Part shown: piece after piece, positions 1 through 64,000 of the stretch | Numbering within the stretch: position 1 is the first letter of the stretch | Layout of the letters: each line of letters begins with the position of its first letter | Origin: Epithemia pelagica | Lineage: Eukaryota; Protista; Bacillariophyta | DNA: 64,000 nucleotides | Direction: 5' to 3' | Assembly (NCBI GenBank): GCA_946965045.2 | Contig: OX337232.1 | Location: 1,674,001 to 1,738,000 of the forward strand | Made by a program: the position numbers and the translations under genes | The notes under the pieces: model-generated | Database searches by the model: none | Told to the model about the DNA's origin: nothing | The model's input: only the letters and a program-made list of their open reading frames with translations

Positions 1-240
1 CAGTAAATTGTACGGTCGGCAGTCTTCTCTGGTAGAATCCTTTCTAAGATATACCAACAAAATCAACTGTACCATCCCATCGTGTCAATGGCTCTTCTTC
101 TCAAGGGAGTCTGTGTTCATATATAAACAAGCTATAGGCCTCTCTATCCATCCCTAATTGTGGAAAAGTGATCTGTTCTTCTGCCAACATTTTCACCCTC
201 GGTCTTCAAACTTGTTATACGTCAAGACTCAACTATCATC

Positions 241-3200
241 ATGGCGTCTTTTCGATGTCCGCGGATTGCCCGCATCTTTCATAGCCACAAAAGCTCAGGG
301 GTCATCTTGCGTTCGACAAGACCGTTGCACTCGATGAGTGGCCTTTTTGCGGAGAGATTCGACACATATGAGCGAAATAAAATCGCGCTGAATCCTTTCC
401 TGTGGCCATGGTCGACGACCACTCCATCAAGAGGCGTCGATGAAAACCGCTCCCGAATTCAATGTCGGTACTTTGCGAGAAAAATCGGCCTCAATGATGA
501 ATATGATGATGATTCCTTCGATGTGGGTAGAAATAGAAAAGACGGCCAGAGACCCAACTTGATGAGCTTTGATTCTGGTGACGACTATTATGGTAACGAC
601 TTCTTTGACAGTTCTGACGACGACGAAGATGATGAAGAAGATGATGATGATGACTACCTTAGTCCAGAAATGGATGCTGTTCGAGCAAGAGAGGAAGCCG
701 TATTAGAGCGCAAAAAAGTGTTTGAGAACAAGAAAGGACGAGGATGGAGTGATGATTTGGAGGAACTAGAAGAAGCATTGATGGCGAATCAAAAAATTGA
801 GGATTTGCCCCAGTGGACCCCCGAGTGTGTCAGTAGGACAAGTCGTGAACGTGTGAATGTTTATCCGGAAAAAATTCCAACCTTGACCGCATTGGCACGT
901 TTGCCGTTGCCAATGCGGACTCATCCAAACCCAGGAGAAGGATTCACAAAAGAATACACTTTGTACCGTCGTGACGCAATCTTTAAACATGTCAAGAAAT
1001 GTGTCCGTGCCAAAGCTGAAGCGAGAGTGATGAGTATTCAGTCTCTGAGGACATGGGATGAAAAGCAAGAAGCGGTTGACAAACTTTTTGAAGAAGTGGA
1101 ATTTGAGCTAAAAAAAGACGAGGTGATTCTGGGACGCCAACCACAGTTTGGAGAGTGGGTCGAGAAGGCACTGGAAGAATATTTGATAGAAGTCGACGAA
1201 AGCAACAAGGAACAGCTATACAGAGAAGTCGCCGAAACGGTGAAGACGACCGCCGACCAACAGTTCAAGCTCATTGAGACTCGTCCAAAACTGGAGGACA
1301 AGGAAGCAGCATTCCGTGCACTAATAGCATCAATCGATGACATCAGGTCCACAGTGTCCAACTCACAACTAGAGCAACATCCGCTTTTCTCTCAATGGGT
1401 TGCCAAGGGTTTCGAAGAATACCTATCGAACCACAAGAAAGAGGCTGAAGATGCTCTTTTCGATCAGGTTTCCTCCTCAGTGCGTGCAAAGATTCCTTCT
1501 ACTGAATTGGATGACATACGGAGGATAAATAGTTCAGCTGGCCGGAGTGTCGCAATCAATGAGTTGTCCGAGTCGATCAGAGACCAAATGGCGAAGGAGA
1601 CTTTTGAGGGTGGAAAATACAACCTAATGAAATGGGTGAAAAAACTACACGAAGACAGTCTATATCAACAGGTTGCTGCCGCAGTACAGACTGAAGCTTC
1701 TTCTCTGCCTCTAGATGCAGTCAAAGACCAGGATGCACGGGATCGGTTGATTCATTTACGCGCGAAACTTCTTCGTCACAAGTTTGAACAGGAAGATTTT
1801 CCGCTATGTAAACACGAGAACTTTCTGAGCTGGTTGAAAAGAGCTCTGGAAGAGCACATAGACGGTTCCGACAGCGACCTGTTTCAACAAGTTGCTGTGG
1901 CTGTTGTCCCAAAAGTCGATGGTCCTCGGCGTGAAAGTATCCATGGTTTGCTATCGGTTGCTGACAAATGGGTGGCTTTTGATGAACTCTGTTGTTCAGT
2001 TGTTGACGAGCTTTACGCCGAAAACTTTGAGTTATCAGAGCACTACCTTTTCGACAAATGGGTAAAACGCGCATTGAAAGAGCACTTGATAAGCCTGAAT
2101 GTCTTACCAGAAAGCATGGATGGAGTGCTGGAACGGAAGGTCTCTGCACCCCTTTCTATGATTAAGAAGTCGATCCAGCAACAGATAAGTGTAATTGATG
2201 AATCCGATGAGACTTATCAGTACCCAGCATCAACGGATGATGAAAAGGCTGTACCAGTCTTCATGGACTGCTATGGTCCAGGATGTAGCACAGAGCAGAA
2301 TGTACCAGATATTTTGCGACCTCTCCGTTTCTATGATAGATCCCCCGAGACAGGTCGTATGATGGAAGACTGGCTCATGTCGTGCTACAAAGAAACCAAA
2401 CGAATCATGCTTCGTGAAAGCACTCGTACAATTGCCCAGTTAGTGAAGAAGGGTGAGACAACTCCGCAACGGGTTTTTGTTCATGGTCGCCAAGGCGTGG
2501 GGAAAACTGCGGCGTTGATGTCTATTGTGGCTTCAGCCCGTTCTTCTGGGCATATTGTACATTACATGCCCGATTCGCGACAGTTGCATGAATGCGGGAA
2601 AACTGTCACGGTCAACAAGAAACGGGAGGGTATGTTCGATCTTCCTGAGTTGTCAAAAAGTCAATGTAAGATATTGCTACAGACTCATCAAACCGATCTG
2701 GAAAGTTTCGCGGTATCTCGTGCTACCATGGACAAGTACTTTTCAGACAAGCGAATGGAAACGTTTGGGGATAGTGAATCTGTGGTTTCATTACTGAAAC
2801 TCGGTGAGGAAACAGAAGCTGCGGCCCCAGCCTGTTACTCATGTGTGATGGATGTGCTGATGCAACAAGAGGAGAAACCCTTCACGATTATTGTAGATGA
2901 ATTCAACATCTTCTTCGGAAAAGGAAAATACTACAATGACGCATACACGATCAACGAAAAGAAAAGGTTTATTCCACATCTCCAACTCAGCCTTTTTGAA
3001 ACTTTGTTGAAAGCAGCCGGTCTCACTATTGAAAACGATGGTGAAATGATCTTGGAACCTGTGTTGATGAAGAAGGGGTCAATAGTTGTTGCAACATCAG
3101 AAAGCCATGCTGTGCCCCGATTGGTTAGTGACGCTCTCTTCGAAAATGCACAGAGGGCTGAGAAAACAGGTTCTCTCAGTATTGTTGACGTCCCTCGACT

Positions 3201-3372
3201 TTCGAAATTGGAGGCGGAACACATGCTGTCCAGCTACGAGGCAACTGGAATGGGCAAACTACGACTGGATGAAGGTGCAACCGTAACGAACCCGCAGGAA
3301 GTGGAATACCTGCGGATGGTGTCGAGTTCGGTCGCTCAAAACCTTTTCAATGCGTGCATTGATTTTGATTGA
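241..3372 (+). CDS. DAP3: Mitochondrial ribosomal protein mS29/DAP3-like P-loop protein with a long repetitive N-terminal extension
   Basis: Intronless 1043-aa ORF. Arg/Ser-rich N-terminus resembles a mitochondrial presequence. C-terminal Walker A (VFVHGRQGVGKT) and Walker B (FTIIVDEFN) lie in a DAP3-type context. Confidence 0.75.
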   Translation: MASFRCPRIARIFHSHKSSGVILRSTRPLHSMSGLFAERFDTYERNKIALNPFLWPWSTTTPSRGVDENRSRIQCRYFARKIGLNDEYDDDSFDVGRNRKDGQRPNLMSFDSGDDYYGNDFFDSSDDDEDDEEDDDDDYLSPEMDAVRAREEAVLERKKVFENKKGRGWSDDLEELEEALMANQKIEDLPQWTPECVSRTSRERVNVYPEKIPTLTALARLPLPMRTHPNPGEGFTKEYTLYRRDAIFKHVKKCVRAKAEARVMSIQSLRTWDEKQEAVDKLFEEVEFELKKDEVILGRQPQFGEWVEKALEEYLIEVDESNKEQLYREVAETVKTTADQQFKLIETRPKLEDKEAAFRALIASIDDIRSTVSNSQLEQHPLFSQWVAKGFEEYLSNHKKEAEDALFDQVSSSVRAKIPSTELDDIRRINSSAGRSVAINELSESIRDQMAKETFEGGKYNLMKWVKKLHEDSLYQQVAAAVQTEASSLPLDAVKDQDARDRLIHLRAKLLRHKFEQEDFPLCKHENFLSWLKRALEEHIDGSDSDLFQQVAVAVVPKVDGPRRESIHGLLSVADKWVAFDELCCSVVDELYAENFELSEHYLFDKWVKRALKEHLISLNVLPESMDGVLERKVSAPLSMIKKSIQQQISVIDESDETYQYPASTDDEKAVPVFMDCYGPGCSTEQNVPDILRPLRFYDRSPETGRMMEDWLMSCYKETKRIMLRESTRTIAQLVKKGETTPQRVFVHGRQGVGKTAALMSIVASARSSGHIVHYMPDSRQLHECGKTVTVNKKREGMFDLPELSKSQCKILLQTHQTDLESFAVSRATMDKYFSDKRMETFGDSESVVSLLKLGEETEAAAPACYSCVMDVLMQQEEKPFTIIVDEFNIFFGKGKYYNDAYTINEKKRFIPHLQLSLFETLLKAAGLTIENDGEMILEPVLMKKGSIVVATSESHAVPRLVSDALFENAQRAEKTGSLSIVDVPRLSKLEAEHMLSSYEATGMGKLRLDEGATVTNPQEVEYLRMVSSSVAQNLFNACIDFD

Positions 3373-3495
3373 TCATTTCCTTTCTCATCCGACTTTTAAT
3401 GTCTGTACAAAGGTGCCGAAACCAGGTCCATGTTTCTACTGCTGAACGATCAATAACTATTCATTTCGAATAACTTACAACTCCTACTGGCTTTC

Positions 3496-4242
3496 TTAGA
3501 ACTTGGCAATTATGTCAGCCATTCGTACTACACTGTACTCTTCACCATCAATTTGTACTTCGTTTCCCGCGAAGTCGCGGAATTTTACCATATCATCTAC
3601 ATCAACATCCATTGCCATGAGTTCTCCATTGCTTGCTCTACGGCCAGGTCCAACTTTGACTACAGTGCCTGTAGACGGGCGAGTTTCTGAAGTGGATGAT
3701 TTCGCGATGAGAATACCTCCCTCCGTCGCTCGCTCCTTCAAATCAACCTGGACCAAAACATTATCCGCTGTGACATCAACCGTGTCAAGCGTCAATTGAT
3801 CTCCTGAAAACTTGACCAAGATATCATCATCTCTTATCAGAGTGTGCTTCTCCCCAGATAGATCGATTTCTGTTCCGTCATACTTTCCATAAACCACTCG
3901 ATCGCCATTCGAGACTGGCATCTCAATCAAAATTCCGGAATCGACATGTGTTTTTCCTGGCCCAACTGAAACAACAAGGCCTTCCGTTTTCTCAATCTTG
4001 GCCTTCCCTGCCAAAAGAATCCCTCCATCTGTTTTCTCGATCGCTTCAGCGACTTTTACCAATATGAAATTGTTCAATGGTTTCACCTCTCCTTCAATCG
4101 TTCGGCCGTCCACGGTCATGGCTTTCAGCTCCGTCCTTGGAGACGAGATCCTATGAATAGAGAATGGGTATGCGCTGGGCAATGATGCCACTAGAAGGCA
4201 AAGAAGCCGCACAGCTCTCATCGTGATGGTATGAAACCTCAT
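3496..4242 (-). CDS. CPN20: Plastid co-chaperonin Cpn20 (two tandem GroES domains)
   Basis: Two GroES repeats (VKPLNNFILVK...TDGGILL...VVSVGPG and TEGGILI...VVKVGPG). Bipartite signal with AYP/FSI cleavage. Likely start ATG 4242 or 4221. Confidence 0.9.
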   Translation of the reverse strand: MRFHTITMRAVRLLCLLVASLPSAYPFSIHRISSPRTELKAMTVDGRTIEGEVKPLNNFILVKVAEAIEKTDGGILLAGKAKIEKTEGLVVSVGPGKTHVDSGILIEMPVSNGDRVVYGKYDGTEIDLSGEKHTLIRDDDILVKFSGDQLTLDTVDVTADNVLVQVDLKERATEGGILIAKSSTSETRPSTGTVVKVGPGRRASNGELMAMDVDVDDMVKFRDFAGNEVQIDGEEYSVVRMADIIAKF

Positions 4243-4582
4243 GGTCGGACAGCCCAGAGAACAATTACGGATCTTTGATGGGCAGACTGATGGGGGGGGG
4301 CATTGTATCAAATGTGAGAAAAAGAGGATATTGTGGGGCGGGTTCAGATAGATTTCAATGCATGGTTATACATAATTCTAACGGCTCATAGCCAAAAAAT
4401 CCAACTTGCTCAAGACGCAAAAAAGCGAAGACTGGGACAAACGTCAGACCATACGCAAGCTCCCCACCGCACACGACGTTCCAAGTGGAAGGAAGACAGG
4501 ATGGGGCAACGGGATCTTGAATTTGATCTCGTTTTTCTTGTGGACGCAGAATACGGATTACGGATTCCTCATTGTTGCAAAG

Positions 4583-5730
4583 ATGCGTTTCTGCGCCAAT
4601 CTTTCTTTTGTATCCTTGTTGTTGGCCGCGTTACTCTATGGAGGTGTAGCGGTTTCGCGAATTCAGATTGTGTCGCCATTACAGGCTTTGACAGTGTGGG
4701 ATCCAGAGGTAAACAAAGAGGAACCAACTTGGCGGAGTCGGTTTTTACCAAGGTACAAAGTTGGGTTGGAAGCCGAAGCGTCCGTCCGAAAAGAATACGA
4801 CAATAAGCGAAAGAAGTTAGCAGCAAAGGCAACTGCAGCAGCTGCAAAGGGGAAAAATTGGGCTGCCCGTGCTCAAGCAGCAGAGCGTGATCTTCAGCGA
4901 GCCGAAGATGCGTCTGTCGAAGCAGCATACGATCGAGCAGTCAAAGATTACGAAACGCAAAAGACGAGAGAAAAGCGGGTAACAAGTGTTCGCCACAATC
5001 GCAATCAGTATCAATTTGTTGGTCTTGTTCAGCCTTCCTCTGCCAAACAAAGTGGTTCTCCTATAACGTGGTACGCTCGCAAAAAACCATCGAAGGCCAA
5101 TTGGTCTATTCGACTTCTTCATGTGAACAGACCAGCTGTTATCAAGGATTTGTTCGAACATGGTAAAGTTGACTTGTTTGCTTCATACAGCAACACGGGG
5201 CGTGTTGATGAAACATCAGGGTTACCCGTTATCACCGGTGATTACAAGATACGAGAACGATCATGGAGGTACGCTTGATGATATAAGTCCCTGGCTCTTA
5301 TTATGTTATGGTCGAATCGGGTCTGACCTATTACTGTTTTGTCTTGTGTTGTCACAGAAATTGCTGGAATTTTTCTCCAAAGGTGGGTTTTCGGGTCGTG
5401 GTGTCTAGGATGTTGAATTTCGGGTTCCAGACTGCTCACACATAGGTTTGTGACTTTTGCAAATTTGTAATTATTTCTTCATGACAGCATTTCATAACTG
5501 ATTCTTCGGGCATGTATTGGCGGGAACGACGAGTACGTCCGGGGTTATACACTGACGGGAGAACTGTTTACGAATCGACGTATCGATATTCTGATGGCCG
5601 TAATGGAATGGACAAGAAATCAAGCTTCGACACCTTAATGAAAAGCTCAGCTATTCATCGGAAAACAAAAGATCGGATATTGAAACGTTTGAGACAAGAT
5701 GTCCCTGATCTCGTTCTTGAAGAGTACTAG
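4583..5730 (+). CDS. Hypothetical signal-peptide protein, 3 exons (4583-5268, 5358-5382, 5488-5730)
   Basis: Signal peptide MRFCANLSFVSLLLAALL. GT-AG introns 5269-5357 and 5383-5487 join the frame as RSWR/NCWNFSPK/HFITDSSGMYWRERR. Confidence 0.7.
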
Positions 5731-5859
5731 GAAACTGGTAGAAAGACGTAGGAGTACGAAAGAATACACTCAGCTGAATTTCTAGGGTATTATGATAATA
5801 TAGCTCGCATTACCTACCGGGTGTACCTGTACTGTCGGCGTTACGCTGTTTTTTCTCAT

Positions 5860-6370
5860 GAAGAAAACCGTCATATGAACCCTACGTTTATACTTCGTCC
5901 TTTATTCGAGATGGCCCAAATGCCACTCGTACGGCGGTTGATTAGTCATAAGCTGGTCCAAAACACATTGGGTTTAAGACACCTGAGTCTCCATAGAGAT
6001 ATGCGTGGTGTTGGTATCTTCGCGGGAACAGGGGAGCAGCCCATTGGGTGCGTGAGTCAAAAAGAATACTTCTCACTCCTTAGCGCATATCGAATGGCCG
6101 TCAGATAGAAGATAGTACGAGTATCGGTGAAGAAAACCGTGATATGAACCCTACGTTTATGCTTCGTCCTTTATTCGAGATGGCCCACATGCCACTCGTA
6201 AGTGTCTGGCGGTTGATTAGTCATAAGCTGGTCCAAAACACATTACACATACGTAGAGAGATGCGTGGTGTTGGTATCTTCGCGGGAACAGGAGCAGCCC
6301 ATTGCGTGCGGGAGTCAAAAAGAATACTTCTCACTCCTTAGCGCATATCGAATGGCCGTCAGATAAAAGA
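5860..6370. repeat. Diverged tandem duplication of about 250 bp (5860-6112 and 6129-6370)
   Basis: Both copies run GAAGAAAACCGT...CGAATGGCCGTCAGATA with a few indels. Confidence 0.9.
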
Positions 6371-6722
6371 GACTACTAGGGTACAGTAGTAGTATAGTAG
6401 TCATGCTGGAGATTTTCCCGGTTACGAGAAATCCATGAATAAATCGACAGTAGGACATAGGAGGCGCTAAAACGACAGCGAGTGTTCATGGTTCTTTAAA
6501 CAAAAGCGCCTCCTTTCATACCGGAGTGGTAGTGCAGAGAAGGTTACTCGTAGCCATCGCAATGTTCTGGTTCAGTCACAGTTCATGCGTTGAGGAGCAA
6601 TGTAGTCATTTTTGAAGCTATTCATTGCTCCCCTGTCAGACCTTTCCACTTTCCATACTTCTCACTATTTCTCGTCGCGCCCTTTTTCACTTGTTCCCAA
6701 CATCCTGATTTCCTAACTAAAC

Positions 6723-8310
6723 ATGTCTTTCCAGCAACCAGTCTCCAAAATACCCGGTCAACGCTTCGTCAACTCTGATGCGTTCCCTACAACCTTTCGA
6801 AGTCAGTCACATGCCCCACCTCCGAGCTTCAGTTCACACGATAATCATAGCACAAACACATTTGCCCCTACGATGGACTCGCGAATGGGCTATGGTCAAG
6901 GACGGTACGACGAAGAATGCAAAATTGAGATTGGTGAGTATTCCTATGACGAAGAAGCACCTTCGTTTCCCAACGACGCCAGCCCTGTGCCTCCTTATGT
7001 TGCGCCATCTTCTGTGCAACATGTGGTACCTGCTGCTAAATTTGAGACTCATAGCCTCCGAGAAAGCGAGAGCAAACAGACAGCGCATAGAATCTCATCC
7101 GCGGACGAAGTTATGAGCAATGATGGTCCTTCAGAGCCTTCAGGATACGGTTTCGGCGTCCCAAAACTCGATTCCATGGATGATTCCACTGAAGAAGACC
7201 AAGAAGGGCCACTTCCTCTCGATGAACATGATATTGGATCTATCGAAGACATCAAGGCGTTTCAAAATGATCACATCGATTATCCTGGAGACAATGGAAT
7301 CTTTCCAAATGTTTCTCGATATGAACTTGTGGTTGTCGCCGTGATTGCGATTCTAGTTGCATCCGCCATTGTTGCCACAGCAACATCAATTGCAGTGATC
7401 CGCAACAATGACAGAGCTAGCAATGGAGACGGAGCTGTTGTCCCTCAAGTTGAAGCTGCACCGATGTCCTCCAGTAGCCGCACTTTAAGTCCCCAAGAAC
7501 AGTTCCAAATGATCCGCTCGACGCTTTCTAGGAACCCTGTCACGTATAACTACACCTTGGAAATCCCTTATGAGATGGAATCTCTGGAAAAAGGTGCCCA
7601 TGAGGACATCACCACCGCACCCTCGGTTAGAGCACTATCCTGGCTTATTTTTGTGGACAACCAAGATTCGGAAAACGAACTAGTTTCTCGCTTTGCCTTG
7701 GCAATGCTGTACTACTCCATGGGGGGAGAGGGCTGGACTAATTCCGATGGGTGGCTATCCAATCAAAAGATTTGTTCGGACTTCGAGGGGAAAGGAAATT
7801 GGTATGGCATCACTTGCAGTCATCGTTTGGATCCCGGAATATTGCATGTCTCAGAGCTGGAACTCAGCGACAACAATCTCTCTGATGAACTGTCCAAATC
7901 CTTGTGTTTGCTTCAATCGTTGCAAAGCCTGTGGATGGATCGCAATAAAATTTCGGGTTTAATAGATCCAGACCTATTCCCGTCCATGCCAAACCTCCAA
8001 TTTCTCTATGTGCAGCACAACCACCTCGTCGGACCAATTCCAAATACGTTTTTGAAGAACGACAACAACCTCCGTAAGTACAAACTTTTGGTGTGTGGAG
8101 GGATGAATCAGGTGGCATCAGTCCTTACTCATTCATTTGGTTTCAGGAACGTTCTTTATTCAAGGCAACAACTTTACTGGATCATTCCCGGAAGAGTACT
8201 GCCCTGCATGTGCAACGTGCCCCTCACCCCTGTTGGAATTCGGCTTGGACTGTCATGTCAACGCTTGTGCGACTTCGAGCTGCTGCGATCCAGAAATGAA
8301 TTGTCACTGA
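6723..8310 (+). CDS. Type II membrane leucine-rich-repeat protein (diatom LRR family)
   Basis: Acidic N-terminus, TM segment VVVAVIAILVASAIVA, then RFALAMLYYSMGGEGW...WYGITC, LRRs (LELSDNNL) and a Cys-rich tail. Intron 8074-8146 restores NNLR/TFFIQGNNFTG; stop 8308-8310. Confidence 0.85.
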
Positions 8311-8464
8311 AATATTTTCGGATAAAGCTCCCAGAAAAGTTTCGTTAGGAGATGGGCCAAAAGTTAAGTCTTAGTAAAAACTCGTGATCGAAGGCAAGTT
8401 GCCTTTTCGTGGCTGGATGAGCCTTAACTTAGAAGAGACTGCAAGACACCTCAAAATCACCTGT

Positions 8465-10330
8465 TCAAGCATGGTAAGACCGATGAACCACAATTACAAG
8501 CAGAACAAAAGCACCACTGATACATGTAAGAAGGAAAGGGCCCCAATCCCGGGTGCTCAGAGCAGACCATAGAGCACTCTCTGCATACGCCCAGAATGGC
8601 CGCAAGACTGGAGATTGAACTGAACAATTCCATATGATAGCGGCTGATATTGATACAATAAGTAGATCAAACAGCAAAGACTGACGAGATATCAGAAAGG
8701 AATACGGATAGGACTGATCCGATACTGATTTTATGTCCTTTTTCATCGGTAACAATCTCGTCTCTCCGTTTGAGGCACGTTCCATATCATCTTCCCGTGG
8801 ATCTAAGTCAGGAGGTCCTCGTGATTCTAAGCAGCATGACGAATGTTTCAAATAGAGTCAGTGATGCAAAATAATCGTGATGAATGTTGTTGCTCCCAAA
8901 ACACCGATGAAAGGAGTGTGTAATATTTTACACCATGAAACCGAAACGATGTAACCGAACGTGTTCCATCCAAAAAGCAAGAAAATATCCAAAATGGAAT
9001 GTCCAGTTTGTTGGCAAGAATTTTTTTCAATCATGATATAATTTTGCGTTCGCAGAGTCTAGAAGATTGCACCGTAGGGAATGTACAGTGAGAGAATCTG
9101 CAGAACCGTTGTCGACAGAGATAAACGCAGGACCATACCACCGAGAAACTGCTGGTCAACTCGTGCAGAGAATGTCTCTTTGTCGTATGCCAATGACTCC
9201 ACCAGAGAAAATATTATGATTGCATGACCGACAAAACTTACATAGAATAGATACGAAGAACACCATCCACCCGGAATATCGTGTCTCCTATTCACATTTG
9301 TTGATTCAATGACAGAAGTGCAGTGGAAAAACAAAGCCCCAGTGATTCGCACAGTGCAGAATGCTATGACACACGCTGCTGTAACGACTTGCAAAGATGC
9401 GTAGAAGACAGACCGTATACCGTGACGGATGGCTTCTGCGAATGCTTCGGCCGCAGCTGTCTCTTCGTCTGCAGCCTCCATTTCTTGGGCAATAGAAGAT
9501 TTGCCTTCAACTTCAGCTTGAGTGCGTTTTTCAGCAGCTACACCTTCCTTTTCTGCAACCTCACCTTCCATTACAGCAATTTCTTCCTCCATAATCACAG
9601 CAGCTTCATGAAGAACGCTGGATTCAGTAGCTGCAAGAGACGCTTCTGCTTGAAAGTGAGCAGCTAATCCAAGCTGAACTTGCTCCTCTTTCTTGGAAGC
9701 TGAATAAAGAGCAAAATCAGTCACAGATTGCGACGCTTCATTGGCAGCTGCCATTTCCAAGGAGGTTGCCGCCAAGCCCCCAACGAAATCGCATATCATG
9801 TCGAAAGCAGGAATAAATTGGCAAAGTAGAACAGCTCCCTCATCAGCGTCTGCCTCAGAAGATGCCCTGGCTGCTGATTCAGCCATCTCTGCACTCATAG
9901 CAAGTTCTTCCTTAGCAGCTGCATCGTCCGCAGCCGCTTTCGCGAAATGAGCATCGGCCTCATTAGTTTCATCCGAGGCGAGCTCCGCCAACTCGGATGA
10001 TTTCGTTTCCTTTCCTCGAAGTAAGGCTTTCTCGGATTCAATTTTTTCTGTGAGCGTATCTGCTTCAGCCTGAAGCACGGAAGCCGAAGTCATATCTTCT
10101 TTTGAAGATGCTGAAAGTTGATTGGCTTTCAAACGAGATTTGCTGGCAGCAGATTGTAATTCGACTCCTCTTTCTGTCGAAACAGTCATATCAATCAGCT
10201 CCAGCTTCAGCTGGCGCTGCCATATTATCGTTGCCGAAGCAAGCGCCACTGTTGAGACGTACAATGAATGTTGAATGTTGGTCATTTTTGCGACATAGAT
10301 CATGGAACTTTGATCATTGCTGATGCTCAC
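8465..10330 (-). pseudogene. Ala/Glu coiled-coil plus multi-pass membrane protein with two in-frame stops
   Basis: ORFs 9059-10330 and 8465-8851 are in the same frame. Only TAG (9059-9061) and TGA (8858-8860) interrupt them, and the 66 codons between are open and hydrophobic. Confidence 0.6.
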
Positions 10331-10730
10331 TGCATCACGGACGGTTAGTAGATATGTTGTTTATTAGTATAAGTCCTTTCGAGGAGGGTCGCCCGGCGTG
10401 AATAACGAGGAGAACATGGAGAGGAGGGCTTATATTGGACACGACATATACATGTGCCTGAGTAAATCCCGCTTAAAAAATTCCATTTCTTATTTTAATT
10501 TTAACGCCAATCGAAAGCGAGCGCGCTCACAACTCACAACTCACAACTCACATTTCTCCCCGAGTTTGGTATTGAGTTAGGGGGAGGAAAAGGGGGAGTT
10601 CTATGGATGGATGGTGACATGGTGGCTGTCACAGTCACAAGTCACAAACACAAGCGCATTTATCATTTGTCATGTTCAGAATCCTGAGTAGTTTCGGCAA
10701 TGCAGTGGTCATACTATCGTTTGTGGTATA

Positions 10731-12672
10731 ATGCAATCATCTTCTCAAAGAACGAATGTAGAGATGATTGAATGTTCACAGAATGAGACGGATACTCTGG
10801 GGCTCGAGACACCTGGGAAAGCAAAGGTAGTTGTCGTCGCCATTAAAAACGAATCCGAGCACGACGACCGCAATCCCCTTCCTAAGATGGAAGTTGGAAG
10901 GGTTTTGGAGACCAATGAGAAAAGTGGAGGAAGAATCTTTTTGGGAATTTTTCGAGAATTGAATTGGGAACGTCCCATCCACTTGGGATTTGGTTTATTC
11001 TTGGTGCTTTTCCCATTCTGGTTGTTGGATTCTCTTAAAGATCCATTGCTAAGCGCACTAACACTCAACTTAGAACGACACCAGCCATCGGCAAAGTTAT
11101 TGAGTGTTGTGACGACATTGTCTCTCGTTTGCCTTCTGGAATACGTTGCCAAAGAGCGCAGCCGTTCCAGCAAAACCGATCAAGAATCATCACAAATCCG
11201 GAGTCCGGAAGAAGTCATGGATGGCGGGGGCACTTGGACTAGGATGTCCCTTGCAGACTCTTTATCCAGAGAAAGAGTACATACTGAAGAAATGACCGGT
11301 GTTCCCTCTTCAATCTTTGCTTCGATTGGAATTCCTTATTGTATTGCCTTTGGGATTATGGCATACTTACTGCAGTTTCATGCTCTTGCGCAACCTCGAA
11401 ACGCATCAGAGGAATCTGGAATGTCGTACTGGCATCTTCTGGGCTACTGTCTATACGCAGCAATAGAGTCATACGGATCGTTGGCAGTGGCAGCATTTTG
11501 GTCCTACACGAATTCCACTCTTTCACTCGAACAAGCTGAAGCGTTCTACGGCCCGATTATTGCAATTGCGCAACTCGGTGCTATTGGAGGAAGCACAATG
11601 GCCACAACAAAGTATGAACATGTCACACTGGTAGTGCTGTCTTGCCTTGTGATGATACTGCATATTGTGGTGATGCTTTTGTATGTTCGAAAGCATCAGC
11701 CATATCATCCAGATCCCATCGTCCCGCCGCTACAGCGTCAAGAGCCGTTGCACCAGCAAAAAATGACTTGGAGAGGAAGAGAAAAGATTTCGGGAAAAAT
11801 TCCTTGGCTCACAGGAATTTATTTGATTCTTGAACACAACTTTGTAATTTTAATTCTTGGGGCGTCGTGTTTGTACGACATAAGTTTGACATGCCTGAAC
11901 TATCAGATGACGTTGCTTGGTTGGAACCGTCACGGTGCAGGCGAGTCAGATGGAATATCGTTTACCCGTTTCATGGGTCGATATGGCCAACTGGTGAACG
12001 TCTTAAGCTTGATACTTTCCAGTGCGGTGTTTCCTTGGCTCATGAAAAACATTGGGCTTCGATCTACCCTGCGTTTGTTTCCGACACTTTTGTTGGTCGT
12101 CAATATGATAGCATTCCTTGCTCTCCCAGGCAACCTTTGGGTTCTGTTCTTTAGTATGTCGATCCTCAAAGCTATGACGTACAGTATTCATGACCCATCG
12201 ACTGAGATTTTGTATTTACCCACCGCTCCTCAAATCAAATTTCAAGCAAAATTCTGGATTGACGTTGTCGGTAAGTTCAACGGGAACGCTTTCAAAACCA
12301 ACCCCGGAATTTTCATCTCATATCACTGCTGTCTGTTGATGTGCTTTTTCTCTAGGTGCCAGGATTGCAAAAGCTTTTGGGAGTTCAATAAATACAATGG
12401 CAGGAAATGTCAACCGCAGCATTCGTGTTGCCAGTGCCCCTAGCTTGTGCTCTGCATTGGCGCTTTGGTGGATTTGCTACGTTGTTGGTGACGAGTTTGA
12501 AAGCTTGATTCAAAGCGGTGGAGTTGTGGGGCTAGAGAGGGCTGATAGTGACACAAACGGTACGGGCAATGAAGTTGTTCCCTTGATAGCATCCGAACTC
12601 GAAGGTGAGGTTGTCTTTGAACCATGTGGATCAGTGTCGAGTGAGCAATCAAGAACTTTGTTCGAGTCGTGA
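10731..12672 (+). CDS. Nucleotide transporter, NTT/TLC ATP/ADP-transporter family
   Basis: Multiple TM segments, plus KAMTYSIHDPSTEILYLP and KFWIDVVG/ARIAKAFGS motifs after splicing out intron 12271-12355. Confidence 0.8.
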
Positions 12673-12894
12673 ACCACATGTATATGATCACATACTTCCG
12701 GCGTTTACTAGCTCGCATGGGAAATCTTTGTTGAGAATAATCAAAGACAGACTAGGAATGCTCATATGTACTATATCATCGAACGTAAAATTCATCTTAA
12801 CATTGCCGAAGCGTCGCTCGTATCATGTAAGCCACCCGACTGCATCAAATCCGTCACCAAATCCTCTTCCACGTGAAGCACTCAACAGAACGAA

Positions 12895-13974
12895 TTAATC
12901 CCCGTCGGAAAAGCAATGCAGACGATGGGTTTGCTGGCCTGAAGATGGACAGCAAAATGGGCTACATGCGACTTTTCTGCAGTTCAACGTCCAGACAACG
13001 GGCGCTGACTCACATATACCTTCTTGTACACAAGAGGCGCAGAATTCTGCAGGCCATGTACCCGAAAAATCATTTCCATGGGTGAGCAACGTATCCAATT
13101 TACCGTTGCTTCTGATAGATCCTGCAATTTCACCCGTCAGGCGATTTCGTTGAACGTGGAGAGCATCCAAGTTTGGCATGTTGGCGAAAATGGTTGGATC
13201 AAGCTGACCAGTTAATTCGTTCCTTCCAAGATTTAGGATATGGCAAGACTCCAAGAGAGCAATCGCAGCAGGGATAGGACCCTTAAGATTGTTGTCGTGC
13301 AAGTCGAGCTCAACCACCTCGTGGTCTGTTTTGTCTATGCATTGGTGGGGATCCAGATGGGGAGAAAAGGAGCTGCAACAACTGACCCCGATCCAGTTGC
13401 AAATGGAATCTTCACCTCCCCAACCGTTACTTAAGACCCAGCCATCACCTCCATTTGTGTAAAACACTGCCATAAGAGCAAACCGTTCAACGATTTCTCT
13501 TTTAGCAAAGTACTGATCACTTTGAACGACCCATGAGGCAGCACGGGTTATCGGATCTTCACTGCTATCATCCGCTACACCAATAAAGTCACTTGCCTCT
13601 CGGGAAATTTGTCCCTCCAAGTAGACCTTTGCCGCTTCATTCTCCCCCAACGCCTCAACCAGTACGTCCAGTCGAGCTTGTGGGTCACTTATCATTTCCA
13701 CAGGTGCTGGTGACAGCGATGCAGTTGGAGCTGGCGCTGGAATGGAATCATCGTCGTCATCGTCCTTCACAACTACCAGCATGATAACAATAATTGTGAC
13801 CCCAACAATGAGAACACCAAGGGCCAACAGAAAATAGAAACAGTCGCCACCATCATCATCTGATTTTCGAGGAGCTTCTTCATCGTTTGATGCTGGTTGT
13901 TCTGCATCCCTTCTACGGCCTTGGGCGTGATTAGCCCCTCCAAATTCTTGTGGTTCATCCTGCGGTTCTTCCAT
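12895..13974 (-). CDS. Type II membrane LRR protein, paralogue of 6723-8310
   Basis: TM FYFLLALGVLIVGVTIIV, RFALMAVFYTNGGDGW, WIGVSC, LDLHDNNLKG, Cys-rich tail. Likely ATG at 13974. Confidence 0.85.
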   Translation of the reverse strand: MEEPQDEPQEFGGANHAQGRRRDAEQPASNDEEAPRKSDDDGGDCFYFLLALGVLIVGVTIIVIMLVVVKDDDDDDSIPAPAPTASLSPAPVEMISDPQARLDVLVEALGENEAAKVYLEGQISREASDFIGVADDSSEDPITRAASWVVQSDQYFAKREIVERFALMAVFYTNGGDGWVLSNGWGGEDSICNWIGVSCCSSFSPHLDPHQCIDKTDHEVVELDLHDNNLKGPIPAAIALLESCHILNLGRNELTGQLDPTIFANMPNLDALHVQRNRLTGEIAGSIRSNGKLDTLLTHGNDFSGTWPAEFCASCVQEGICESAPVVWTLNCRKVACSPFCCPSSGQQTHRLHCFSDGD

Positions 13975-14313
13975 GTCCAGCCGAAACTCCAAAGTCTTTC
14001 TGATCAGGTAACTGTTAACTGTACGATATCGAATTTGCACTGTGTTCACAGCAACAATATTGATTCTTCGGAGGTAGTGGGGATCCTTGTCCGAACTCCC
14101 AACAATAACAATCGTCGATCTCTCTTGCAATTTGCAATGGGTGTGAACAAGCAGATAATATCTATAGGGCGTGCCGCCTACATGTCTTGTTCTTGTGTCT
14201 TGTTTCTCCCGTGATCGGGCCCAATGCCCAGTCCCAAGTCTTCACGGACCCCGGGCCCCGCCCGGGGGGCTTGCCATTCTACTGACCATTACAGACAAGA
14301 ACGAACCAATTCG

Positions 14314-14364
14314 AAATTGAAACCGCCAAGGCGGTATAGGACGGCTGAGTTCAGTATCCGTCGT
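14314..14364 (-). mobile_element. Helitron2/Helentron-type 3' terminus (copy X)
   Basis: 14314-14357 matches 46557-46600 at 43/44 nt. On the minus strand it reads ATACTGAACTCAGCCG, then hairpin ACCGCC-TT-GGCGGT, then TTCAATTT. Confidence 0.8.
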
Positions 14365-14965
14365 ACTCAGGAGCCACATACCCCCAAGCATGTAAGTGAG
14401 TCACGCGTGATCGCATGCACTGCGGGGCCCATTCTATCGACGCGCGAAAGCGCGATTTTGGTGCTCATGCTCACCAAAATTCCTTCCAAATCGCATCGCG
14501 CTTTCACGCAGGCCATTCTATCAAAACGCGATTTTGCGATTGCGCTCATTATACGCATGTGCGACCGGACCCGAAAATCGAAAGATAGCACGAGTAGCTT
14601 TTGCCCTAGTTACCCCTAGATAGTTTTTACAAACCATAGCTTTTGTTTATGCCATTGTCGCATTTACGCAAGATGAGGAACAAACCTTGCAAACAAGCAA
14701 CACCTCGAACATGGATCCATATCGAATGACAATGGGTGTACTAAAGAAGGCTACTTGGGCCACGGATTGGGTTCGTGTGACCTTGGAAAGACAAAGGCCT
14801 TCAAGGTCACGACAATGGTCATGCCTGTACATTTGCGAATATCGTGTTCATCGGCACTAATACCACTGTAAATCAACCCATATCCCACCTGGTATTATAC
14901 AGATACCACCAATCCCACAGCAGCACACATGTGTGCACAACGACAGTATGAGAAAACACATGGAA

Positions 14966-15460
14966 TCATGGATACAACACAAACATGACAACCACCTCTT
15001 GGCAAATGTCCCTAGTGTCTTGTGCGTGTGTGTGCACGTACCGTACTAAAGGTGGTCCAACTCGAAACAAAGGCATCAACACAAAGGCATCGGTAAAGTA
15101 ATCTGCTTCATAAAAGTCCACGCCAGCCAAGCACTTGGGATGATGATGTCCCAATCCGTTCATTACTGCGGCAAAGAGCAAGGTCGAGACCAAGAATCCG
15201 ACGGCGGCACTCAAAAAACGGCAGCAAAACTGGACCGGAAAGACCAATGCAAATAATGAACCACCCAGGAATGCAAGGTAATACCCAACCATGAACATGC
15301 ACCCCCGCCATAATGCAAATCCGTCGGACTGTGCGACAGTCAAGATAAGGATGACTTTTTCTTGCGAATGGTATCGGGTCGACGAGTACGCCGCCATTGC
15401 AAGGACGACGATGATCGACCAAACCCACACCATCCCAATCCACACGAGGAATTCCAACAT
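14966..15460 (-). CDS. Hypothetical multi-TM protein, possibly a cargo fragment
   Basis: 164-aa hydrophobic ORF with ATG start; no recognised motif. Confidence 0.35.
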   Translation of the reverse strand: MLEFLVWIGMVWVWSIIVVLAMAAYSSTRYHSQEKVILILTVAQSDGFALWRGCMFMVGYYLAFLGGSLFALVFPVQFCCRFLSAAVGFLVSTLLFAAVMNGLGHHHPKCLAGVDFYEADYFTDAFVLMPLFRVGPPLVRYVHTHAQDTRDICQEVVVMFVLYP

Positions 15461-16057
15461 CGTGTGTCGGGTCTGTGTTCGAATTCGATGCCAGCAATCT
15501 CAATCTTTTGAATGGCGGTGTTCCGGTTCCGGTTCCGTTCCCTGATGGTACAAATTGCTTCTACATCGCCGCGAACGTACAACCAAGTCCTGAAGAACCG
15601 CGGCCCAAATTCTTTCTCGTCTTTATTGGGATTGCGATTTTGTTGCTGCTTGTTGGATTGGTGGTCGGAAAATTGGACCTTCGGCGTACCTTGACGGCTG
15701 TTCCAGAAGAAACGAACCACAACAACAAGTGCTTTCTCCTCACGTCTCAGCAAGGAGGCCAATCACACGTGCCAAACAAGGGCGCTTCTTTGACACAAGC
15801 GGATCAAACCTTGGAAGACCTTGTTGCTCGTATGGAGACCGGCCAAACGTTCTCGACCGATATACTCCGGTCTCTCTACACGTCATTGTTGTCCGGCCTT
15901 GTGGATGATTCAGCAAGTCAAGACGGACTGGATATGGATTCAATGGTCCAAGATGCGATTGAATTTATTGATACCAACAAGGATGGTTCCATTGATACTT
16001 GGGAGATGGAGCATATTCAGCTCCCAGCCGGAAAATCAGGAAAGTTTTTGTTCGACA

Positions 16058-16823
16058 TGTTAGGATTCTCACCTTTAACTAGGTGGTGGTGGAATCTACA
16101 ACACATCGACTGATGCTAGTATTTTATGGCATCCGATGACATTTGTGTAAAAGTGAGAAAAGAATGACGGCATGCTCGCGGACCTTTAATTTTGGCCAAG
16201 GCATGCTCGCAATGCACGCGCTATCGGCGACCGCTCGGATATTGACTATGGCCCATCACGTGCGCGCCCAATATTCTCAAGCGCGCGCAATCAAGATCCG
16301 AGTGAGCACCTCCACGACTTACCTCAACGACCTAAGTAATCAAAGCACGAATCACGATCACGCGAGACCATATTTCCATTCCCACAATTCCAAGAATGCA
16401 ATCAACAACGCGCCAAGAAAACTACCTATATCACAACAAAGCAAGAGCTGTTGGCATTGGTATATGATATACAACTGCATATACTTTCAATACAACAATG
16501 CAGGTCTACTCCAACCATTTGAGGACCTATCACACCAGATCCATGGCCGTATACAAGAGCCAGGACCTCGACCTTCATCAAACACCTTAGTTAGTAATCA
16601 TCTCACAATCATTAATATCACCATTTTAACACTCATCTTAAGACTAACCTCTTATCAGTGGACCGACTGCCCCCACCCACGGCGGACTTCGACTTGCAAC
16701 TCTTCTCTGACCCGTGGAGGATTGTTGTATCGGTTGGTGATTCGATTGTCGGCTCAGCGAGCCTTTTACCTATCCTACCCAACTACCTATTACCCTTCTG
16801 AATTCTCAATGAGAGTTCTGTCA
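16058..16823 (+). repeat. 5' LTR of copia 1
   Basis: TGTTAGGATTC...GTTCTGTCA. I found only one difference from 20698-21463. Confidence 0.95.
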
Positions 16824-16843
16824 GATTAACAGTCTCAACGCTC
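16824..16843 (+). other. Primer-binding site complementary to a tRNA-Asn(GUU) D/anticodon arm
   Basis: GATTAACAGTCTCAACGCTC is the reverse complement of GAGCGTTGAGACTGTTAATC, and it starts immediately after the LTR. Confidence 0.65.
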
Positions 16844-17327
16844 ATTGCCCTGCAGTCGCATTGGAGATCATACTTACCCATCTACATTGAGTACAGATTG
16901 AGCTACACCAACAAACGAGAGTTAGAGGACAAAGCTACCCAACCCAACAACAGGGCCAGCCTGGCTAAGGCTAGGGTCATCAACCCTCTCCTATTCCAGG
17001 ACCTCAAGCTGGACCAGGACTTCGTGCAACTACCTTCCCAATACTCACCTGACCAGTACTTTGCTGAGGACTACGAGCAAGACGAGCAAGCTACCATTAT
17101 TCCTGACTCCCTGGTTCAACTCGATCACCGCAACGAGTCCGGAAGTGACCAAGGATAAGTATCTTTAAGTGGTTTCCACAACAAACCAGAGACAAAACCG
17201 AGTTCCGCACATCCGGGTTCCCAGCACAACACACATCCGGGTACTTACATACGTGGCACACACGTGGTACATCCGGGTTCAGATCACACCACACATTAAA
17301 TAAACAACGAACCAACCATATACTACC

Positions 17328-20300
17328 ATGGATCCAACATACCCCAAGACACCTTCTCTTCCTTCTGACGACTCAGTACCGCCTGACAAATCAGATACAC
17401 AAGTGTTCAATCACATCACCCAGCATCTATTTGAATGTGATGAGGAACGAGCTCAAGCCCTTCATCAATGGATAAAACATAGTGGTTTCGAACACATTCT
17501 GAATGTCATCGACTATCTTGCAGTCAATCCAGAAAAGAATATCAAGGACCTTGGACAATACAAGTATGGGAACAAGACGATGAACCTGAAGACGTATACA
17601 AGGCATCAAATGAAGATCCTAGCATATTGGTCACGAGAACAAACCTCAACCCTGCAGCAGTGTGATATATCCCGTTCAACCTGGTTGAACCTCACCAAGG
17701 CCGATTACGATCATTGGAGAATCAATGCAGACTTCACCAAGCTTTGCCTGAACCAAGGTTGGATTTCGTCATTTCGTTTAGCAAAAAGAGAGGTGTTACG
17801 TCTTAACAACTACATCTCCAATCTTTGTCTCGATGATTCATGGCACGGCACAACCTATCAGTTTCTTCTCCACTTTCAACACCAATTCCATCTTCTCGAC
17901 AATCTGGGATCAATGTTTGATCACATTCCTGGCCACTCCACTAGGATGACCTTCCTGATGAAAGCCGTTGAAAAGGTACCTGATTTACGACAAGTCAACA
18001 TCTTGTCTGGTGCAAAGACACTTTGTTATCAATCATATTTCCGTCTTCTCCTTGATGCCGCATATGATCATGACCAAGCAACTCGATCACCAAAGTCTAA
18101 CCAACGTAAGCATACCAAGCAACATGACTTTCAATATGATCAAGATTTTGATACCAACAATCCATCATTCAAAGAAATGCACGACAGGATTAAGAGAACT
18201 AACATGAAGACCAAGGATTCATCTTCGCTTCCAAAGATTAGTCTTCCAAGAAATCTGTGGAGTAAACTCACTGACAACAGTCGTCAAGTAATCATTGCGT
18301 ACAACAAGTCTACCCAGAATGCATCAACAATTGCATGCAAGGAACAGACGCATACTCTTGACATTGATCCAGAACCTGATCCTGACCCTGGTAGTAGTAC
18401 ACGGATTGACGACATAATTCAAGATGCTTCCAAAGACCGTCAAGACAATTTCTCTGATCTGATTACCCGGTTTGTTCCTCAAGTTGTGACCAATCTTGTT
18501 GTCAATCATCCAACATCTAATCTTGCTAATTTGGAATCCAATACCAAGACAACATCCATCCCTAATGATTGTCCCAAGAACAACAATTGTAAACAGAAAG
18601 TTCAGACATCTCGACATCTGCTCTCTCGCATGTCTACTTTCTCCGGCGACAATCACATGACTGGCTTTAATCATTGGCATCTTGATCCCATGCAAGATAC
18701 GGCACCTTCTTTGAGGACTGTTGAAAATGATGGTAATCCAAATGATGCGTTTGGGAAATATACCAATTGTGTTGTCTGTAACCCCAACCTTCTTTTGGAT
18801 TTACCTTACGATCATGGACCGGATACACCTTCCTTCTACACACCCCTCCTTGGAGAACACTTTTCCAAACCAAACCTCCAAGATCAGAATATGGCTGAGA
18901 ACCTTTATCAGACCGTTAAGAGGGCAACATACGTCGTGACCGTTTTGGGCCATATCCCTCTTGAGATCCTCAATGGTCGCCCACCCGGCATTACCCACCC
19001 TCTTTTCTTCCTTATCTCGGACAAGGCCCCCTACTTTACCGAATCATATGCCCTCTCCCACCGTCCCTACCGTCCCTACCCTCCCTCTTTTGTCACGACA
19101 CTTGGCTACTGGCTTGTTTTTGCCCCTCCTATTGGTGATACTTTGTCTCTGGACACTCAAACCCTTTGTTACTCTGCCATTCTTCATGATGCACCCACGC
19201 CACCCAGAACCTTTGTGTGGATACCTCTTCAGGGGAGAAATCGCTTCCAAGTGAACCCAACGGCAAGCAAGCTGACATTGTTCTCATTTCTAGCAAAGGT
19301 GAAGATCCATCCACGCAAATTCCAACGATCAAACATGATGACACTATTGGACAACCTTTCCTTGTTTATGATCCAGAGGAAAATGGGGAGCAACGACAAC
19401 CGTATAATGGGGAGCAACCACAACCGTGTCTTATAAGATGCGTCATTGATTTAGAACAAGATGCTCTCAAGCAAGAAGACTGTATCAAGTACACTTTCTG
19501 CAAATCCATTTCCGACATTGACAAGATAATTTCATACCGTCAACATATGGAATACATCAAACAGGACAACCAAGCACAGGAAACTGAAGATGACGTTTTT
19601 CAGTTCAGGGACGTTGTTGCAGATCAAGAACCGTCAAGTATTAGCAACAATCCTGACTACAAAAGAAGTCACTGTAATATACTTGTTGATTGGGAGACTG
19701 GGGAGATGGTCTATGAGCCTCCGTCACTCATGGTAAATGATGCCTATGCCAAGAAACATGACCTATTAAATGAACTTGGATGGAAACATCTCAAGCGTTT
19801 TGTCAAGACCAGTAAATGCCTTGTTCAAGCTGCCAAACAGCAGTCAAGAATCAAGCAAGTCTGTCGTTCCATCAAGTACAAGTTTGGTTATCAAGTTTCA
19901 ATGACAAATGAAGAATTAGTTGTTTTGTTAGACAAGCAACATGGTAAAAGAAAGTGGCACGACACTACTGAAGTTGAGCTCTTTCAGGCTTCACAGATCC
20001 AATCCCTCACAAAAGTCAAGGATTGCGTTCAAGCTCAGTTCAAGAGAAGGGAAATGATAAATGCATCACCAGAAGAGTATCACAAGAACAAGATTCAAAT
20101 CCATCTTGTAAAACATGATGATAGTTGCCCAGCACTTCTCATCACAGACGAGGTTGAGGCAATCTTTTTGTGTACTACTTCCATTCACAACTTTCATACA
20201 ACCACCTGTCTTGGGATTCTCAATGATATGGATATATGGGGAGCAAAAGTTGGAAATGCACACGACCTGGAAGCTTTATCTGGAGAGAAGATCTTGATAG

Positions 20301-20697
20301 TTGCAAGACAAGAACTCAAGGAATCAGGTCACATCTTGATTACGCACAAGGCCTCAAAGGGATTAAAATCTTCAGGAGCATGTCGGCGTGACTGTTTCTT
20401 TGACATCCCACTTGATATGGATTTGTCACCAACTAAAGCAGATCCCAATGTTTGGATGAAGAAGGCACCTGGGGAGCATAGCTCAAAGGGCACCGACAAG
20501 ACCTACCAACTGAAGAATGATGAACTGATTACTTATTGCCTGAGATATCCCTATGAGAGCGTCCGGGATACATTGTCAGTAAGCATTGGAAATTCTCGAA
20601 AGTATGGACCACGTTCAAGATCATATTCTTCTGGGGAGGAAACGTTCAGAAGCATGACAAGGAAAATAACAATCCTCACTCGACAAATTGTGGGGAG
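17328..20697 (+). pseudogene. Deleted gag-pol remnant (overlapping ORFs 17328-19436 and 19217-20722)
   Basis: Keeps Gag blocks (RMTFLMKAVEKVPDLR, CYQSYFRLLLDAAYDHDQAT) and partial pol (VDWETGE, KYKFGYQV, GLKSSGA). The protease DRGANGG, integrase core, RT YVDD and RNase H are absent. Confidence 0.85.
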
Positions 20698-21463
20698 TGT
20701 TAGGATTCTCACCTTTAACTAGGTGGTGGTGGAATCTACAACACATCGACTGATGCTAGTATTTTATGGCATCCGATGACATTTGTGTAAAAGTGAGAAA
20801 AGAATGACGGCATGCTCGCGGACCTTTAATTTTGGCCAAGGCATGCTCGCAATGCACGCGCTATCGGCGACCGCTCGGATATTGACTATGGCCCATCACG
20901 TGCGCGCCCAATATTCTCAAGCGCGCGCAATCAAGATCCGAGTGAGCACCTCCACGACTTACCTCAACGACCTAAGTAATCAAAGCACGAATCACAATCA
21001 CGCGAGACCATATTTCCATTCCCACAATTCCAAGAATGCAATCAACAACGCGCCAAGAAAACTACCTATATCACAACAAAGCAAGAGCTGTTGGCATTGG
21101 TATATGATATACAACTGCATATACTTTCAATACAACAATGCAGGTCTACTCCAACCATTTGAGGACCTATCACACCAGATCCATGGCCGTATACAAGAGC
21201 CAGGACCTCGACCTTCATCAAACACCTTAGTTAGTAATCATCTCACAATCATTAATATCACCATTTTAACACTCATCTTAAGACTAACCTCTTATCAGTG
21301 GACCGACTGCCCCCACCCACGGCGGACTTCGACTTGCAACTCTTCTCTGACCCGTGGAGGATTGTTGTATCGGTTGGTGATTCGATTGTCGGCTCAGCGA
21401 GCCTTTTACCTATCCTACCCAACTACCTATTACCCTTCTGAATTCTCAATGAGAGTTCTGTCA
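20698..21463 (+). repeat. 3' LTR of copia 1
   Basis: Follows the PPT and is followed by TSD CGACA. Confidence 0.95.
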
Positions 21464-23445
21464 CGACAATGTAGTGGCCTGCACCGGTGTTGCAACTGGC
21501 GCCGAGGGCAGTGAAGCCGCTCTGGATGATCTCTGTATCACGGCGGACAATGTGGTGGATTTTGTCAACTTGTTTTTTGGTGGTTCTTCGGTAGTCAGTC
21601 CCGAATTGGCCCAACACATTCAAGAGGAGAGTGGAGCCGATACTTGTTTTACACGGACGGAATTTGAGAACTTGTTCCAGTCATCCTTGTCTGCCAACAA
21701 CAACCAGACCTCCTTATTGTCGGGTGCGAGTGTGACACTGTCCATGAATCCGTTCTCACTGGTGTTTGGGATTGGAATGGCCATGATGGTGTTTGGTCTC
21801 TCCTAAGTGCTAGGTCAGCCACAGTCGAAGGATCTACTATGTTGAATCTAATTCAGAAGTAACCATGTTTTTGTTTGTCTTCATGTTCCTGCCGTACAAG
21901 TATTTTGAAAAAGTTGAGTATAGGTTTCCTTGTTGATGGATAAGAGGGTAATACCTTACATTCCAGCAATGTCCAAGTACGTCCTCGGCCTCATCCAATC
22001 TGCCCATGAATGCCTTCAAACACAAATAGTCACTATCATTGGCAAAAATCACAACATGATATTCATCGCTTTGAATGCCGGCACTACCATTGTCGTAGAC
22101 AGGGAGATGAAGGACTCGCCTCTACTAGATAGAGAGGTATTAGTGGTAGTGGATGAGCCCACATGAACTAGAGATTATGTGATGTTTGCAAAATTTCCCT
22201 GCTTTGAATGCGACATCATTACTCTAGTTCATAGCAAGGGAACCATGAATGGTTGGACTGGTTCCAAACTACTAAGCTCGCCAGAACTTATCTATCCCGC
22301 AAACATCCAAACGAGGGCGAAATCCTACGATTACTATTGATGAGGAAAGGGTAGCTCGAGATGCACCTTGCATTCGCTCGTGTCCCCATGACGATTCCAC
22401 TTCCACCGAATACGCGTGGAGTGGAGTCGCTACCAGTAGTCGCTAGACGATAGCGAATGGTAGCGATGTTTTTGCCCCGCACTTTTCTGTTCCCCAACCA
22501 AAACCACAAGAGAGAGGGATATCTACGCATTATCGCCGCCAAATTATGGGGGAATGAGAGAGAGAACATGGTCAGCATGATGGCGGCCAATGATTGATTT
22601 AGGATTGTTTTGCCATGGGCCAACCATGAAGAAACAACCACAAGGTCCTGCTGAGGAGGGTCGTTGACCATACGAACCGACCTCATATACTCCTCATCAT
22701 TTTGGATCATTGTTGCTAAAAGAAAAAGAAGGAGAATGATCGAGGCTCGTCTTGTCCTTTTTGCCATACCACCACATCTTGTTGTGATGCGGGTTCTTGT
22801 TTCACCACCACCTCTTAGGGTGACGCTGCAGCAACTGGTTCGGCTCGGTTTGGTTCACCACCATTCTTCGATTACGGGACGAGTAGTACTCTGGAAAGGA
22901 CCAGGTCAGGTCTGTGGAGTCCTTTCCTTGTGGTTTTTTGGCAACTCGTGGAGGATTCGCATCAAGGCTTTTTTGTTTTGGGCCGTGGTACCCGTTTGTT
23001 GCAAGCGATCCAACACAATGTTGCGCAGATTGCTGGACAAGGCTCGATCCAAGGCTTGCACGTGCAATTGTTCGACACCAAAGGTTTGAAACCACCAGGA
23101 CCAACCCAAGGGAGGATCATGGTTTGTACGAGTGTCTGTTTTGTGATTGTAGTACTTATTTGAATGGCAATTGCCTCGTCGTTTCCCACCCATGGCAGTA
23201 ATACTCCTCACCCACGATGACGACGCCAGTGTCACGGCCCGCACGACAGCCACCTGTGTCGCCGCACCAGTCGGTGCTTGCAGGCGAGACCAACATTGAA
23301 ACTGCACAAATTCACAGGGTGGCAATTGTCGCACCACTTGCGAGCGAGAAAGAAGAGTCGCTTTTGTACTGACATGGCTGCTATGGCTGATAGGAGGATT
23401 CTCGGACGAAAAGGACCAGGACAATGATCCTGTTACGGCATCCGT

Positions 23446-24228
23446 TGTTACAATTCTTTTTGAATCGTAGGGACATTGATGCTCGGTAGAGCAGACAATC
23501 AGGTAGGTCACCAACCGATACAAGCTTCTCAGGGTCAGAGAAGCAAGCAAGTCGAAGTCTATCAGAAGGATAGTCGGGACACAAAAGAAGATGTGATAAA
23601 TGGTGATATTGTTAGATTGTGTGTTGATTACTACAATAGGTCTACGTGAAATGTTCGGTCCTGCCAAGGGTCATGTATCATAGGTTCTTGGCGGCAACAG
23701 GTTTGGAATAGTTGGAGTCAATTCATGTGATGTATATGACATGTATATGTGGACGGATAACATATACAGGGTCAACAGCTCTTGCTTTGGGTTGGCATAG
23801 TTGTTTTCATGGCGCGCAGCTTGTTGACAATTTGGAGATTGTGGGAATGGAAATATGGTCTCGCGTGATCGTGTGTCGTGCTTGGGATACTTAGACCGTT
23901 GGGTCGGATAGATGCCGACAGCGCTCGGATGTTGCTTGGGCGCGCTCGATGATTTCGGGCGCGTACGCTTAGGGCGTTAGTATAATGTCCGAGCAACGGC
24001 CAAATTTACGTCCGTTGTAATACCGCACGACCCAGTTTAGTCTTGAGAGTGAGTTCGTCAATCTATTCTCACTTTTCATGATTTGCGAAGAAATATAGGT
24101 CGATATAGCGCGAAGCTAGGGAACATAGCTCGAAGCTAAATGGCATGATGCGATAGCACGAGGCTATGTGACATGGGGAATCGATGAGATGTAGAATCTA
24201 ACCACCATAGACGGTGAGAATTCTAACA
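23446..24228 (-). repeat. 3' LTR of copia 2
   Basis: Near-identical to 31047-31829; I found two differences. Confidence 0.95.
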
Positions 24229-27200
24229 CTCCCCACAACTCGTCGTTTCAGCCTTGTCATCATTGGATTTGTTGAGGTCTTGAACTTCTCCTTTCCAAAA
24301 CAACAATGGCTTGAGCATGGGCCAAATAGATACAAAATCCCAATGTTTGCTAAGGATATCGGCAGGGTTGGTCTTTCCATCTTTCCAGTAGAATGCAACA
24401 TACTTTGCTGCGATGGCTTCACGAACTCGGTGGTATGACAGAAGATGGTGTCTCTTGGATAGTATGGAATGAGGAACGGTTGCATTGAGCACAACAGATC
24501 TGTTATCTCCGTACATGTAACTTCGCTCTCGGATAGGTACTCCAAGGTAGCGGAGGGAATGTCGTAATTCTGTAATCTGATCTATTGCTGTCCTTGCAGC
24601 CACAAACTCGGATCCATAGGTAGCAGTTTCCACCGTGCTCTGCCTCTTGCTGTACCAGTCAATAGGTGTTCCGTTCAACAAATGTAGAACAGCAGTGACG
24701 GATTTACCAGTGACTATGTCATGCATGAGATTGGCATCAACATAATGAGTTGTGGTAACATAACGGCCAAGAGGTGTTGGGCAGTCTTCAGGAATACGTT
24801 CACTTGCATTCGAATAGACAGTGCGAGTCCAATCAAATTCTTGGGTAGGAAGACTTGAATAATCAGGCTCTCCAATCCTTAATCTGATTGCGCCTTCTGG
24901 GAGATGTGCAAGGTATCCATAGATACGCTTGGCTCTATCAAGATGTCCTTTCCTCGGAGCAGCACGAAAGCGTGATAGCGTCATTGTAGCGGTGAAGACG
25001 TCGAAACGACCAATAGTGATCACCCATTGGAGTTGTCCAATCAGAGTTTGGAAATGGCTAGTACCTTCTTCATCAAGGAGCTCAGAATCATCCAATTCAG
25101 GATGGTCTCCACCAATAAGAGGTGTTTTGGCTTTCTTGGGTTTCTCCTTGAAGATTCGTTCGAAAGTGTCCATCATCTTACCAATGTAGCGTCTTGGATC
25201 TGCTACTAATGTTCCATCAGAATCCTTGGTGTAACAACATCCCAAGTGGAAATCAATAGGTCCATCTCCTTTGAGTTTGAAGTTGTATTTCTCCTTCAGG
25301 ATCTTGCAGATATTCCCAGGATCAGTAGAAATAATGGCTAAGTCATCAACGTATACGGCAATGTATTCGTAACAGTCTTCTCCAGGTGCTTTCCTCATCC
25401 AGATATCCGGATCTGCTTTGCTTGGTGAAAATCCCATGTCTGTCAAAACATCGAATAAGACATCATGCCAGGGTGCGCCTGATGACTTCAATCCATAAAG
25501 TGCCTTGTATATAATCAGGATGTGACCTTCTAATTCCTTGAATTCAGGTCCTGCGACAATGAAAATTTTCTCCCCTGTCAAGGCTTCCAGATATGCGTTC
25601 CCAATATCTGCTCCCCATATTTCCAAGTCATTCAAAGTACCCAGGAATAAGGCAATGCGGAGGTTGCGAATGGAAACAACACCTGAATAGATTGTCTCAA
25701 CAGGTTCTTTTGTGAGATGTCCATCTGCGACAAGTCTTGCTTTATGTCGTCCATCATGTTTTACGTCAAAGACAAGATGTACACGTATCTTATGATATCC
25801 TTCAGGTGCATTGGATACTTTCCCTTTAATGAAGATGGCTTTCCCAAAATCCTTGAATGTCTTGTAGGACTGGATCTGTGACAATTCTAATTCTGTTGCA
25901 TCCTGCCACTTTGTGTTGCCATGTTGTTTATCAAGAGCGACAGCTTCCTCATAATTGCGTGGTACTTGGTATCCAAACTTATACTTGACGGAACGGTGAA
26001 CTTGTTTAATCCTTGACTGTTTGGCTGCTCGAATGAGACGTTTGCTTGTTTTGACGTAACGTTTCAAATGCTTCCATCCAGGTTTGTTGAGTAAATCATG
26101 TTTCTTTCCATAAATTGCTACAGTGATCGGATCATCATTGGCAATGAGTGATAAAGGTTCATAGGTAGTCTCCCCAGTTTCCCAATCAACAAGCAAATTA
26201 TATTTGCTCCCCTTGTAATCTGGATCAGTTGTGTTCAGTGGGCCTTGATGGGCAATGACGTCCCTGAACCTGAAAAGATTATCTCCAGAGGTTTGAGCTT
26301 GGTTATCTCGTTCGATATACTCCATGAGTTGATTATAGGATATCATCTCATCAACATCAGAATTTGTCTTTCGGTAGATGTACTTGACACGTTCTTCCTG
26401 TTTCGTTGCTTCTTCATTAAGATCAATGACTCGTTTGATGACACGTGCACGGTGTCGCTCCCCATTTTCTTCTGTGTCGCATAGGAATGTGCGTCCTATC
26501 ATGTCGTCAAAATCGATCGTGGGCATTGGTTTGGATGGATCTTCACTATCACTGCGAATGAAGACAGTGTCAGCTTGCTTATCATTGTCATCCTTCTCAG
26601 ACGAATCCTCCCCTGAAGGTCGATCCACACGTAGGTTAGGTGTAGTGGATTCAACACGGCAAACGGCAGAACGGTAGATGATCTGGTTATCCTGGGTGAG
26701 AATCTTCCAAGTAAAAGAATCACCAACGTTGTGAGCAAAACCAACCCAGTGGCCAAGTTTCTCATCAGAAGAAGATGGATATGAACCGGAATTGGGTTCA
26801 GCGGGGTCGACACGGTAGTAAACCTCATCCCAGAAAGGAAAGAACAAGAGATGAGTAATGTCGGGTGGGCGTCCGGAGAGAGCCTCAAGAGGAGTGCGAC
26901 CGGAATGGGTGGGTGATGATGTATGGTTCAATAAGTCACAGACATACTCAAGGCAAAGAAGCCAGGTGTTGGCAGGGCAACCAGTGGCATTCATGAGAGC
27001 GTTGGTCATACGTTTAACGGTCTGGTAACGGTTTTCAGCCTTATTCTGGTGTTGATGATAAGGTTCGGATCGATACTCCCCAATAAGCAAAGTGCAAAGA
27101 ATGTCTTTGACCTTTTGAGAGATGAGAGATGAACCACCATCACTGATAAGAGTCTCCATGGCACCACGAAAACGGATGTTGTCCTGAAGAGTATTGACAA

Positions 27201-29910
27201 ACTGTTTGGTTGACTTGATCCCATAGATATCAGTAACCAGAGTATCTCAACCAACAAAGATTTGTGCAACTTTACCACCATGGTCAACAGCAGGGGTGTC
27301 GGAGAAAACCGAGTCAGTAGCAACGGGTTCATGGCGTCGAGGTATATTAAGGACCGGATTGCGAGCCTTGAAATGTTTCTTGAGGGTGTCGTGGTCAAAA
27401 GTAATGCTACCATTACGTGTAGTGTGCTTGAACGTATCGGCAATAACATCTTCAGATTACCAACCAAAGAATGGACGGAACTTCTTCCAGTCATACGCTT
27501 CCTGGTAACGACGGTGGACAGAGGCATGAAGTGTAGGATCATTACCTTCTGCGTCAGCATAGATAGAAAAGAAGGGTGCGTCGTCAGGTCCATGATCGTA
27601 TGGGAGATCCAAAAGGAGATTGAGGTTACAAACAACACGATCAGTGTACTCCCCATAGTTGTCATATGGATGGTTCGACATACTACCATCAGTCTTGACG
27701 TGTTTCCAATCAGGATCATTGTCAGAGGGTGTGGGAGAATACGAATGGTCCAGAACACCAGGATCCCATGTGTCGGGTGACGTGAAGATGATCTGAGGTA
27801 AGGTATCCATGTCATCGTCGCTGGGGATACCCAAGGAGTGGATGTAGGCTAACCCATCCTTGATGTGAAGGGGTATAGCACGACCATCAAGTGTAGTGAT
27901 GCGTTGTTTACCATCAACTTTAACAGATCGTTCATCAACAGCAAGTCCGAAATGCTCGAATTGACCAGGAGCATGGATAGATAAGCCCTTTCCATAATAA
28001 GCATATTCATTGAAGATGCCAACAATAGGTCCATCATTGGTCTCAAACTTTGCGGCACATGTGACGACAGGAAGTCCAGTAAGTTCATGGTGATCAATAC
28101 CCACAATAGTGATATGGCGGCCAGTCTTAGAGAGAATGCGCATGTCAGAACCAGCAAGTCCTCCATTAGCACCACGGTCAATCAATTGATTTCCTGGTAA
28201 AGTAGATTTCCTGGAAAACAAATAGCGTGGAACATGTCCTGCTTGTTTATGCATGTTGGCTTTGAAAGTAACCTTCTTGCTCGTCTTGGACTTGGCGTTA
28301 GAAAGAACACTAGTCAGGTCAGTTGCCGGGTGATTGATATCAGTCGTCATGGCTTGGTTGATAAATTGTGTAACCGGATCTGAATCATCTGGATGCTCAG
28401 GGACTACGCCAGGTGAGTCGTCATCAGATGCAACTTGGTTGGGGTCAGGATCAGGTTCCGGATCAATGTCGAGGGCATGTGTTTGCACTTTCCTCGGTGT
28501 TGTTGATGAAGGTGTTTGAATCATTTTGTTATACTCAATGATCAACTTGCGATCTTCTTCAGAAAGTTTGAACCATAGGTCACGCGGTAGACTAACCTTG
28601 GACGAAGAGGATGGAGATTCAGATGTCGCTGTGGTGTTGTGGACATGATACTCCATATCATCTTGTGAGGTTATGTCAGCATCTGTATCTTGGCCATATA
28701 GTGATTCATGTTGTTTGACATGTCGACGGCAACTATGAACAGATGACTGGGTTGCTTGATCATGGTCATAAGCTGCGTCTAGAAGGAGACGGAAGTATGA
28801 TTGATAGCAAAGGGATTTTGCACCGGATTTGGTGTTCACCACATTATCCAAGATCTTGACTCGGCGGAGATCAGGTACCTTTTCTACAGCTTGCATGAGG
28901 AAGGTCATCCTGGTATGATCAGGGATGCAATCAGACAATGTCACTAGATTGTCTAGCAAACGTAGCTGCTCTTGAAAGTGTAGAAGAAATTGACGTGTTG
29001 TTCCGCGCCATGTGTCGTCAAGACGTAGATTGGAAATGTAGTTGGTTAAACGGAGGACTTCTTGCTTTGCTAGGTCGGATTCGGTATGCAAAGAGTGTAA
29101 CTTCTGCAATACGGCACGCGCATCTTCATCATGTTCATGTTCACGTACATAGGCTCGACCTTGGTCAGTCTGAATGATACGGACAAGAACAGAGTAAAGA
29201 AATACTTGTTGCTCTTGAAAAAGTTCTTCGGCATACTCATCATCATGGGGTGGTGTGTATTTGAAATTCAGAACGTTGGATAGGCCTTGAGCCTTAGCTG
29301 TAGTCTTGAATACACGCCAGAATGAATCGTAGTATCGTTCATCCTTGAATACCTCATATGCAGTTGCGTCGCGCTTAGTTCCCTTTCTGAATGCGGTAAG
29401 GTCTTGTTGAGATTGGGATGCGGCAGTAACTGTGCTGACAGATTTCACAGATGACGGTGACTTCATTGGCGAGACTGGGACTTGGCTAGGTGGTCCCTTA
29501 GAGAAATCTGTGTTGATCCTCCAAGTGTTGAACTCTTTCCTCGTTAGATTCATCCAGTCGCTATTGGATAGCTCGTCTTGAATTTCATTGGTCTTGTATA
29601 TGGCCCAATAAGCCAAGAGCTTGATCTGCTGTCTTGTGGGGCCTTGTAGATCATGTGTCTGTTTGTTGACCTTGTATTGTGTCAGTTCCTTCATGGATTC
29701 CTCGGTATTAGTTTGCATATACGAGATAACATGGGTAATGTTCTCAAAACCATGGTATTTCATCCACTTCATTAAGAAGTCGGCCCTTTCTTTGGTAAAG
29801 AATTGGCAGACAGTAAATATGATGTGGTCGAATAGGTCTGTGTCCGAGATATTGTCTTGGTTATCTTCTCCCTTAGGAGTCGTAGGTGTCTTGGGTGATT
29901 GAGAATCCAT
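24223..29910 (-). pseudogene. Single-frame gag-pol with two premature stops
   Basis: Protease LIDRGANGG, integrase SEPYHQHQNKAENRYQTVK, RT YIAVYVDDL, RNase H HYVDANL and ATYGSEF. In-frame TAA at 27457-27459 and TGA at 27247-27249; the frame is open between them. Confidence 0.92.
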
Positions 29911-30230
29911 GGTGTTATTTGGTTGGTTCGATGTTTATTTAATGTGCGGTGTGATGTGGTTTATTTAATGTGTGATGTGATGTGAACCCGGATGTACCAC
30001 GTGTGCCACGTATGTACCACGTATGTGATACCCGGATGTGTGTTGTGATGTGCGACTCCTGGAAATTTCCGTTGATTCCGACAAATTTTCGCCGAGTTTC
30101 AACAAATTTTCGCCGAATTTTCGCGATTTGACGGGAATGTGTGGCGTGTTGTGCGACCAAGGGTACCCGGATGTGCGTTGAGTTTAAGTCTTGGAAAGGT
30201 TTTGAGAGGACGGGAGTTAACTATGAGTAA

Positions 30231-31010
30231 TTAAGCTTCGGTCTCCGAATCCCCACTCTCTTCCGAATAATCAGAGTCGTTTCCAGGCTCAGATGGGGCA
30301 GCACAAGCAACAGAAGAAGGGGTATCACCTTCAGCCAGGTGGTTCTCGACCTCGGTACGCAAAGGGAAGATAGTTGCACGATGGTCCTCGATGGTATGGA
30401 CCTCGTGGATGTAGGCAACGTAGTTATCTAGGCGTACAACGTTAGGAGGCAGAGGGCAAGTCGTCGCGTTCACGACGTGGATGGTATTGTAGTATCCAGT
30501 TGGGCGCTTGAAGGTTAGGAAGCGGAGGTGGACAGTACGGATGGGGTTGCCCGAGAGGGCGGCCAAGATGAGGCGACGCCTCGGAGAACGATGAAGTTGG
30601 TCGTTCAGACGGTCAATGTCTTCTTGGTCGACGATGTGGGTCACCGATTGGAACTGACGTTCGATCTGGGTCTCCCCACGGATGATCTCGGGATCGAAGG
30701 TCGAACAAGTTGGTTGACGGAAGTACTTGATATGATCAGCAATCAACCGGGTGGTACGACGGGATCGAGAAGGGACGAGCCGACAAGGCGGACTCGGGGG
30801 CCGAAGCAACGGCGCAGGGATCGGAGCGTGAGGCTGGGTTGGAGTCTCGAATGGGTTGCTGTTGGAACTGTCGACGGAGATGTTGACCGATGTGTTGGCT
30901 GCCTTCGGCGTCGGCACCAGTTCCTGCTGCACCAGGGTATCGGGCTGCCCGGGATGCAGTTTGGCTCGATAGATCTGTCGTACAGGAGTGATAAGCTCGT
31001 TAGTATCCAT
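30231..31010 (-). CDS. Extra 259-aa ORF between PBS and gag of copia 2, function unknown
   Basis: ATG 36 nt downstream of the LTR, sense to gag-pol, uninterrupted. Confidence 0.6.
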   Translation of the reverse strand: MDTNELITPVRQIYRAKLHPGQPDTLVQQELVPTPKAANTSVNISVDSSNSNPFETPTQPHAPIPAPLLRPPSPPCRLVPSRSRRTTRLIADHIKYFRQPTCSTFDPEIIRGETQIERQFQSVTHIVDQEDIDRLNDQLHRSPRRRLILAALSGNPIRTVHLRFLTFKRPTGYYNTIHVVNATTCPLPPNVVRLDNYVAYIHEVHTIEDHRATIFPLRTEVENHLAEGDTPSSVACAAPSEPGNDSDYSEESGDSETEA

Positions 31011-31026
31011 GAAACCACAAGGAAAT

Positions 31027-31046
31027 AAGCTTTGAGACTGTTAATC
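31027..31046 (-). other. Primer-binding site of copia 2 (tRNA-Asn anticodon-arm complement)
   Basis: The plus strand reads TGAGACTGTTAATC directly against the LTR; 15 nt are identical to the PBS of copia 1. Confidence 0.65.
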
Positions 31047-31829
31047 TGTTACAATTCTTTTTGAATCGTAGGGACATTGATGCTCGGTAGAGCAGACAAT
31101 CAGGTAGGTCACCAACCGATACAAGCTTCTCAGGGTCAGAGAAGCAAGCAAGTCGAAGTCTATCAGAAGGATAGTCGGGACACAAAAGAAGATGTGATAA
31201 ATGGTGATATTGTTAGATTGTGTGTTGATTACTACGATAGGTCTACGTGAAATGTTCGGTCCTGCCAAGGGTCATGTATCATAGGTTCTTGGCGGCAACA
31301 GGTTTGGAATAGTTGGAGTCAATTCATGTGATGTATATGACATGTATATGTGGACGGATAACATATACAGGGTCAACAGCTCTTGCTTTGGGTTGGCATA
31401 GTTGTTTTCATGGCGCGCAGCTTGTTGACAATTTGGAGATTGTGGGAATGGAAATATGGTCTCGCGTGATCGTGTGTCGTGCTTGGGATACTTAGACCGT
31501 TGGGTCGGATAGATGCCGACAGCGCTCGGATGTTGCTTGGGCGCGCTCGATGATTTCGGGCGCGTACGCTTAGGGCGTTAGTATAATGTCCGAGCAACGG
31601 CCAAATTTACGTCCGTTGTAATACCGCACGACCCAGTTTAGTCTTGAGAGTGAGTTCGTCAATCTATTCTCACTTTTCATGATTTGCGAAGAAATATAGG
31701 TCGATATAGCGCGAAGCTAGGGAACATAGCTCGAAGCTAGATGGCATGATGCGATAGCACGAGGCTATGTGACATGGGGAATCGATGAGATGTAGAATCT
31801 AACCACCATAGACGGTGAGAATTCTAACA
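31047..31829 (-). repeat. 5' LTR of copia 2
   Basis: Minus strand TGTTAGAATTC...TGTAACA. A central block is shared with the copia 1 LTR. Confidence 0.95.
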
Positions 31830-32922
31830 TCCGTTTCGTCTCCCCGCCCACGATCTGTACTGCTCCTGCTTGTCCTGCGGCTGCTGCTTGTCGGCAAATG
31901 ATGCGGCCAGGTTCCGACATCATAACCAATGGTAAAGGCAGCCGATGGACACGAGGTCAAATACGAGGCTGTGGAAGAAACAATCCTTGAGTTAACGGAA
32001 TGGGGCTTGTCGTCGTCCTCCTCTAAATCACGTTCTGGATGTGCATGTGTTGGAGGTCGTTTCTTGGCATAATTCCAAACATAGAAGCGACTAGCAGTAC
32101 TCGAGGAACGATTCTCTGGAATGTCCTGTTGGTTCTTCTTTTTCTTCTTGCTGGTGTGCTGTTGTCGCTGGTGATGGTAGTTGTTTGGATGCAACCCTCC
32201 GTGCTTGTTTCCGTGATTGTTGCATTCGTAGATTGGGCACAGCCTCGGGCACGACCATTTTTCGTCCAGTCGTGGTCGTTGTGGCCGCTCGTCAATAATG
32301 ACGCTGTGTGACTCAACGTTTGTCGCATGGCGGAAGGAGAAGAACGACCACGCGATCTTCGACTGCCACCACAGCTCCACGGTATCCACTCGAAGCAGCA
32401 GCAGCACCGCCACCATTGTCGCCGACAACAGAAGCTGTGTCGTCGTCTTCTGACAGATACTTCCTTGATGCTTCAAAACCACCCGTCTGATTGCCGTGTT
32501 TCAATTTCCGGGTCGTCCATCATTCCTTGACCCGAATTGAATCTTTCTCCGTCGTTCCTCCGTTGAGATCTTTATCTTTCCATCGTTATCTTTCTCCATT
32601 GTTGATATTCTTGTCACGACTTTCCCTCATCACTCATCAAACTGGAAGACATTGCAAATGTAGTTGTAGCTCGATCAAACTATCCAACTCATTGCCGCCC
32701 TTTTCAACCTTCACGGTACACTCCATTCTGAGGCATGCTTGATGGTCGGAGGAGTGCTAGCACCTTTCGTTGGAGGTGCACTGCGGCTTTACTGTTCATG
32801 GTGATGGTGGTGCTATTAGCTATTATGCATTGGTGCGATCGTGAGCCGGGAGCTCGTAACGTCATTCAACGTCAAATTACAGGCATCGACAGAAAAATGG
32901 CTTGTAGAGGTCATAGATTGAT

Positions 32923-33212
32923 GGTTGGGAGTCTTACATTATTACTAACGATACGTCAAGGGTGAGTCGCCACTCACATTTTACGCGGTTGGAGGTGCAC
33001 CTCCAAATCATACCATGACTGACCATTAAAATAATCATTGCTATATCATTGCCATATATATTTAACCGTTTTATCAACCGCCATGTTTGCTCAATTGTAC
33101 TTTTTACTCTATTGTCCGTCCGTTTTCGGTACAGCTGGTCTTTCTGGAAATTCCCACCCCAGACCCCAAGCCTTACGGCCCACCCGTCCCGTTCATACTG
33201 AACTCAGACGAA
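32923..33212 (-). mobile_element. Helentron 5'-terminal region (copy A)
   Basis: High identity to the 50350-50786 and 53233-53669 repeats over about 32970-33212, weaker further left. On the minus strand it begins TT-CGTCTGAGTTCAGTAT. Confidence 0.75.
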
Positions 33213-33320
33213 TACTCCAACCTACATCTCATGACAGACAACGGACAAAGTCATCCGATGGTATCCCCGTATCTGTATCTTGGTATCTTGGATCTTGGGG
33301 TCCTTATCTTCTGCGGAACC

Positions 33321-34442
33321 ATGGCATTCCAAGCCCCGTCAAGAGTCCTGGTGGCAGGAGCAGGAGTGATTGGTCTGCGAACAGCGATAGAACTTGCGAG
33401 GAGAAATGTAGAGGTTGTTCTTCGCGCACCCCATGATCCTGTCCAAGAGTCATGTTCTGTGGTTGCTGGTGGTTATTGGATGCCGTTTCACTGCGATGGT
33501 CCTAGCGTTGAGAAATGGGCTTTGGAAACCCTGGATGAATTGCACCATTTCGCGCAATCTCAGTCAGACCTCGTTGAAATTGTGCCTGCTGTTATTTTCT
33601 ACCGTGGGCGCCCTCAGGAAGCTCCATCTTGGACAAAACATCCTCGGCTCGATTTCCAGCATTTAACTGTTGAAATGATGGCATGGCAGAATGAGGTCCA
33701 CAGACTTAAGTTACCTCCTCTAAATGAGCTGAAAGAGGCGGGATACCTCCATTCGTGGTTTTTCCGCTCTGTCGTCGTCAATACACCAGCGATGCTGAAT
33801 CATTTTCTCAACGAACTCACTTCAGTTCACGGCGCCGATGTGGATGTGCAGAGTGGAACAACGTTTCAGTCCTTGGAACACTTGCAAGATTCAGCCAGCG
33901 AGATGGATTGTCAAATGGTCATCAATTGTACTGGCTTAGGGGCCCGGGAGGTTGTACCCGATCCCGATGTTGTGCCCGCACGAGGTGTTTTGTTGCATTT
34001 CGACCGAGATGCTTGCGTGCGGCGCTCTCCCGTGGCTCACGGTTCGTATGGACCAAATTCTAATGACGTTGTAATATCCGTATTTGAAGAACCGTGGGCG
34101 AGTGAAACTCAGCCAGCATACCTTATCCCTCGAGGGTCGTCCATCGTGGTTGGTGGAACCTACCTCGAAGGTGACGAAGAAACCTTGGTTCGTGACGCCG
34201 AACGAAAGAAGATTTTAAAGAACGCAGAAATGCTTGGTATCGACCTGGACTCAGTAGCTATCAAACATGAGTCGGTTGGATTTCGACCGTACCGGTCACC
34301 CGTTCGCTGTGAGTTTGATAAGAGTGGCACAGTGAGTGATCGCATTCCAATCTTCCATAGCTACGGATACGGGGGCAGTGGATGGACTGTTGACGTGGGT
34401 GCGGCCCGTGAATGCGCCGATAGAGTACTTGGTCGTCAATAG
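33321..34442 (+). CDS. DAO: D-amino-acid / D-aspartate oxidase family flavoprotein
   Basis: VLVAGAGVIG FAD motif, INCTGLGA, SVGFRPYR, HSYGYGGSGWT. Likely start ATG 33321. Confidence 0.88.
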   Translation: MAFQAPSRVLVAGAGVIGLRTAIELARRNVEVVLRAPHDPVQESCSVVAGGYWMPFHCDGPSVEKWALETLDELHHFAQSQSDLVEIVPAVIFYRGRPQEAPSWTKHPRLDFQHLTVEMMAWQNEVHRLKLPPLNELKEAGYLHSWFFRSVVVNTPAMLNHFLNELTSVHGADVDVQSGTTFQSLEHLQDSASEMDCQMVINCTGLGAREVVPDPDVVPARGVLLHFDRDACVRRSPVAHGSYGPNSNDVVISVFEEPWASETQPAYLIPRGSSIVVGGTYLEGDEETLVRDAERKKILKNAEMLGIDLDSVAIKHESVGFRPYRSPVRCEFDKSGTVSDRIPIFHSYGYGGSGWTVDVGAARECADRVLGRQ

Positions 34443-37400
34443 AAAAGCCAACTACGCATCAAGGATTGGTGGTCATGGCTGAAAGGGATGAGGTCTGTTT
34501 GACAAACCGCCAGACCTTGATGGACAACAAGAATGTAGATGTTGGGATCTTTCTTGGTGTGGGTGCTCATTATATTTTCAAGACGAGGCACGTAAGGGAA
34601 AATAAATGGTCATGGATTGAAGAGACGGGATTAAAGCCGGATCAAGAATATGTGGATAGAGTTTGACATAATTAGAAGAGCTTCTTCTTGGTGAGCTTTC
34701 TGGTGGTGTTCTTTCCTGGTGGTGTTCTTCTCTCTCTGTCTTTTACTTAGCAGCGTTCAGTTTTATTCTTTCATCGTCCTAGGCAGAGACAGACTGGCGG
34801 TGGCTGTGGGACACGGCTAGCCTTTTGCGCGATTATTTTTGGTGATCAACAAAGAAGATGGTGCGGGTTTGTTAATTTTATAAAATCTTCTGCCCGCAAC
34901 GATGTATGATGATGACTGGTCAGGGCTGCGATGACACGACGAAATTGTTCGGTGGGCTCACACACTTTGTATTTTTTCGCTCCCTCTCTGGTTGGAACCG
35001 CCCAGAATCAAGGGCGTGAAAAAGCGTCAACGTCATCATTTTATATGTTCAGTAAACTTTCTGGAGAGGTGCGCCTCTCATGTTTCGGCATGCGACCCTG
35101 CTGCTTGTGCCATGAGAACTTTCTGTTTTAGAGCGAAGAATATTAATTAATATCCGAAAATCTGTGGTCACCAAGACAATTTTGCAGCTGGTCTTTTGAC
35201 AACGACAAGTGTCGTATGAACTTGCAACTGGGTCCCATCAGTAAGTATCGCAACGCTCGTTCAGCATCCTCGCGAGCTTAGCTGGCCTTTTTGGTATGAT
35301 ATTAAAAATCATTCCACGTGTATTGTGAAAAGGCAACGCACATTTTACGACACGTCTTTTTCACTGTCTTGATTTCCATTGCGTCAAAGTAGATTCCTGG
35401 GTTTGAACTCAACCAGAAGCTGTTAGGATGGCAGCGGCAAAATTCTGGAAGATTCTAGTTATTTTCGTGTTTGATTGTTTCGTTGCTCATGTCCACGGTA
35501 TCGCAGCAATGGCTGAAGTGGTGACAAGCACGGGGAGGGTAAACAAAAACTGGGGTGTGGGGTGGGACTTGGTATATACCATTAACTACTAGTTTGTCTG
35601 TGGCTATTGTAGACGAAAGAACAAGTAGCAGAGCTTTTGTACACGCACACCCAACTGTCTGGTGAAACAAAAAATGCATTCGCCGTACTTTGAAAGCAAC
35701 GACAAGGCGACGGTTCAAAAGGGATTCCACCCAGAATTGCCAACCAGTAGTACAAGTCAGTCCTCTCTGGACGATCCTAGATTTTATAATACGCTGTTGA
35801 TTCTCTGGTTGATTTTGAGGCCGTTCCGATAGCACAACAAAACCAATCTGAAACGTGACGTATTGGCAAATTTTCGAATTTGGCCCGTTTTCGCATCCTC
35901 GAGCACAACCAAAACCAAAACGAGAGACCGCGCTTGGGTCCCCAAAACTCCCCAAACGTACTCTGTGGAATTGAATACCAAAGTATTCGAAAGTCGGACT
36001 TCTTCATTAGGGATTGGGGGACCGTTGAAGTCGAACGCGCGCCGCTGAAGTCCAGAACGCGTGGCGGAAGTTTCTGTAGGCCACATCTACACTAGAATAA
36101 ATATAACACTATCTCTAATGTTATTTCAGGATTTGTCGGGCTACAAAAAATTACAAATCCAGAGCTCTGGATTTGTCGGAATGGAGGGCCGACAAAAACT
36201 GCGAAGTGAAATATGACGTCAAGATGATGTAAATTGCTGACGTGTCACGTTTTCGGATTGGTTTTGTTCTGCTGTCGGGACAGCCTGAAAACAACGTGAG
36301 GAGATGGGGATGATGTTTGGAATTTTGCCGATGTGCACCCCTGAGCCAAATTTTTTTCGAAGTCCGCCATTCTCAGAAGTCGAGCAAACCTCGAAACTCG
36401 AATCTTACGTTTTGCCTCGATTTCTGACCACCGGGAAACCAACCGACAAAGAACACAGAAGTAGCAACAGAAATGACAACAATCTTTGTGAACTCGCATA
36501 CCAAATACGCCAAATACGCTTCCCGGTAGTATACTGAGATGAGATACGAAGCTGACTAGGCAAGGGAAGCATTTCTCAACAAATGGATCAACTACAATTG
36601 TGGTTCGTAGATCTGCTGGATTCTTGTGAGTTCAAAGCACAAATAATGCTGGGTTATTCGCAAAGCATGCATCTTTCCTCCACACACGTTAAGCTGATCG
36701 TTTCTTGTTAGCACAAATAATCCCGGGATAGAATTCTTTAAATAGAAACAAAAACTACATAAACCCATCTTTCCGCTACAAGTAGACTGAGAATCGATGC
36801 TCTGTTACTCCGTTGTTTCTCGAGGTCTCAAACAGTCCATTGACCTTCTATTTGTTATATATGGTAATGTTACTATGCTGGTGGGTGGCAAAGCTGCATC
36901 AAGTTTGATCGTTGGGCTGCATGCCATTGTTGCATTATGTACTACGTATGATTGTAGCTCAACTGTCTGTCTGCACTTTTTGTTTGTAGATTCTTTCGGA
37001 TCTATCTAAAATTTCAAGAAGCCAGCAGCTTTTAAAAGTGTACTTTTATCAAATATGGACCTCGTTCGTTTATTTGGCCCACGTGAAATGACCTGCGTTC
37101 CTGTCGTTTCAACATGGCAATAATTTGGGGATTCCTTCTACATTTCTGATTTTTTTTGGCTAACTTGCACATGAAAACATGTCTGCTGTACCGTGTTGTA
37201 AGACCTTCCGTTTTTCTTGAATACCCGACTGAATGATTTCAGTTCACCCAACTATATTTGTTCATTCTGCAAAGTCCAATGGCAGGATGACACGCTGGAA
37301 AAACATAGAATCTAACTCTAGGCTGTTGGGACTTAATTCGATGGAGGCGTGAAGACAGCACAACTGGATAAGATCGAAAGAACGGGTCGTACCTGGTCGT

Positions 37401-38109
37401 CTTATCAAAAACTCGAATAAGCCATCTAGCCCCGTAACTTCCTAGTTCTTTACTTTCATCTTGTTATGTCATGTTATTGTTGCCGGACTTTTGGAGGTTC
37501 GAGCTCCATTATAACAATTGAGCGTCTTGACTCTATTAGCTCAGGTACAAATTGCAACAGATATCAAATAATTACCCATAAACACAATGTAATTTGGAAC
37601 TCTCATGAACTGTAGCTACCCCGTCGCTTTGATAGTCGGCCTGCTATGTTGTCCGTCCCAATGAAGAAAGAGGCCAGCTTTTCATAGCACTTGTCTACTT
37701 TGGAATAAAGTATCGACACTGTAGAATTACATTGGTAACTAAGGGCAGGCTACGCTTGGGCACTCGTGCCGTTACAGCTATATTCGCACACCACAGATCG
37801 TTTTTCATCGGCTGGGCTCATTCTAATATATATTTGTTCCCGACGGCATCAACGGATCTACTGGTATCACACAGAGGTCTAACTTTCAGTCAATCCGAAA
37901 CGATGCAGCAACGCCATCAACCAATTCTACCATGACAACGAAGATAATGAGGTATAAGCCATTTGGCTGTTCGTTTCCTACTTCGTTCCGTTTTCGGTCT
38001 GCATTATTGGATTCTTAATGCTTTATGGCCGAGCTCTGACGATTGGGTAATGGGGGCAAATTTGAGAGGGAAGACCTTCGGCAGTCACCCATTTTGTAAG
38101 GATATACAA

Positions 38110-38255
38110 GTTAGATTTTCCAAACAGCCCCTTACACACTAATTTCCAGACAGTCAATTGCTCTGAAACTTTCATCCGTCGGTATAACTAGATTCTCTTT
38201 ATTGCTTCGGTATGAAAAAATATTTCCCGGTGAAGAACTATACTACAATTATTGT
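38110..38255 (+). pseudogene. Possible SET-domain remnant
   Basis: (K)IFPGEELYYNYC resembles the SET C-terminal I-x-x-GEEL-x-x-D/N-Y motif; frameshifted upstream. Confidence 0.3.
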
Positions 38256-40485
38256 TCGAAGAAAGGAACTGTTGGCGATGATATGGTGCATACTATACCA
38301 CTCCCAGGCTCATGTAGCTGACTACCAGTGTGCCAAATGATTCACATTTGACTTTGACTACATTGATATTTCTTGTGTTCGGATGATGTTGATTCGAGAA
38401 GATAACTCCGAAAACAGACACATATTTATGAAGAAGATATCCGCTCTCGATAAATAAGAGTCCTTTCTAATGGGCTTCTAAACGTTGTCGGATATATTTC
38501 GTAGACAGTTCCAGTACTGCCGCCTAGTCACATCCAGCTTCAGACCATATCATGCGTTGCTACTTTTTATTGTGGATGATTCGATCTAGGTTTCTCAGAA
38601 CGTCAGGGTGTGGAAGTTAGACTAGTGAGTCTGGCCTTTGCCTTTATCATTGAGGCTGCCGAACAAGAGGAATTGCCCTAAACAGTACTTTGCAGTTGTC
38701 AAGTGCATTCGCTGCATCTGGAACAATGCCCCATATTACCATTTTACAATCTGGATGCCACGACCGACGAAGAGGACTGATTGGTTTCCTCGCGTTGGCA
38801 AAACATGTACTAGTGGAAAACGCAATAAGGAAGATAATCTACTTAGCGCTATGGTTGAATCACTGTAGTATCGACGTCAACAGATTGTGGACAGATGTAG
38901 CATGGTATGGACTTGACTCGATATTGAGGCTTCATGACTTTAAGACCCTTGAAAGTCAAGTCATTCATCTGTAGCTAGCTGAATTGAACCCTAAAATCAA
39001 GGCAGTCGTCTTCTTTGTATCATCTCTATGTCTTCTTGTCAAGTCAACGTCTTCAGTACATGGCAAAGTCAAAGTACATTGAATTCAACAAAGACTTCAT
39101 CGACAGAAATGTTCTATTTCACGGTCCTCCGTATAAAATAACGCAGAATGTAGGGAAAATCAATGAGTTACTTGATAATGTTCTTTTTGGTACTAGAGGA
39201 CTGCGCACTAGGCGAATTCTGAACAAATCGTGGGTTCTGCACAAAGTCCAGAGGCCGGGAAACTCAAATCGAAACGCCACACTGCGTTTCGATCATATGG
39301 AGCAGATTATACTCATGGATATATGGGATAGCACAGAGAACAATCAACCTGATGAGGGTTATTATCCCTAGTGATGATGACCAGTTGTCCTTTGCCTGAT
39401 TGAGGCATCAGAAGGAGAGAACTCAGCCAAAACAAGCCCCCATCCGACACCAATACGGGGTCAAATGCGGCATCTGATCCTCCTGCACCCCAACACTTCA
39501 TGGAAAGGAAGCACAAACACCTTCGGGAACCAGAAAAGTGCAGTGGGAGACTCAAATCCACCAATGTATGTGAAGACAATCGAACTCCCTCGACAAAATG
39601 GTTGGATTTGCCAAACAGAACCTGGATGGATGCATTTTCCAATACACGTAGTGTCTTGCCACATAAACATAGAACATGATGGTTGATTGCGGTCTATTAC
39701 TTTTCTATTTTAGTTTTTCATTTTTTTGGTAGAACGGCAGATTCCCATGGTTGGGTTACATTTGTTGTCGATAGCTGCGGACAAAAGCTACTGTGGTCTA
39801 CATAGATGTATGATTTTAGTATAGATATGATTTTAGTTCCTCATATGAGCGCTGTCCTCATATGAGGACAAACCGGGATAGAATAGTGCGTCCGAGATCC
39901 TTACTTAGAAATTCGAGGTAGGGAAAAGACCATGTCTCGTAGCTCGAATCTTGAGTTTTGGCTCGAATTCTGTTTACGAGAACAAGCGTCTAAGGGGGAA
40001 TCGACACAAGAATTGCTGGATCAATTTGAGTTATTGGTCATCTTAGGTTGTCATCATAACCAGGATGTATAAGTATGCACGCAAGCGATTCAGCCTCAGA
40101 GGTCTGCACTTCCATCGTGGATGTATCGATGAGTATCGTGAATACATCATGATGAGGTTCACCCACCTCTATGCTCCCATCTCCCATATGGGCTAAGGAG
40201 GCATTTCCTGGTGATTCAAAGGATATGACACATATCCGACAGCTGGTTTCCCCATGTTTGATCTGCCAGATCGTGCAGTGCTACGTTTTGAGAAGGCTAC
40301 GATCCTGGGTGAAAGTCTGAATAACGCTATGAGTATACGTGCTGGTAGAACTGTTCGTTATGGTGGCAACTGGAGGATCGATTTCTCTCATAGGATCATA
40401 CGCGAGTGGCTCTACAAAATGTATCAGAGACGTGCTCGTCGAGGCTGCGCTGAATAGGCACCGTCGTACATTTGTGTGTTGGATC

Positions 40486-40722
40486 TCTAAACTCTACTGC
40501 TGTTACATCAAGGCTAGTAGTAGGGAACACATGCGATGCCAAAATCAGCCAAGAACCGGTTAATCGGACACAGGTGTGATCTAAATACTTTGCATTTTGT
40601 TTCTAAACTCTACTGCTGTTACATCAAGGCTAGTTAGTAGTAGGGAACACATGCGATGCCAAAATCAGCCAAGAACCGGTTAATCGGACACAGGTGTGAT
40701 CTAAATACTTTGCATTTTGTTT
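40486..40722. repeat. Near-perfect tandem duplication of about 116 bp
   Basis: TCTAAACTCTACTGC...GCATTTTGTTT occurs at 40486 and 40602; copy 2 has a 4-bp insertion. Confidence 0.92.
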
Positions 40723-41513
40723 GATAAAACATGATGAGTGGACAACAACCCCCAGATCTTAAGGGTATACCACCAGTAACGGAACCCGATGCCATTAAGC
40801 TTACTGATGAGACGGTCGATGTCCTTACTAAGCTTATTGATGAGATACATGCTGTGAGGATAGGCAAGCAGGCGATTAGGTCAAATGATTGATATGCAAG
40901 ACGACCTTGGATCCATGTCACAGAAGTATCTCCCAGCGTGGGAGATGGGAGTTCAATATCAACCTGTTAACTGAAAACTTGTATAAAAAAGTCCGCAGTG
41001 GTCGATCGAGTCTACGCGAGCGATTCCAACCTTCGTTGTTGTCAGTATGAATCATGAAGCACTGACGGCCAACCTGTCGGCCGTTCAGGCCTGGGCGTTT
41101 CCACCGCGTAACGTCGAGTGGTGCACGAGCGTGGGCCCCCTAAATCCCTTTAGCTCAACTACACAGCTGATGAAATAAATCTCCACGTCATGCATTTTCG
41201 TCTGACCTCCGTGTATCTGATAGAGATGACAAGCCTAAGACAAATCTCCTTCTTTCCCCTTCGTCGTTCGTGACCGGAAGAACGAATGATGCATTTCTGG
41301 CATGACGGGAATCTCTCACCTAGCAACATCTTCCATCCATTCCCTGCGCCCTTGATCTACACCATTTTCCCATCCGCTTGCTTCCATTTTCGGTCCTGGC
41401 AGACGATGCCCTCGAACGTATGGTGCTGTACCTAGTCTTCAAATAACGAGCATGTCACAAAAGAACGGATCCTGCACAAAAACGAGTGGAGTCTAAATAT
41501 TTGCAAGAATTCG

Positions 41514-43505
41514 TTAATCTCTACCATACTTTGGACGATAAGACAGTCCGCCGATTCCTGGATTGAAAACATTGAGAGGATCCATCTTTTGCCAGCGAGA
41601 CTGGGTTTCAGGAGGAGCAGTGTATTCACGCCCATGCCCATGCTCACTTGGCAACTGTCCACCCTCAGTTTCGACCGCGTGCTTCAACAAATATTTCGCT
41701 CTGTGAACATCAGTTTCTGGACCATACGCCAAGTCTTCGTGCACGACGTTGCACGCAAAATGACTGTAACGCATTCGCTTCACAGGGAGGAGGTCTTGAC
41801 TGACGGCATCATCCGTGGTCGATAGAGGAGGAACCCGGCCTCCTAATTTCGGAAGCGCGTAATCGACCGATACACCTTGAAGATGCTTTCCAACACAATA
41901 AGTTCTGAAAGCAGGCGCAGCCGCGAATCGGAAGGCAGAGATGGAATTTGCTTCCGACGATCTTACAGGTTCGTAGATTTGCATGGTTTCCTTCCCTCTT
42001 TTGTGTTCAAATTTCTCCATTCGATCAATGAAACGATCCAGTTCGCCTCCACCGAAATCACCAACTGTCACAGCGACATGATGATTGAAGGTGTTGGCCA
42101 TTTTCATTACCGGAGATGGCAATGGAGCCGGCATGAAGCTGTTTGCAAAAAATAAGAGCCGATCTACCCATAACGCGGCTCCATCGAGAGGAAGGGCCTC
42201 GATCCATAATTTCACGTTCCAGAGATGCTTGACAATTGAAGAGGACGTTCCAACAAGCCATATGCAATTCGAAAGAACTCGGCCGGCCCCATTTACAACG
42301 TCGAAAGCGTCTTTGTCCATATACTCGAGAATGATCGGCAAATCCTGCGCGGTGTGGAGACAAACTTGTCGACGAAAGTCGAGAGCTGTATCCAAGGAGT
42401 CAAAAGAAATCCAGAATGTTCTTGCTGTGTTTGGTGCAGCAAAAGTGTCGTGAACAGAAGCCAGGATGATCACTTTTCCTTCCGAGCGATTTGGAAAGAT
42501 CCCTTTTGTATCGGCGTTGAAGCGACTTACTTCAGATATCGCGTCCGTACTACACAGTCGCTGGCCGTAGGTGATATCGTGGGCCCACGCAGCCTGGCCC
42601 TCGTGTGATGAGTATCGCATTGTGCGGTCGTGGCCTCCATTGACCCATCGGCTCCACCTATCAATGACACTTGGGACACTGCTCAATCGACGAGTGGCAG
42701 CATTTTCGTCGAGACCCTTTATTCCAAGTGTATTGACAATCTTTACTTCTGGATCTCCCCATTTTGTCGGAGACACTGTGATGTAAAGTACTCGATCGGT
42801 GTACGCGGGGCCTTTCCTGACTTGTGTCCCTCCCGATCCAAACGCAACTCCTGCAGCAGTCGTTGGATCAAGGAACGTCGATCCTAAAGTAGAATGCGAC
42901 TCACGGTGAGGGAATTCCTTTTTTAAGAACTGCTGCAGCGAGGCTAGGCCGGTTCCAGCTAAGCAAACAACTCTTTGGCCCTTGTCAAGAGGGAAAAAAC
43001 GATTGAAATGTCGCATGGAAAGGACAACAACCGGCCGATTGTCATCCGTTTGATCCGTTGCTGCCGGTACGGATCCTCCTGTAAGCCCTGTATTTTGACC
43101 TTGTGGCAGTACAACACAACCTGCCTCCACTACCAGTTTTACAGCATCAACGACATCCTGTAAGCGCTCAGGGGTCAGAATGCACAAGGCCCTCCCGTGT
43201 CCAAGTCTCGCGCCTTTCAGAAAACGCAACGTTTCTGTTGTTTCTGTCCGACCATCAATCACGTTTTCTTTCCCTAACAGTTTCTTTAGTTTCGTCGATA
43301 ATTCTTGTTGATCTTTTGTCAATTCATATGGTCTCTTACTACTTTTTTCGTTCTCACAGCAAGTGCGGGGAAGGCCGTTGGGTAGTAGGACGTTCTGTCT
43401 ATCGGAGTTTTGAACGAAACTCTGATAGGACGAACCCAACTGGAAACCCAGAAAAAGGCTAGCGACAGCCACTGTTGCAGTCCTGAGAAGTGTGGAGGAT
43501 AGCAT
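41514..43505 (-). CDS. dld: FAD-dependent, quinone-linked D-lactate dehydrogenase (E. coli Dld type)
   Basis: PQGQNTGLTGGSVP, YSHFACNVVHEDL, LPSEHGHG and DPLNVFNPGIG parallel Dld motifs. Intronless. Likely start 43505 (alternatives up to 43670). Confidence 0.82.
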   Translation of the reverse strand: MLSSTLLRTATVAVASLFLGFQLGSSYQSFVQNSDRQNVLLPNGLPRTCCENEKSSKRPYELTKDQQELSTKLKKLLGKENVIDGRTETTETLRFLKGARLGHGRALCILTPERLQDVVDAVKLVVEAGCVVLPQGQNTGLTGGSVPAATDQTDDNRPVVVLSMRHFNRFFPLDKGQRVVCLAGTGLASLQQFLKKEFPHRESHSTLGSTFLDPTTAAGVAFGSGGTQVRKGPAYTDRVLYITVSPTKWGDPEVKIVNTLGIKGLDENAATRRLSSVPSVIDRWSRWVNGGHDRTMRYSSHEGQAAWAHDITYGQRLCSTDAISEVSRFNADTKGIFPNRSEGKVIILASVHDTFAAPNTARTFWISFDSLDTALDFRRQVCLHTAQDLPIILEYMDKDAFDVVNGAGRVLSNCIWLVGTSSSIVKHLWNVKLWIEALPLDGAALWVDRLLFFANSFMPAPLPSPVMKMANTFNHHVAVTVGDFGGGELDRFIDRMEKFEHKRGKETMQIYEPVRSSEANSISAFRFAAAPAFRTYCVGKHLQGVSVDYALPKLGGRVPPLSTTDDAVSQDLLPVKRMRYSHFACNVVHEDLAYGPETDVHRAKYLLKHAVETEGGQLPSEHGHGREYTAPPETQSRWQKMDPLNVFNPGIGGLSYRPKYGRD

Positions 43506-43979
43506 TGGTTTAACAAGATGATTGAGTATGTAGGCAGAAGCACCTCTACCTGTCTTCCCCGTCGTTGAACCAAGGGATCTGTTCAGTTCGTTCTTTGTTC
43601 GAATAATAGCATGTCTCCTCATGTTGACCATGGGCCAGGAATACCCCCGGCAGGACAAGATCGCATGCATGTTGAGTCAAACTATCTACACCAGTAATAA
43701 TCCGCGCTCTCTGATCCCCCCCATGGTCCCAAAACTTCAGTCAAGACGCAAATGGCTACCTACTCCTTTGATAGGAGTACAGCATACCATAGGTAGCTAG
43801 ACTAGAGGGAGGGACCAATTGGAAGTGTTTCAAATACAGAGTCAGAGTGTGTTCATTGTTCATGTGGTTTTGCTGTTAGTACTACAAAGTGGCAACTGCA
43901 CGAGCATTTACTTAGTGATTGTGATATACCGCATTCTTGGTCGTTCCCCAGTGTTTCTCTCTCCCGTGCACCACAGTGG

Positions 43980-44792
43980 CTATTTTCTTTTGGGGCCAAA
44001 ATAAGAAGTGATTGGGTTTGAGGATATCGGAAGCTTTGCGATTTTGCTTGGTTTGTGACTTCGATTGTCGTTGGCTTCATGTTGTCGATCCTGTTCCCGC
44101 ACCAGATCTATAACATCCTGCTTCAAGAACGAGAATTGATCTCGTGTGCGGCACACTGTTGCTACATCTTCAGGTAAGAGCTTTCGTCGATTTTGAATTT
44201 GGGCTACTCTGACAGACTCTTTACCTAACTTCACGGTGGCGAGTTCGGCGGCTTTGGTGACAAGCAGCAATGCTTCTTTCGAGATGCCACGAACATCCGA
44301 GTCCAACTTGCATATCTTGCGTACACGAGCGCTGGGATAACCCAAAGATGAAAGATCATGTGACGATATTGATGTGAGTGCTTTGTCCACAGAGGGTTTG
44401 TTGCCATGCCTCTTGTTCCAAGCTTCCAAGTCCTTCGTTACTCTTTCCCTTTCCGCTGCGGCCTGTTGTTGGTAGATTTGTTTTTCTTCTTCTGTCAGCG
44501 ATGCCCACATTTGCCCAAGCGCTTTCCCGACAGTAGCCACACCTTGCCCTTCATGATGCTTCTGCACTTCAGAACGGCGCTCGTCAGAAAAAATAAAAAA
44601 TGCCGTTCTTGCTTTCTTGACAGGTCGGTCGGGCACGGCCTCTGTATCAGAATTGATTCCTAACGTTATGACAGGATTCTTGGCGCTCGAGTTTTCAACA
44701 GCATGTCCCTCTTCTTTGGTGACATCCTTCTCATCATGTGCTTGGTCTTTATGCTCGCTGGAGGAGTTTTGGTATGCTTCTTCGGCCTCCAT
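43980..44792 (-). CDS. HMG-box plus histone-fold (NF-YC/DPB3/CHRAC-like) protein
   Basis: HMG: KKARTAFFIF...LGQMWASLTEEEKQIY. Histone fold: PSARVRKICKLDSDV...ISKEALLLVTKAAEL. Confidence 0.82.
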   Translation of the reverse strand: MEAEEAYQNSSSEHKDQAHDEKDVTKEEGHAVENSSAKNPVITLGINSDTEAVPDRPVKKARTAFFIFSDERRSEVQKHHEGQGVATVGKALGQMWASLTEEEKQIYQQQAAAERERVTKDLEAWNKRHGNKPSVDKALTSISSHDLSSLGYPSARVRKICKLDSDVRGISKEALLLVTKAAELATVKLGKESVRVAQIQNRRKLLPEDVATVCRTRDQFSFLKQDVIDLVREQDRQHEANDNRSHKPSKIAKLPISSNPITSYFGPKRK

Positions 44793-45333
44793 GGTGATTC
44801 ATGCAGAAGGGGGAGAAAAAATGACATCGACCATGAGACTAGCTTTACTAGGTACTCTCTAGAGTACAGAGACAGTACTCTCTCTCGCTAGAGAGTAGAC
44901 ACAGTAGAGAATGATCTCCAGATTATAACTTTCTCATATACTTATTGTGTACTATGATAACATAAAAGTCGAGTCAGCTGGGGTGTGTAGTTAACCTAAG
45001 GAGCGAAGAGATTTAATACTTAGCACTTACTCCTAGGAGCTCTCAGCATTCAGCATTCCAATTTCAAACAATGATGAGTGTACAACTTTCGAATAAAAAT
45101 TCAAGGAGGAACAATTTCATTTCTTTGCACACGACAATGATAGCATGAACGATCATCTTCCATTCATCATACCAGTGTCCGTAGGTGTGGCCTTGCGCTA
45201 TTTTTTTCAAATCACCCAGGAAAGAAGGGGAAGAACATCGACAGGTTGGAAGTCATCAAAGTTGACCGTCAAGGTGGAACAGAAGCAGGAACTGAATGAC
45301 ACTTTTTATCGGATCGAATACACCCAGGATTTC

Positions 45334-45849
45334 ATGCGAACATCCAATATATGTACTAACAAAACCACGTTCATTCTTTTGTTGGGCTTATTATTGTTTC
45401 TCTTTGATCCGCGTCGATACAATGGATGCATGGGGTTCATGGTGTCTTTGGGTGGATCAGAAAGACGCATGTACAAAACTAGAATGACTGTGCTAAGAAA
45501 TGATGGAGAAGACTTTGCGGATGACGAATCAACTTTTGGTGACGACGGTGGTGTTCTTTTGGAAGATCTCTCCTGGAGAGTTGAGAAACTACGTTTGGAA
45601 GAACAGAACAAAAAGCGATTCTTAAAGTCGAGGGCACGGTTTTTGCCCTACGACGATTGCCGTCGGTGGGTTCAGGCTTGGGGACAACACTGGAAGACTG
45701 CAAAGGACTGGAATGACTGGATCGCAATGGGTGAAAAAAGAAACTCTTACATACCTTCGCGACCTGACGAATACTACGGACGCTTGGGTCAGTGGGTGAG
45801 CTGGGAACACTTCCTGCTAACTCCACCGGACTCAAACAAAAAGAAGTAG
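45334..45849 (+). CDS. Probable plastid-targeted protein with one 'integrase repeat unit'-like module
   Basis: Signal-like N-terminus ending CMG/F. C-terminal FLPYDDCRRWV...IPSRPDEYY...WVSWEHFL. Confidence 0.55.
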   Translation: MRTSNICTNKTTFILLLGLLLFLFDPRRYNGCMGFMVSLGGSERRMYKTRMTVLRNDGEDFADDESTFGDDGGVLLEDLSWRVEKLRLEEQNKKRFLKSRARFLPYDDCRRWVQAWGQHWKTAKDWNDWIAMGEKRNSYIPSRPDEYYGRLGQWVSWEHFLLTPPDSNKKK

Positions 45850-45924
45850 TACCTTTAAAAATGGCGGATGAGTTGGCTCTTTCCAACATCGCCTGCCAAC
45901 CATATTCCGACCTTCGAGTTAAGA

Positions 45925-46457
45925 TTATGATTTCCCCACACTGGATTTATGTTCTTCCACTCTTTTCCTCAATTCTTGCAGATCTTTCTCCTTTTCTTGT
46001 AACTGCTGGCGTTTCTCGAACTTTGCTGGCTGATAGTATAAAACTATCAAGTATCTGCCACCAACGTTGAAACCAGAAAGATGATCCACTGCTGCTTTGG
46101 CGTCGTATATATCCTGGAAAACAGAGAATATGAGCAACACCAGACGAAGACTATATACGTGGCTCGGAGAAACTTACTTCGTAAATGACGAACGCCGTTC
46201 CCCGGGTATCTTTATCTTTGTCACCCAGCCGTATTTGATAAATTGCTCCGTATTTTCCAAAAATCGCGTAAAGTTCGTCAGCCGTTATTGAAAATGGCAG
46301 GTTTCGAACATAGAGAATTCTGTTGACCTCGGGCGGGAGACGTGACTGGATGCAGGAAACATAAAATGAGTTTCGTTTCACAGAGAAAGCATGCAGAAAA
46401 TTTTCCGTGAGAAAGAATCCTTACATTGTGAGATTTCCTTGACGTATACTCGCTCAT
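45925..46457 (-). CDS. SF3B6: Splicing factor 3B subunit 6 (p14); exons 46457-46425, 46345-46178, 46113-45925
   Basis: [53 protein letters not shown]; canonical GT-AG introns. Confidence 0.95.
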
Positions 46458-46661
46458 TTTGTCTCTTTCAGGACGGGTTGAAGGAAACTCCTGCCCCAAC
46501 GACGGCGAGCACCAGCGTATAGGTATAGTGTATGGAGACAAGGCGACCAAAACTACAAATTGAAACCGCCAAGGCGGTAAAGGACGGCTGAGTTCAGTAT
46601 CAGTAGTACAGTGGACAGGACTATTCTATTTATCCTTGGCAGCACTTCCTAGAAATGAAAG

Positions 46662-47372
46662 TTAATTATGTCTTTCATCGAGCTGAACCGCGGGTGGCGG
46701 ACGTTTAGTTGTCCGGAAATGTACATGAAACTCTTTACATTCAGCAGACATTCCACGACATTTGTCGGCTATAAGTGGTTTTGCAAGGAAAAGGCCTTTG
46801 AGCTGGCAAACTCTCGACAAACAAACAAAGTTCCAATTGCCCGTGTAGTCCCAGTTCGATATGTAAAGAAATTCGATTGATCTCCCTTGTAGCTTATGAA
46901 CAGTCCTTGCATTGGACACATTGAGAGGAAGCTGCGTCATTTTCATCGTTTTCCTCACTCGTTTCATGCCAAACATGGGGAGTGGGAACTGCACTTGTTG
47001 AGTAACAGTCTGAGGCTTCAAAAGAACAACATGATTCTGGTTTCCATCAACCATTTTCACCTTGATTCCCTCGATTTGAGTGACCTTAAGACTCCAAACA
47101 TAATATCCATCAATCAATATTTTCTCCAAATCAGATAATGTCACCCCTTGCTTAAGGAGAACGCCATTGAATTCACACATGGCTCCATTAGCAATACATG
47201 ACTCAACGTCTTTGTTTTCATTGATACACAACGGTCTTCCATAATACAGTTTCAAAAGTGGATCATATCTCTTGTTGTCCCGTCCTTGCAAGTGACCCTC
47301 ACCACAGGTGGCATATAGGATATCTTCACTTGCCTTGTTGAAACCCCAAAGTTTGGATTGCGTTTTTAGCCT
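46662..47372 (-). pseudogene. C-terminal fragment of a PIF1-family (RepHel-type) helicase
   Basis: TQLPLNVSNARTVHKLQGRS and FVCLSRV match SF1B motifs V and VI. The frame closes upstream of 47372 and no Rep HUH domain was found. Confidence 0.8.
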
Positions 47373-48426
47373 CTTTTAGTTCCATGTAGCTCTTCAGGAT
47401 TGTGAGATGGAACATATAAATTATACATGGAAATTTGAGTCTAGTAATAAGCTTTCGATCTATATAATTTTTAGCGCGAACGGGCTGACGCTCGAGACGT
47501 TATTTCATTTTTCTCAACTTCGTGCGATAAAAAAAGGCCGAGCTCTATTGTGCCTAAAATAGAGGCACTACCTGCGTGCACCAATTGAAACCTTAACCCT
47601 AATGATACTATTCCATAGTGCTGACCAGCAGTTTTCTCCAACCTGTTGCGGTGTATAACCAACCAACCACCTCTGGATGTGGTTCTGGATGTGATGCCGC
47701 ATACAAGGCGGCCGAATCATCCAGTCGTTGCATGAAATTGTCGTGGACGTCATCTGGATTGCTCCTGGGAGGAGGAGCATAATCATTGTTGTTGTCGGTT
47801 GATGGGCCCTCGTTTTGTTCACAATCCCTCCAACAAGATGGAGTGCTCTGATTTCCAACGATTGGTATCTCTGTGTTGCTGTGCAGTCGCTCTCTCGATC
47901 TCTTGGTCGAACAGAAGTCAACCAACCTCTGACTGAGCTATCGACGTCTCTCGTGTTTGTGTGCAAAGTCCAACAGCCAACAGCCATCACACAAGATCCT
48001 TGTCTGTCCTTGTTCACGCTTTTCCTGCACCGGCGGTGTCAAAGTTGTTGTCAAACGTCGAACCGCCTCTCTTGCCATAAATCTTTATCTTCCAAGATCC
48101 CACTTTTATCATCACCATCATGTTCAAGGCCTTTTTGCTGCACAAAACTCGACCAATGATTGATCCATTCCAAAGCAGAACTGACACAACAAATTTCGTT
48201 TCTCCGAGTTGGCCAAGGGAAACAAACCAGACATGTGCACGGTGCACTTTCCTCATTGTGATCATCCTCGTGCTTACAAACGAGATCATCCCGACAAAAA
48301 GGTGACCAATGGAGTATTTTCTTGTCCAGAAGCCGTCGAAATTTTATTTCTTCTCCCTTTGCCCTCATTGTGCGAGCCATGGTAAATTCTGGGGAAGGGC
48401 GTGATTGGGCTCATTACCAGAGTGCA

Positions 48427-49148
48427 AGATGCTCATATCCATCGACGAGAGTAGTTACGATCGTGTGCGTCTACAGAGCCTGCTTTCATTGGCGGGAAAG
48501 TGATACTCCTATGTGCATCTGAATCTTAGAATGTAGAGAGCCCGCCAACAAGAAAGAGTACTCTGAGACCATAGACAAGAGCCAAAACAAGTAAGAGTAG
48601 TATCGGTCTGTTGAGTCCTAGTTCGAAAGCAAAAGTTCCCTTAATAGAGGAAATTTCTACTCCTATATCCATTTGAATCTTAGCATGTAGAGAGCCCGCC
48701 AACAAGATGGACTTCTCTGATTTCCATACACAAGAGGCAAACAGATGCTCATATCCATCGACGAGAGTAGTTACGATCGTGTGCGTCTGCGGAGCCTGCT
48801 TTCATTGGCAGGAAAGTGATACTCCTATGTGCATCTGAATCTTAGAATGTAGAGAGCCCGCCAACAAGAAAGAGTACTTTGAGACCATAGACAAGAGGGA
48901 AAACAAGTAAGAGTAGTATCGGTCTGTTGAGTCCTAGTTCGAAAGCGGAAGATCCCTTAATAGAGGAAATTTCTACTCCTATATCCATTTGAATCTTAGC
49001 ATGTAGAGAGCCCGCCAACAAGATGGAGTTCTCTGATTTCCATACACAAGAGGCAAACCAGTGAGAGTATTGGTCTGTTGAGTGCTGCTTCCAAGGCCAA
49101 ACATCCCGTAATAGAGGAAATTTATACTCCCATGTGCATTTGAATTAC
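48427..49148. repeat. Hierarchical tandem repeat: 2 x 316 bp plus a partial unit, each built from two ~158-bp subunits
   Basis: Units start AGATGCTCATATCC at 48427 and 48743. The core TGAATCTTAG(A/C)ATGTAGAGAGCCCGCCAACAAGA occurs four times. Confidence 0.9.
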
Positions 49149-49319
49149 AAATAGCGATGGGAGTATACCATGAAAACATTTTTCTCGGTTCTTGAACGGT
49201 TCCAATTGGAGAAGTGTTGAGGATCGAGAAAACACGATTTTCTCGATGCAGCCTAATCTCCTCAAGCCAAGTCCAACAATCAACTCATATTTCCTTCCTC
49301 GACAAACAACATCCGCATC

Positions 49320-50184
49320 ATGACTCCACCAGCGAAAAAGGCAAGTTTGATTGTTGCGTCGTTCTATCACTACATGGCATTCATCCATGCTCACCTTTCT
49401 TTTTTCTTCTCCTCACCAGGAAACAATCAAGAAGTTCAAGTTCACGGCAACGAAGAAGAAAGGTGTTGCTCCTTCTCCGAGTAGATCGAAGCCCAGGGTC
49501 TCTGAGATCCATTCGGAGCGTTGTGGCCCTAACTCACAGTTTATTGTTGCTTACATGAAGCTCGCAGGGACCAAAACAGAGCGGTCGGGATACATGAATC
49601 CTGTATTTGATCTGATTAAAGAAAAGGAAAAGTGACTTTTTGATGAGTTTGATGTGCGAATTCAAAAACTGTATCGTCGTCTCTCACCTGAGAAGGATGA
49701 ACCGATGATGAATGGCAACCCGGACAAGTCCGGAACCGAATACCCCTGGCCGTGCGTTGTTGGATTCTGTGACGACGCTGACGATGACACAAAGAAAAAG
49801 ACTCTGACCAAAAATTTGTGTAAGACCATTGCCGAGGTGATGGAGAAGAATGACAAAGAACACGGATACAATCGCACTTACAGCTACAACACTCCTGACT
49901 TGGATCACACCGGCAATATTCCTCGCCCTTTGGATAATCTGTTTCAAGATGAAGAAGTCAATGCTCTTGTTCAAAACTACTTCGAACTCGGTGATGACAA
50001 TGATCTGTTCACCTATCTTGGTGGCGAAGACGATGGTGTGGCAGACCAGGCTTTTTCGCGTGATGAATACGGCATGTACTCCAGAAGTGCAGTAATCGCT
50101 GGAAATACCCGACTGGTAGGCTCCAAGACAACAAAGTCGACGAGAAGGAGTCCGAAGAAACGACCCCTGAGAATTGATTTGTGA
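49320..50184 (+). pseudogene. Unknown spliced gene inside the Helentron (GC-AG intron 49341-49419; in-frame TGA at 49633-49635)
   Basis: MTPPAKK/ETIKKFKF joins in phase 0 across AG/GCAAGT...polypyrimidine-CAG. ORFs 49351-49635 and 49654-50184 share a frame. Confidence 0.55.
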
Positions 50185-50349
50185 TATGTGTACTGAAATA
50201 CAATATGAGTGCCAATCGAGAGATATAAGGGCTTCTGCTTTTATCGTATACCAATATGCTATTATCAATAACACGTGCATCCTGGTCAGCAGAACGAACG
50301 AAGAAAAACAAAATTCATAATATATGCTTTCCTAGTCAATTTATAATTC

Positions 50350-50786
50350 TTTGTTGCTGTATGATGATAATATGAATTTAACTCTGCCGTCGTAGCGATT
50401 CATGCCCGTTATCGAACACAGCAATTCTCTCTAACGTCTTGCTACCTGTTCCTACGAGCTTTCAAACAAAAAGTCTTGTTTCAGTCATTCCAGAACGGTT
50501 GGGCGTCTTACATTACTACTAGAGATTCGTCAAGGGTAAGTCCCCACTCACATTTTACGCGGTTGGAGGTGCACCTCCAAATCATACCATGACTGACCAT
50601 TAAAATATGCATTGCTATATCATTGCCATATATATTTAACCGTTTCATCAACCGCCATGTTTGCTCAATTGTACTTTTTACTCTAGTGTCTGTCCGTTTT
50701 CGGAACAGCTGGTCTTTCTGGAAATTCCCACCCCCGACCCCAAGCCTTCCGGCCCACCCGTCCCGTTCATACTGAACTCAGACGAA
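50350..50786 (-). repeat. Helentron 5'-terminal 437 bp (copy B)
   Basis: About 5 differences from 53233-53669. Contains the palindrome TTGGAGGTGCACCTCCAA at 50563-50580. Confidence 0.9.
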
Positions 50787-50903
50787 TACCAACAACGGGA
50801 AAACCTCTAGATCCAAGAAAGCCTCATGCTTTACACTATAGGCGACGAAAATACTTGTTGGTTTTGTGGTTTGTGGTTGCCGCAAGGTGGAATGATGGCT
50901 TTT

Positions 50904-53195
50904 CTATGTTTTGCTTCGATAGCGACGACGAATCCAGTAATCCTGTTCATGATAATTATGCTTCAAGGACAATGAGTCTGTTTCCATGAGAGCGTCATTG
51001 ATGTAGTTCACAGCATCTTCCCGACGTTCCATCGCCAAGGCTTGTTCTTCCTCCATTCGCTCTTGATAACTGGGCTCATTATCGTCATCATCGTCATTGT
51101 CCACTTGATCCAGGTCACTGGTATCCGCAACTTGATTGGGAAATCGACGTTGCACCCAAAAGTACAAATCCACTTGATTGACAATGGAACACAAGTTGGA
51201 CAAATCATCAAACGAGTCTGCTGGGTTGGGCTCGTGGGACGACAATGGAATATACTGTACATTGTTGGCCACCGAATGGGCGTAGCGACGGTGGGCCTTT
51301 TTGGATTGTTGACTCCCCAAAGAGACGGGAGAGATGCAAAACATGTACTTTTGCTGCAAGGGCAGGTCCACATCCTCTAGTAACTGGGCTATTTCCATCA
51401 TGCTTTCGCTTCTTCTCAAGAAGTAATCACCTTCCACATTAGCCAGTTCCGCAAAACTCTTCAACACGTGATACAAATCGTTCCGTCGTGGCGACACTGA
51501 GCCTTGCCCCCATTGTGACGTGTTGTTGGTGATTGTCAACTTGTTGGTTGTGTTGTCCTCCTTGTTGCTGGCATCCAGACCAAAGTCGTACTCACTGGGG
51601 TGATCGCCTTTGTGCATAAGACCAGTCGTTTCCAATGTATCACGAAAGGCTTCCAAATGATCCGCCATGGGCATGAGCCCTGCCTTGGTAATGGGGCCAA
51701 TATCCGTTTGAATGCAGGTTTGAATGTATTGAATGTCGTTGTCGTCACGACATGTCACAAATCCCTGTGGGTAGGGACTGTTGCGACGACCGGCCCGGCC
51801 ACCAATTTGTTTCACATCGTTGTGTGTCAATCGAATAATGCTTGTTCCATCGTGTTTATAAATAGTATGAAAAATGATGCGTCGAATGTTGAGATTCAAA
51901 CCCATGCCAACGGCATCACTCGCCACCAAAATCTCATATCCAGAGTCCGGGTCATTGAACAAACGGGCTTGTTCCGCTCGTGTTTGAGGAGGCAAAGACC
52001 CATAGACGACACAACAACGAAACTTTGTCCTGGACTCAATCTCTCGCTTCACGGCAAAAATATCTCTTCGATTAAATGCCACAATACAGTCACCTGGCCG
52101 GACGGATAATGCATAGGGATATAATTGCACGTCATCTTGGTGTTTTGGGTTCCTTTTGTTGGTTTTCGTTTTCTTGGTTTCCTTGTTGGACTGGTTTGCC
52201 TCTTCATCCTGTAGTTGCCACTGTTCCCATTGCTGTTGCTTTCGATACAAGGCAGCTTGTAAACTGTGTGACTCAACCTGCAAGGGTGTAAAGCGTTTGT
52301 AGGTACGGAGTTCAAAGTCATCGCCGCATTTTTCCTCCACTAGTTTACGCACCAGATCCACCGCTTCGAGGCCACCACACACATGAATTTCAGAGCAATT
52401 CAAGCCCAAGAGGGCACGGGTCCAGGCAAACCCTCGTTCGGGGTCGGCAATCATTTGGATCTCATCAATCACCACGACCGAATCCGTATCATTGTCCTGT
52501 TTCGTGTTGCTGGACGGTTTCGGGGTGGTTCCGTTTGCGGCCTCTTCGTCGTCTTCCTCCTCTTCTGTGGGCGGTCGAGTCGATAACCGTGTTCCCTTGA
52601 GGAGGGGATTGGAAGCACCATTGTAGGCCATTTCAATGGTTGCCGATCCATGCGTGGCGCCCCGCATAACGCGTCGCTCTTGTCCCGTGTACAAATTGCA
52701 TCGAATGCCCTTTTCCGTCATCGTGTCATAGACCTCTGCCGCCAAGAGTCGAAGGGGGCCATAATACATGCCCGTCGCGGCCTGTTCCAATCGTTGCATG
52801 GCTTGATAGGTTTTTCCACTATTGGTCGGGCCGCCATGGTAGATAATGCGCCGTGGTGTGGGCCGATTCCGTACTTCGGGGAACCATTCGTGTGGTTGCG
52901 TCAAATCGGCCACGGCATCCAAGGCACGATATTGACGCAACAACCCGGCATGGACGGTACCAATGTAATCTGCCATGATGCGACAGATTGTTCCCTTGAC
53001 CTCATCGCTTTGCAACACCGCATTGGTTTTGGCAAACAACTCTGGAGTGATACCAAGGCGTTTGCCCAATTTCTGAACCAACCCCTGCAACTGTTGTCGT
53101 CGAACATTGCAGCTCGACGCTTTACGGCGCGTTTGTTTCAAGCTTTTCCTTTGGACTCGAACTTGATGATCATATTCACGTTTTAGTGCGTTCAA
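50904..53195 (-). CDS. SUV3: SUV3-like mitochondrial RNA helicase, apparently 5'-truncated
   Basis: DLTQPHEWFP, YHGGPTNSGKT, YGPLRLLAAEV, IDEIQMI, ASDAVGMGLNLNIRRI, QIGGRAGRR. There is no upstream in-frame ATG before the repeat junction. Confidence 0.85.
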   Translation of the reverse strand: MNALKREYDHQVRVQRKSLKQTRRKASSCNVRRQQLQGLVQKLGKRLGITPELFAKTNAVLQSDEVKGTICRIMADYIGTVHAGLLRQYRALDAVADLTQPHEWFPEVRNRPTPRRIIYHGGPTNSGKTYQAMQRLEQAATGMYYGPLRLLAAEVYDTMTEKGIRCNLYTGQERRVMRGATHGSATIEMAYNGASNPLLKGTRLSTRPPTEEEEDDEEAANGTTPKPSSNTKQDNDTDSVVVIDEIQMIADPERGFAWTRALLGLNCSEIHVCGGLEAVDLVRKLVEEKCGDDFELRTYKRFTPLQVESHSLQAALYRKQQQWEQWQLQDEEANQSNKETKKTKTNKRNPKHQDDVQLYPYALSVRPGDCIVAFNRRDIFAVKREIESRTKFRCCVVYGSLPPQTRAEQARLFNDPDSGYEILVASDAVGMGLNLNIRRIIFHTIYKHDGTSIIRLTHNDVKQIGGRAGRRNSPYPQGFVTCRDDNDIQYIQTCIQTDIGPITKAGLMPMADHLEAFRDTLETTGLMHKGDHPSEYDFGLDASNKEDNTTNKLTITNNTSQWGQGSVSPRRNDLYHVLKSFAELANVEGDYFLRRSESMMEIAQLLEDVDLPLQQKYMFCISPVSLGSQQSKKAHRRYAHSVANNVQYIPLSSHEPNPADSFDDLSNLCSIVNQVDLYFWVQRRFPNQVADTSDLDQVDNDDDDDNEPSYQERMEEEQALAMERREDAVNYINDALMETDSLSLKHNYHEQDYWIRRRYRSKT

Positions 53196-53232
53196 CTGAA
53201 TCCGTTTTATCCCCGGGGAATTGTATGTTTCG

Positions 53233-53669
53233 TTTGTTGCTGTATGATGATAATATGAATTTAACTCTGCCGTTGTAGCGATTCATGCCCGTTATCGAAC
53301 ACAGCAATTCTCTCTAACGTCTTGCTACCTGTTCCTACGAGCTTTCAAACAAAAAGTCTTGTTTCAGTCATTCCAGAACGGTTGGGCGTCTTACATTACT
53401 ACTAGAGATTCGTCAAGGGTAAGTTCCCACTCACATTTTACGCGGTTGGAGGTGCACCTCCAAATCATACCATGACTGACCATTAAAATATTCATTGCTA
53501 TATCATTGCCATATATATTTAACCGTTTCATCAACCGCCATGTTTGCTCAATTGTACTTTTTACTCTAGTGTCCGTCCGTTTTCGGAACAGCTGGTCTTT
53601 CTGGAAATTCCCACCCCAGACCCCAAGCCTTCCGGCCCACCCGTCCCGTTCATACTGAACTCAGACGAA
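53233..53669 (-). repeat. Helentron 5'-terminal 437 bp (copy C)
   Basis: Direct repeat of 50350-50786. Confidence 0.9.
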
Positions 53670-53843
53670 CAATCTCTAAATAGAAGAATGAGATTCCTAT
53701 TTTGCCCCCCTTTACAAGTGCACCCCCAATAGAAACCCAAAACGCAAAAGGCGTACCCGTACACCGTACACCATACTCGTACACCCATACACCATCCATT
53801 TGCATGTGCGCTGCCCCTCTCCGGAAAATTTTGATTCTCGACG

Positions 53844-55028
53844 ATGGGATCTTGGGTGTTGCAGCTATGGCTGTGGCTCATGTTCGCACGAATTGATTCA
53901 ACATGTCTTGGGTTGAACTTGAATCGTCCTCGAAATCCTGTGGAACCGCAGGTGATGAGTTTGTCCAAGTATCCCATCGGAACTGCTCGACGACAAATCA
54001 TTGGTACTTTGTCGATTGGGTCTGCGCTGATTGCCACGGGGTATGCTCCGAGCGCAGCGTGGGCCGGTGAGGTGGGTGCCCGCATCACTAAAGCTGTGAC
54101 TCAATCGGATATTGGAATATCAGTACGCCGTTCAGTCGTTCGCGGGGCTCAGGTTATGGATTCTGTTGATGGACAATGGGAAAAATTCTCGGATCGCTTC
54201 GGTCTAGGTGCAGCACGCAAACAACAGCCTGGAAGGCCCCTTCCGAAGAATATTCCAGAACCGAAAGATCTTGATGTGACTTTGGCATATGCGGTACTTT
54301 CGATGGCCGACGAAGCTTTCTGTCACATTACGCAAACGATAAAGAAAGATCTTGAAACAGAAGTTGTTGGGATCAGACAGATCGTGGCACCTTCTTTTTC
54401 TAGATCTGGTCTGACGAATGAGGAAGTGCAAGGAAACATTGTGAACGGTCGCGCATTCAATTTTCTGTGTTACTGTCATTTTAAAGCATATTCTGATATC
54501 ATCATCAGCCGAGGGATAACTTTCCGATCGTTTCTGAGCACCTTTGAAGACATGGTCGGAAAACAAGTTGCAACACTTTTTCTCCCCGGGCAACTTTTGA
54601 CGTGCAATGATCTTTCTCAGGAAAAGGAGCGCCTCTGCCAGCTCCAGAAATCACGTGCTCAAGTGGACACAATTACGCGTGGGCTGGTGGAGAAGGGGTT
54701 TGTCGCGCAAATTGATCCATTTCCCACCTTCGATGATGAAGAAGTTACGGAGTGGTCTCAAGATCTTTCGGATATGCAGTGGAGTATTGCACTCGATGGG
54801 GATATAACATTGGGAGCTCAGTTGTTGCTTCAGGAACAGGGATATCGTCTCTATCCTAGTTTCGTTCGATGCGCCTTGAAGAGCATACTTTCCAGCGCGA
54901 TGACAAACCAAGATGTTGAAATAACAGATTTCTATATGGACACAGACTACAATTCCGACCCTGACAAATATCAAGTCAAGGAAGTTCTGTTAAATGTTGT
55001 GATTGGGGCAAAATCACCAGACAGGTAG
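53844..55028 (+). CDS. Hypothetical plastid protein, probably thylakoid lumen
   Basis: Signal peptide, then twin-Arg-like ARRQIIG, a hydrophobic stretch and an AWA cleavage site. Confidence 0.7.
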   Translation: MGSWVLQLWLWLMFARIDSTCLGLNLNRPRNPVEPQVMSLSKYPIGTARRQIIGTLSIGSALIATGYAPSAAWAGEVGARITKAVTQSDIGISVRRSVVRGAQVMDSVDGQWEKFSDRFGLGAARKQQPGRPLPKNIPEPKDLDVTLAYAVLSMADEAFCHITQTIKKDLETEVVGIRQIVAPSFSRSGLTNEEVQGNIVNGRAFNFLCYCHFKAYSDIIISRGITFRSFLSTFEDMVGKQVATLFLPGQLLTCNDLSQEKERLCQLQKSRAQVDTITRGLVEKGFVAQIDPFPTFDDEEVTEWSQDLSDMQWSIALDGDITLGAQLLLQEQGYRLYPSFVRCALKSILSSAMTNQDVEITDFYMDTDYNSDPDKYQVKEVLLNVVIGAKSPDR

Positions 55029-55115
55029 GCCTTCTTCACAAACGCCATTTTTCTTTCCCTTGTTCGTTACTCGTAGTTCTTTGTGGGCAGTCATTTTACC
55101 AAGGTGACACAATGC

Positions 55116-57029
55116 CTAGGTTCCTTGAAGCCGTTTCGGTGGTAGTTTAACTCCTACCATCTCATCTGTTTCAACGTCCAAAAGTTTCACGATTTGTTTG
55201 GGCTTTTGCTCCATGCCTTCTGCCATTTGTTCAATCAAGTCAGTGCACTTTGCTTTGCGTTCCACCCACTCTTTTCTCATGTGGTTTATTCGAGTCTTCA
55301 TTCGTAAGGGACATTGTTCTCGTGCCAATTCTTCTTTGCTTCTAGGCGGTCCTTTCATACGTTTCTCAGATACTCCCTTTGGTTGAGTTGCTTGGATACG
55401 GGCTTTGATATTATCAATTTCTCCCGAGAGATGGACAAGACGTTCGCGCTCCGCTCGAATCTTCATATCGAGCTCTTCATTAGAAACTTGTGATTCTGCA
55501 TCATTCAGTTCTTGTTTGATCTCAAAAGCCTTCCCACGCAAAGAAGAAAGTTGTCTCTTCGCTGACTCAATGTCTTCTGACGATGCGATGAGTGCGGAGA
55601 CTTCTTTCGCCCTTGCACCATACAGAGCCCAATAAAGAGTCTTTGATCTTCCACTTTTCGCTGAATTGAAGGTTTTCTTTGAGATGAGTGCCTTGTCTAT
55701 GAGCGATAACATGACGTAGTCAAGCTGGGTTTCCGTGCTGTTTATCTCCAGAGCAAGAGTTTTCAAAGTGAAGGGTTTGAATGACATCAACATGTGCTTC
55801 AGCACCCGATCTTGAAAGTTAAGTTTCTTTTTCTTAAGCTTGTCTGTCGATTTCACCATTTTTTCACCACCGGACTCTTTAGTACTTGTTGTTTTCTTCG
55901 TATTTTCAGTAGCATCGTGTCTTTGTACATTTTGCGCGATTATGGTCGGATCAATCTTTGGAACTTTTGAATCTGAGAGGGGGATGTGCTGATGCTTTTC
56001 TATGCTTTTGTTTTTTGTTTTGAATGTTTCACTTCTGTTGGCTTGTTGAGAAAGACCTTCACGTACCGCGTCGTTAACTTCAGACAAACGCTCTTTGTTG
56101 AGAGATTTAGAGTTGGTGGAATTTTCTTTAGGACGAAGTGATGGAGTAGATTTTACTACTGTTCCTTGAGCGTTGGCGCTGAGGCTCTTTGATTTCAGAT
56201 TATGTGTGGTCTTTGTTTTCTTTTTTGACGATTTGAAATCATAAAGACTGTCTGGATGATGTTTGCAGCTAGAATCAGTCCTTTTCTTTTTGCCTTTCGG
56301 TTTGGCCACTTGCTGATTGTTTAACATTGCTGAGTCAATTGAGGGATGGTCGGTATGTGGCTGTGTAAATGAGTTTTCTTTGTTCTCTTTGACGTTGTCG
56401 TCTGTAGTTGGCTTTCTTGTCGTTCCTTGAGGCAATCTCCCATTGTCGTTGTTGACCTTTGTTAGCATGAACTGTTTATTGGGTTCCTGCGAATTTCTCG
56501 GTTCTGGATCCATTATGTTTGAACATTTTTCCGCTAGAATTGCCAACGAGTCGAGCGAACTTAAATTTGAAGGAAGAGATGGTCCATGTCGCTGAGCGTC
56601 GATTTGAAGGCTGTCCTCTTTGCTGGAGGGTGGAGGAGTCGCCTTTGTTGGATCCACGGGAAAGTGGTTGTGGTCCTGAAAGGCATCATCATACGTCTTA
56701 TTTGGAGTGAGTTGCTGTGTTGCTAGAGATGTATGCGGATTGGAGTGATCTGTCCGTTGCGAAGCTGTCAGTGGCCACGAAGGACTAGATGAACTTCCTA
56801 AGGTTGGAGCAGCAGAGGAGGAGTATTGTGAATGCCCGCCACTACGGATATGGCAGAATGAAGTGGTCGGTGCCGGCGAATGAATCGACAGTATCTCGCA
56901 CTGTTGGACAGGGTGACCACTGGTCACAACACAATCGTTTGCTCCGGAAGGGGATTCTTCATCAGAGCTACTGAAGTAGTCAGTGAACGACCTTTTCTTG
57001 GGCGGAGCTCGTCGTCGATTTGACGGCAT
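55116..57029 (-). CDS. HOP2/TBPIP-like protein with a long low-complexity N-terminus
   Basis: C-terminal winged helix (VLKHMLMSFKPF...LIDKALISKK...KTLYW), a coiled coil, and KEWVERKAKCTDL...VETDE resembling the HOP2 tail. Confidence 0.6.
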   Translation of the reverse strand: MPSNRRRAPPKKRSFTDYFSSSDEESPSGANDCVVTSGHPVQQCEILSIHSPAPTTSFCHIRSGGHSQYSSSAAPTLGSSSSPSWPLTASQRTDHSNPHTSLATQQLTPNKTYDDAFQDHNHFPVDPTKATPPPSSKEDSLQIDAQRHGPSLPSNLSSLDSLAILAEKCSNIMDPEPRNSQEPNKQFMLTKVNNDNGRLPQGTTRKPTTDDNVKENKENSFTQPHTDHPSIDSAMLNNQQVAKPKGKKKRTDSSCKHHPDSLYDFKSSKKKTKTTHNLKSKSLSANAQGTVVKSTPSLRPKENSTNSKSLNKERLSEVNDAVREGLSQQANRSETFKTKNKSIEKHQHIPLSDSKVPKIDPTIIAQNVQRHDATENTKKTTSTKESGGEKMVKSTDKLKKKKLNFQDRVLKHMLMSFKPFTLKTLALEINSTETQLDYVMLSLIDKALISKKTFNSAKSGRSKTLYWALYGARAKEVSALIASSEDIESAKRQLSSLRGKAFEIKQELNDAESQVSNEELDMKIRAERERLVHLSGEIDNIKARIQATQPKGVSEKRMKGPPRSKEELAREQCPLRMKTRINHMRKEWVERKAKCTDLIEQMAEGMEQKPKQIVKLLDVETDEMVGVKLPPKRLQGT

Positions 57030-57388
57030 GCTATTTTGATGTAAGGTAAGGTCATGTACATGTACATGCATTGCCCATGACAAACCCCAAGACAAAAAAC
57101 TTCACCCCGCGAAACTTCGCATCAAACCAAAAAAAGAAAACGCAAAACGCCGGCCCAAACTGTCAATTGGGCACGAGCGGTCGTGACTCGTGACTTGATC
57201 CGAACCACGACCACACACCAAGACCAAGACACAAGTCCTTTCGCGAAGTTCTTTCGCCTTCGTCATTTCGTCATACCCACAAAGACAACACACAGCATCA
57301 GCTCATCGATGCATCGGGAATCAATCAGGAATCAGGATGAACAAAAGGATCAGACTGAGCATAAAAGTTAAAACAACCGAACTGAACC

Positions 57389-57961
57389 ATGGGGAACTCT
57401 AACTCTGCTCCAAACCTCCCGCCACTTGAACACGTGGCCTCGTGCAACACCGAAAGGTTCATGGGCACGTGGTTTGTAATTGCTGTCAAGCCAACAATGT
57501 TTGAGAAGACAAACTCTAATGCCGTCGAGACCTATACACGACCGAATGGAAAGAATTTCGACATCGCAATCGATTTCCAATACAATCAAAACGAACCTCT
57601 TGTATCCCCTCTGAAAAGCCTGCCGCAAAAAGGGTGGGTCCAAGGTCCCAACAAAGAAGATTCTGGGCTCTGGAAAGTCTCGCTAACATGGCCTTTGAAA
57701 CTGCCTTACCTTATCTTACAGGTTGACGATGAATACTCGTACACCGTCATTGGGTATCCACCAAGAAACTACTGTTGGATCATGTACAGGAAACCTCAAA
57801 TGCCAAAGGAGACTTATGACATGTTGATTCGGAAGCTAACAGAAAAGCACAAATACGATCTTGAAGGACTTCGACTTGTCCCTCAGGTTTGGACGGCAGA
57901 AGAAAGAAGTAGTCGGGGCCTCACCGCTGGTGAAATACCAGATGAAATGCTCAAATCGTGA
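57389..57961 (+). CDS. Lipocalin (Blc/ApoD/TIL-like)
   Basis: RFMGTWFVIA (GxW), VDDEYSYTVIG, WIMYRKP; MGNS is a possible N-myristoylation site. Confidence 0.85.
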   Translation: MGNSNSAPNLPPLEHVASCNTERFMGTWFVIAVKPTMFEKTNSNAVETYTRPNGKNFDIAIDFQYNQNEPLVSPLKSLPQKGWVQGPNKEDSGLWKVSLTWPLKLPYLILQVDDEYSYTVIGYPPRNYCWIMYRKPQMPKETYDMLIRKLTEKHKYDLEGLRLVPQVWTAEERSSRGLTAGEIPDEMLKS

Positions 57962-58199
57962 AATCGGAACTGTTTGGATGTATGTAGCTTTGAAGAATCT
58001 CGTTTTCTTGCTCAAGCCCATTTGCGCTACGAGACATGAATTGTATAACTAGGTCCACGTAAAGGGTGAAACAAATAAGAATTCTTTAGTATCTCGAGAG
58101 GAAAGAGCATTTTCATACTGTGCGAGGTTGTCGGAGTTTCTTGTGAAGCAAAATGACGTGATCCACTTGGTCGATTCGACAAGCCTTTCAATCTCTGTT

Positions 58200-59677
58200 C
58201 TAGGCATCATCAAGGGCAACAATTCCGGGCAGGGCTTTGCCTTCCATGAGTTCGAGGGAAGCTCCACCACCGGTTGAAACATGGCTCATTCTCATTGCCT
58301 GGCCAGACACTTCTGCTGCGGCCGCAGAATCACCTCCACCAATAATGGAGATCATTCCCTTCGTTTCCGTTAAATCACCCAAAGTCGAAGCAATCGAGAA
58401 TGTCCCGTTGGAATACGACTTAATCTCAAATACTCCCATGGGTCCGTTCCAGATAGCAGCACCGCAGTTCTCCAGCGCATCCTGATAAAGTTTGACAGTT
58501 TTGGGTCCAATATCCAAAGCCATATAGCCGTCGGGGATATCTTGTGTCTCTGTAGTCAAAGGTTTGTCCGACTCTTCAAACGCCGTATGACACACGTGGT
58601 CGATTGGAAGCTGAACCTCAATCCCACGTTCTTTGGCTTTCTCGAGCAGTTTGCAAGCAACTTCCACGATATCTCCTTCTTGACAATATGAACTGCCAAT
58701 CTCTTTTCCCAGGGCTTTCAAAAACGTGTAGGCCATGGCTCCACCTATAAGGAGTTTGTTTACCTTTTCCATCAACTGCTCCAAGAGAAGAATTTTGTCA
58801 CTGACCTTCGCACCACCAACAATAGCGCAGAAAGGCCGGGGAGGTTCGTTCAGGATCTGGCGGAAAGCCTCGACCTCCTTGGCCATTAGGTATCCAGCAG
58901 CACCTTGGCCCATTACGTAAGGTATTCCCGTCACTTTAACATCCAGTTAATTAACATGAAGCAGACGATCGTGTAGGATGAGATGTTCGATCGCCGAGTA
59001 AATCAAGTCCTCATACTGAATGGACACTTACCACTGGCAGCGTTGCGATGAGCTGTCCCAAAAGCATCTGAAATGAAGACTTCGCCATACGAAGCCAGCT
59101 TCTTCGCCATTATGAGGCGTTCTTCTTCCTTCTTTGAAGATTCATTCTTGTAGAATCGCACATTTTCGAGGAGAAGAGTTTGACCGTCAACTAGGCTTTC
59201 GACTTGACTTTCTGCATCAAGACTGTCCTCGCCGAAAAGAACGGGTGGACAATCGGTGTTTTCTTTCTTTAATAGCTCCTTGAGGCGAGCAGCAACCGGG
59301 CGGAGGCTTTGCGATAACAGCCTGTTTTGGGAATAATTGACATTGCAGACAAAAGAAACAGGAGGTTAAACTGACTTTCCCCAAAACTGCATAGATGAAC
59401 CCTAACGGATTCGACAAACGTACTCTGGGGACGACGGATTGAGAGGAGTCCCTTCATAGACAACCCCGCTGGGTCTGCCGAGGTGACTCATGAGGATGGC
59501 TCGACCACCATCGGAAAGAATCTTCTGAATTGTAGGAATCGCGGCACGGATGCGGAGGTCATTCGTGATCGTACCATCCTTTATGGGAACATTGAAGTCT
59601 ACCCTTACAAGCACTTTCTTCCCCTTCAAACTGCCAATGTCATCGATGGACTTCTTTTGAACTAGCTGGGCGGTCAT
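58200..59677 (-). CDS. PGK: Phosphoglycerate kinase; exons 59677-59424, 59321-59032, 58933-58200
   Basis: [50 protein letters not shown]; no targeting peptide. Confidence 0.97.
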
Positions 59678-60470
59678 CCTTTTTTCTATCTCTGTATTAT
59701 GACAAAAAAGTGAAAGGTATCTTGTCTCATCATGGGCTCTTGATCTTGACCGGACAAGTGATTCGGAAATGAGAACTCGACACACAGGACCCGTGGACAG
59801 GTGTCAGCTGACGTTCATCTTTGTGTTCTTTGGATTCGGGTTCGCGTACACCTCGTCGGAACGCTCGGGACCCGGGAGAAGCGGGAAGCGGGTCTGTCTC
59901 CGTCCGTATGGTGAATGGTGACCATCCATGGCGCGCCAGTCAAGTCATGCGAGTACTCGTAATCGTATTGTACAAGAAAAGATGAGCAAACAAGACCAAA
60001 AAGAAATTGACAGCACTTTGCACGCCTCCCGAGCAACCACTTTTCTCAACACGCACACTTTTTCCCACTCCCACACGCATTGGTAATCCACACCGAAGTA
60101 GTCGGCATGAGTCTGACCTTACCTTCGTCGATACTGCGTTTACCAGGAAGCTAAAAGCTGGATGAGGATTTGGTCACATGTTCTGCCTCAGTCTCAAATG
60201 ATTGCGTCAAATTAATATACATGAAAGCCTCAGCTAGGGATTCTTCAGCAACATCAATCATATTCAGTTAAGCCAACGCGCAGATTGCACTATGTCCTCA
60301 TTCATCTTTATGGTATGTTAATGGGTAATGTTTCTCACCTTGAGAAGAGAAAGTCAGCAATATTTGTCCGTTGCCCAGAAAGATTCCGGAGTTCCGAGAA
60401 AGAACAGCTAATGAATACAAAGTGATGCTTGTGCAACAAACAACAAAGCTACCATTGTCCACTAAAGTAC

Positions 60471-61832
60471 CTAGAATGAAAATCCTTCTGGGAGTGATGG
60501 TGGTGAAGTCTGTGGCATGTCCACTTTCTCCTTGGTCTTTAGACGTTTGCGAAGGGCTTTTGCCCAAGCTTTTCCATCCAGACGATAGATGCAAATGTAG
60601 CAGTCTTCCATTGCCAGTTGTGCATGACCAAGGTCGTCGAAATCCGACGGATCGTTCCCGAATGGATCAGACAACTCCATGCTCACGAATTCGAGTCCCA
60701 TAAAACCAAATGTTGTCATGAAGACAACAATCATTGTAACAACGGGCGAGTCAATGATATGGCTCATTTCTGTGTGGCACAGAGTCAGCGGTAGGGTGAA
60801 GAGCCAAACAAACAAGAAGATCTTATTCATCTGCACAAGAGGCATCGGCATTGGCGTTGTAATGGTCTTGTACAAACCCGAAAATGCAGTCAGAAATTCT
60901 GCGACAAAATCAAGAAGCTTTGTTTCTTCGTTGCATGGATGTTGCCATACAGCGGATCGAGATCGAAACCAGGTGCCGTCGCGCTGTTTCATTATTTCGC
61001 GACGTACATTCCACGCCAGAACAAAGACAGCTCTACTGGCCTCTTCCAAAATCTTGCGTTCACAATCCTCCACATGGGCCAGTCTTCTCTTTAAGGAAGG
61101 CATTTCTGTATTTTCCTCATCTTGTCGTGAAGACAGGCTAGTTCTGTCACGAAGGCTCGATTCAATATGATGGTCCTTGAACGAGTACTTTGCAACTTCA
61201 TCAGAATTTTCTTGTGCCATTTCAGGGAGAAGCCATGGGTCTTCATGAGATGATCGAAACTCGAGAACACCAATGGCAACACGAAGCAGAACCAATGATG
61301 AGTACGCAACATCCTGCCTCCACTGTTTCGCCCGCTTGCCAGTATCATTAGCTGACAGTAAGCATAGAGTGGCAACCAAATCCCGACACGATTTGTAGAG
61401 AGCCTGTAGGTTTTTTGACTGGGACATGTAGCAGTCAAATGTTATCTTCAATCGGGTAACCAAAAGAAACGACATCAGCGGAGCCATATACTTGTGGCCG
61501 GAAGGATTGACTGTCAAATCAGTGCCACCATAGTGCTTTAGGTAGAAGATGAGACATGTCAGAATCACATTGAAAATACAGTATGGCAAAACTTTTGGCC
61601 AGGCAGACCCGTAAATCTGTGTCAAGACCTCGTAATGATTGGTGTCCTCCCATATCAAGTGGCGCACTGTCCGGCCTTCCCACTCGTCCTCTGTGAAGTC
61701 ATCTTCATGGTCCTCATCACTGTCATCCACTTCGCTGTAATCAGGACTTTGAGTAGGCTCGGCGTACTCTAACAAATCTTCTTCATCTTCAACCCTGTTG
61801 TTCCATCTCCAGAAAAGTGTCATGATTGCCAC
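60471..61832 (-). CDS. Bestrophin-family anion channel
   Basis: LMSFLLVTRL, TPMPMPLVQM and GLEFVSMELSDPFGNDPSDF motifs. Confidence 0.85.
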   Translation of the reverse strand: MAIMTLFWRWNNRVEDEEDLLEYAEPTQSPDYSEVDDSDEDHEDDFTEDEWEGRTVRHLIWEDTNHYEVLTQIYGSAWPKVLPYCIFNVILTCLIFYLKHYGGTDLTVNPSGHKYMAPLMSFLLVTRLKITFDCYMSQSKNLQALYKSCRDLVATLCLLSANDTGKRAKQWRQDVAYSSLVLLRVAIGVLEFRSSHEDPWLLPEMAQENSDEVAKYSFKDHHIESSLRDRTSLSSRQDEENTEMPSLKRRLAHVEDCERKILEEASRAVFVLAWNVRREIMKQRDGTWFRSRSAVWQHPCNEETKLLDFVAEFLTAFSGLYKTITTPMPMPLVQMNKIFLFVWLFTLPLTLCHTEMSHIIDSPVVTMIVVFMTTFGFMGLEFVSMELSDPFGNDPSDFDDLGHAQLAMEDCYICIYRLDGKAWAKALRKRLKTKEKVDMPQTSPPSLPEGFSF

Positions 61833-62419
61833 TTGTTTGTTTCGGTCTCTCTAGGGTTGCCAGGTCTCCATGGACTTCTCACAGTCACAGTCGTCCGACG
61901 AATGATCCAAGTCAAGACATGTCTAGAGTCTAGAGACGGACGCGTGAGCGTGAGGCGAGTCCTACTATAGTCTTATGTCCAAACACTGCGAATTGCGCAT
62001 TGCTGTGATTGTCATCGTCTTTGGTCTTGTGTATTCTTGATTCTTGTAGGAGAGAGGTTATCTTGTAACCTACCGGTAGAATAGGGAGAGCCGGGCGCGG
62101 GCGGATCAGATCCAAGAGGTGCGACGTGCGACTGGCATCTGGCAACGCAAGACCAGTCGCAGTCGCCACTCGCCACAGCCACACAAGACGCAACAATCAA
62201 TCCCAGGACCAGGACCAAAAAATAGCCAGACGTGTGGGTGTCGCTGACGTGGATCATTCATTTTCGGCATAATTGAAGTTCTGCGTGATTCTTTCGGGTT
62301 TCGGATAAAGATGTTGGTGGTTGGTTGCCTTGTTTGAAGATCTTCGCCCTCACAAAAACACAAAAACACAAAACAGACCACAAGCCATCATACGCGTAGA
62401 GGTCATCCAACAAAACGCT

Positions 62420-63880
62420 ATGAACGCTCTGAGGACTTTTCATACGCAAACGAACAGCCTTTCCTTCGTTGCTAGAGCCACATTGGAGCGTCATGGTCGT
62501 TCATTGGGATGCAGCTTGCAGACGTATCGTTTCCATGGGATCTCCGCAACGCCTGATTGCAAGACAAACTTGTTCGCCAAACGAGGATTTTCGTCGTTTG
62601 ATCCCAGTGCCATCGTGAAAAGTGAGCCTGGCTTCGTCACAAGAAAGCTCAGGGCATTGAACATGAAGACTGTGAAACAAGTTATGCAGGAGCTGAAAGC
62701 AGTCGACGCAAACGCCGATGAAAGGTATTGTTCAATGTTCTCTAGTGAAATGTAATAAGAAGTCGATCTCATCATATTTATTGATTGTTACAGACTGGAC
62801 TCTGGAGAGCTGAAGAACCTCTTGCGAAAGCACAAGTCAACGTTCACAGAAGAAGAGATCAGTCAGATTGGAGAACTTTTCTATGCCGGAAAGTCCGGCG
62901 GTTCTGTGTCGTTTGACAAGTTCATTGAAGCAATAGATCGAGTAGTTCAAATGGAGGAGGGTCAAGTGGAGGGAAACGATGAGAAATTGAACCCGCTAGA
63001 CGTTGGTACATGTGGCAATGAATACTTATTCTACAAGAGCCACGGCAACATGGACTGGAACATCGAGCTTACGCACACTGCTCCAAAGACTCTACAAGAT
63101 CGATTGGCATACAATGCCGTAAAGGGTGTACGCCTTGTCTTTGACCTTGCCACTGGTTGGAATGGTGAAATAACTCCCACCAAAGTTTTGAACAGGACTA
63201 TTTTCCTCGAAACAATCGCTGCAGTTCCAGGGATGGTTGCGGCCATTGTTCGGCATTTCAAATCGCTTCGAACGTTTCAACGCGATGGAGGTATGATGCA
63301 GATGTTTCTTGATGAGGCGAACAATGAACGCATGCATTTGTTGACATTCGTTCGAATGAAGGACCCGAACTTTCTTTTCCGGTGAGTTTTTTCCCCTCAA
63401 ACGCGTGCCATAATTGAACTACGCTCACAGATGGACAGACTTGCAGTCATTGGTGGACAGGTTGGTTTTGGGAGTGCTTTCTTGATTTCGTACATCATCT
63501 CCCCAAAGTTTTGCCACCGCTTCGTTGGATATGTTGAGGAAGAAGCATGCTCCACATATACGAAAATCATCGATGCCATCAAGAACGCAGATGAAGGAAC
63601 TGAACTTGCCTCATGGCAAACTCAACGCGCGCCACGGATTGCCCGTTCATACTGGAAGTTGGGAGAAGAAGGAACCGTGCTAGACTTGATGTATGCTGTT
63701 CGTGCGGATGAAGCTGAACATCGTGATGTCAACCATCTGTGCTCATCGATGGAGGACGGTATGCAGAATCCAGTGAGCAATACAGAAGAAAAATTAAACA
63801 CCATGTTGTTGAAGTATGTGCACGATATCATGGAAAGGACCCCTTCAAAAGAAAAAGCGCAAGGAGAAGTTTCCATGTGA
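62420..63880 (+). CDS. AOX: Mitochondrial alternative oxidase with N-terminal EF-hands; exons 62420-62724, 62794-63381, 63439-63880
   Basis: LETIAAVPGMV, EANNERMHLL, HRFVGYVEEEA, RADEAEHRDVNH. EF-hand DANADER/LDSGEL spans intron 1. Confidence 0.93.
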
Positions 63881-64000
63881 GTCGAAAGATCGGAGCGATA
63901 TTACATCTTTGCTTATGATTTGGTCACGGAAATTAATGATTGAGAATCATGTTGGCTGTAGAAAACATGTTATGATGACGAAGCAATGATTACATTGTGC

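Follow-up and report, generated by a model that had tools for sequence, protein, structure and literature searches.

The interval and its reconstruction

The window analysed here is a stretch of 64 kb in which a gene for an LRR protein and one for a DAO-family oxidoreductase are separated by a divergent promoter region of ~0.45 kb, which is the site of a large insertion (14314-33212) placed 108 bp upstream of the DAO start codon. The features of this interval are the following.

14314..14366, minus strand: Helitron2 3' terminus (right terminal sequence), 94-100% common to 34 genomic 3' ends
14323-14334: hairpin CCGCC/GGCGG of the 3' terminus, found by folding
14342-14357: 3' asymmetric inverted repeat, within the Helitron2 3' terminus
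14314..16057, minus strand: Helitron segment 1, the 3' part (reconstructed bases 1-1744), colinear with sister copies
14966..15460, minus strand: 164-codon hydrophobic ORF in the ~0.8-kb "fragment A", intact in most copies
15469..16056, plus strand: captured EF-hand/single-pass membrane gene fragment, first part (tblastn with P0001/P0002)
16058..21463, plus strand: LTR-RT1, copia-related, 5406 bp (LTRs 16058-16823 and 20698-21463; TSD CGACA)
21469..21806, plus strand: captured EF-hand gene fragment, second part, codons ~195-306 (tblastn)
21469..23445, minus strand: Helitron segment 2 (reconstructed bases 1745-3721)
22700..23445, minus strand: distal part of a chimeric ORF, captured glycosyltransferase-like C-terminal half
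23446..31829, minus strand: LTR-RT2, Ty1/copia, 8384 bp (LTRs 23446-24228 and 31047-31829; TSD TCCGT)
31835..33212, minus strand: Helitron segment 3, the 5' part (reconstructed bases 3722-5099), holding the start of the chimeric ORF
32482 to 31835, minus strand: start of the chimeric ORF, in Helitron segment 3
32923..33212, minus strand: Helitron2 5' terminus (left terminal sequence), 290 bp common to autonomous partners
33195-33210: 5' inverted repeat, within the Helitron2 5' terminus

Self-BLAST of the window showed that the 53-bp 3' end at 14314-14366 occurs a second time at 46557-46609 (94% identity), and that the 290-bp 5' end at 32923-33212 is found again at 50497-50789 and 53380-53669 (95%). 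All these occurrences lie on the same strand, and the self-BLAST detected no further family terminus inside 14314-33212, as expected from the original prediction of one 3' end at 14314 and one 5' end at 33212 with nothing between them. Excision of both LTR-RTs, each with one 5-bp TSD, left 5099 bp of the initial 18.9 kb, which exactly reproduces the length predicted after copia removal. The sense strand of this element is the minus strand of the window.

The 5099-bp reconstruction matches sister copies end to end, from base 2-3 to base 5099, with 97-98.5% identity; examples are C2:6246764-6251868 (98.5%), C13:42900-47986 and C2:5599649-5604655. In the sisters, both LTR-RT insertion points are uninterrupted to the base, so that they can be used as empty sites for those two insertions. 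The sister 5.1-kb elements that the original prediction proposed to look for were thus found, the subfamily comprising at least 11 copies in the genome, with a mean pairwise divergence of 1.4%. Apart from three composite copies on contig 2, the copies differ in their flanking DNA, and segmental duplication was rejected on this ground.

Nested transposons in the element and its sisters

Both LTR-RTs have LTRs with TG..CA ends and are bordered by 5-bp TSDs. The LTRs are 766 bp long and 99.87% identical in LTR-RT1 (divergence 0.13%), 783 bp long and 99.6% identical in LTR-RT2 (divergence 0.38%). Each LTR-RT is 4-10 times younger than the Helitron burst. The prediction of two copia insertions holds for LTR-RT2, the reverse transcriptase of which is recognised by RVT_2 (3.5e-25) and has the YVDD motif. 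For LTR-RT1, no Pfam match was obtained in the ORFs, even at E=5, and the copia assignment comes only from their 52-55% protein identity to LTR-RT2. Its reverse transcriptase is truncated ahead of the YVDD motif and misses the catalytic part, which probably makes the element non-autonomous. Pfam detected neither an integrase nor a protease domain in the two LTR-RTs. As predicted, and as seen by tblastn, two cargo ORFs are broken by retroelements, LTR-RT1 disrupting the EF-hand ORF and LTR-RT2 the chimera.

Nested transposons of several classes are present in 8 of the 11 copies of the subfamily. Besides copia elements, they include two TIR MITEs, a LINE-like element in which an ORF encodes an AP endonuclease, and a further LTR element, the LTRs of which measure 173 bp. 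The possibility that the insertions of the sister copies belong to the copia families of the window was rejected, since they are different elements, two of them being the TIR MITEs. Could retroelements be actively targeted to the Helitron sequence or chromatin, rather than tolerated there? Both LTR-RTs of the 64-kb window do sit in the 5.1-kb element, and ~10 nested insertions are found in the ~56 kb of subfamily sequence, as targeting would have it. Yet the nested elements are of unrelated classes and their positions are scattered along the element, which fits relaxed selection better than the preference of one integrase, and we consider targeting unlikely.

Termini, autonomous partners and classification

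The conserved 3' end of the family reads ...GGTTTCAAT. The 5' repeat CGTCTGAGTTCAGTAT begins at nucleotide 3 and pairs at 15 of 16 positions (13 contiguous) with the 3' subterminal repeat ATACTGAACTCAGCCG, which ends 26 nt before the 3' end, just upstream of the GC hairpin; this asymmetric inverted repeat is kept in all aligned copies. The 3' hairpin, CCGCC-TT-GGCGG, is located 7 nt from the conserved end ...TTTCAAT. Another DNA hairpin is predicted at the 5' end, over sense-strand nucleotides 3-28 (-8.6 kcal/mol, z = -3.27 vs shuffles). These termini belong to a family of about 34-40 ends: a 33-nt 3'-end pattern had 34 matches in the genome, vs 0 for the reversed control, and ~28 loci have a 5' and a 3' end paired in the same orientation at a distance of 4-16 kb.

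Junctions were of the form R|TTCGTC at the 5' end in 28/28 cases, and ended with TTTCAAT at the 3' end in 29/30 cases, the next base being mostly T or C. No target site duplication was seen at these 28 5' and 30 3' junctions, and one composite junction had a 3-nt ambiguity in end placement. The junction sequences are compatible with a T^T insertion. An empty site of the Helitron was searched for by joining the flanks with a 0-8 nt gap, which gave no match in the assembly, so that the T^T target and the precise terminal bases stay inferred; the pre-insertion allele would be expected to read ...CCAATTCG, followed by 2-4 A and TACTCC..., on the plus strand.

Two candidate classes were discarded on the basis of these ends. 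Against a TIR transposon stand the subterminal position of the inverted repeat at the 3' end and the absence of a TSD. Canonical Helitron1 elements have 5'-TC ... CTRR-3' ends, a hairpin at the 3' end only, and an A^T target. The ends described here, TTCGTC ... TTTCAAT, do not correspond to this class, and they possess both inverted repeats and a 5' hairpin.

Autonomous members of the family are 12.6 kb long and encode DUF6570, Rep and a PIF1 helicase; a complete RepHel frame of ~1690 aa lies at C17:319 kb. Two of them, C4:639627-652208 and C9:1476400-1488998, bear the same termini as the 5.1-kb element, and their ORFs have Pfam matches to DUF6570 (1e-19), Helitron_like_N (4e-17) and PIF1 (1e-18). 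In the paired-terminus copies of 12-13 kb, Helitron_like_N matches were found on the strand that the termini predict, and the autonomous copies are 98.8-99.3% identical to one another. Their helicase ORF stops ~430 bp short of the 3' terminus, and none of the 68 genome matches to AP endonuclease (Exo_endo_phos, PF03372) lies inside them.

The termini match the published Helitron2 definition (PMC3627910, PMC11417382), and DUF6570 marks the HLE2 clade (PMC11417382), while an AP endonuclease C-terminal to the helicase is the defining Helentron domain (PMC4067079). The terminal structure, together with a DUF6570-Rep-PIF1 partner lacking AP endonuclease, thus indicates the Helitron2 (HLE2) type, and a strict Helentron is ruled out. 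The original prediction of a "Pack-type Helentron" keeps its first term, given the absence of transposase, the shared termini, the truncated host-gene cargo and the 11 copies, and loses the second. The 5.1-kb element has only 290 bp (5') and 53 bp (3') in common with its autonomous partners, and would therefore have moved in trans. It had also been predicted to contain no transposase, and indeed no similarity to Rep/Hel was found in it below E=2.

Relative to described Helitron2/HLE2 elements (Bao & Jurka 2013, PMC3627910; FoHeli of Fusarium, PMC5148889; HELIANO, PMC11417382), the element is alike in its 5' repeat 2 nt from the end, its subterminal 3' repeat 26 nt from the end and before a GC hairpin, its 5' hairpin overlapping the repeat, its 5' T start and its lack of TSD. 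It is alike as well in having a DUF6570/Rep/PIF1 partner and non-autonomous derivatives that keep the termini only. It differs in its host, a diatom-like stramenopile, the assignment being made here by termini and partner domains. Helentrons and HINE/DINE-1 elements (Thomas et al. 2014, PMC4067079) belong to the same broad HLE2 group, with a similar terminal logic and abundant non-autonomous copies, but the AP endonuclease of Helentrons is missing from the autonomous partners here.

Origin and fate of the cargo

The first cargo piece is a 306-aa ORF corresponding to residues 151-463 of the 463-aa host protein P0002 (65% identity), and is a 5'-truncated copy of an EF-hand membrane-protein gene. 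LTR-RT1 interrupts it near codon 194. EF-hand is the only Pfam match among the cargo ORFs, and it is sub-threshold. The host EF-hand family comprises at least 30 loci outside Helitron termini, and the truncated cargo is of the P0002/P0011 type, its closest relative lying on contig 17 at 92.3-93.3 kb (83% nucleotide identity). The second piece forms an element-host chimera, which in intact sisters is an ORF of 465 codons with 92 Helitron-derived codons fused in frame to a host part. By comparison of the translations, this host part is derived from a glycosyltransferase-like gene of 754 aa and covers its C-terminal half: residues 93-457 match residues 353-707 of P0013 with 74% identity, the Rhamno_transf domain of P0013 (residues 124-182) being left outside the captured part. 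The copy of the window has also suffered a 1-nt deletion and a stop codon.

The host-like ORFs of the original prediction are therefore of host origin in the case of the EF-hand and glycosyltransferase-like pieces, but they are truncated pieces instead of whole genes, and the announced ~600-codon gene is the 465-codon chimera. The hydrophobic ORF, predicted as a "TM protein", is present; its origin is uncertain, because the reading frame is not kept at related loci: the relatives of fragment A, at C11:1.818 Mb, C1:53.6 kb and C1:1.012 Mb, have 71-86% protein identity in shifting frames.

Longer host genes were found outside the element, where parental copies had been expected, but the closest ones share only 79-83% nucleotide identity with the cargo, so that the donors proper may have diverged or disappeared. 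The closest host copies of both cargo pieces are on contig 17, ~13 kb apart (92-93 kb and 105.7-106.8 kb). The direction of transfer, from host to element, is argued from truncation and family size. Among copies, dN/dS was 0.63 for the EF-hand ORF and 1.14 for the chimera, with a further value of 0.60, all from small counts (10-40 changes), and cargo evolution is roughly neutral. The predicted dispensability of the cargo is supported by these ratios (0.6-1.1) and by the nested transposons in 8 of 11 copies.

The captured ORFs, and the chimera especially, might instead be expressed and functional, through a novel protein product or through small RNAs directed at the parent genes. The frame of the chimera (470-471 aa) is open in 8 of the 11 copies and that of the EF-hand ORF (326 aa) in 7, and the dN/dS of the latter is 0.63. 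The ratio of 1.14 for the chimera does not go in this direction, counts being small for both, and neutral ORFs of this size, being ~0.7% diverged from the ancestor, would mostly have kept an open frame in any case. As disruptive insertions have moreover struck 8 of the 11 copies, we find a function for the cargo quite improbable. Even less credible is the proposal that the cargo ORFs are accessory genes of the element itself, from which the contig-17 genes derive. Their integrity in 7-8 of the 11 copies could be read in this way, as could the fact that matches to the EF-hand family are confined to ENA sequences, apparently from this organism or close relatives. But the host proteins are longer, extending over N-terminal regions and a Pfam domain which the element lacks; the at least 30 EF-hand members are diverged (40-79% amino acid identity) and clustered, with no family termini nearby; the autonomous partners are without cargo sequences; and divergence among copies is near neutral. 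Lastly, that the termini are fragments of two separate elements, with resident single-copy host genes between them, is favoured only by the large 18.9-kb span and is practically untenable, because 10 other loci, each differently flanked, are colinear with the entire interior, and not with the ends alone, at 97-98.5%.

We thus retain, with a probability of about 0.9, that 14314-33212 is one 5099-bp non-autonomous HLE2 element which carries a mosaic of host-gene fragments, was amplified, and was then split by two copia-type LTR-RTs. The mosaic, made of the EF-hand piece, the glycosyltransferase-like C-terminal half and the 0.8-kb piece, would have been assembled once, and amplified after capture to its present copy number. 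Mobilisation would have occurred in trans by the RepHel of the family; from established Helitron biology, Rep would nick the 5' end, the strand would be displaced, and transfer would end at the 3' hairpin. The two LTR-RTs would have entered this copy afterwards, bringing it to 18.9 kb, insertions accumulating in the cargo because it is neutral DNA. No internal remnants of family termini, the signature of read-through capture, were found between the cargo pieces. In a speculative scenario, which we hold to be unlikely, the distance of ~13 kb between the donors on contig 17 would reflect local acquisition, an ancestral Helitron2 near the contig-17 genes having taken up both pieces, and the chimera or its small RNAs would be expressed.

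Compared with gene-fragment Helitrons of maize and bats, and with Pack-MULEs, the element is similar in its lack of transposase, its mosaic of truncated host genes in both orientations, its element-host chimeric ORF, its post-capture amplification and its neutral evolution. Those elements are canonical Helitron1 or Mutator-like, whereas the carrier here is an HLE2 with only 11 copies, and both identified donors are ~13 kb apart. The literature searched contained no report of a diatom Helitron that had captured genes. The kind of event is ordinary transposon nesting and gene-fragment capture, of which this is a clean case in a diatom-like alga.

The locus provides a fully resolved nested-transposon structure in a diatom-like genome, together with a second gene-capturing subfamily within a Helitron2 family that is young and probably still active. 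Annotation of 14314-33212 should not list its three ORFs as host genes, and should allow for an LRR-DAO intergenic region that originally measured only ~0.45 kb. With its sisters, its composites with two 5' ends, and its nested insertions with exact empty sites, the family is natural material for the study of HLE2 termination. If the chimera or its small RNAs were expressed, the locus would offer a diatom case in which an HLE2 element drives exon shuffling or engages in epigenetic cross-talk with the genes of origin.

The element and its two nested retrotransposons

Self-comparison of the window showed that, outside the retrotransposons, the span 14314-33212 is bounded by two repeated ends: 53 bp at 14314-14366, found again at 46557, and 290 bp at 32923-33212, with further copies at 50497-50789 and 53380-53669. 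All of these share one strand. Two long direct-repeat pairs lie inside the span. Joining 14314-16057, 21469-23445 and 31835-33212 gave 5099 bp, and this reconstruction aligned as one uninterrupted block at three genomic loci, starting at base 2-3 and running to base 5099, and also matched further copies bearing insertions of their own.

Nested retrotransposons (window) and full-length sister copies (C, contigs of the assembly)
16058-21463, + strand: LTR-RT1; LTRs 16058-16823 and 20698-21463, 766 bp, 99.87% identical
23446-31829, - strand: LTR-RT2; LTRs 23446-24228 and 31047-31829, ~783 bp, 99.6% identical
C2:6246764-6251868: sister, 98.5% identity
C13:42900-47986: sister, 97.6% identity
C2:5599649-5604655: sister, 97.3% identity

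The sisters run uninterrupted across the LTR-RT1 and LTR-RT2 sites and are thus exact empty sites for both. The original reading of a single element of about 5.1 kb with two nested copias is borne out by these colinear full-length copies; the subfamily numbers 11 copies genome-wide. Three sisters, like the donor loci and complete autonomous copies discussed below, were compared by coordinates only. Two independent ends around resident genes are excluded by the single-block colinear sisters and by read-through at the insertion sites. No empty site for the Helitron itself was found in this assembly.

Both retrotransposons have LTRs starting with TG and ending with CA, and 5-bp target duplications (CGACA at LTR-RT1, TCCGT at LTR-RT2). 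The reverse transcriptase of LTR-RT2 is of RVT_2 type and has the YVDD motif; LTR-RT1 ORFs have no Pfam match of their own and are 52-55% identical to those of LTR-RT2. From these features, both are copia-type. In LTR-RT1 the reverse transcriptase ends upstream of the YVDD catalytic motif and the RNase H region is gone; it is probably a non-autonomous deletion derivative. Its LTRs differ by 1 mismatch in 766 bp. It is a young copia derivative, apparently non-autonomous, and must have depended on mobilisation in trans. LTR-pair divergence is 0.13% (LTR-RT1) and 0.38% (LTR-RT2), against a mean of 1.39% among 7 aligned Helitron copies, which puts the age of the retrotransposons at roughly one quarter to one tenth of that of the Helitron burst (4-10 times younger), in keeping with the order that nesting demands.

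The Helitron separates two divergent genes whose start codons were originally ~0.45 kb apart, with 108 bp between its 5' end and the start codon of the DAO gene. The shared promoter region (13977-14313, 33213-33321) is now divided by 18.9 kb of transposon DNA.

Flanking genes
Probable start near 13977, - strand: LRR gene
Start 33321, + strand: DAO-family gene

Termini, autonomous partners and class

In the 60.5-Mb genome, 5' ends of the family number at least 40 and 3' ends 34-35 (0 with the reversed control); the two kinds are paired in fixed orientation 4-16 kb apart at ~28 loci. Every 12-13-kb pair encloses a match to Helitron_like_N, which lies on the strand read from the 290-bp end towards the 53-bp end.

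Paired-terminus copies of 12-13 kb, with Helitron_like_N inside
C4:639627-652208
C9:1476400-1488998
C11:690221-702794
C17:310584-323911
C4:2146039-2157683

These copies are 98.8-99.3% identical to each other, and their ORFs match DUF6570, Helitron_like_N and PIF1. An endonuclease is the defining feature of Helentrons. The helicase frame of the autonomous copies ends ~430 bp short of the 3' terminus and none of the 68 genomic Exo_endo_phos matches lies inside them, so this endonuclease is absent, and the "Helentron" label proposed earlier is not supported in the strict sense.

On its sense strand, the element starts with TTCGTCTGAGTTCAGTAT... and ends with ...ATACTGAACTCAG-CCGTCCTATA-CCGCCTTGGCGG-TTTCAAT. 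The block directly upstream of the 3' hairpin is the reverse complement of the 5' sequence (15/16, 13 contiguous), and folding predicts a hairpin at the 5' end, spanning nt 3-28 (z = -3.3). No target duplication was found at the Helitron ends. At the flanks, a purine precedes TT, and AAT is mostly followed by T or C; a T^T target site would be compatible. The inverted repeat, hairpins and lack of target duplication match published hallmarks of Helitron2/HLE2 (PMC3627910; PMC5148889), of which DUF6570 is reported to be a marker (PMC11417382). Judged by terminal repeats, hairpins and encoded domains, the Helitron2 features are present, while the Helentron feature and the Helitron1 features are absent; the nearest known systems are non-autonomous Helitron2/HLE2 elements.

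On contig 2, three 5.1-kb sisters have in front of them the initial 619 bp of a family member of the autonomous type, and with it a second 5' end: L061:5867-6485 (C2:6251866-6252484, before a 5.1-kb sister), C2:1224095-1224990 and C2:5374502-5375397. The prefix is 99% identical to the assembly stretches L012/L018, and its junction with the inner element is the same in 3/3 composites. Such a composite, made of the outer 5' end, the 619 bp and the complete inner element up to the inner 3' end, was apparently transposed or duplicated in one piece of 5.7 kb; the 7.1-kb unit at 46557-53669 follows the same logic.

Cargo and its probable sources

The 5.1-kb element shares with the autonomous copies only the terminal 290 bp and 53 bp, and has no similarity to their Rep/helicase protein. 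Its interior is a mosaic of pieces.

Cargo ORFs
15469-16056 + 21469-21806, antisense strand of element: 306-codon ORF, interrupted by LTR-RT1
32482-31835 + 23445-~22700, sense strand of element: 465-codon ORF, interrupted by LTR-RT2
In a 0.8-kb piece: hydrophobic ORF, 164 codons; relatives at three loci, 78-95%, with reading frame shifts between them

The 306-codon ORF matches residues 151-463 of the host-type protein P0002 (463 aa, 65%), and its closest host copy lies at C17:92.3-93.3 kb (83% nt). At least 30 loci (40-79% protein identity), with clusters on contigs 17 and 18, make up the family of that gene; by coordinates only, the clusters of this EF-hand family span C17:92-214 kb and C18:2.56-2.79 Mb. 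The family's products span the membrane once and have a single EF-hand-like loop and a hydrophobic tail at the C terminus; a search of 5.8 billion proteins found the family in ENA sequences only (11 hits). Because DNA homology ends ~11 nt ahead of the first codon while host frames extend upstream, the cargo copy is 5'-truncated by 15 to 150 codons, according to the paralogue compared.

The 465-codon ORF, also frameshifted in the window copy, is a chimera of Helitron and host sequence. Codons 1-92 are Helitron 5'-region, also present in other subfamilies (C3:4.07 Mb, C9:3.15 Mb); over residues 93-457 the ORF aligns with residues 353-707 of the glycosyltransferase-like host protein P0013 (754 aa, 74%), whose sole Pfam domain (Rhamno_transf, residues 124-182) is missing from the cargo. 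The host locus of this tail is C17:105.7-106.8 kb (open frame 783 aa). A host origin, with both ORFs broken by the retrotransposons, is supported for these two pieces, each of which has a candidate donor locus.

The two candidate donors on contig 17, ~13 kb apart and together on one ENA contig, may point to local capture by an ancestral Helitron resident nearby. No family termini were found near these loci, nor internal terminus remnants marking read-through in the element. Gene-fragment capture by Helitrons is well known, the nearest cases being maize and bat Helitrons with similar gene-fragment cargo; the literature searched held no description of it in diatoms.

Insertion load and probable neutrality of the cargo

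In seven copies compared with their majority state, dN/dS came to 0.63 (EF-hand ORF), 1.14 (chimera) and 0.60 (hydrophobic ORF), with 15-50 changes behind each value. Open frames are retained in 7-8 of the 11 copies, as would be expected at ~0.7% neutral divergence. Nested elements occur in 8/11 copies (~10 insertions in ~56 kb), in agreement with the proposal that dispensable cargo tolerates retroelements.

Insertions in the sisters include a 7.1-kb element whose terminal repeats measure 173 bp, an 8.5-kb insert with a 2063-aa frame and AP-endonuclease match, and two short ones at L068:5763-6352 (590 bp) and L069:974-1809 (836 bp) with perfect 30-36-bp terminal inverted repeats; the last two are MITE-like DNA transposons, each from a separate family. 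By coordinates only, the Exo_endo_phos match C2:1216068-1216760 falls in the 2063-aa frame. The same frame length at C3:4220030 and C18:35979 suggests a young LINE-like family. The nested insertions are thus of unrelated kinds (copia, 173-bp-repeat element, AP-endonuclease insert, MITEs), and such variety fits neutral DNA that passively tolerates insertions better than it fits targeting by one integrase.

Follow-up and report, generated by a model that had tools for sequence, protein, structure and literature searches.

A Helitron2-type rolling-circle transposon and a composite derivative with a captured SUV3 gene copy in Epithemia pelagica

The element and its ends

The window analysed here is a stretch of 64,000 nt of Epithemia pelagica DNA (OX337232.1, 1,674,001-1,738,000), and positions are counted within it unless another location is given. 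On its minus strand, 46559-50786 is a recently mobile Helitron2-type rolling-circle transposon in a diatom-like genome. This 4.2-kb element, el1, is a deletion derivative and non-autonomous; its 5′ end (LTS) and 3′ end (RTS) are both intact. At the 5′ end, a 16-nt subterminal inverted repeat (CGTCTGAGTTCAGTAT; 50769-50784, minus strand), directly preceded by TT, is identical in 28 distinct copies. It is overlapped by a palindrome (GTTCA-GTA-TGAAC plus an outer stem; 50759-50784, minus strand) that, folded as single-stranded DNA, reaches -8.6 kcal/mol with z = -3.8. At the 3′ end, a second repeat (ATACTGAACTCAGCCG; 46585-46600, minus strand) is complementary to the first at 15/16 positions and is followed by the hairpin ACCGCC-TT-GGCGGT (46565-46578, minus strand), which lies 5-6 nt before the terminal ...TTTCAAT and is unbroken in 29 of 30 family copies. 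The placement of the repeats is asymmetric, 2 nt from the 5′ end against 26 nt from the 3′ end, and is kept in 28-30 copies.

The original prediction, made from the letters of this DNA, had named the two 16-mers as 15/16 inverted repeats and the hairpin beside them, and both are found as described. It had also counted five termini in the window. When up to two mismatches are allowed, the 16-mer has five matches against 0.01 expected, namely three 5′ ends on the minus strand (53652-53667, 50769-50784 and 33195-33210) and two 3′ ends (46585-46600 and 14342-14357). Its boundaries need some correction. Similarity drops sharply outside TTCGTCTG... on the 5′ side and ...TTTCAAT on the 3′ side. Since 30 3′ ends are alike only up to ...GGCGGTTTCAAT, the 3′ boundary of el1 is placed at 46559/46560 (CAAT), 2-3 nt further in than the predicted 46557. 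The predicted start with TT at 50786 agrees with a TT (50786-50785) that is invariant across 28 distinct flanks, although one of these T residues may be derived from the target.

The window also holds a second family element, of subfamily B (14314-33212, minus strand), enlarged by a nested copia-type retroelement; an RVT_2 ORF lies within it at 24223-27159. This element and el1 have 290 bp in common at their 5′ ends and about 50 bp at their 3′ ends.

Internal structure

From its 5′ end, el1 consists of the first ~3.25 kb of an autonomous copy, a 195-bp dispersed repeat and the last 787 bp. Element positions 1 to ~1,690 are 99% identical to autonomous copies, and window positions 48426-47540 are 99% identical to, and collinear with, C9:1485741-1486627 and four other autonomous copies. 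The last 787 bp show 96-99% identity to 10 other family-A 3′ ends. The central tandem repeats (48427-49145, minus strand; a 154-bp unit present 4.2 times, with a 316-bp double unit present twice) have units that also occur in autonomous copies. The internal deletion has removed ~8.4 kb and with it almost the whole transposase gene, and el1 must therefore be mobilised in trans. The 195-bp repeat at the deletion junction (47344-47540, minus strand) has at least 30 other copies, with 85-100% identity, that are not linked to the family; read contigs break off at its edges, 47540 and 47343/47346.

What is left of the transposase is the C-terminus of a RepHel protein with a PIF1-type helicase (46662-47343, minus strand), whose 209-aa ORF (46662-47291) stops 61 bp before the 3′ repeat, in line with the ~60 bp predicted for a PIF1 C-terminus. 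A Pfam search returns no match for this remnant or for four other el1 ORFs. It is recognised solely through full-length relatives: long ORFs elsewhere that bear PF05970 (PIF1) have C-termini with 97-98% identity to it. The remnant belongs to a RepHel fusion and not to a cellular PIF1; its closest genomic relatives are the C-termini of frames that are open for 1,347-1,692 aa and also encode an N-terminal DUF6570 and Helitron_like_N with its HDH and YxxxY motifs.

Antisense to the element lies the accessory ORF acc1 (49319-50184, plus strand), apparently with a short first exon and an intron, and with a nonsense codon at 49633-49635 in the window copy. The 258-aa acc1 frame in L004 matches window positions 49351-50085 at 98.8%. 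The protein recurs in two other HLE2 families of the same genome, at 57-60% and 32% identity; these families have open frames of 1,893-1,983 aa. It has no match in Pfam or the Atlas, and the accessory ORFs as a group give only a sub-threshold Pfam match to DUF6060 (E 0.0097). An AlphaFold model of acc1, built from a 4-row alignment, has a mean pLDDT of 45.6.

The family and its autonomous copies

Across the genome, the 5′ end has at least 40 matches and the 3′ end at least 34. In 29 cases a 3′ end is paired with a 5′ end on the same strand, in the correct order and at a spacing of 3.7-19 kb, and genome-wide there is no pairing between opposite strands; the termini co-occur in the orientation that had been predicted. 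Family-A copies show a mean pairwise identity of 98.9%, for which reason the family is called young. Three family-A copies contain an insert of ~1 kb near element position 616. It was considered as part of the family and rejected, as it is a MITE in its own right, having inverted repeats and an AAT duplication of its own.

Five copies, of 11.6-13.3 kb, represent the autonomous form, in which DUF6570, Helitron_like_N (with HDH and YxxxY) and PIF1 belong to one long protein. The predicted product is a protein of ~1,830 aa comprising DUF6570, a Rep HUH nuclease and a PIF1-type helicase, and upstream of RepHel there are two or three small antisense accessory ORFs. PF14214 lies inside five paired elements, on the element strand. 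In the C9 copy, PF14214 and PF05970 share one frame of 1,393 codons, and the 447 codons that precede Rep in this frame contain PF20209 (DUF6570; E = 3.9e-20). The Rep motifs of the autonomous protein read VEEQGRKTLHDH and YMTCYISK. The full RepHel with HUH motifs to which the original prediction had looked is present in these relatives. Among the copies in the assembly, none has an uninterrupted RepHel frame: that of C9 has one in-frame stop, that of C17 a frame change and a 92-bp duplication, and those of C11 and the two C4 copies several lesions each. The C9 sequence used here is the copy outside C9:1485356-1485740 and 1486628-1487296 (~1.0 kb) and a 117-bp gap.

A composite insertion with a captured SUV3 gene

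The inserted unit at the window locus is larger than el1. It is a composite running from 53669 to 46560 and made of a 437-bp 5′ end, a 2.45-kb SUV3 copy and the 4.2-kb element. This 7.1-kb composite (46560-53669, minus strand; phase ambiguous by 1-2 T) behaves as one insertion. Its outer 5′ end (53233-53669, minus strand) is the first 437 bp of a family-A element and is 98.9% identical to 50786-50350. Next to it lies a 5′-truncated copy of an SUV3 RNA-helicase gene (50785-53234, minus strand), with an ORF of 763 codons at 50904-53195. The helicase core and C-terminal domains are intact (Pfam matches DEXQc_Suv3, Helicase_C and Suv3_C_1), and ~117 bp of 3′ flank have been carried along. The segment is 98.2% identical to G000:C3:75918-78358. 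Five diagnostic positions (50831, 50884, 50885, 51222 and 51231) distinguish the captured from the parental SUV3. A contig bearing the diagnostic letters of the captured copy continues into the element 5′ end. The boundary between SUV3 and el1 is an ordinary integration junction, with GGTAT^T of the parental locus on C3 as its target; thus, the element once occupied a site immediately downstream of that gene. The assembly does not contain the donor copy of the composite. There is a precedent for such an arrangement in two ~14-kb copies on C2 with differing flanks, in which a 608-bp family-A 5′ end is joined to an inner element whose own 5′ end has lost 10 nt.

The corresponding empty allele is seen in a public contig that joins the outer flanks exactly, from 46559 straight to 53670 onward; its basis is one contig in one run, with 30 letters shown beyond the joint. 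In two DNA-like runs, the flank SNPs at 46499 and 46518 have roughly half the depth, and they are linked to the empty junction. Taken with the contig, they make the insertion look hemizygous, so that the composite appears to be on only one of the two haplotypes. The run that holds the contig is probably RNA, judging from two skipped introns and the lack of transposon interior. Together with the presence of the joint in a single contig, this leaves some room for the junction 46559|53670 being a product of RNA processing or an assembly chimera instead of a DNA allele. Such an origin is nevertheless improbable, as the skipped stretch is neither GT...AG nor AT...AC in any of three phases and its two sides share 2-3 A, too few for a k-mer chimera. 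Moreover, the same contig has the alternative flank SNPs that are at half depth in DNA-like runs and a 2-nt indel in the far flank.

It could also be supposed that nothing was captured, and that a resident SUV3 gene came to lie between two independent insertions, the 4.2-kb element on one side and the 437-bp 5′ end on the other. The element does have a complete 5′ end of its own, and the SUV3 ORF is open across 763 codons. However, the SUV3 locus on C3 has unrelated flanks and a parental ORF of 1,228 codons, 465 more at the N-terminus than in the captured copy, and homology between the two SUV3 loci stops exactly at both element sequences. With one contig joining the outermost flanks and removing all 7.1 kb at once, independent insertions are very unlikely. 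A young HLE2 family with a non-autonomous 4.2-kb copy, inserted as part of a 7.1-kb composite with captured SUV3 on apparently one haplotype, is the joint reading that we hold with high confidence.

Target site

Three comparisons of empty and filled sites, together with 28-30 flanks, define the target as WRT^Y, mostly T^T, without target duplication. The flank logo reads W, R, T, T before CGTCTG and T then Y after TTTCAA. The empty sites GCTCAAT^TCTCAG, GATTGT^TTGTAG and GGTAT^TAGAAG all fit T^T without duplication. Of 30 copies, 16 have T, 13 have C and 1 has A directly after the cut, and among 28 flanks the invariant TT follows A in 15 and G in 13. The cleavage phase is uncertain by one T, as TC...CAAT at T^Y and TT...CAA at R^T account equally well for the insertions.

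Classification

On the features that can be read from its DNA, the element falls under the Helitron2-type HLE2 and outside the Helentrons in their strict sense. The marks of HLE2 are present, namely a Rep HUH nuclease with two Tyr fused to a PIF1-type helicase, DUF6570, asymmetric 16-nt inverted repeats and a 3′ hairpin. DUF6570 has been reported as specific to HLE2 and N-terminal to Rep in the HELIANO survey of 404 genomes (Li et al. 2024, PMC11417382). The original prediction had offered Helitron2 or Helentron; the former part stands, and the latter does not in its strict sense, given the absence of an AP-endonuclease domain. A Pfam search of the autonomous RepHel ORF gives no endonuclease match, and a six-frame scan of the whole genome for PF03372 gives none within any of the five autonomous copies. 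Signatures of Rep motif 2 have been described as G-S-P-H in Helentrons and G-L-P-H in Helitrons (Thomas et al. 2014, PMC4067079); here the motif is GRKTLHDH, unlike either.

Could the family be canonical Helitrons (HLE1) with target A^T? When it is read as TT...CAA, the preceding base is A in 15/28 flanks and the following base T in 29/30, and the hairpin is close to the 3′ end. Nevertheless, the canonical ends (5′-TC ... CTRR-3′, A^T target) are lacking: the 3′ end is ...TTTCAAT instead of CTRR, and G precedes the element in 13/28 flanks. The 16-nt subterminal inverted repeats and DUF6570 also speak against HLE1. In phmmer searches, the Rep part has no match in the PDB, Helraiser included, and the helicase part matches Helraiser only at 1e-7. 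The HLE1 assignment is accordingly given very little weight. Even less is given to a true Helentron with its endonuclease hidden in the ~1.0 kb of the C9 copy never seen as sequence, as that domain is fused to the RepHel C-terminus in Helentrons, whereas the ORF of this family ends 61 bp short of the 3′ repeat, and the PF03372 scan found nothing in the five autonomous copies. A cut-and-paste transposon with terminal inverted repeats is excluded by the lack of target duplication, the subterminal and asymmetric repeats and the encoded RepHel.

Helitron2, first described in Chlamydomonas and placed in the HLE2 group (Li et al. 2024, PMC11417382), resembles this Helitron2-type family in having 16-nt inverted repeats set asymmetrically near the ends, a palindrome at each end with a stem-loop after the right repeat, DUF6570, a single RepHel ORF without endonuclease, and a T^T-type target without duplication. 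The family differs in its diatom-like algal host, in its GRKTLHDH motif, in its two or three conserved antisense accessory ORFs upstream of RepHel, and in its WRT^Y target, with C after the cut in 13/30 copies. With Helentrons and their HINE/DINE-1 derivatives (Thomas et al. 2014, PMC4067079; for oyster Helentron-borne repeats, PMC7492417) it shares T-rich boundaries, subterminal repeats set 2-3 nt in from the 5′ end, a palindrome a few nt before the 3′ terminus, tandem repeats in the middle of non-autonomous copies and the capture of host gene pieces. By contrast, it lacks the AP-endonuclease domain, and its 3′ repeat is 26 nt from the 3′ end rather than the reported 38-60.

Proposed mechanism

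Helraiser, an HLE1 element (Grabundzija et al. 2016, PMC4778049), offers a guide to how this family may move, with its RepHel architecture, its lack of target duplication, a 3′ hairpin that is the likely terminator and flanking genes moved when the ends are mismatched. It differs in that 5′-TC...CTRR-3′ ends are absent here, inverted repeats and DUF6570 are present, and the proteins are barely alignable. By analogy with it, the Rep nuclease would nick one strand at the 5′ end, and the helicase would peel the nicked strand off in the 5′ to 3′ direction. The 3′ inverted repeat and hairpin may then act as the stop signal, and the strand would be integrated at WRT^Y (usually T^T) with no duplication of the target.

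At the locus studied here, el1 would first have been located just downstream of the parental SUV3 on C3. Deletion or repair synthesis would then have attached a second 5′ end within the coding region of SUV3, and the whole composite would have moved to the window site, with transposition running from the truncated upstream 5′ end (53669) through the SUV3 fragment to the el1 3′ end (46560). In this scheme, the capture is 5′ of a complete element and not, as with Helraiser, past a bypassed 3′ end.

Implications

In the literature searched, diatom Helitron-like elements occur only as lines in repeat tables, with no description of ends, target or transposase. The present family offers exactly mapped boundaries together with a target motif, empty sites and both autonomous and derived copies, and its polymorphic, apparently hemizygous insertion carries a nearly complete host gene with a known parent locus. 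Together, these make it a clean natural case for 5′-side gene capture by group-2 Helitrons. What is known of this kind of element is unchanged by the finding, and the family is a candidate starting point for a diatom transposon tool. A more speculative picture, which we consider rather doubtful, is that the family is still transposing, that the promoter-less SUV3 copy, put into the 5′ region of another gene, may be a new transcribed helicase gene without the parental N-terminal 465 residues, and that the neighbouring gene may be silenced on the filled haplotype. If true, this would be the birth of a gene through Helitron2 capture, caught while still polymorphic.

Termini and boundaries of a repeat family

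The minus-strand 4.2-kb rolling-circle element flagged in the window (el1) is real, and the original prediction was correct with three refinements, which concern its class, its 3′ boundary and the extent of the inserted unit. On the minus strand, el1 starts with TT-CGTCTGAGTTCAGTAT at 50786, and its 3′ region near 46600 carries ATACTGAACTCAGCCG, TCCTTT, the hairpin ACCGCC-TT-GGCGGT and TTCAAT, in that order. The two 16-mers are inverted repeats that match at 15 of 16 positions; the asymmetric termini, inverted repeats and 3′ hairpin were all found as claimed. In addition, the 5′ end folds into a hairpin (z = -3.8). When at most two mismatches are allowed, the window contains five occurrences of the 16-mer (0.01 expected), and these are the five predicted termini: three minus-strand 5′ ends (53667, 50784 and 33210) and two 3′ ends (46585 and 14342).

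When the 60.5-Mb assembly (23 contigs) was searched for copies, the first 202 bp of el1 gave at least 40 matches (86-100% identity) and the last 71 bp gave 34. By coordinate pairing, 29 distinct 3′ ends sit 3.7-19 kb downstream of a same-strand 5′ end, and genome-wide no 5′ end has an opposite-strand 3′ end within 40 kb; the termini thus co-occur elsewhere in the expected orientation. El1 is a member of a repeat family with defined ends, and the copies of its own family (family A) have a mean identity of 98.9%. In the flank alignment, similarity begins at TTCGTCTG in 28 distinct flanks and stops at ...GGCGGTTTCAAT in 30. The proposed 3′ coordinate, 46557, is 2-3 nt too far out, since the shared sequence ends at ...GGCGGTTTCAAT; the flanks place the true 3′ end at 46559/46560.

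Transposase and classification

A PIF1 helicase C-terminus had been expected about 60 bp before the 3′ repeat, and a 209-aa ORF (46662-47291, minus strand) indeed terminates 61 bp short of it. This ORF has no Pfam match itself; ten loci are 97-98% identical to it, several of them within long open frames. A six-frame scan for Helitron_like_N located the Rep domain, on the element strand, within five paired elements, which are the autonomous copies of 11.6-13.3 kb (C9:1476400-1488998, C4:639627-652208, C4:2146039-2157683, C11:690221-702794 and C17:310584-323911). In the C9 copy, a single frame comprises 447 codons with DUF6570 (E 3.9e-20), one stop codon, and then 1,393 codons with Helitron_like_N (E 6e-18) and PIF1 (E 1e-21). 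The helicase remnant of el1 thus belongs to a RepHel, as its relatives carry both domains in one frame. The Rep part contains an HUH motif, VEEQGRKTLHDH, and two tyrosines in YMTCYISK. Among solved structures, the helicase part matches PIF1 helicases (7e-14) and Helraiser (1e-7), and none matches the Rep part by sequence. An uninterrupted frame is absent from all five autonomous-size copies of this assembly.

DUF6570 is reported to be specific to the HLE2 clade, and a canonical HLE2 carries an inverted repeat of 12-16 nt at each end, with a stem-loop following the right one, and inserts at T^T (Li et al. 2024, PMC11417382). In Helitron2 elements, the inverted repeats are asymmetric, each end has a palindrome, and the RepHel lacks an endonuclease (Thomas et al. 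2014, PMC4067079). Every one of these structural features is present in the el1 family, and a whole-genome scan for the AP-endonuclease PF03372 found no match within any autonomous copy. At Rep motif 2 the family reads K-T-L-H, which fits neither the Helentron (G-S-P-H) nor the Helitron (G-L-P-H) signature given by Thomas et al. Judged by these features, together with the 5′ hairpin, DUF6570 and the missing endonuclease, the family is an HLE2 of Helitron2 type; of the proposed label Helitron2/Helentron, the first half is retained, but the family is not a strict-sense Helentron.

A full-text literature search found no account of such elements (HLE2, Helitron2 or Helentron) in diatoms. Of 27 sampled phyla, 19 have known HLE2s, so their presence in this genome is unsurprising. 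The genome also has at least 12 silicon-transporter genes (E down to 1e-226), in support of a diatom host. A second HLE2 family, possibly intact, has a RepHel about 50-59% identical and frames open over 1,668-1,983 aa (C10:394085-399703, C8:1569744-1575356, C16:387757-393369, C5:2818481-2824092 and C13:2233195-2238746), and a third (65-78% identity) lies on C2, C6, C10 and C17. Just outside the 5′ end of the C9 autonomous copy is a sigma-70-like factor gene with Sigma70_r2 and r4 (L004:1827-3134, minus strand), which presumably is nuclear and encodes a plastid sigma factor.

Internal structure of el1

The 5′ part of el1 (50786 to about 49096) is 99% identical to the autonomous copies, its middle part (48426-47540) is 99% identical to the collinear part of all five, and its 3′ part (47343-46559), with the helicase remnant, is the terminal 787 bp of the family. 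Thus, by this segment-by-segment match, el1 is a deletion derivative that has lost about 8.4 kb. Exactly at the internal deletion junction sits a 195-bp dispersed repeat (47540-47344), which has at least 30 copies genome-wide (85-100% identity) and is unrelated to the Helitron family. El1 has central tandem repeats (154/316 bp), as do non-autonomous Helentron derivatives (PMC4067079, PMC7492417).

The autonomous element has two or three antisense accessory ORFs (258, 172 and 280 aa), located at window 49319-50184 (plus strand), L004:256-1032, and L083:1447-1962 and 2206-3045. The first of these, acc1 (49319-50184), has a nonsense codon in el1. Its 258-aa protein has counterparts in the genome's two further HLE2 families, at amino acid identities of 57-60% and 32%, and acc3 (172 aa) is 60% conserved in one of these two. 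No accessory ORF has a Pfam match above threshold, an Atlas search with acc1 gave no match, and the AlphaFold model of acc1 is of low confidence (pLDDT 45.6).

A 7.1-kb composite with a captured SUV3 gene

The 5′ end at 53669 matches el1 over 437 bp only (98.9%), and the interval from there to 50786 holds an open helicase frame of SUV3 type. The stretch 50785-53234 has a single other genomic copy, C3:75918-78358 (98.2% identity), whose flanks resemble neither the window nor the element family. Because the C3 ORF has 1,228 codons, the promoter and some 465 codons at the start of the gene are missing from the window copy. The parental gene (L076, G000:C3:74418-79858) has a low-complexity, Gln/Glu-rich N-terminal extension of ~465 aa before the conserved helicase core. 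The two junctions are of different kinds: downstream, SUV3 and el1 meet as in a normal integration, at a T^T site in the parental sequence, whereas the upstream joint interrupts the parental coding region and the element at its position 437 and resembles a breakpoint rather than an element end.

For four runs of this organism (X1 and X2 DNA-like, X4 RNA-like), public contigs were compared with 46000-51300. This evidence consists of contigs, not reads; contigs drop minor variants, and levels are not comparable. One 4,730-nt X4 contig matches 46000-46559, with two short introns removed, and continues with 30 letters equal to 53670-53697 except for a 2-nt indel; 46560-53669 is entirely missing. 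The unit inserted at this locus is thus a gene-carrying 7.1-kb composite (46560-53669), larger than the predicted 46557-50786, which nevertheless is a real element. The same contig has G at 46499 and C at 46518, letters that hold 63/134 and 54/114 of the depth in X1 and X2, and an X3 contig crosses the filled 3′ junction. There seem to be two haplotypes, one filled and one empty, and the insertion is probably hemizygous.

Across SUV3, contigs of X1-X3 carry the letters of the C3 copy and diverge from the window sequence at 50785. An X4 contig has the window letters at all five diagnostic positions and extends 28 nt into the element 5′ end; therefore, the captured copy appears to be transcribed, X4 being taken as an RNA run. 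Directly downstream of the insertion is a host gene (46000-46560, minus strand; likely ATG near 46457) with introns at 46424-46346 and 46176-46113. Contigs of the RNA-like run have only the empty-haplotype letters at 46499 and 46518, and this contig evidence hints that the filled allele of this gene is less expressed.

Target site

The four bases preceding CGTCTG are W, R, T and T (28 flanks), and TTTCAA is followed by T in 29 of 30 flanks and then by T, C or A (16, 13 and 1). Empty and filled sites can be compared three times: at a subfamily-B element (relatives that include window 14314-33212, 18.9 kb) nested in a family-A element (empty GCTCAAT^TCTCAG; filled GCTCAAT/TCGTCTG and TTTCAAT/TCTCAG), at the window locus (empty GATTGT^TTGTAG; filled by the composite, 46560-53669) and at the parental SUV3 locus (parental GGTAT^TAGAAG; filled GGTAT/TCGTCTG). 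None of the three shows a target duplication. An element TC...CAAT inserted at WRT^Y fits all data, as does an element TT...CAA inserted at WR^TY. W-R-T, on the left side of the target, is similar to A-A-T at the 3′ end of the element itself; this would be consistent with the same nuclease cutting both.

A MITE of about 1.0 kb is nested at element position ~616 in three family-A copies, on C11, on C17 and at C5:1307994 (loci L008, G000:C11:701093-704294; L011; L015). It has terminal inverted repeats GGAACAYCGCGAAATTGC, a 3-bp AAT target duplication and an internal ~22-bp tandem array, and it occupies the same CTCAAT^TCTCAG spot as the subfamily-B insertion in another copy.

Proposed origin of the composite

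One model in the Helitron literature pairs an upstream 5′ end with the 3′ end of a downstream element. An el1-type element may once have inserted immediately 3′ of the parental SUV3 gene, with a second 5′ end then joined inside SUV3. An upstream copy may have been truncated; alternatively, repair synthesis may have begun where another copy was broken, at its position 437, and run leftwards from the element into SUV3. A transposition event that used the outer 5′ end and the inner 3′ end would then have carried all 7.1 kb. In HLE1, flanking DNA is moved by mismatched ends (PMC4778049).

A second composite case exists in the same family, in two ~14-kb copies at different C2 loci with different flanks (C2:1210889-1224990 and C2:5374502-5388481; loci L013, L014, L029 and L030). 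In each, a family-A 5′ end of 608 bp precedes a subfamily-B element without its own first 10 nt. One of them also contains a 2,063-aa ORF with an endonuclease domain, which is probably a nested non-LTR retroelement.
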